DNA of 20,000 nucleotides, from NCBI GenBank assembly GCA_964490075.1, contig CAZBBK010000024.1:51118-71117 (forward strand), given 5' to 3'. Under the pieces are notes generated by a model. It made no database searches and was not told the origin of the DNA. It saw nothing but the letters and a program-made list of their open reading frames with translations. Origin of the DNA: an uncultured Gemmatimonadota bacterium. Lineage in GTDB: Bacteria; GCA-2686955. Below are positions 1-20,000 of the stretch, piece by piece (within the stretch, counting starts at the first letter, position 1; every line of letters starts with the position of its first letter). The position numbers were made by a program, and so were the translations under genes.

Positions 1-1
1 T

Positions 2-373
2 CTCGGCGTCCACTACAACGAGCTCTTGCTGGACAGCTTGGGGCTCACCCCCGGGCGCCTCTCCAGCGGCCGCTCCGCCTTTCTCGAGTACCTCTTCGTG
101 GTGCTCCTGACCTGCGCCATCGTGGTCAGCTTGAAGGTGATCGGAGCGCTCCTGGTCGAGGCGCTGGTGGTGGTCCCGGCCGCGGCGGCCCGCAACCTGT
201 CGGCCAGCATGCGCGCCTACCTGCTCTGGAGCATCGTCCTGGCGCTGGCGGCCTGCGTCGCCGGGCTCTTCCTCTCGACCCGTCTCCTGGTGCCGACCGG
301 GGGGGCGATCGTGCTTTCGATGGCGGCCATCTTCTTCGTCACGCTGGCCATCGGAGCGCTGCGCCGGCCATGA
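2..373 (+). CDS. Metal (Zn/Mn) ABC transporter permease, ZnuB/MntB (ABC-3) family, 5'-truncated by the window edge
   Basis: Frame open from base 2 (LGVHYNELLLDS...). Hydrophobic, with family-typical segments 'IVVSLKVIGALLVEALVVVPAAAARNL' and 'PTGGAIVL'. Confidence 0.85.
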   Translation, partial: LGVHYNELLLDSLGLTPGRLSSGRSAFLEYLFVVLLTCAIVVSLKVIGALLVEALVVVPAAAARNLSASMRAYLLWSIVLALAACVAGLFLSTRLLVPTGGAIVLSMAAIFFVTLAIGALRRP

Positions 374-413
374 GGGCGCGCCCACGGCCGCTCCGGCGTC
401 GCGCTGCTTTTCG

Positions 414-442
414 TTTCGATTCGGCCTTCGCCACGCTACCAT
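414..442 (+). promoter_or_regulatory. Possible sigma70-type promoter of the pst operon
   Basis: GCTACCAT at 435-442 (-10-like TACCAT at 437-442); only a weak -35-like TTCGAT at 415-420. SD CAGGAGG at 484-490 precedes the GTG at 498. Confidence 0.35.
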
Positions 443-497
443 ACGCGCGCCAATCGCCATCCGATCAGCCAGACATCAGCCTCCAGGAGGGTAGACC

Positions 498-1415
498 GTG
501 AGAGTTCGTCACCCGGCACGCCTTCGCCTGCTGCTGCCCTCCATCGGTCTCATCGCGGCCGGCTGCGGCGGTGGGCCGGATGCCGGCCGCGCCGGCGACG
601 CCCCGGCCCCGGACGCCCAGATCATTCGCATCACCGGCTCCGACACCATGGTCAACCTGGCCCAGGCCTGGGCCGAGAACTACCAGGCCGAGCATCCTGG
701 CGTCTCTCTCCAGGTCGCGGGCGGCGGCTCCGGGGTCGGCATCGCCGGCCTGATCGACGGCATCGTCGACATGACCAACGCCAGCCGGAAGATGAAGAAG
801 ACCGAGCTTGCGCGGGCGCGAGAGACGCGCGGCGTGGAGGCAATGGAGCACGTCGTAGGTCTCGATGCGCTCGCCGTCTACGTCCACCGAGACAACCCGC
901 TGGAGTCGATCTCGATTCCCGAGCTCGCCGAGATCTACGGGGAGGCGGGCGAGTACGTCACCTGGGGGCAGTTCGCCCATCCGGTGCCCGGCTGCGACAG
1001 CGACCGGATCGTGCGCGTCAGCCGCCAGAACAACTCCGGCACCTATGTCTACTTCCGCAGCGCGGTGCTGGGCAGCGAGCGGGAGTTCGAGCTCGGCTCG
1101 ATCGACCAGAGCGGATCGAAGGACGTGGTGGCCCTGGTCTCCCGGACCCCCTGCGCGATCGGCTACAGCGGTATGGCCTACGAGACACCCGAGGTGAAAT
1201 CGTTGCCGGTGGCCGCCGCGAGGGGGGCCGAGGCCTTCGCGCCGACGCCCCAGACCGCCGCCAGCGGCGACTACCCGATCTCACGGCCGCTCTTGATCTA
1301 CACCGCCGGCGAGCCGACCGGCGCCCTGAAGGACTACCTGGACTGGATCTACTCACCGGCCGGGCAGCGGATCGTCGCCGAGATCGGCTATGTGCCGATC
1401 CGTCCCACGGAGTAG
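498..1415 (+). CDS. pstS: Phosphate ABC transporter substrate-binding lipoprotein
   Basis: Lipobox LIAAGC; phosphate-binding motifs GSDT, GGGSGVG, NASR, SRQNNSGT and YPISRPL; strong SD; first gene of the pst cluster. Confidence 0.95.
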   Translation: MRVRHPARLRLLLPSIGLIAAGCGGGPDAGRAGDAPAPDAQIIRITGSDTMVNLAQAWAENYQAEHPGVSLQVAGGGSGVGIAGLIDGIVDMTNASRKMKKTELARARETRGVEAMEHVVGLDALAVYVHRDNPLESISIPELAEIYGEAGEYVTWGQFAHPVPGCDSDRIVRVSRQNNSGTYVYFRSAVLGSEREFELGSIDQSGSKDVVALVSRTPCAIGYSGMAYETPEVKSLPVAAARGAEAFAPTPQTAASGDYPISRPLLIYTAGEPTGALKDYLDWIYSPAGQRIVAEIGYVPIRPTE

Positions 1416-1427
1416 CAGCCCCGATCG

Positions 1428-2336
1428 ATGATGAACAGCCTGCTGCGCCGGCTCCTGGCGAGGTCCGAGCCGCTGGTGGAGCTCCTGATCCGCCTCAGCG
1501 GCTGGAGCGCCATTCTCTTCGTGTTCGGGATCTTCTTCTTCATCCTTCGCGAAGGCGCTCCTTTCCTGATCCGTGAGCTCGATCTCCGCGAGTTCTTCAC
1601 CAGCCCCAACTGGCGCCCCGACTCCGAGCTGCGCCAGCAGTTCGGGATCCTGGCACTGCTCTGTGGCACCCTCTCGGTCACCACGCTGGCCATGGCGCTC
1701 TCGGTGCCGCTGGGTCTCGGCGCCGCCATCTACATCTCCGAGTTCTGCAGCGGGGCGAGCAAGGAGACCCTCAAGATCGTGCTCGAGCTCCTGGCCGCAA
1801 TCCCATCGGTGGTCTGGGGTTTCGTCGGTTACATGGTGATGAACCCGATCATCATCTGGGCCACTGGAGCGCCGGTCGGGGTCAACGTGCTGAACGGCGG
1901 GATCATCCTGGCACTGATGAGCGTGCCGATCATCGCCTCGGTGGGGGAGGACGCGCTCAAGGCGGTGCCCGACTCGTACCGCGAAGCCGCGCTGGCCCTG
2001 GGGGCGACACGCTGGCAGCTGGTCTATCGAGTGCTCCTGCCGGCGGCGCGCAACGGCCTTCTGGCCGCGGTCCTGCTGGGCGTCGGGCGGGCGATCGGCG
2101 AGACCATGGCCGTGCTGATGGCCACCGGTCACGCGGTCCAGATCCCCGGCAGCCTGCTCGATCCGGTGCGCACCCTGACGGCCACCATCGCCGCCGAGCT
2201 GGGCGAGACCGTCGAGGGCGAATCGCACTACCAAGCTCTGTTCGTGATCGGCTCGCTCTTGATGCTGATCGCCTTCGTGGTCAACGTGACGGCCGACCTG
2301 GTGGTCAAGGGAATTCGCAACGAGGAGCGTTCGTGA
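1428..2336 (+). CDS. pstC: Phosphate ABC transporter permease PstC
   Basis: Multiple TM helices; 'ELLAAIPSVVWG', EAA loop 'REAALALGATRWQ', 'GRAIGETMAVLM'. Confidence 0.95.
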   Translation: MMNSLLRRLLARSEPLVELLIRLSGWSAILFVFGIFFFILREGAPFLIRELDLREFFTSPNWRPDSELRQQFGILALLCGTLSVTTLAMALSVPLGLGAAIYISEFCSGASKETLKIVLELLAAIPSVVWGFVGYMVMNPIIIWATGAPVGVNVLNGGIILALMSVPIIASVGEDALKAVPDSYREAALALGATRWQLVYRVLLPAARNGLLAAVLLGVGRAIGETMAVLMATGHAVQIPGSLLDPVRTLTATIAAELGETVEGESHYQALFVIGSLLMLIAFVVNVTADLVVKGIRNEERS

Positions 2337-3277
2337 TGAAGGCGGAGCCGCGCCGCGAGCCACCGGCCCTGCCCGGTCCCGGCACCTTCGCGGTCACCGC
2401 GGTCGCGCTTCGCAAGCGCCGGACCGAGCGCGGAATGAACCTGCTGCTCTTGTGCGGGACCTTCTCGCTGCTGCTGCCGCTGATCGGGATCATCTCCTAC
2501 ATCGCCTGGCACGCGGCACCGGCCCTGTCGCTCGACTTCATCTTCGAGAACCCGCGCAACTACATGCGAGAGGGGGGGGTCTGGTCCCCTCTGATCGGCA
2601 CCTTCTACCTGGTCCTGGTGTCGCTCGCGGTCGCCGCTCCGATCGGCGTGCTGGCCGGTGTCTATCTCAACGAGTACGCCCGCGAGGGTTGGATCACGCG
2701 GATGATCAACCTGGCGGTGGTCAACCTCGCCGGGGTGCCGAGCATCGTGCACGCGCTCTTCGGGGTCGGCGCCTTCGTCCATTTCGCGGCGATGGGCCGC
2801 TCGGTGCTGGCGGCCTCTTGCACCCTGGCGATCATGACCCTTCCGGTGATCATCACCAGCACCCGCGAGGCGCTGGCGGCGGTGCCGATGGCTTTTCGCG
2901 AAGCTTGCTGGAACCTCGGGGCCTCGCGCTGGCAGACGATTCGAACCATCGTGCTGCCGAACTCGATCAGCGGGATTCTGACCGGCGTGATTTTGCAGGT
3001 GTCGCGTGCCGCGGGAGAGACCGCACCGATCCTTTTCACCGGCGCGGTCTTCTACGTCAAGGTCTCCGACCAGGGCTGGGGCTATTTCTTCCCCTATGGA
3101 CTGGGCGATCGTTGCATGGCCCTCTCCTACCACCTGTTCACGATCTCGACCCAGGTCACCGGCGTGAGCGACGCCCAGCAGTACGCCACGGCCGCGGTAC
3201 TGATCGGATTGGTGCTGGCCGTCAACCTGGTCTCGATCGCGCTGCGCTCTTACCTGAGATCGAAGAAGCGATGGTAG
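2336..3277 (+). CDS. pstA: Phosphate ABC transporter permease PstA
   Basis: 'NLAGVPSIVHALFG', EAA loop 'REACWNLGASRWQTI', 'SRAAGETAPILFT'. TGATG overlap with the pstC stop (alternative GTG start at 2333). Confidence 0.95.
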   Translation: MKAEPRREPPALPGPGTFAVTAVALRKRRTERGMNLLLLCGTFSLLLPLIGIISYIAWHAAPALSLDFIFENPRNYMREGGVWSPLIGTFYLVLVSLAVAAPIGVLAGVYLNEYAREGWITRMINLAVVNLAGVPSIVHALFGVGAFVHFAAMGRSVLAASCTLAIMTLPVIITSTREALAAVPMAFREACWNLGASRWQTIRTIVLPNSISGILTGVILQVSRAAGETAPILFTGAVFYVKVSDQGWGYFFPYGLGDRCMALSYHLFTISTQVTGVSDAQQYATAAVLIGLVLAVNLVSIALRSYLRSKKRW

Positions 3278-4038
3278 CCCCCTCGTCCGCCAAGGTGGAG
3301 CTACGCGATGTGAGCGTGTACTACGGAACCCGTCAGGCGCTCGACACGGTCGATCTGCGGATCCCGCGCAAGGGGATCTTCGGCATCATCGGCCCCGCCA
3401 ACTCCGGCAAGACCACGCTTCTGAAGTGTATCAACCGCACCATCGACTTCGTGCCTTCGGCAAGAGTCACCGGAAAGGTGCTGGTCGACGGCGGCGACGT
3501 GTGGCGGATGCGCAACGTGTTCGAGCTGCGGCGCCGGATCGGCATGGTCTTTCCCTTGCCGGTCGGGCTGCCGCTATCGGTCTACGACAATGTCGCTTAC
3601 GCGCCGCGCATGGCCGGAGTCGCCGATCGCCGCGAGCTCGACGCGCTGGTACGTCGTTGTCTCGAGCAAGCCGCACTCTGGGACGAGGTCGCCGATCGAC
3701 TCGATCTCCTGGGCACCAAGCTCTCGGGCGGGCAGCAGCAACGCTTGACCATCGCCCGCGCCCTCTCGCACCGGCCCGAGATCCTCTGTCTCGACGAGTT
3801 CTCGATCGCCGTCGACCCCGTGACGACGATGAAGATCGAGGACGTGCTGCTGGGATTGAAGAACGAGATCACGATCATTCTGGTGACCAACCTGGTCCAG
3901 CAGGCTCATCGGCTGGCCGACCGTGTGGCCTTCTTCAACGCCTCGCGACTGGTGGAGGTCGACACCACCGAGAAGATCTTCTCGGAAAGCCCCGCCCAGC
4001 AGCTCACCTTCGACTACGTGCGCGGAAACTTCGGATGA
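3271..4038 (+). CDS. pstB: Phosphate ABC transporter ATP-binding subunit 1 (PstB-like; degenerate cis motifs, intact signature), 255 aa
   Basis: ATG at 3271 overlaps the pstA stop. Walker A GPANSGKT, signature LSGGQQQR, Walker B ILCLDEF, PstB-like 'LEQAALWDEVADRL' and C-terminal 'DYVRGNFG'. Confidence 0.9.
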   Translation: MVAPSSAKVELRDVSVYYGTRQALDTVDLRIPRKGIFGIIGPANSGKTTLLKCINRTIDFVPSARVTGKVLVDGGDVWRMRNVFELRRRIGMVFPLPVGLPLSVYDNVAYAPRMAGVADRRELDALVRRCLEQAALWDEVADRLDLLGTKLSGGQQQRLTIARALSHRPEILCLDEFSIAVDPVTTMKIEDVLLGLKNEITIILVTNLVQQAHRLADRVAFFNASRLVEVDTTEKIFSESPAQQLTFDYVRGNFG

Positions 4039-4802
4039 GCCGGCCCTGCATCGTGACCGAGCGGCTGAACCTCTTCTACGGGGATTTTCAGGCCCTGATC
4101 GACGTCGATCTCGAGGTTCGCGAGGGGATCATCACCGGCTTGATCGGCCCTTCGGGCTGTGGCAAGTCGACCCTGCTCAGGTGTTTCAACCGCTTGAACG
4201 AGCGCTATGGCAACGTGAGCACCAGCGGTGAGATCCGCGTCCTCGGCAAGAACATCTACGACCAAGACGTATGCCTCGAGGAGCTGCGCAAGAGCGTGGG
4301 AATGGTGTTTCAGCGGCCGAATCCGCTGCCGATTTCGATTTACGACAACATCGCCTTCGGCACGCAGGTGCACAACCGCCGCTCGGCGCTGCGCCGCAAC
4401 GAGATCGACGAGGCGGTGGAAGGGGCCCTGCGCGATGTCGAGCTGTGGGACGATGTGAAGGACCGCTTGCGAGAGCGGGCCACTCGGCTCACCCTGGAAC
4501 AGCAGCAGAAGCTGTGCATCGCCCGCCTGCTGCCGCTCAAGCCGCGTGTCATTTTGATGGATGAGCCTTGCTCGGCGCTCGATGGCGAGGGCACCATGGC
4601 CATCGAGCAGCTCATGGATCATCTGCGAGGCAAATACACCATCGTCATCGTCACGCACAACATGGCACAGGCACGCAGGGCCACCGATGAATGCCTGTAT
4701 ATGCTGCTGGGCAAGCTGATCGAGCATGCTCCGACGGCGGAGCTGTTCTTGAATCCACGGCGCAAAGAGACCGAGTTGTACGTGGAAGGTCGATACGGAT
4801 AA
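4035..4802 (+). CDS. pstB: Phosphate ABC transporter ATP-binding subunit 2 (PstB-like; intact cis motifs, degenerate signature), 255 aa
   Basis: ATGA overlap with the preceding gene. GPSGCGKST, GMVFQRPNP, ILMDEPCSALD, IVIVTHNMAQA, C-terminal 'YVEGRYG'. The signature position reads LTLEQQQK. Confidence 0.92.
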   Translation: MSRPCIVTERLNLFYGDFQALIDVDLEVREGIITGLIGPSGCGKSTLLRCFNRLNERYGNVSTSGEIRVLGKNIYDQDVCLEELRKSVGMVFQRPNPLPISIYDNIAFGTQVHNRRSALRRNEIDEAVEGALRDVELWDDVKDRLRERATRLTLEQQQKLCIARLLPLKPRVILMDEPCSALDGEGTMAIEQLMDHLRGKYTIVIVTHNMAQARRATDECLYMLLGKLIEHAPTAELFLNPRRKETELYVEGRYG

Positions 4803-4833
4803 AGCCGGAGACGCCGACCGAGAGCGAGAAAAT

Positions 4834-5493
4834 ATGCAGAAATTGGATCAAGACCTGAGCGACCTGAAGAGCCAGCTGATGGAGATGGGGGAGCGCGCCG
4901 TGCAGATGGTCACGGCCGTGTTGCGGGCATTCACCGACCGCGACGCAGGGGCGCTCGCCGGCATCGAAGCCGACGAGGACTGGGTCAACCGCGCGCAGGT
5001 CGAGCTCGACCGCAAGACGATCCACCTGATCACCATCTACGGACCGGCGGCGATGGACCTGCGCTTCTTGATGATGGTGGCGCGGATCACCAGCGACCTG
5101 GAGCGGATCGGCGACCTGGCGATGAACACGCGCCCTCACGTCGCCGAACTGAATCAGCAAGAGCCGAGCGGGCCGCTCGGCGATCTACAGCGCATGGGGG
5201 AGCTTTCGATCGACATGGTGCGCGAATCCCTTCGGGCCTTTCAGAAGGACGACGCGGCGCTGGCGCGCGACACCCTGGGGCGCGACGACGAGGTCGATGC
5301 CCTCTATGATCACATCACGGACGTCGTCGTCGGCCTCATGATGCAATCGACGGCCGCGATACCGCGCTCCCTGGGCCTGATCACGCTCGCCCGCTCCCTG
5401 GAGCGGATCGCAGATCACGCGACCAACGTCTGCGAAGAGGTGATCTACGTGGTCGAGGGCAAGGATATTCGCCACCGCATGGACGAGAGCTGA
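4834..5493 (+). CDS. phoU: Phosphate transport regulator PhoU
   Basis: Two PhoU repeats with 'DLERIGDLA' and 'SLERIADHATNVCEEVIY', plus 'DDEVD'; last gene of the pst cluster. Confidence 0.95.
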   Translation: MQKLDQDLSDLKSQLMEMGERAVQMVTAVLRAFTDRDAGALAGIEADEDWVNRAQVELDRKTIHLITIYGPAAMDLRFLMMVARITSDLERIGDLAMNTRPHVAELNQQEPSGPLGDLQRMGELSIDMVRESLRAFQKDDAALARDTLGRDDEVDALYDHITDVVVGLMMQSTAAIPRSLGLITLARSLERIADHATNVCEEVIYVVEGKDIRHRMDES

Positions 5494-5554
5494 GACAAGT
5501 GACACCTGACGAGACGCAGGAGGCTCGCCTGCCGAGGCGAGTCGTCGCCGACCG

Positions 5555-6568
5555 ATGATCCAAGCCACACAACCCCTGGAAGAGAAGCGCGGCGTGCCGG
5601 AGACCTATCGTGGGGTCGCCGGCCAGCTCGACCTCGCCGCCGCGTATCGCCTGATGGTCCGCGCCCGGGTCCTGGAAGAGCGCTTGATCAAGATGGCCAA
5701 GTCGCAAGACGGCCAATTCTGGATCGGCGGCCCCGGAGAAGAGGCGTTCAACGTCCCGCTGGGGCTCTTGGTCAAGTGCGGCCAGGGCCTCGACCACGAC
5801 TTCCTGCACCTCCACTACCGCAGCTCTGCGATCCTCCTGGCTCTCGGCGCGCGCATGATCGACTTCATCCGCCAGATGGCCTCGCGCGCCAGCGATCCCT
5901 TCAGCGGCGGGCGGAACTTCGTCAACCACGTCGCGGTTCGCGAGTGGAACATCGTGCCCACCTCGTCGACCATCGAGACCCAGTACTCGATCGCTCCGGG
6001 CACCGCGCTCGCCCAGCTGCGTGCCGGCGGCGACGCCATCACGATCGTCAACGGCGGCGACGCCGGCTCGGCGGAGGCGGACTTCGCCACCTGCCTGAAC
6101 TGGAGCAGCCGGCCGGACCGTGAGCTGCCGATCCTGATCGTCGTCGCCAACAACCGCTTCGGGATCTCGACTCCCTGCGAAGAGGTGCACGGCGACGCCA
6201 TCATCGCGCGGCGCGCGGCGGCTTTCGGGATTCGTTGGGACACGGTCGACGGCAACGATCCCGAGGCCTCTTGGCGGATGCTTTCGGAGGCCATCGCCTA
6301 CGTCAGGGCGGAGCGCAAGCCCTTCTGCCTGGAGGCCGCCGTGGGCCGCCTGCACGGCCATTCATCTTCCTCCGGGGCGGCGCGCGAAGACGGATTCGAT
6401 TGCGTTGGGGCGTTCGCGGAAAAGCTCGTGGAGCGCGGCGTCCTGAGCCCCGAACAGGTGGCGGCGCTCCACGAGGAGTCGCGCCAAGAGGCGCTGGATG
6501 CGCTGCACCAGGTGCGCCGGGAGCCCGCGCCCGCCGCCGATTCGATTCACGATCACACCTTCGCGTAA
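5555..6568 (+). CDS. TPP-dependent 2-oxoacid dehydrogenase E1 component, alpha subunit (branched-chain/pyruvate family)
   Basis: 'GPGEEA', 'HLHYRS', TPP-binding motif variant 'GGDAGSAEADF...VVANNRFGIS', 'VDGND', 'RLHGHSSS'. Confidence 0.9.
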   Translation: MIQATQPLEEKRGVPETYRGVAGQLDLAAAYRLMVRARVLEERLIKMAKSQDGQFWIGGPGEEAFNVPLGLLVKCGQGLDHDFLHLHYRSSAILLALGARMIDFIRQMASRASDPFSGGRNFVNHVAVREWNIVPTSSTIETQYSIAPGTALAQLRAGGDAITIVNGGDAGSAEADFATCLNWSSRPDRELPILIVVANNRFGISTPCEEVHGDAIIARRAAAFGIRWDTVDGNDPEASWRMLSEAIAYVRAERKPFCLEAAVGRLHGHSSSSGAAREDGFDCVGAFAEKLVERGVLSPEQVAALHEESRQEALDALHQVRREPAPAADSIHDHTFA

Positions 6569-6589
6569 GGGGCGCGATCCGGAGAGGGC

Positions 6590-7651
6590 ATGGCGAACAT
6601 CGCGCAGGCGATCAGATTGGCGCTGCACGTCGGCGAGACCCGGCTCGGGGTCAGCGACATTTTCGGTGAAGATGTCGGACCGCCGCTGGGCGGGGCCTTC
6701 TCCTGCACTCAAGGTCTGGAGAAGGCCTGGAACTCGCCGCTCGATGAGCGCGGAATCATCGGCAGTGCATTTGGATTGGCGCTGGCCGGCCAGCGCGCTG
6801 TGGCCGAGATCCAGTTCGCCGACTACGTCTTCAACGCCATCGATCTGCTCAAAATGGCAGGCAACTGTCGCTGGTCGAGCAACGGTCAGTTCGAAGTGCC
6901 GCTGGTGCTGATGATGCCGGTGGGGGCGGGAATCCACGGCTCGATCTATCACTCTCATTCCTTCGAATCGTTTGCGACCCACATGCCGGGCTGGAAAGTG
7001 GTGCTGCCCTCGACGCCGATCGATACCTATGGCCTGTTGATCTCCGCGATCAAGGATCCCAACCCGGTCTTCTTTCTCTATCCCAAGGCCCTGATCCGCG
7101 TTCCGGGAGCCGAGCTGATTCCCGGCGAACCGGAGGATCCCAAACTCCTGAGCAAGATGATCGATGCCCCGCTCGGCGCCAAACGCGAGGGATGGCGAGC
7201 GCAGTGGCCCGAGCTCCCCGACTTCGAAATCCCGATCGGTCCGGCGCGGCTGTTGCGGGAAGGGAGCGACTTGACGGTCGCCAGCTATGGGCGCATGGCA
7301 CCGACCTGTGCGGTGGCCGCCGACGAGCTGGCTCGCGAGCACGGGATCTCGGCCGAGGTGATCGATCTGCGAACGATCTGGCCCTTCGACGAGGCGGCCA
7401 TGGTCGGATCGGTACGGCGCACCGGCCGCTTCTTGCAGGTCAACGAGGACACCGAGGTCACGAACTTCGGCGAGCACCTGGTGCGCCGCGTGAGCGAAGA
7501 GTGTTTCTACGAGCTGGAGGCCCCGCCGCGACTCCTGGCCGCGGCGAACGCCCCCGGCACCGGACTGGCGTGGAGCTTGGAGAGCGCGCAGATTCCCCAG
7601 CACGACGACGTGGTGCGGGCGATGCGCGAGCTGGCGACCTTGGAGGCGTAG
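6590..7651 (+). CDS. TPP-dependent 2-oxoacid dehydrogenase E1 component, beta subunit
   Basis: 'FGEDVG...GG', 'SPLDERGIIG', 'VAEIQFADY', 'YHSHS', 'EVIDLRTIWPFD', 'SVRRTGR'; SD GGAG upstream. Confidence 0.92.
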   Translation: MANIAQAIRLALHVGETRLGVSDIFGEDVGPPLGGAFSCTQGLEKAWNSPLDERGIIGSAFGLALAGQRAVAEIQFADYVFNAIDLLKMAGNCRWSSNGQFEVPLVLMMPVGAGIHGSIYHSHSFESFATHMPGWKVVLPSTPIDTYGLLISAIKDPNPVFFLYPKALIRVPGAELIPGEPEDPKLLSKMIDAPLGAKREGWRAQWPELPDFEIPIGPARLLREGSDLTVASYGRMAPTCAVAADELAREHGISAEVIDLRTIWPFDEAAMVGSVRRTGRFLQVNEDTEVTNFGEHLVRRVSEECFYELEAPPRLLAAANAPGTGLAWSLESAQIPQHDDVVRAMRELATLEA

Positions 7652-7888
7652 CTGATCGCTGATCCGACATCGCCGCGTCGGCAACTCTGACGATTGAGCT
7701 CGAACGCCGCGTCTCCGCCGCGCCACGAGTCCCGGGCGGTGCGGTGCAATCCGCTGGGCGGCAAGGGCTAAGAAGCTCTGGGCGTTGGCCGTCATCGATG
7801 GCATGATCGATGCGACACAGGTGGACCTTCATCGGGCCTGGGGGCAGCGCCGGATGTCAGGATCCCACCGCGGAAGTCGGGGGACGCT

Positions 7889-8245
7889 ATGAAGAGATTG
7901 CTGATTCTGGTTTGCAGCGCAATGCTGGTCGGCGCGGCCTGTGGCTTCGCGCCCGTGGGCTCCGCCAGAGTGGAGCTGCTGGTCCGGGATGTCGATCCAC
8001 CCAGCGCCTGCGCGCAGGTCGAGCTCGAGCTCCACAATCGCTACGATCACGCCGTCGTCGTCTCTCTGGAGGTGATCAGAATCAGGGACCAGGCGTCGGA
8101 AGCGCCACTGCCGGCGGTTGCCGAAGTGTTGCTGGAGGCAGGCGAGCTGCGGCCGGTGGCGCGTAGCTGCTCGCAGATGGAGTGTGAGCACCGGGGCGAC
8201 GTCGCCGACCTGCGATTGCTCGGAGTGCGCCCGTACCGGCCATAG
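7889..8245 (+). CDS. Hypothetical exported protein, possible lipoprotein
   Basis: Signal-peptide-like N-terminus MKRLLILVCSAMLVGAAC with a lipobox-like Cys; GGGGGA upstream; no family recognised. Confidence 0.6.
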   Translation: MKRLLILVCSAMLVGAACGFAPVGSARVELLVRDVDPPSACAQVELELHNRYDHAVVVSLEVIRIRDQASEAPLPAVAEVLLEAGELRPVARSCSQMECEHRGDVADLRLLGVRPYRP

Positions 8246-8434
8246 TCTGATCTCGGACCAATCTCGCCGAAGATGGCGTGCTCGCCGATGCTTGCGAGCT
8301 GGCCGCAGGTGAAATGGGTGGCACCGCTCGTCTGCCTCCGGTGCCGCCGCCGGGGATCTACCAGGTCGATACGGTCGTCGGGGTCTACCCCGACGATGTC
8401 TGGGACCGAGCCGCTTTCCAGACCACGGTCGTAG

Positions 8435-10990
8435 TCAGCCGATCCGTTCCAGCTCGATGATCGGTCCCTCGGGGGCGTGATCGTCGGAGAGGTCCACCAG
8501 GCCTTCCAGCAGCCACAGATTCTCGTCCCGCGGGTCGACGAGCACCTGCTGCAGACTCCAGCGGTGCTCGCCGGCCTGGCGAATCACCGTCTTGTCCGAG
8601 AGCCGGGCGTGGTGATCCGCACGCAGCTCCCCGTACTCTTCGAAGAAGGGCGTCATCTCCTCCTCGAGCCGAGCGCCGCTCCACGTCTCGCGGTCGGGGT
8701 GATGTCGCAGACAGCTCGCGGCCTCTTCGAAGTCCCGTACCGCCAGCGCCCGCACCAGAGCGTGGAGCTCCGCGCGGATGCGCGCGTGGAAGCTCCGCGT
8801 ATCGCGCGAAAGATCGGCGGGCTGGGCAGCGCGGCGTTCCTCTCCGGGAGCATCCGGACCGGCGACCATGCGTTCCCACTCCTTCGAGAGACTGGAATCG
8901 GTGCGCTCGAGCGCGGCGCGCAGAAAGGCGCTGACTTCGTCTACGCTCTCGGTTCGGTTCAGATGGGGCACGCTCTGCAGCAGAGTCTTGTAACACTGGC
9001 TGAGGTACCGGAGCAGCGTGCCCTCCATCCGCTCCAGTCGATAGTGGACCACGTAGTCGCGAAACGAGTAGTGCCCTTCGTACATCTCGCGGGCGATCGA
9101 TTTCGGCTTGATGTTCTCCGCCCCCACCCAGGGGTGGTGCGCGGCGAACGCATTGAAGGTGGTGTAGATCAGCTCCTCGTTCGGCTTCGGATGGCTGATC
9201 TTCTCCAACTCCTCCATGCGCTGTTCGTACTCTACGCCCTGCGCCTTGAGATCCGCGACCCGCTCGCCCTTCAGCTTCGACACCTGCTGGCGCAAGATCG
9301 CGCCAGGATGCTCGAGCACCGCCTCCACCAAGGTCAAGAGATCGAGCCCGTAGTCGGGATCGTCGCGATCCAGCAGAGCCAGCGCCTCCAGGAGGTAGAG
9401 CGACAGCGTATGGAAGATCGAGAAGTCATCTTGAAGGTCGGGCGCGACCAGTACGTCTCGGCCGCGCCCCTCCTTTCGGGCCGCGCTTTCTACCAGCTCG
9501 GCCTTGCGCAGGGCACGGAAGTGAACCTTGGCCTCACGCCGCAGTTTCGGCTTGAGCGCAGCGCGCTCGTGGCAAAGCTCGATCAGTTGGACCAGGGCGC
9601 GGTAGCCGCCGCCGTGACCGACAACCTGGGAGTTGCGTTGCAATAGGTTCAGCAGCATCGCATGACCGACCGAGAACTGCGAGCGCAGAGTCTCCGGTGT
9701 GCCGCGCTCCAAGCGCCGAAAAGTGTTCTCATCCCAGCCCACGAAACCGAGCTTCGGAGGTTGTCGCTTCTTGAACTTGCGCTTGGAGCCACTGGCGCCG
9801 GCGGCTTTGGCGGCAGCGGCGCGGTTCTCGACCACGTGCTCCGGAGCCTGGCACACCACCCAACCCTGTTCATCGAAGCCCTTGCGTCCCGCGCGCCCCG
9901 CGATCTGCTGAAAGTCCCGAATGGACAGGATCCGTACCTTGTGACCATCGTACTTGCACAAGCGTGTGAACAACACCGTTCGAATCGGAATATTGACACC
10001 TACGCCGAGAGTGTCGGTTCCCGAGACGATCTTCAGCAGTCCCTGCTGCGCCAGCTTCTCGATCAACAGGCGATACTTGGGGAGCAGCCCGGCGTGGTGC
10101 AGCCCGACACCGTGGCCGATGAAGCGACGGATCGTCTTGCCGTAGGGGCTGTCGAAAGGGAAGCCCTTGATCGCATCGGCCAGCGCCCGTTTCTCTTCCT
10201 TCGGACACAGGTCGATGCTGGTCAGGCTCTGCGCCTGCTCCGCCGCCTGCTTCTGGCTGAAGTTGACCAGGTAGATCGGGGCCCTTCGCTGCTCGAGCAG
10301 CCCTTTGACCGTGTGGTGGATCGGGATCTCGCTGTAGCTGAAGTCGAGCGGCACCGGACGCTCGGTGGAACGTACCACGGAGACCGCGCTCCCGGTTCGC
10401 TGTTCGAGGTGGCGAACGATCGCCGCAGTGTCGCCCAGGGTGGCCGACATCAGGAGGAAGGTGGTACTCGGCAGAGTGAGCAGCGGAATCTGCCAGGCAA
10501 CGCCCCGGTCGACATCACCATAATAGTGAAACTCGTCCATGACGACATATTCGGCGGGGGCCGCGGCTCCCTGTCGCAAGGCCATGTTCGAGAGCACCTC
10601 GGCGGTGCAGCAGACGATGGGCGCGGATGGATTGATCGCGGCATCGCCGGTCAACATGCCGACGTTGGCCGCGCCGAAATGTCTGCAGAGATCGAAGAAC
10701 TTCTCGCTCACCAGGGCCTTGATCGGGGCGGTGTAGTAGGAAGGGCGGTTGCGCGCGGCACACCAGAAATGAGCGGCGATCGCGACCAGCGACTTGCCTG
10801 ATCCGGTGGGCGTGCTCAGCACCACGTGGGAGCCGGTCATCACCTCCAGAATCGCTTCTTCCTGGGCCGGGTAGAGCTCCAGTCCCAGGTCGGCGGTCCA
10901 GCCGAAGAAGAGATCGAGCAACTCGTCGTCTTCGACGGGATGACCGAGGGGGACTCTCTCGAGGAGGTTGGGATGGGGCGTTTCGGACAT
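8435..10990 (-). CDS. Ski2-like superfamily 2 DEAD/DEAH-box helicase with a long C-terminal region (DUF3516-type architecture)
   Basis: Q motif LYPAQEEA, Walker A TPTGSGKS, PIKALVSEK, DEFH, MSAT, HHAGLLP, GTDTLGVGVN, QIAGRAGR; SD GGAG 7 nt before the ATG. Confidence 0.93.
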   Translation of the reverse strand: MSETPHPNLLERVPLGHPVEDDELLDLFFGWTADLGLELYPAQEEAILEVMTGSHVVLSTPTGSGKSLVAIAAHFWCAARNRPSYYTAPIKALVSEKFFDLCRHFGAANVGMLTGDAAINPSAPIVCCTAEVLSNMALRQGAAAPAEYVVMDEFHYYGDVDRGVAWQIPLLTLPSTTFLLMSATLGDTAAIVRHLEQRTGSAVSVVRSTERPVPLDFSYSEIPIHHTVKGLLEQRRAPIYLVNFSQKQAAEQAQSLTSIDLCPKEEKRALADAIKGFPFDSPYGKTIRRFIGHGVGLHHAGLLPKYRLLIEKLAQQGLLKIVSGTDTLGVGVNIPIRTVLFTRLCKYDGHKVRILSIRDFQQIAGRAGRKGFDEQGWVVCQAPEHVVENRAAAAKAAGASGSKRKFKKRQPPKLGFVGWDENTFRRLERGTPETLRSQFSVGHAMLLNLLQRNSQVVGHGGGYRALVQLIELCHERAALKPKLRREAKVHFRALRKAELVESAARKEGRGRDVLVAPDLQDDFSIFHTLSLYLLEALALLDRDDPDYGLDLLTLVEAVLEHPGAILRQQVSKLKGERVADLKAQGVEYEQRMEELEKISHPKPNEELIYTTFNAFAAHHPWVGAENIKPKSIAREMYEGHYSFRDYVVHYRLERMEGTLLRYLSQCYKTLLQSVPHLNRTESVDEVSAFLRAALERTDSSLSKEWERMVAGPDAPGEERRAAQPADLSRDTRSFHARIRAELHALVRALAVRDFEEAASCLRHHPDRETWSGARLEEEMTPFFEEYGELRADHHARLSDKTVIRQAGEHRWSLQQVLVDPRDENLWLLEGLVDLSDDHAPEGPIIELERIG

Positions 10991-11211
10991 GAGAAAGCTC
11001 CCGGGCGGTTGGCTTGCAGGCCGCGAATGGTAGCCGCGGCGGCTTCATTGCGGGGGCAGTTCCGTTTCGCTGGACCGGTCGACTACGATATGAGATACTC
11101 GCCCGCGTTGCACAGTCGGGGGACGCGCGGCGCTCAAGGGCCCATGCCGAACACGCGGCATCCAAAAGTCGCCGCGATTTGGGAGTGGGCCACGCAGACT
11201 GGAGTAGACGC

Positions 11212-13530
11212 ATGAAGTTCGTTCGGGAAGCGATGCGGATCGAGCGGGGCAGTGACTGGGAGTCGAAGTACTTCTGGCTCGGTCTGGCGCTGACGGTGGT
11301 CGAGTCTCTCGGCGGGCTATACCTGCTCTGCATCGATGAACTGACCCACCTCGACATGACCCTGCTCCTGTTCCACATCCTGGCTGGGTTTCCCTTCGTG
11401 CTGCCCTGCATCATGTTCTGGCGCCGGCACCGGCGCTACGCGCCGATCGTGGAGCGTCCGGCCTACACCTGGCTCGGCTGGAGCTGCGTGCTGTCGATGG
11501 TGTTCGCCCTGGTGTCGGGCATCTGGCTGACCTTCCGGGGAATCTCCGGTATCTACTGGCTGTGGCTGTCCCACACAGTGATCTCGCTCTACGGTTTTGC
11601 CGCGCTCACCCTCTACATCCTGATAACCGTGCGGCTGTGGATGACCGAGCTGGCCGCGACGCCGAAAGCCAGCGCCTTTCTGGGGCAGACGCTGTGGAAG
11701 ATCGGTGCCAAGGTCGCGGTGGGAAGCGTGGTGCTGGTGGCGCTCAACATCGCCTATGCCGCCTACTACGAGGAACCGCCCGTGGACCGAGTCGTCGAGG
11801 ACTACAGCTACTCCTTTGGCGACGACCCCTTCTACCCGAGCCGCGTTCAGACGGCATCCGGGGGGTTCTACGCTCCGGAGCATTTCCTGCGCTCCAAAAC
11901 CTGCGGCATCTCCGGTTGCCACACGGAGACGCTGCGCCAGTTCGAGGACTCCGCGCACTATCGCACTCCGACGCCGATTTTTGGCGCGGTGCAATCACTG
12001 TTCATGGAGGAGGCCCGCCAAGGCGAGTTCCTCGGATCCCGCGGCACGTTGCAGATCGACGAAATGCGGGATATCCACGAGGGGCGCGAGAGCTTCCGCT
12101 TCTGCGCCGGATGTCACACTCCGGTGGCGCTGATCGCTGGAGCGGTCGACAAGGGCGCGGGATTGCCGAGCTTCGAGGAGTGGGAAGGGGACTCTTGCAT
12201 TCTCTGCCATCGCATCACATCGATGGGGGACGTGGGAGGCGGCGGTGGGGGCGACTACACCGTCGCGCCGCCACCCAACCGCTATCTCTTCGCCTTCTCT
12301 GATCATCCTCTCGGCGTGTGGATCAACAAGACTCTGATCAACAACAAGCCCGAGCATCACATGGCGATGTACGACACACCGTTCTACGAGACATCGGAGT
12401 ATTGCGTCGGATGCCACAAGCGGCTCACTTATTCCTACTGGGAAGCCAGTCCCTACAACCACCCGCCCGCCGGTGAAGAGACCACGGAGTGCCAGGACTG
12501 CCACATGCCGCAGGTGGCGACCGACGACGACGTGTCGGCCCTCGCGAAAGGTACGATTTCCGACCACCGCACGCTGGCGGCCAACCTGGTCACACCGATG
12601 CTCTACGGCTTGGAGGACCAGGATCGCCTCACGCGCGAGTTCATGATGGACGAGAAAATGGTGCTCGAAGTGGCGGCGCCAGACAACACCTGGCCGCAGA
12701 GCAAGCTGGAGTTCATCATTCGCGTGATCAACAAGGGAGTGGGTCATATTTTCCCGGCCGGGCCCGAAGCTGACCTGATCGAATCCTGGGCCGAGGTGAT
12801 CGTGACCGACGGTTCGGGCAAGACACTGCTCGAGTACGGAGTGCTCGACGACAAGGGTCATCTGGATCACGATTCGACCTACGTCTACACGGTCGTGCCG
12901 CACGATCAGGATGGGCGAGCGTTGGAGCTCGACCGGCACAGGAACTGGATGTTCGCCGAAGACAAGCTCCACGTCGTGCCGGCCAAGTACTTCGATGAGT
13001 TCCCCTTCTCGATCGACTTGGCCCGGCACGATGTGACCGGACCGATCAAGATCGACGCGCGGCTGCGTTTCCGGAAATTCAACCAGGCGTTCCTCGATTT
13101 TGCCGCCGAGGCCGGATTCGCGCCGCAGCTCGAGGCGCCGGTGGTCGAGCTGGATGTCGCTACCGCGAGCGTCGCCATCGCCGCCGACCCGGTCGTTGCC
13201 GAGCAGGCCGCCGAGCAATGGCTGGCGAGGCTCGATGGGGCGGAGGATGGTGAGCTCAAGGGCTACACCAAGAAGCCGAACTTCGACGACCACTTGCTCG
13301 CCAGGAAGCTCTCCCTGGAGAGCCGAATCCGGTTGGTGGACGCCCAGGGACTCTATGGCGAAGGTCAATACGAGGCGGCGCTGGCGATCCTCGATGAGCT
13401 CTCGGAAAAGGACATGGAAGAGCGTGTGTGGCTGAGTCGGCTTCGCTCCGCCTTGGTTGAGGCCATGCGCGAGAAGCAGGACCGTCCCATCGGAGAGATC
13501 GTCGACCCCTTTACCGGTGAGGCGGGGTGA
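11212..13530 (+). CDS. Membrane-anchored multiheme c-type cytochrome (about 5 N-terminal TM helices, 5 heme-binding motifs), 772 aa
   Basis: SD GGAG at 11201 supports the ATG at 11212 rather than the ORF-track start at 11014. Motifs CGISGCH, CAGCH, CILCH, CVGCH, CQDCH; 'NKGVGHIFPAG' beta-domain motif seen in multiheme cytochromes; TPR-like C-terminal helices. Confidence 0.88.
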   Translation: MKFVREAMRIERGSDWESKYFWLGLALTVVESLGGLYLLCIDELTHLDMTLLLFHILAGFPFVLPCIMFWRRHRRYAPIVERPAYTWLGWSCVLSMVFALVSGIWLTFRGISGIYWLWLSHTVISLYGFAALTLYILITVRLWMTELAATPKASAFLGQTLWKIGAKVAVGSVVLVALNIAYAAYYEEPPVDRVVEDYSYSFGDDPFYPSRVQTASGGFYAPEHFLRSKTCGISGCHTETLRQFEDSAHYRTPTPIFGAVQSLFMEEARQGEFLGSRGTLQIDEMRDIHEGRESFRFCAGCHTPVALIAGAVDKGAGLPSFEEWEGDSCILCHRITSMGDVGGGGGGDYTVAPPPNRYLFAFSDHPLGVWINKTLINNKPEHHMAMYDTPFYETSEYCVGCHKRLTYSYWEASPYNHPPAGEETTECQDCHMPQVATDDDVSALAKGTISDHRTLAANLVTPMLYGLEDQDRLTREFMMDEKMVLEVAAPDNTWPQSKLEFIIRVINKGVGHIFPAGPEADLIESWAEVIVTDGSGKTLLEYGVLDDKGHLDHDSTYVYTVVPHDQDGRALELDRHRNWMFAEDKLHVVPAKYFDEFPFSIDLARHDVTGPIKIDARLRFRKFNQAFLDFAAEAGFAPQLEAPVVELDVATASVAIAADPVVAEQAAEQWLARLDGAEDGELKGYTKKPNFDDHLLARKLSLESRIRLVDAQGLYGEGQYEAALAILDELSEKDMEERVWLSRLRSALVEAMREKQDRPIGEIVDPFTGEAG

Positions 13531-13560
13531 TTCCCGGCGCAGATCCCTTCCAGAGCTGAA

Positions 13561-14184
13561 TCAGGGCTCTTGGCGGGGAGCGGCTTCGACCGCGGCTCCC
13601 GGCGGTTCCCAGTCCGGCGTGTTCTTTGCCCCGGTGCCCCCATCGGCTCGATCGGGTCGTGCGTTTCCGACCTTCCGCTCGGAGGAGTCGATGAAGCCAT
13701 TTCGGTTTCGGTCGCGGCGTTGGAATGAGGCCCGCGAACCGGGAAACTCCTGCGCTGAGATCCGACCGTCCCCGTTCCTGTCTTCGAGATTTGCTCGCGC
13801 TCTCCTCCGGTCGACCTCGACTTGGCGCTGCCGCCGCCAGGTCTTCCGCTCGGCGCGCACCTCACTGGCATCCACAAGACCGTCGCCATTCAGATCTAGG
13901 CGATCGAAGATGTGGAATTCTCGCCAAGAAACGCGCTGGTCGCCGTCGCGGTCCAGACCTTGAATGAGGAGCGGCGGCTCGTCCATCGCGCCGGCCCGTC
14001 GGTCGCCGTTCCCTGTTACGACCCATCCCAGTTCTCCCTGCCGGACGACGAAGATGGCGAGCACCGCACCAGCCACGCCAGCGATCACGACCAGTGCGCG
14101 CGACACCCGGTCGCTGCCTGTGCGCTTGGCTTTCGACTTCCTGGATCGGGATCGTCGCCGGTTCTGTTTTGGGGGTCGGTTCAT
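13561..14184 (-). CDS. Membrane-anchored EF-hand (Ca2+-binding loop) protein A, 207 aa
   Basis: Basic N-terminus, one TM helix (ALVVIAGVAGAVLAIFVV), then loops DRDGDQRVSWRE, DLNGDGLVDASE, DRNGDGRISAQE and DRNRNGFIDSSE. Start set at ATG 14184, 19 nt after the upstream gene's stop. Confidence 0.82.
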   Translation of the reverse strand: MNRPPKQNRRRSRSRKSKAKRTGSDRVSRALVVIAGVAGAVLAIFVVRQGELGWVVTGNGDRRAGAMDEPPLLIQGLDRDGDQRVSWREFHIFDRLDLNGDGLVDASEVRAERKTWRRQRQVEVDRRRARANLEDRNGDGRISAQEFPGSRASFQRRDRNRNGFIDSSERKVGNARPDRADGGTGAKNTPDWEPPGAAVEAAPRQEP

Positions 14185-14203
14185 CGCGGTCGGGGGAAGG
14201 GTC

Positions 14204-14815
14204 TCAATTGGATTCCGGCTCCTGTTCTGTGGACTCCTCGTCCGCGGGGACGAACTCCAACAGGCCCACTCGCTGTCCCCGCACCGCGCGCTCCCGACCG
14301 GAGAGCGGATCGCGCCACGCGCTCCCGGGAGCACCGCCGGCCAGATCGAGAAAGCCGTCCAGGTCTTTGTCCAGCCGGTCGAAGAGCGAGCGCGGACCGG
14401 GAAACTCGCTCGGTGACACGCGCATGTCTCCGTCCAGGTCGTGGGCCGGGAGCGGGCGGATCAAATCGCCTCCCTGATCGACTCCACGAGAGTCCCCGGT
14501 GCGTGAATCGGTGCCTGCCCGAGCCTCTCGTGTGTCCACGAAGTAGTCCTTGTCGCGGTCGAGAGCCTCGAAGACGTGAAACTCCTCGTGAGAGACGCGA
14601 CCGTCCTCGTCTCGGTCCAGCCCGCGGATCAATGCGGGAAGCTCGGCTCCTGGTGCCTCGTCCGCGGCACCACCCAGGAAGACCCTGCCGATCGTCGCCG
14701 GTCCTTGTGGCCACAGGGCCAGAACCAGCACGAGGATCCAGGCCGCGCCCGCCAGGCGAACCAGCGCGCGGCTTCTGCGTTCCCGGCTTCCGGCGTTGTT
14801 GGGCTCCGACGACAT
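14204..14815 (-). CDS. Membrane-anchored EF-hand protein B, paralogue of A
   Basis: TM helix (ALVRLAGAAWILVLVLALW); loops DRDEDGRVSHEE, DRDKDYFVDTRE, DLDGDMRVSPSE and DKDLDGFLDLAG. AGGA lies 7 nt before the ATG at 14815 (alternative ATG at 14821). Confidence 0.82.
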   Translation of the reverse strand: MSSEPNNAGSRERRSRALVRLAGAAWILVLVLALWPQGPATIGRVFLGGAADEAPGAELPALIRGLDRDEDGRVSHEEFHVFEALDRDKDYFVDTREARAGTDSRTGDSRGVDQGGDLIRPLPAHDLDGDMRVSPSEFPGPRSLFDRLDKDLDGFLDLAGGAPGSAWRDPLSGRERAVRGQRVGLLEFVPADEESTEQEPESN

Positions 14816-15001
14816 GGGCATTCCTGCACGCGCCGCGCTGCATGCGACGCCGTGCCCAGTCTACCCGCCCCTCGTCTTCTCGCGCGAGTGCGAGGGCATC
14901 CCAACGACCAGGACGGCGCCGCGGGTCAGACATCCCCATCCCTTTCCGCGACGCCGCCCCATCCCGGTCGTGAGACGCCTCGGCTGAAGAGGCGTTGCCC
15001 G

Positions 15002-15304
15002 CTATTGGAGCTCGGCGCGATATCGGCTCCGATCCGGCTCGAAGATGATCGGCACGCGGGTCTCGTCGATGTCTCCGGCGCGGGTGTCGGCCACTCGTCG
15101 TCCGGCGGCGACATCGAGTCCGGAGCGTGTGCACAAGCGAGCGCGCAGCTCCGGCGCGACGTAGGGAGGCAGCCAGACGGCGGCCGCGGCGAGCAGATCG
15201 ATGGTCACCGGCCGGGCCCCGGGCGGCGGGGCGGTCTCGGAAGCCGGAGCGGTGTGGGCGAGGGCGATGATCGAGAGAGTGGCGATCCAAGTACGGGACT
15301 TCAT
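15002..15304 (-). CDS. Hypothetical exported protein, 100 aa
   Basis: Strong SD (CAGGAG) before the ATG at 15304; signal-peptide-like [21 protein letters not shown]. Confidence 0.6.
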
Positions 15305-15582
15305 CTTCTTTCTCCTGGAGCCGGACCAGAGGCCCGGGAGTCGAGCGGTGCGCGGGCCGCATCCAATCGATCTCGGTGGCTGCTCCGCGCGTTCGATCGG
15401 GGGTATCGCAGACCGCGTGCCAATCCGGGAAGAAAGCCGTAATACGTGGGATGACACCATGTTGTGGGACGACGAAAGGAGTCCGCGCGGGCCTGGGCGT
15501 CGGCGCCGCCGACATCTGCGGGGTGTATTGTGTGCCCCTCCGACGATCCGGCTGCCCACACGACCAGTTCCGCGCCCGGCTC

Positions 15583-15611
15583 TTGACGGCCATCCGCGGG
15601 GCGCGCACTCT
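15583..15611 (+). promoter_or_regulatory. Possible sigma70 promoter of thyA-folA
   Basis: TTGACG (15583-15588), 17-nt spacer, CACTCT (15606-15611), ending 9 nt before the thyA ATG. Confidence 0.45.
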
Positions 15612-15620
15612 TTCCCCGCC

Positions 15621-16403
15621 ATGAAGCCCTACCTCGACCTGCTGCGAACCGTGCTGGAGCACGGCGAAGAACGCAGCGATCGCACCGGAACTGGGACCCG
15701 CTCGATCTTCGGGGCACAGTGCCGCTACGACCTGCGGATGGGCTTCCCGCTGGTCACCACCAAGAAGATCGTGTTCGCCTCGGTGGTGCGTGAGCTGCTC
15801 TGGTTTCTGCGCGGCTCCACCAACATCCACGACGATCTGACCCAGCACACATCGATCTGGGATCCCTGGGCGGACGAGAAGGGCGACCTGGGCCCCATCT
15901 ATGGCCACCAATGGCGCAACTGGGGGGGAGAGGGGATCGATCAGATTCGCGACGCCATCGACCTGATTCGCCGCCAGCCCCAGAGCCGCAGAATCATCGT
16001 CAGCGCCTGGAATGTCGCCGATGTGCCACGCATGGCGCTGCCGCCCTGTCATCTGCTCTTTCAGTTCTACGTCGCGCAAGGGGGGATGCTCGACTGCCAG
16101 CTCTACCAGCGCTCCGCCGATCTCGCGATCGGCGTGCCCTTCAACGTCGCCAGCTACGCCCTCTTGACCATGATGATCGCGGCCGAATGCGAGCTGACTC
16201 CACGCTTCTTCGTGCACACCTTCGGCGACGCGCACATCTACCTGAACCACGTAGAGGGCGTGCGGCGCCAGCTCGGCCGAACCCCGCACCCCCCGCCCCA
16301 GGTGCGCATCGCGAGCAAGCCGATCGACCAAATCTGCTTCGACGACATCGAGCTGGTCGGCTACCGGCACGAGCCCTTCATCCGCTTCCCGGTGGCGGTA
16401 TGA
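15621..16403 (+). CDS. thyA: Thymidylate synthase (ThyA)
   Basis: [31 protein letters not shown], catalytic [26 protein letters not shown]. Confidence 0.97.
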
Positions 16404-17002
16404 GCGCGCCAGGGCGGCCCCCGGGCCGAGATCCGGTTCTGGAGATCGTCGTCGCCGCGGATCGGTGCCTCGGAATCGGCCGCGAAGGCGCGCTGCCCTG
16501 GCGGCTCAAGGCCGATCTTGCCCGTTTCCGCGATCTGACTCGCACGGTTCCCTCCGACGCCCCGCGCGGCGCTCGCAACGCCGTCCTGATGGGGCGCAAG
16601 ACCTGGGACTCCATTCCCGATCGTTTCCGTCCCCTCCCCGGCCGCCTGAACGCGGTCCTGACCCGCGACGCCAGCCTCGCGCTGCCCCCCGGCCTGGTGG
16701 TGGCGGACTCGCTGGATGCGGCACTGCGCAAGTGCCGGGATCACGGGCCCGTGCTGCGCTTCTTCGTGATCGGCGGCGGCGAGATCTACCGCCTGGCCAT
16801 GGACGATCCGCGCTGCCGTGTGGTCCACCTGACACGCGTCGACGGGGACCACGATTGCGATACCTGGCTGCGCGATCCTCTGCGCGCCGGATTTCACGAG
16901 GTCGCCGCCGAGCCCGCCCGCAGCGAAGGGGGGATCGGCTACGTGTTTTCCCGCTTGCGCCGCGGCGCGCCGGTCGAAGGCTCCGCGAAATCGCTCCGAT
17001 GA
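16400..17002 (+). CDS. folA: Dihydrofolate reductase
   Basis: ATGA overlap with thyA; GIG...[38 protein letters not shown]. Confidence 0.95.
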
Positions 17003-17066
17003 CCTAGAGTGAATGCAGCGGTCCACGTTGCAAACGGGTGCCACCAGCTCGCCGGGAGGAGGCTTC

Positions 17067-17510
17067 ATGCAAACCCGCATCTCCGAGATCCTGAACAAGA
17101 TCGGCCACGATCCGGTCACTGTCGCGCCGGGGGCCACGGTCTATTCCGCGATCGAGGCCATGGTCCGAAGCGATGTCGGTGCGGCGGTCGTGGTTCGCGA
17201 GGGGGGGGTCTGCGGGATCATCACCGAGCGGGACTACCTGCGCGGCGTGGCCCTGAAGGGCCGCACCTCGCACGCCACCGCCGTGTCGGAGATCATGAGC
17301 TCGCGGGTCGTCGTCGTGGCGCCCGATCGCACTGTCGGGGAATGCATGGCGATCATGACGCGCCACAAGTTCCGGCATCTGCCGGTGGTCGACGGGGAGC
17401 GGCTGGTCGGGGTGATCTCGATGCGGGACCTGAACGCGGCGATCTGTGCCAACCAGGCCACCGAGATCGAGCATCTGACCCGCTACATCACCGGATCCTA
17501 TCCGGGGTAG
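17067..17510 (+). CDS. Stand-alone CBS-pair (Bateman domain) protein
   Basis: SD GGAGGAGG before the ATG at 17067; 'GIITERDY', 'RHLPVVDGERLVGVISMRDL', C-terminal 'LTRYITG'. Confidence 0.92.
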   Translation: MQTRISEILNKIGHDPVTVAPGATVYSAIEAMVRSDVGAAVVVREGGVCGIITERDYLRGVALKGRTSHATAVSEIMSSRVVVVAPDRTVGECMAIMTRHKFRHLPVVDGERLVGVISMRDLNAAICANQATEIEHLTRYITGSYPG

Positions 17511-17525
17511 AGAAGAGCAAGCCGG

Positions 17526-19394
17526 CTACGGCGCGGGAGTGCACCAGACCGGATTGCTGTAGGCCACGCCCTCGGTCGGATTGGCGCCGGGCGCCGTCGA
17601 GTAGGCGCGGTAGTAGGAGCCGCGATCGCGGGGAGCCGAGTCGCTGAGCAGTAGATTGCCGTCGCCCGTCACCGCGTCGAACTCGGCGATCAGCACCTCG
17701 ACGCTGTCTCCGGCCCGCCCGCGATAGACCTCGACCCTTCCGACCCGGTCCCCCATGTCGTAGGGGACCGCGATCACCACGTCCTGGCTCCCCACTCCCG
17801 CGGGCAGCTCCAGGTCGCCTCCCATCGGCACCCAGCTCCGCCCCGGGATGCGCGCCGCGATCGCCAGGTACTGGTAGCTCGACACATAGGCCAGGCCCCA
17901 TTCCAGCGATCGCTGGATCGACTCTCGCGAGAGATCGGGCCAGGCATAGACGTGGGTCCAGCCGAAGTCGAACGCGTCGTCGTGGGTATCCGACCCGGAG
18001 AAGCAGTAGATCTTGCTGCCCCGGAGCAGGTGCCGAACCCACCACGCCACATGGCCGCCCTGGCCGCTTCGCTTCTTGCCGTTCCAGATCTCCGCCCCGG
18101 TCAGGCCGTTCTGCCGAATGCCGGTGATCACGGCGTCGGAGTTTGAGGTGATCGATCCGCCGAGCGTCCAGTTCGGACAGGGGTGGTTCATGATCGCGAA
18201 GCCGCCATCGGCGCGGATCTCGGCGATGTTCTGCACGATCTCGAGAATCGGTCCGTAGCAGTAGCCTCCGCCCAGATCGCTGCCGCCGGGATACCAGCGC
18301 GAGATGAAATGGGCTCCCATGTGGTTGACGCCGCCCGGCAGCAGGCAGATCAGGTCGTAGAGATCGCCGCAGCCCTGGCGATCGCCCGACTCGGCACTGG
18401 TCAGCTCGGTGTCGGCGCAGATCAGCACGCCGCCCTGGGCGTTCAGCTCCTCGACCTTCTGGGCCACCCGCCCGTACTCCTCCTCCTTCTGCAGGCAGTA
18501 GGAATGGGAGGTGCTGGTGAACCAGTCGGCTCCGAGCGCGTCGTACTGGCTCTTGAGCACCTCGAGGGAGTTGTCGTCGCCCCAGTTGTTCGACTCGGCC
18601 TGACAGGTGGGGCAGCCGCGCCAGAAGCCGGCCTCGTCCTTGCAGTCGTGCACGTGCAGGTCGCCGGTGTACCATTCGCCGATCTCCGGGAAACGCGGCG
18701 TGTCACCCTCACCGCCGGCGGCCAGCGGCAGCCGTGGAAAGTCCTCGATCCCTTCGACACGGTGGCCGATCGTGGCGCTTCGCATTTCTCCGCCGGGAGT
18801 CCGGTAGCGCACCAGCACCTCGAGCTCGGCAACCGTCCCCGGGCCGGCCCGCAGCAGTCGATCCAGCGGCAAGCTCAGCTCGACCAGTCCCATGGCTGGC
18901 GCATCGGAGGGGTCGGTCGCGGCGCGTTCTCCCAGCAGGCGCAGCTCATCGAGCATCCCCTGCCGCTCCTCGTCACCGAAGGCCCGGAACGCCTCGTAGG
19001 GGACCAGACGCTGACTGTAGGCCTTGCTCTCGCTGGGCGGCACCAGCTGTCCGAGACGCACCATCTCGCCGTAGAGCCCGTCGTCGCCCGCCAGCTCCAG
19101 GTCGGCCCTGGCGTCTGCAACTCGTTGCCCCTCGTGGCGCAGCTCCACCTCCACCACGCGCACCCGCGAGCCGCGCGGACCGCAGTGGTAGACCTCGACG
19201 TGGGCCGTGACCGGCAGCGCGCGGCGCACCTGCTCGGGAAACCAGGCGCGCAGGCGTAGATCGGGTGAGGCCAGCGGCCAGCGCGCGGCATCGGCCAGGA
19301 TCGCCGCATCGGGAAGGCTGCTCGATGCGCCGGCCGTGGAGGCGAGGACCAGAGAAGAGAGGAGAGGGAGGCTCAGAGGGCCGAGACCATTCAT
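17526..19394 (-). CDS. Secreted PHP-fold metallohydrolase (CehA/McbA-like) with an unassigned N-terminal region, 622 aa
   Basis: SD GGAG before the ATG at 19394; signal peptide ending ...STAGA; motifs WYTGDLHVH, DTELT, NHMG, IMNHP, EIWNG, GSDTH and C-terminal 'YYRA...AYSNPVW'. Confidence 0.82.
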   Translation of the reverse strand: MNGLGPLSLPLLSSLVLASTAGASSSLPDAAILADAARWPLASPDLRLRAWFPEQVRRALPVTAHVEVYHCGPRGSRVRVVEVELRHEGQRVADARADLELAGDDGLYGEMVRLGQLVPPSESKAYSQRLVPYEAFRAFGDEERQGMLDELRLLGERAATDPSDAPAMGLVELSLPLDRLLRAGPGTVAELEVLVRYRTPGGEMRSATIGHRVEGIEDFPRLPLAAGGEGDTPRFPEIGEWYTGDLHVHDCKDEAGFWRGCPTCQAESNNWGDDNSLEVLKSQYDALGADWFTSTSHSYCLQKEEEYGRVAQKVEELNAQGGVLICADTELTSAESGDRQGCGDLYDLICLLPGGVNHMGAHFISRWYPGGSDLGGGYCYGPILEIVQNIAEIRADGGFAIMNHPCPNWTLGGSITSNSDAVITGIRQNGLTGAEIWNGKKRSGQGGHVAWWVRHLLRGSKIYCFSGSDTHDDAFDFGWTHVYAWPDLSRESIQRSLEWGLAYVSSYQYLAIAARIPGRSWVPMGGDLELPAGVGSQDVVIAVPYDMGDRVGRVEVYRGRAGDSVEVLIAEFDAVTGDGNLLLSDSAPRDRGSYYRAYSTAPGANPTEGVAYSNPVWCTPAP

Positions 19395-19523
19395 GGCGAG
19401 GGCTCCGTCATGGGGTGGAAGGGCGGGGTTGCGCCCGCGAGATGATCGTAACGCTCTTCGTTGCCCCGTGGGTGCGAGGGCGGGGCCGGACATGCGGCGC
19501 TTCGCTATCGTGCCTCTCTACTC

Positions 19524-19676
19524 GGAGAGCGCCCGGAAGCTCTCCAATCGTGCCCCCGCCCTGTACCGTTTCTCCCAACCTGGCTGGAGCCCCTGATCAG
19601 GGATAGTCCAGTCAGGCCAGGCCAATCCGCCGGGAGCCACCTTTCCTGCTCAGCGCTTCGAGCGCCAGTACAGGGG
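19524..19676. other. Cluster of nested inverted repeats (candidate structured RNA element) between divergent genes
   Basis: GGAGAGC/GCTCTCC (19524-19545); CCCTGTAC (19559-19566) with GTACAGGG (19668-19675) enclosing CCTGGCTGGA/TCCAGTCAGG (19579-19616), an inner CCCTGATCAGGG palindrome, and GCGCT-TCG-AGCGC (19653-19665). Confidence 0.4.
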
Positions 19677-19757
19677 TGACCCGACCATCGCGGCGGCCTT
19701 GTCTGTGCGTTTCAGCAAGGAGTTGGCCATGGAAGAGACGAATGTGTCGCGGAGCCG

Positions 19758-20000
19758 ATGGTGATCGAGCTTCGGGAGTGGTCGCGGATGACCGAGCAAC
19801 TACGGCGCTACTACCCGCAGACCCTGCGCTTCGATCCCGATCTCGGGACCGACTGGTTCCTGGACGAGTGGGAGCTGGTTCCCACGCCGGAGCGCGCGGT
19901 CGAGGTACCACCTGAGGCGATCGGCCGCGTCCTGTCTACGTGGCTCCGGGGACCCAAGAGGCGGCGGTCGCCCATGTGGAGCTACTCGTGGAGCGGCTTC
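19758..20000 (+). CDS. Hypothetical protein, 3'-truncated by the window edge
   Basis: 81 stop-free codons running to the window end (MVIELREWSRMTEQLRRYYPQTLRFDPDLGTDWFLDEWELV...SWSGF) with GC3-rich codons; GGAG at 19751. Missing from the ORF track because no stop is reached. Confidence 0.6.
   Translation, partial: MVIELREWSRMTEQLRRYYPQTLRFDPDLGTDWFLDEWELVPTPERAVEVPPEAIGRVLSTWLRGPKRRRSPMWSYSWSGF

Follow-up and report, generated by a model that had tools for sequence, protein, structure and literature searches.

The two adjacent pstB genes in this 20,000-nucleotide stretch of DNA (the window) are predicted, from their sequence motifs, to encode an obligate PstB1/PstB2 heterodimer of a PstSCAB-type phosphate importer in which one ATP site is consensus and catalytic and the other is degenerate; we put the probability of this reading at about three in four. 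The design is known from drug exporters and has apparently not been described for phosphate importers. Degenerate ATP sites are a major topic in work on ABC exporters, and an exporter-like layout, conserved in genomes labelled with about ten phyla, would be present here in a natural type I importer whose nucleotide-binding domain (NBD) subunits are free. As PstB1 and PstB2 can be expressed and mutated separately, the pair would provide a clean test system, in which two old questions, how much ATP an ABC importer spends per substrate and what purpose a non-catalytic site serves, become addressable.

The pair sits in the genomic context of PstB, with pstS, pstC, pstA and phoU alongside, in the order pstS-pstC-pstA-pstB1-pstB2-phoU (Table 1). 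The start of pstB1 (ATG 3271) overlaps the end of pstA (stop TAG 3275-3277), and the pstB1 stop (TGA 4036-4038) and pstB2 start (ATG 4035-4037) overlap as ATGA. Both genes have 255 codons and are of full length, as the first-pass annotation had stated. A promoter and terminator scan of positions 300-5700 returned no promoter-like site, and its terminator-like matches fall within genes. In the window genome, which is 95% complete, pstB1 and pstB2 are the only PstB-like genes at E<=1e-40. They are the sole phosphate-uptake pump ATPases of this marine bacterium and, judging by this gene content, the pair must be functional because the genome has no other such gene at that threshold.

Table 1. Genes of the pst-phoU operon and nucleotide-binding motifs of its two ATPase subunits; positions are those of the window.
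Feature	Position	Strand	Remarks and basis
pstS, periplasmic phosphate-binding protein	498..1415	+	TIGR02136, 199.9 bits, slightly below cut-off 206.6; ORF
pstC, permease subunit	1428..2336	+	TIGR02138, 283.1 bits, cut-off 196.45
pstA, permease subunit	2333..3277	+	TIGR00974, 259.8 bits, cut-off 193.45
pstB1, ATPase subunit: intact LSGGQ signature, altered cis motifs	3271..4038	+	TIGR00972, 279.0 bits; translation
PstB1 Walker A GPANSGKT, residues 41-48	3391..3414	+	Asn at ABC-typical second Gly; Lys47, Thr48 kept
PstB1 Q-loop position, Pro95 replacing Gln	3553..3555	+	translation
PstB1 signature LSGGQ, intact, residues 151-155	3721..3735	+	translation
PstB1 Walker B end and D-loop, D-E-F-S-I-A-V-D	3793..3816	+	Glu kept; Pro->Phe; D-loop Ser->Ile
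PstB1 D175-E176-F177	3793..3801	+	translation
PstB1 H-switch position, Asn207 replacing His	3889..3891	+	translation
pstB2, ATPase subunit: canonical cis motifs, degenerate signature	4035..4802	+	TIGR00972, 318.3 bits; translation
PstB2 Walker A GPSGCGKS, canonical, residues 38-45	4146..4169	+	translation
PstB2 degenerate signature LTLEQ, residues 152-156	4488..4502	+	Gly-Gly replaced by Leu-Glu
PstB2 H-switch His208	4656..4658	+	VTHN in 65/65 loci
phoU, phosphate signalling protein	4834..5493	+	TIGR02135, 182.8 bits, cut-off 130.25

Both ATPase subunits score below the curated cut-off of the PstB equivalog family TIGR00972 (343.2 bits), which is still the best family for each by a wide margin; the pairs of five other genomes likewise fall below this cut-off with TIGR00972 as best family. 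This also has a bearing on annotation: the source records that name the two proteins call both simply "phosphate ABC transporter ATP-binding protein". Their AF2 models (pLDDT 90.5 for PstB1 and 92.6 for PstB2) share the fold of E. coli PstB, with 9k3x_C as top PDB match (TM 0.92/0.95 and 0.93/0.96, respectively); 9k3x_C and 9k3s_C rank first and second for both models (TM 0.89-0.96), and 9k3x_C is also the best PDB sequence match. PstB1 and PstB2 are 36% identical to each other and have mean identities of 43% and 47% to canonical PstB. Neither protein holds the full canonical set of ABC motifs: the Q-loop Gln and H-switch His are missing from PstB1, and the signature Gly-Gly is missing from PstB2. 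At the aligned sites 9k3x_C has gpsgcgks, vfqkp, lsggqqqrl, ldepcsaldp and vthn, all canonical; measured against a PstB of solved structure, the deviations are thus genuine.

The altered motifs of PstB1 recur in its relatives. We compared 67 PstB1-type loci drawn from species genomes that together carry about ten phylum labels in their records. These homologues do not show canonical motifs: the Q-loop position is Pro and the H-switch position Asn in 67 of 67 loci, LSGGQQQR is equally universal (67/67), DEF occurs in 66 of 67, and the altered D-loop (SIAVD here, against SALD) reads SIA[IV]D throughout (67/67). All 36 canonical PstB rows have Gln in the Q-loop. In an alignment of 37 PstB1 sequences, G41, P42, A43, G46 and K47 are invariant, as are Pro95, Phe177, Ile179 and Asn207, and T48 is nearly so; the A-loop residue Tyr18 is conserved, together with Lys47, Thr48 and Asp175. 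When the PstB1 query is taken with its 120 best homologues, LSGGQ is found in 121 of 121 proteins, the Q-loop Pro in 120 and VTN in at least 117. The Walker A motif GPANSGKT still matches the general P-loop pattern G-x4-G-K-[ST], and its position 44 varies on the 67-row PstB1 tree (N 54, Q 7, G 5, T 1); the change from Gly to Asn is a later layer, outside the original asymmetry.

PstB2 shows the complementary state. Its Walker A reads GPSGCGK[TS] in 65 of 65 loci, the canonical Walker A, Gln and His being kept in all of them, and the window protein retains Gln93 and D176-E177-P178. Its signature, however, is L-x-L-E-[QE] in every one of the 65, and L152, L154, E155 and Lys159 are invariant in the PstB2 alignment. 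Counting positions at least 80% conserved in the 36 canonical PstB rows that now carry a different residue at least 90% conserved, we find 15 switches in PstB1, mostly in Walker A, the Q-loop, Walker B+1, the D-loop and the H-switch, and 8 in PstB2, which include the signature Gly-Gly and the following Arg. The first-pass annotation had read these motifs correctly at every coordinate, both for PstB1 (GPANSGKT, Q-loop Pro, LSGGQ, DEF, Asn in the H-switch) and for PstB2 (GPSGCGKS, Q-loop, DEP, VTH, LTLEQ), and the A-loop Tyr and P-loop Lys it described as kept are seen in PstB1.

How could two incomplete subunits make one working pump? Each ABC ATP site is composite, with Walker A/B, Q-loop and H-switch from one subunit and the signature from the other. 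Because cis motifs are paired with the partner's signature in this way, site 1, formed by the PstB2 cis motifs and the PstB1 LSGGQ, would be a consensus catalytic site, and site 2, formed by the altered PstB1 cis motifs and the PstB2 LTLEQ, would be degenerate. The universal LSGGQQQR of PstB1 and the canonical cis motifs of PstB2 are as one shared active site predicts. Motif mapping places the deviations of the two non-identical NBDs mainly in one composite site. The earlier claim that nearly all of them do so holds for most, but they are not confined to it, since the PstB1 D-loop change Ser179->Ile belongs to the consensus site. Hydrolysis at site 1 would drive phosphate import. Site 2 retains the A-loop Tyr, Walker A Lys/Thr and the Walker B Asp, which are needed for holding nucleotide, and probably still binds it, but with no Q-loop Gln, H-switch His or trans-signature Gly-Gly it is expected to hydrolyse little or nothing; it may serve as a stable contact or a regulatory site, as in heterodimeric exporters. 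That the subunits form a heterodimer, that they differ in catalysis and that site 2 binds nucleotide is what we infer from the motifs and their conservation. A more specific and rather tentative idea, which we consider possible but doubtful, is that the degenerate site is a purpose-built non-hydrolytic sensor of nucleotide or phosphate status, which stays occupied, ties the two subunits to each other and gates the one site that is catalytic. If so, the importer would spend one ATP per phosphate, its activity or the PhoU/PhoR signal would be tuned by the cellular energy or phosphate state, and the invariant PstB2 signature Glu and PstB1 H-switch Asn would represent new chemistry of this site.

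Residual hydrolysis at site 2 is conceivable because PstB1 retains the Walker B catalytic Glu. Possibly, then, both sites turn over, the altered one being slower or differently tuned, with two ATP used per cycle. The DEF Glu and the invariant K47 speak for such a scheme, and the strict conservation of the new residues would fit a working site of altered chemistry. We nevertheless consider it unlikely: the H-switch His and Q-loop Gln are gone from all 67 PstB1 and the signature glycines from all 65 PstB2, and two metagenome variants (L173, L189) also have neither the Walker A Lys nor the Walker B Glu. In other ABC ATPases, losing the H-switch His by itself lowers hydrolysis strongly. It may also be that not every degenerate site of this kind binds nucleotide, because these two variants have lost both Lys and Glu.

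Still less probable is that PstB1 is a regulatory paralogue, for instance a partner of PhoU or PhoR, and that a PstB2 homodimer drives transport. The neighbouring phoU gene would suit this role, as would E. faecalis, where the available portion of PMC12096839 describes the first tandem pstB as accessory and replaceable by excess PstB2. However, LSGGQ would be missing from both sites of a PstB2 homodimer, the PstB2 signature being L-x-L-E in 65 of 65 loci, and the LSGGQQQR kept in every PstB1 would have no reason. Moreover, both E. faecalis proteins have canonical motifs, as far as that portion of PMC12096839 goes, which makes it a different case.

The obligate heterodimer is further supported by the way in which the two genes travel together. 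A PstB2-type gene lies directly downstream of PstB1 in 65 of the 67 loci, and both exceptions are technical: in the L043 assembly both genes carry frameshifts, and LTLEQ can be read in a different frame, while L071 runs into a contig edge. The co-occurrence of VFP/VTN in the first gene with a degenerate signature in the second, put forward as a check in the first-pass annotation, was thus found. PstA lies on the same strand as the pair in all 67 loci, and PstS-PstC-PstA-(pair)-PhoU is complete in 36 of 67, the remaining loci being truncated or rearranged. Pairwise distances of PstB1 and PstB2 correlate (Mantel r 0.77; 0 of 999 permutations reach this value). In a quick tree, PstB1 (67 rows) and PstB2 (66 rows) each fall on one side of a branch whose SH-aLRT support is 100, which points to a single origin for each. 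Against the nearest relative (L033), dN/dS is ~0.14 for PstB1 and 0.07-0.09 for PstB2, values that are rough because dS is >1; the ratios indicate that purifying selection acts on both genes. The motif positions are also covered by contigs from three other DNA samples (X2-X4) of the same study, in which no letter differs, so the motifs are not one sample's assembly error. Strain-specific decay or sequence error is therefore rejected, as conservation in 67 loci labelled with about ten phyla, the matching contigs, the fixed pairing, dN/dS well below 1 and two full-length, confidently folding proteins (AF2) bear out the earlier argument against random decay. Finer covariation is less clear: position 44 of PstB1 and signature positions 153/156 of PstB2 combine as N-T in 39 pairs, Q-Q in 5 and G-S...E in 4 (raw counts), an association that is not kept in an independent-pairs test, which has no power with only 5-7 tree changes (6, 7 and 5).

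How does the proposed PstB1/PstB2 heterodimer compare with known systems? E. coli PstSCAB, with its PstB homodimer (PDB 9k3x, 9k3y, 9k3s; PMC12976172, accessible sections), has the same operon parts, pstS, pstC, pstA and pstB along with phoU. It has a single pstB and two identical consensus sites, whereas the present two paralogues allow only one. The closer likeness is to the heterodimeric exporters TM287/288, TmrAB, TAP1/2, CFTR and BmrCD, which in the excerpted text of PMC7756269 and PMC3971661 also have two unlike NBDs, Walker-side deviations of one NBD meeting signature deviations of the other in one composite site, and a degenerate site without the H-switch His, as in PstB1. Those exporters are, on the same partial text, type IV with the NBD fused to the transmembrane domain, in contrast to this type I importer, whose NBD subunits are free, and both reviews, in the parts available, treat the layout as an exporter feature. 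The available part of PMC7544095 names a lost Walker B catalytic Glu as a hallmark of degenerate sites; PstB1 differs from most degenerate exporter sites in keeping this Glu (66 of 67 loci) and in its Q-loop change of Gln to Pro.

Among importers, the Firmicutes tandem pstB1/pstB2 are the nearest in arrangement. In E. faecalis two adjacent pstB genes lie inside the pst-phoU operon, as here, and the second is the indispensable one (PMC12096839, in part); B. subtilis PstBA/PstBB have been modelled as a heterodimer (PMC11466899, in part). The complementary degeneracy of the present pair is absent from the Firmicutes tandems as portrayed in the available text, and the window pair does not fit that type when compared with the same portion of PMC12096839. 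For the fused-NBD sugar and nucleoside importers RbsA and NupO, sequence analysis in the available part of PMC11466899 suggests one degenerate ATP site. There, according to that part, both NBDs are in one polypeptide of another importer class, unlike the separate Pst subunits, and the degenerate half is without the Walker A Lys that PstB1 keeps. Full-text literature searches returned no description of a consensus/degenerate layout in Pst importers, and no paper describing it for two-pstB operons.

The layout extends beyond the 67 loci. The same arrangement, built with other residues, recurs in three sister pairs (L005, L007, L109) and in five metagenome pairs (L113, L114, L119, L121, L158), and the complementary loss is milder in the sister pairs. 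In the first subunits of these eight pairs Ala, Ser or Tyr stands where the Q-loop would have Gln, LSGGQ is kept in 8 of 8, and His has become Asn in 7 of 8, L109 retaining it (VPHS); the partner signatures are LPLDQ, LSLDQ, LSLGQ, LPMDQ, LAPEQ, LSGEQ, LTEEQ and LSLEQ. Four of the five other pair-bearing genomes are without any PstB above the TIGR00972 cut-off. At E<=1e-85 the PstB1 type occurs in at least 2 of 151 genomes in one phylum sample and at least 12 of 151 in another, rough figures that both include the centre genome, picked for having the pair, with 17 candidates scored per genome. A profile search of 1.84 billion representatives, in which 92 of the best 150 matches were canonical, gives no useful family count because the family collapses into few 50% clusters. 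Finally, in E. coli one PstB docks on PstA and one on PstC (PMC12976172, accessible sections). Pair-specific permease changes are found here on both partners: PstA has Y188F and G191A in its EAA loop, and PstC has I211L, a signal too weak to place either subunit on a particular permease.

Sequence comparison supports the earlier interpretation that the window's tandem PstB ATPases, PstB1 and PstB2, form a putative consensus/degenerate pair. Their genes lie in a single operon (bases 498-5493), in which pstS, pstC, pstA, pstB1, pstB2 and phoU are all co-directional. The start codon of pstB1 (ATG at 3271) overlaps the stop of pstA, and the pstB1 stop overlaps the pstB2 start in an ATGA at 4035-4038. 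The two proteins are only 36% identical. No other family matches either of them nearly as well as TIGR00972 (PstB), but the scores, 279.0 bits for PstB1 and 318.3 bits for PstB2, stay below the curated cut-off of 343.2 bits. Their predicted folds are confident (pLDDT 90.5 and 92.6, respectively), with E. coli PstB as the best structural match. The window's PstS is just below its cut-off as well (199.9 bits on TIGR02136, cut-off 206.6), so that the binding protein also appears somewhat divergent.

Genes of the pst-phoU operon and ATPase motifs of PstB1 and PstB2, in window coordinates
Feature	Position	Strand	Basis	Remark
pstS	498-1415	+	ORF and family profile	
pstC	1428-2336	+	ORF and family profile	
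pstA	2333-3277	+	ORF and family profile	
pstB1	3271-4038	+	ORF and family profile	255 residues
pstB2	4035-4802	+	ORF and family profile	255 residues
phoU	4834-5493	+	ORF and family profile	
PstB1 Walker A	3391-3414	+	translation	GPANSGKT
PstB1 Pro95	3553	+	translation	at Q-loop Gln position
PstB1 signature	3721-3735	+	translation	LSGGQ
PstB1 D-E-F			translation	at Walker B end
PstB1 Asn207	3889	+	translation	at H-switch position
PstB2 Walker A	4146-4169	+	translation	GPSGCGKS
PstB2 Gln93, D-E-P, His208			translation	canonical cis residues
PstB2 signature	4488-4502	+	translation	LTLEQ

Every motif and coordinate in the first-pass annotation of the two proteins proved correct in the window translation. 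E. coli PstB from the solved PstSCAB complex (9k3x_C) aligns with canonical residues at every deviating position, and contigs of three other DNA samples from the same study show zero differing letters over the motifs. PstB1 GPANSGKT still matches the general P-loop pattern G-x4-G-K-[ST]. The claim that nearly all deviations fall in one site holds for Walker A, the Q-loop, D-E-F, the H-switch and the partner signature, but not for the PstB1 D-loop, which is also altered (SIAVD vs SALD): the D-loop contributes to the opposite ATP site, for PstB1 the consensus site.

It is established, and stated in excerpts of PMC7756269, that ABC ATP sites are composite. The PstB2 cis motifs with the PstB1 LSGGQ would thus make up a consensus site, and the PstB1 cis motifs with the PstB2 LTLEQ a degenerate one; neither homodimer would contain a complete ATP site. 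The strongest argument for such a shared single site is reciprocal constraint, as the signature is the sole canonical element that PstB1 keeps without exception and the sole one that PstB2 gives up. Among the positions that 36 canonical PstB rows conserve to at least 80%, PstB1 carries 15 fixed switches (a different residue, at least 90% conserved in the paralogue: S43A, S48T, Q95P, N98V, P99G, F100L, C160T, A166S, M174L, P177F, S179I, I204L, H207N, N208L and S216A) and PstB2 eight (F98L, A135V, G154L, G155E, R159K, A167P, T220C and F254Y). The conservation of Tyr18, Lys47, Thr48 and Asp175 of PstB1 in the alignment leads us to think that nucleotide is still bound at the degenerate site. Since Gln, His and Gly-Gly have all been lost, we think that this site hydrolyses little; the retained Glu176 of PstB1 leaves room for slow turnover.

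How widely is this arrangement kept? Among the query and its best 120 PstB1 homologues from 5.8 billion proteins (73-99% identical), LSGGQ is present in 121 of 121, the Q-loop Pro in 120 (the remaining one is a pattern misfire), DEF in 112 and VTN in 117, nine and four sequences respectively being unmatched by the search pattern. When one genome per species was scanned, 80 loci emerged, 67 of which encode a PstB1-type protein (57-82% identity) and the other 13 PstB proteins at 48% identity or less. All 67 PstB1-type loci have Pro95, Asn207, LSGGQQQR and a same-strand PstA upstream, 66 have DEF, and the complete PstS-PstC-PstA-(pair)-PhoU order is found in 36. A PstB2-type gene follows immediately in 65 of the 67, and all 65 PstB2 proteins combine canonical Walker A, Gln and His with the signature L-x-L-E-[QE]. 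The predicted co-occurrence of VFP/VTN with a degenerate partner signature is therefore borne out, as is the argument against random decay. Both exceptions are technical: one locus ends at a contig edge (L071), and the other (L043) has several frameshifts in both pstB genes (4000-5600), which look like assembly indel errors rather than a pseudogene, as the motifs, LTLEQ included, can still be read in other frames.

The pair is ancient and under tight conservation, and its distribution over many phyla is patchy. By the labels given in MAG records, the 64 loci with both genes full length comprise Planctomycetota (28), Verrucomicrobiota (15), Acidobacteriota (8), Myxococcota (4), Lentisphaerota (2), one each of Gemmatimonadota, Rokuibacteriota, Kiritimatiellota, Chloroflexota and Pseudomonadota, and two unlabelled; the nearest relative is labelled Gemmatimonadetes (82% and 85% identity). 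One record (L083) is titled Akkermansia muciniphila but belongs to a genome of ~5.8 Mb, so that its label looks doubtful; of the 151 genomes sampled in its phylum, only two gave a PstB1-type match.

A quick maximum-likelihood tree built from 175 PstB sequences sets the 67 rows of PstB1 apart from all others, and likewise the 66 rows of PstB2, each by a branch with SH-aLRT support of 100; the stems are long, at 0.67 and 0.68, respectively. Mean identity is 65% within PstB1, 67% within PstB2 and 57% among the canonical rows, 43% (PstB1) and 47% (PstB2) to canonical PstB, and 36% between the paralogues. These values point to one sharp change in each paralogue and tight constraint since. The pairwise distances of the two correlate (Mantel r 0.77, matched by 0 of 999 permutations), and PstB1 and PstB2 therefore travel as a unit. 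Against L033, another PstB1-type locus, dN/dS is well below 1 for both genes (~0.14 for PstB1, 0.07-0.09 for PstB2), a rough estimate at dS 1.1-1.6.

Three further tandem pairs, L005, L007 and L109, supply the closest neighbours: their first genes group with the PstB1 clade (joint 70 rows, SH-aLRT 98), and for L005 and L007 the second genes lie nearest to PstB2 (support 94). These sister pairs show a milder version of the same complementary layout: in the first subunit Walker A is canonical, Ala replaces Gln, LSGGQ is kept and, except in L109 with VPHS, Asn replaces His, and the second-subunit signature is LPLDQ, LSLDQ or LSLGQ. In L005, a 207-residue gene (738-1361, minus strand) lies between the two pstB genes and, judged by eye, looks like a small SAM-methyltransferase. 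Of 80 loci from a metagenome scan with the sister first subunits as queries, 71 have a single canonical PstB that lacks a tandem partner, four are short contigs bearing just a degenerate first subunit, and five are tandem pairs, all asymmetric in the same sense as PstB1/PstB2 (first subunit with Ala, Ser or Tyr for Gln, Asn for His, and LSGGQ; partner signatures LPMDQ, LAPEQ, LSGEQ, LTEEQ and LSLEQ). Two of the short contigs, L173 and L189, carry a more extreme first subunit, which has also lost the Walker A Lys (GPANSGIT) and the catalytic Walker B Glu (D-R-P) and reads APHN/APHT, with LSGGQ kept; these contigs are too short to reveal a partner gene. When PstB1 is rooted from the PstB2 side, a 7-row clade branches off first, and four of its rows still have Gly at position 44 of Walker A. 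The 46-row crown clade, which includes the window's PstB1, has Asn there throughout, so the change from Gly to Asn came late. All pairs share the losses of the Q-loop Gln and the signature glycines, which places these losses at the base; the H-switch His is lost in every pair except L109.

Full-text literature searches, with most subscription journals outside their coverage, found no paper tying PstB to a degenerate ATP site and no earlier description of this layout in two-pstB operons. The tandem pstB1/pstB2 of Enterococcus faecalis, studied in PMC12096839, are a different case, both proteins having canonical motifs; according to that paper, tandem pstB paralogues had not been studied before. 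In the available portions of PMC11466899, Bacillus subtilis PstBA/PstBB is modelled as a heterodimer and degenerate sites are noted only for RbsA and NupO, in their fused NBDs; sections of two reviews treat consensus/degenerate pairs as an exporter feature (PMC3971661; PMC7756269). In E. coli, according to part of PMC12976172, PstA and PstC each carry one PstB. What would be new here is a consensus/degenerate ATPase pair built into a Pst importer, the layout itself being known from exporters.

The window's genome (95.3% complete) has only pstB1 and pstB2 as PstB-like genes at E<=1e-40, and in four of five other pair-bearing genomes no PstB exceeds the TIGR00972 cut-off. The fifth (G041, the genome of L036) has a canonical PstB of 403.6 bits besides the pair, and the genome of L072 (G043) has a third, sub-threshold PstB-like copy elsewhere (279.7 bits). 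Where the pair is the only PstB, phosphate import must, judging from gene content, be powered by it.

Elsewhere in the window, 8435-10990 (minus strand) encodes a DEAD/DEAH-box helicase of 851 residues that contains a DUF3516 domain (460 bits). Long open frames at 11014-13530 (plus), 14181-16370 (minus) and 17526-19493 (minus), of 838, 729 and 655 residues, have no Pfam match at E<=1e-5, and some may be spurious, the DNA being G+C-rich. The open frame at 15201-16403 (plus) contains a thymidylate synthase domain at residues 143-400, and the true start of this gene is probably further downstream than 15201.
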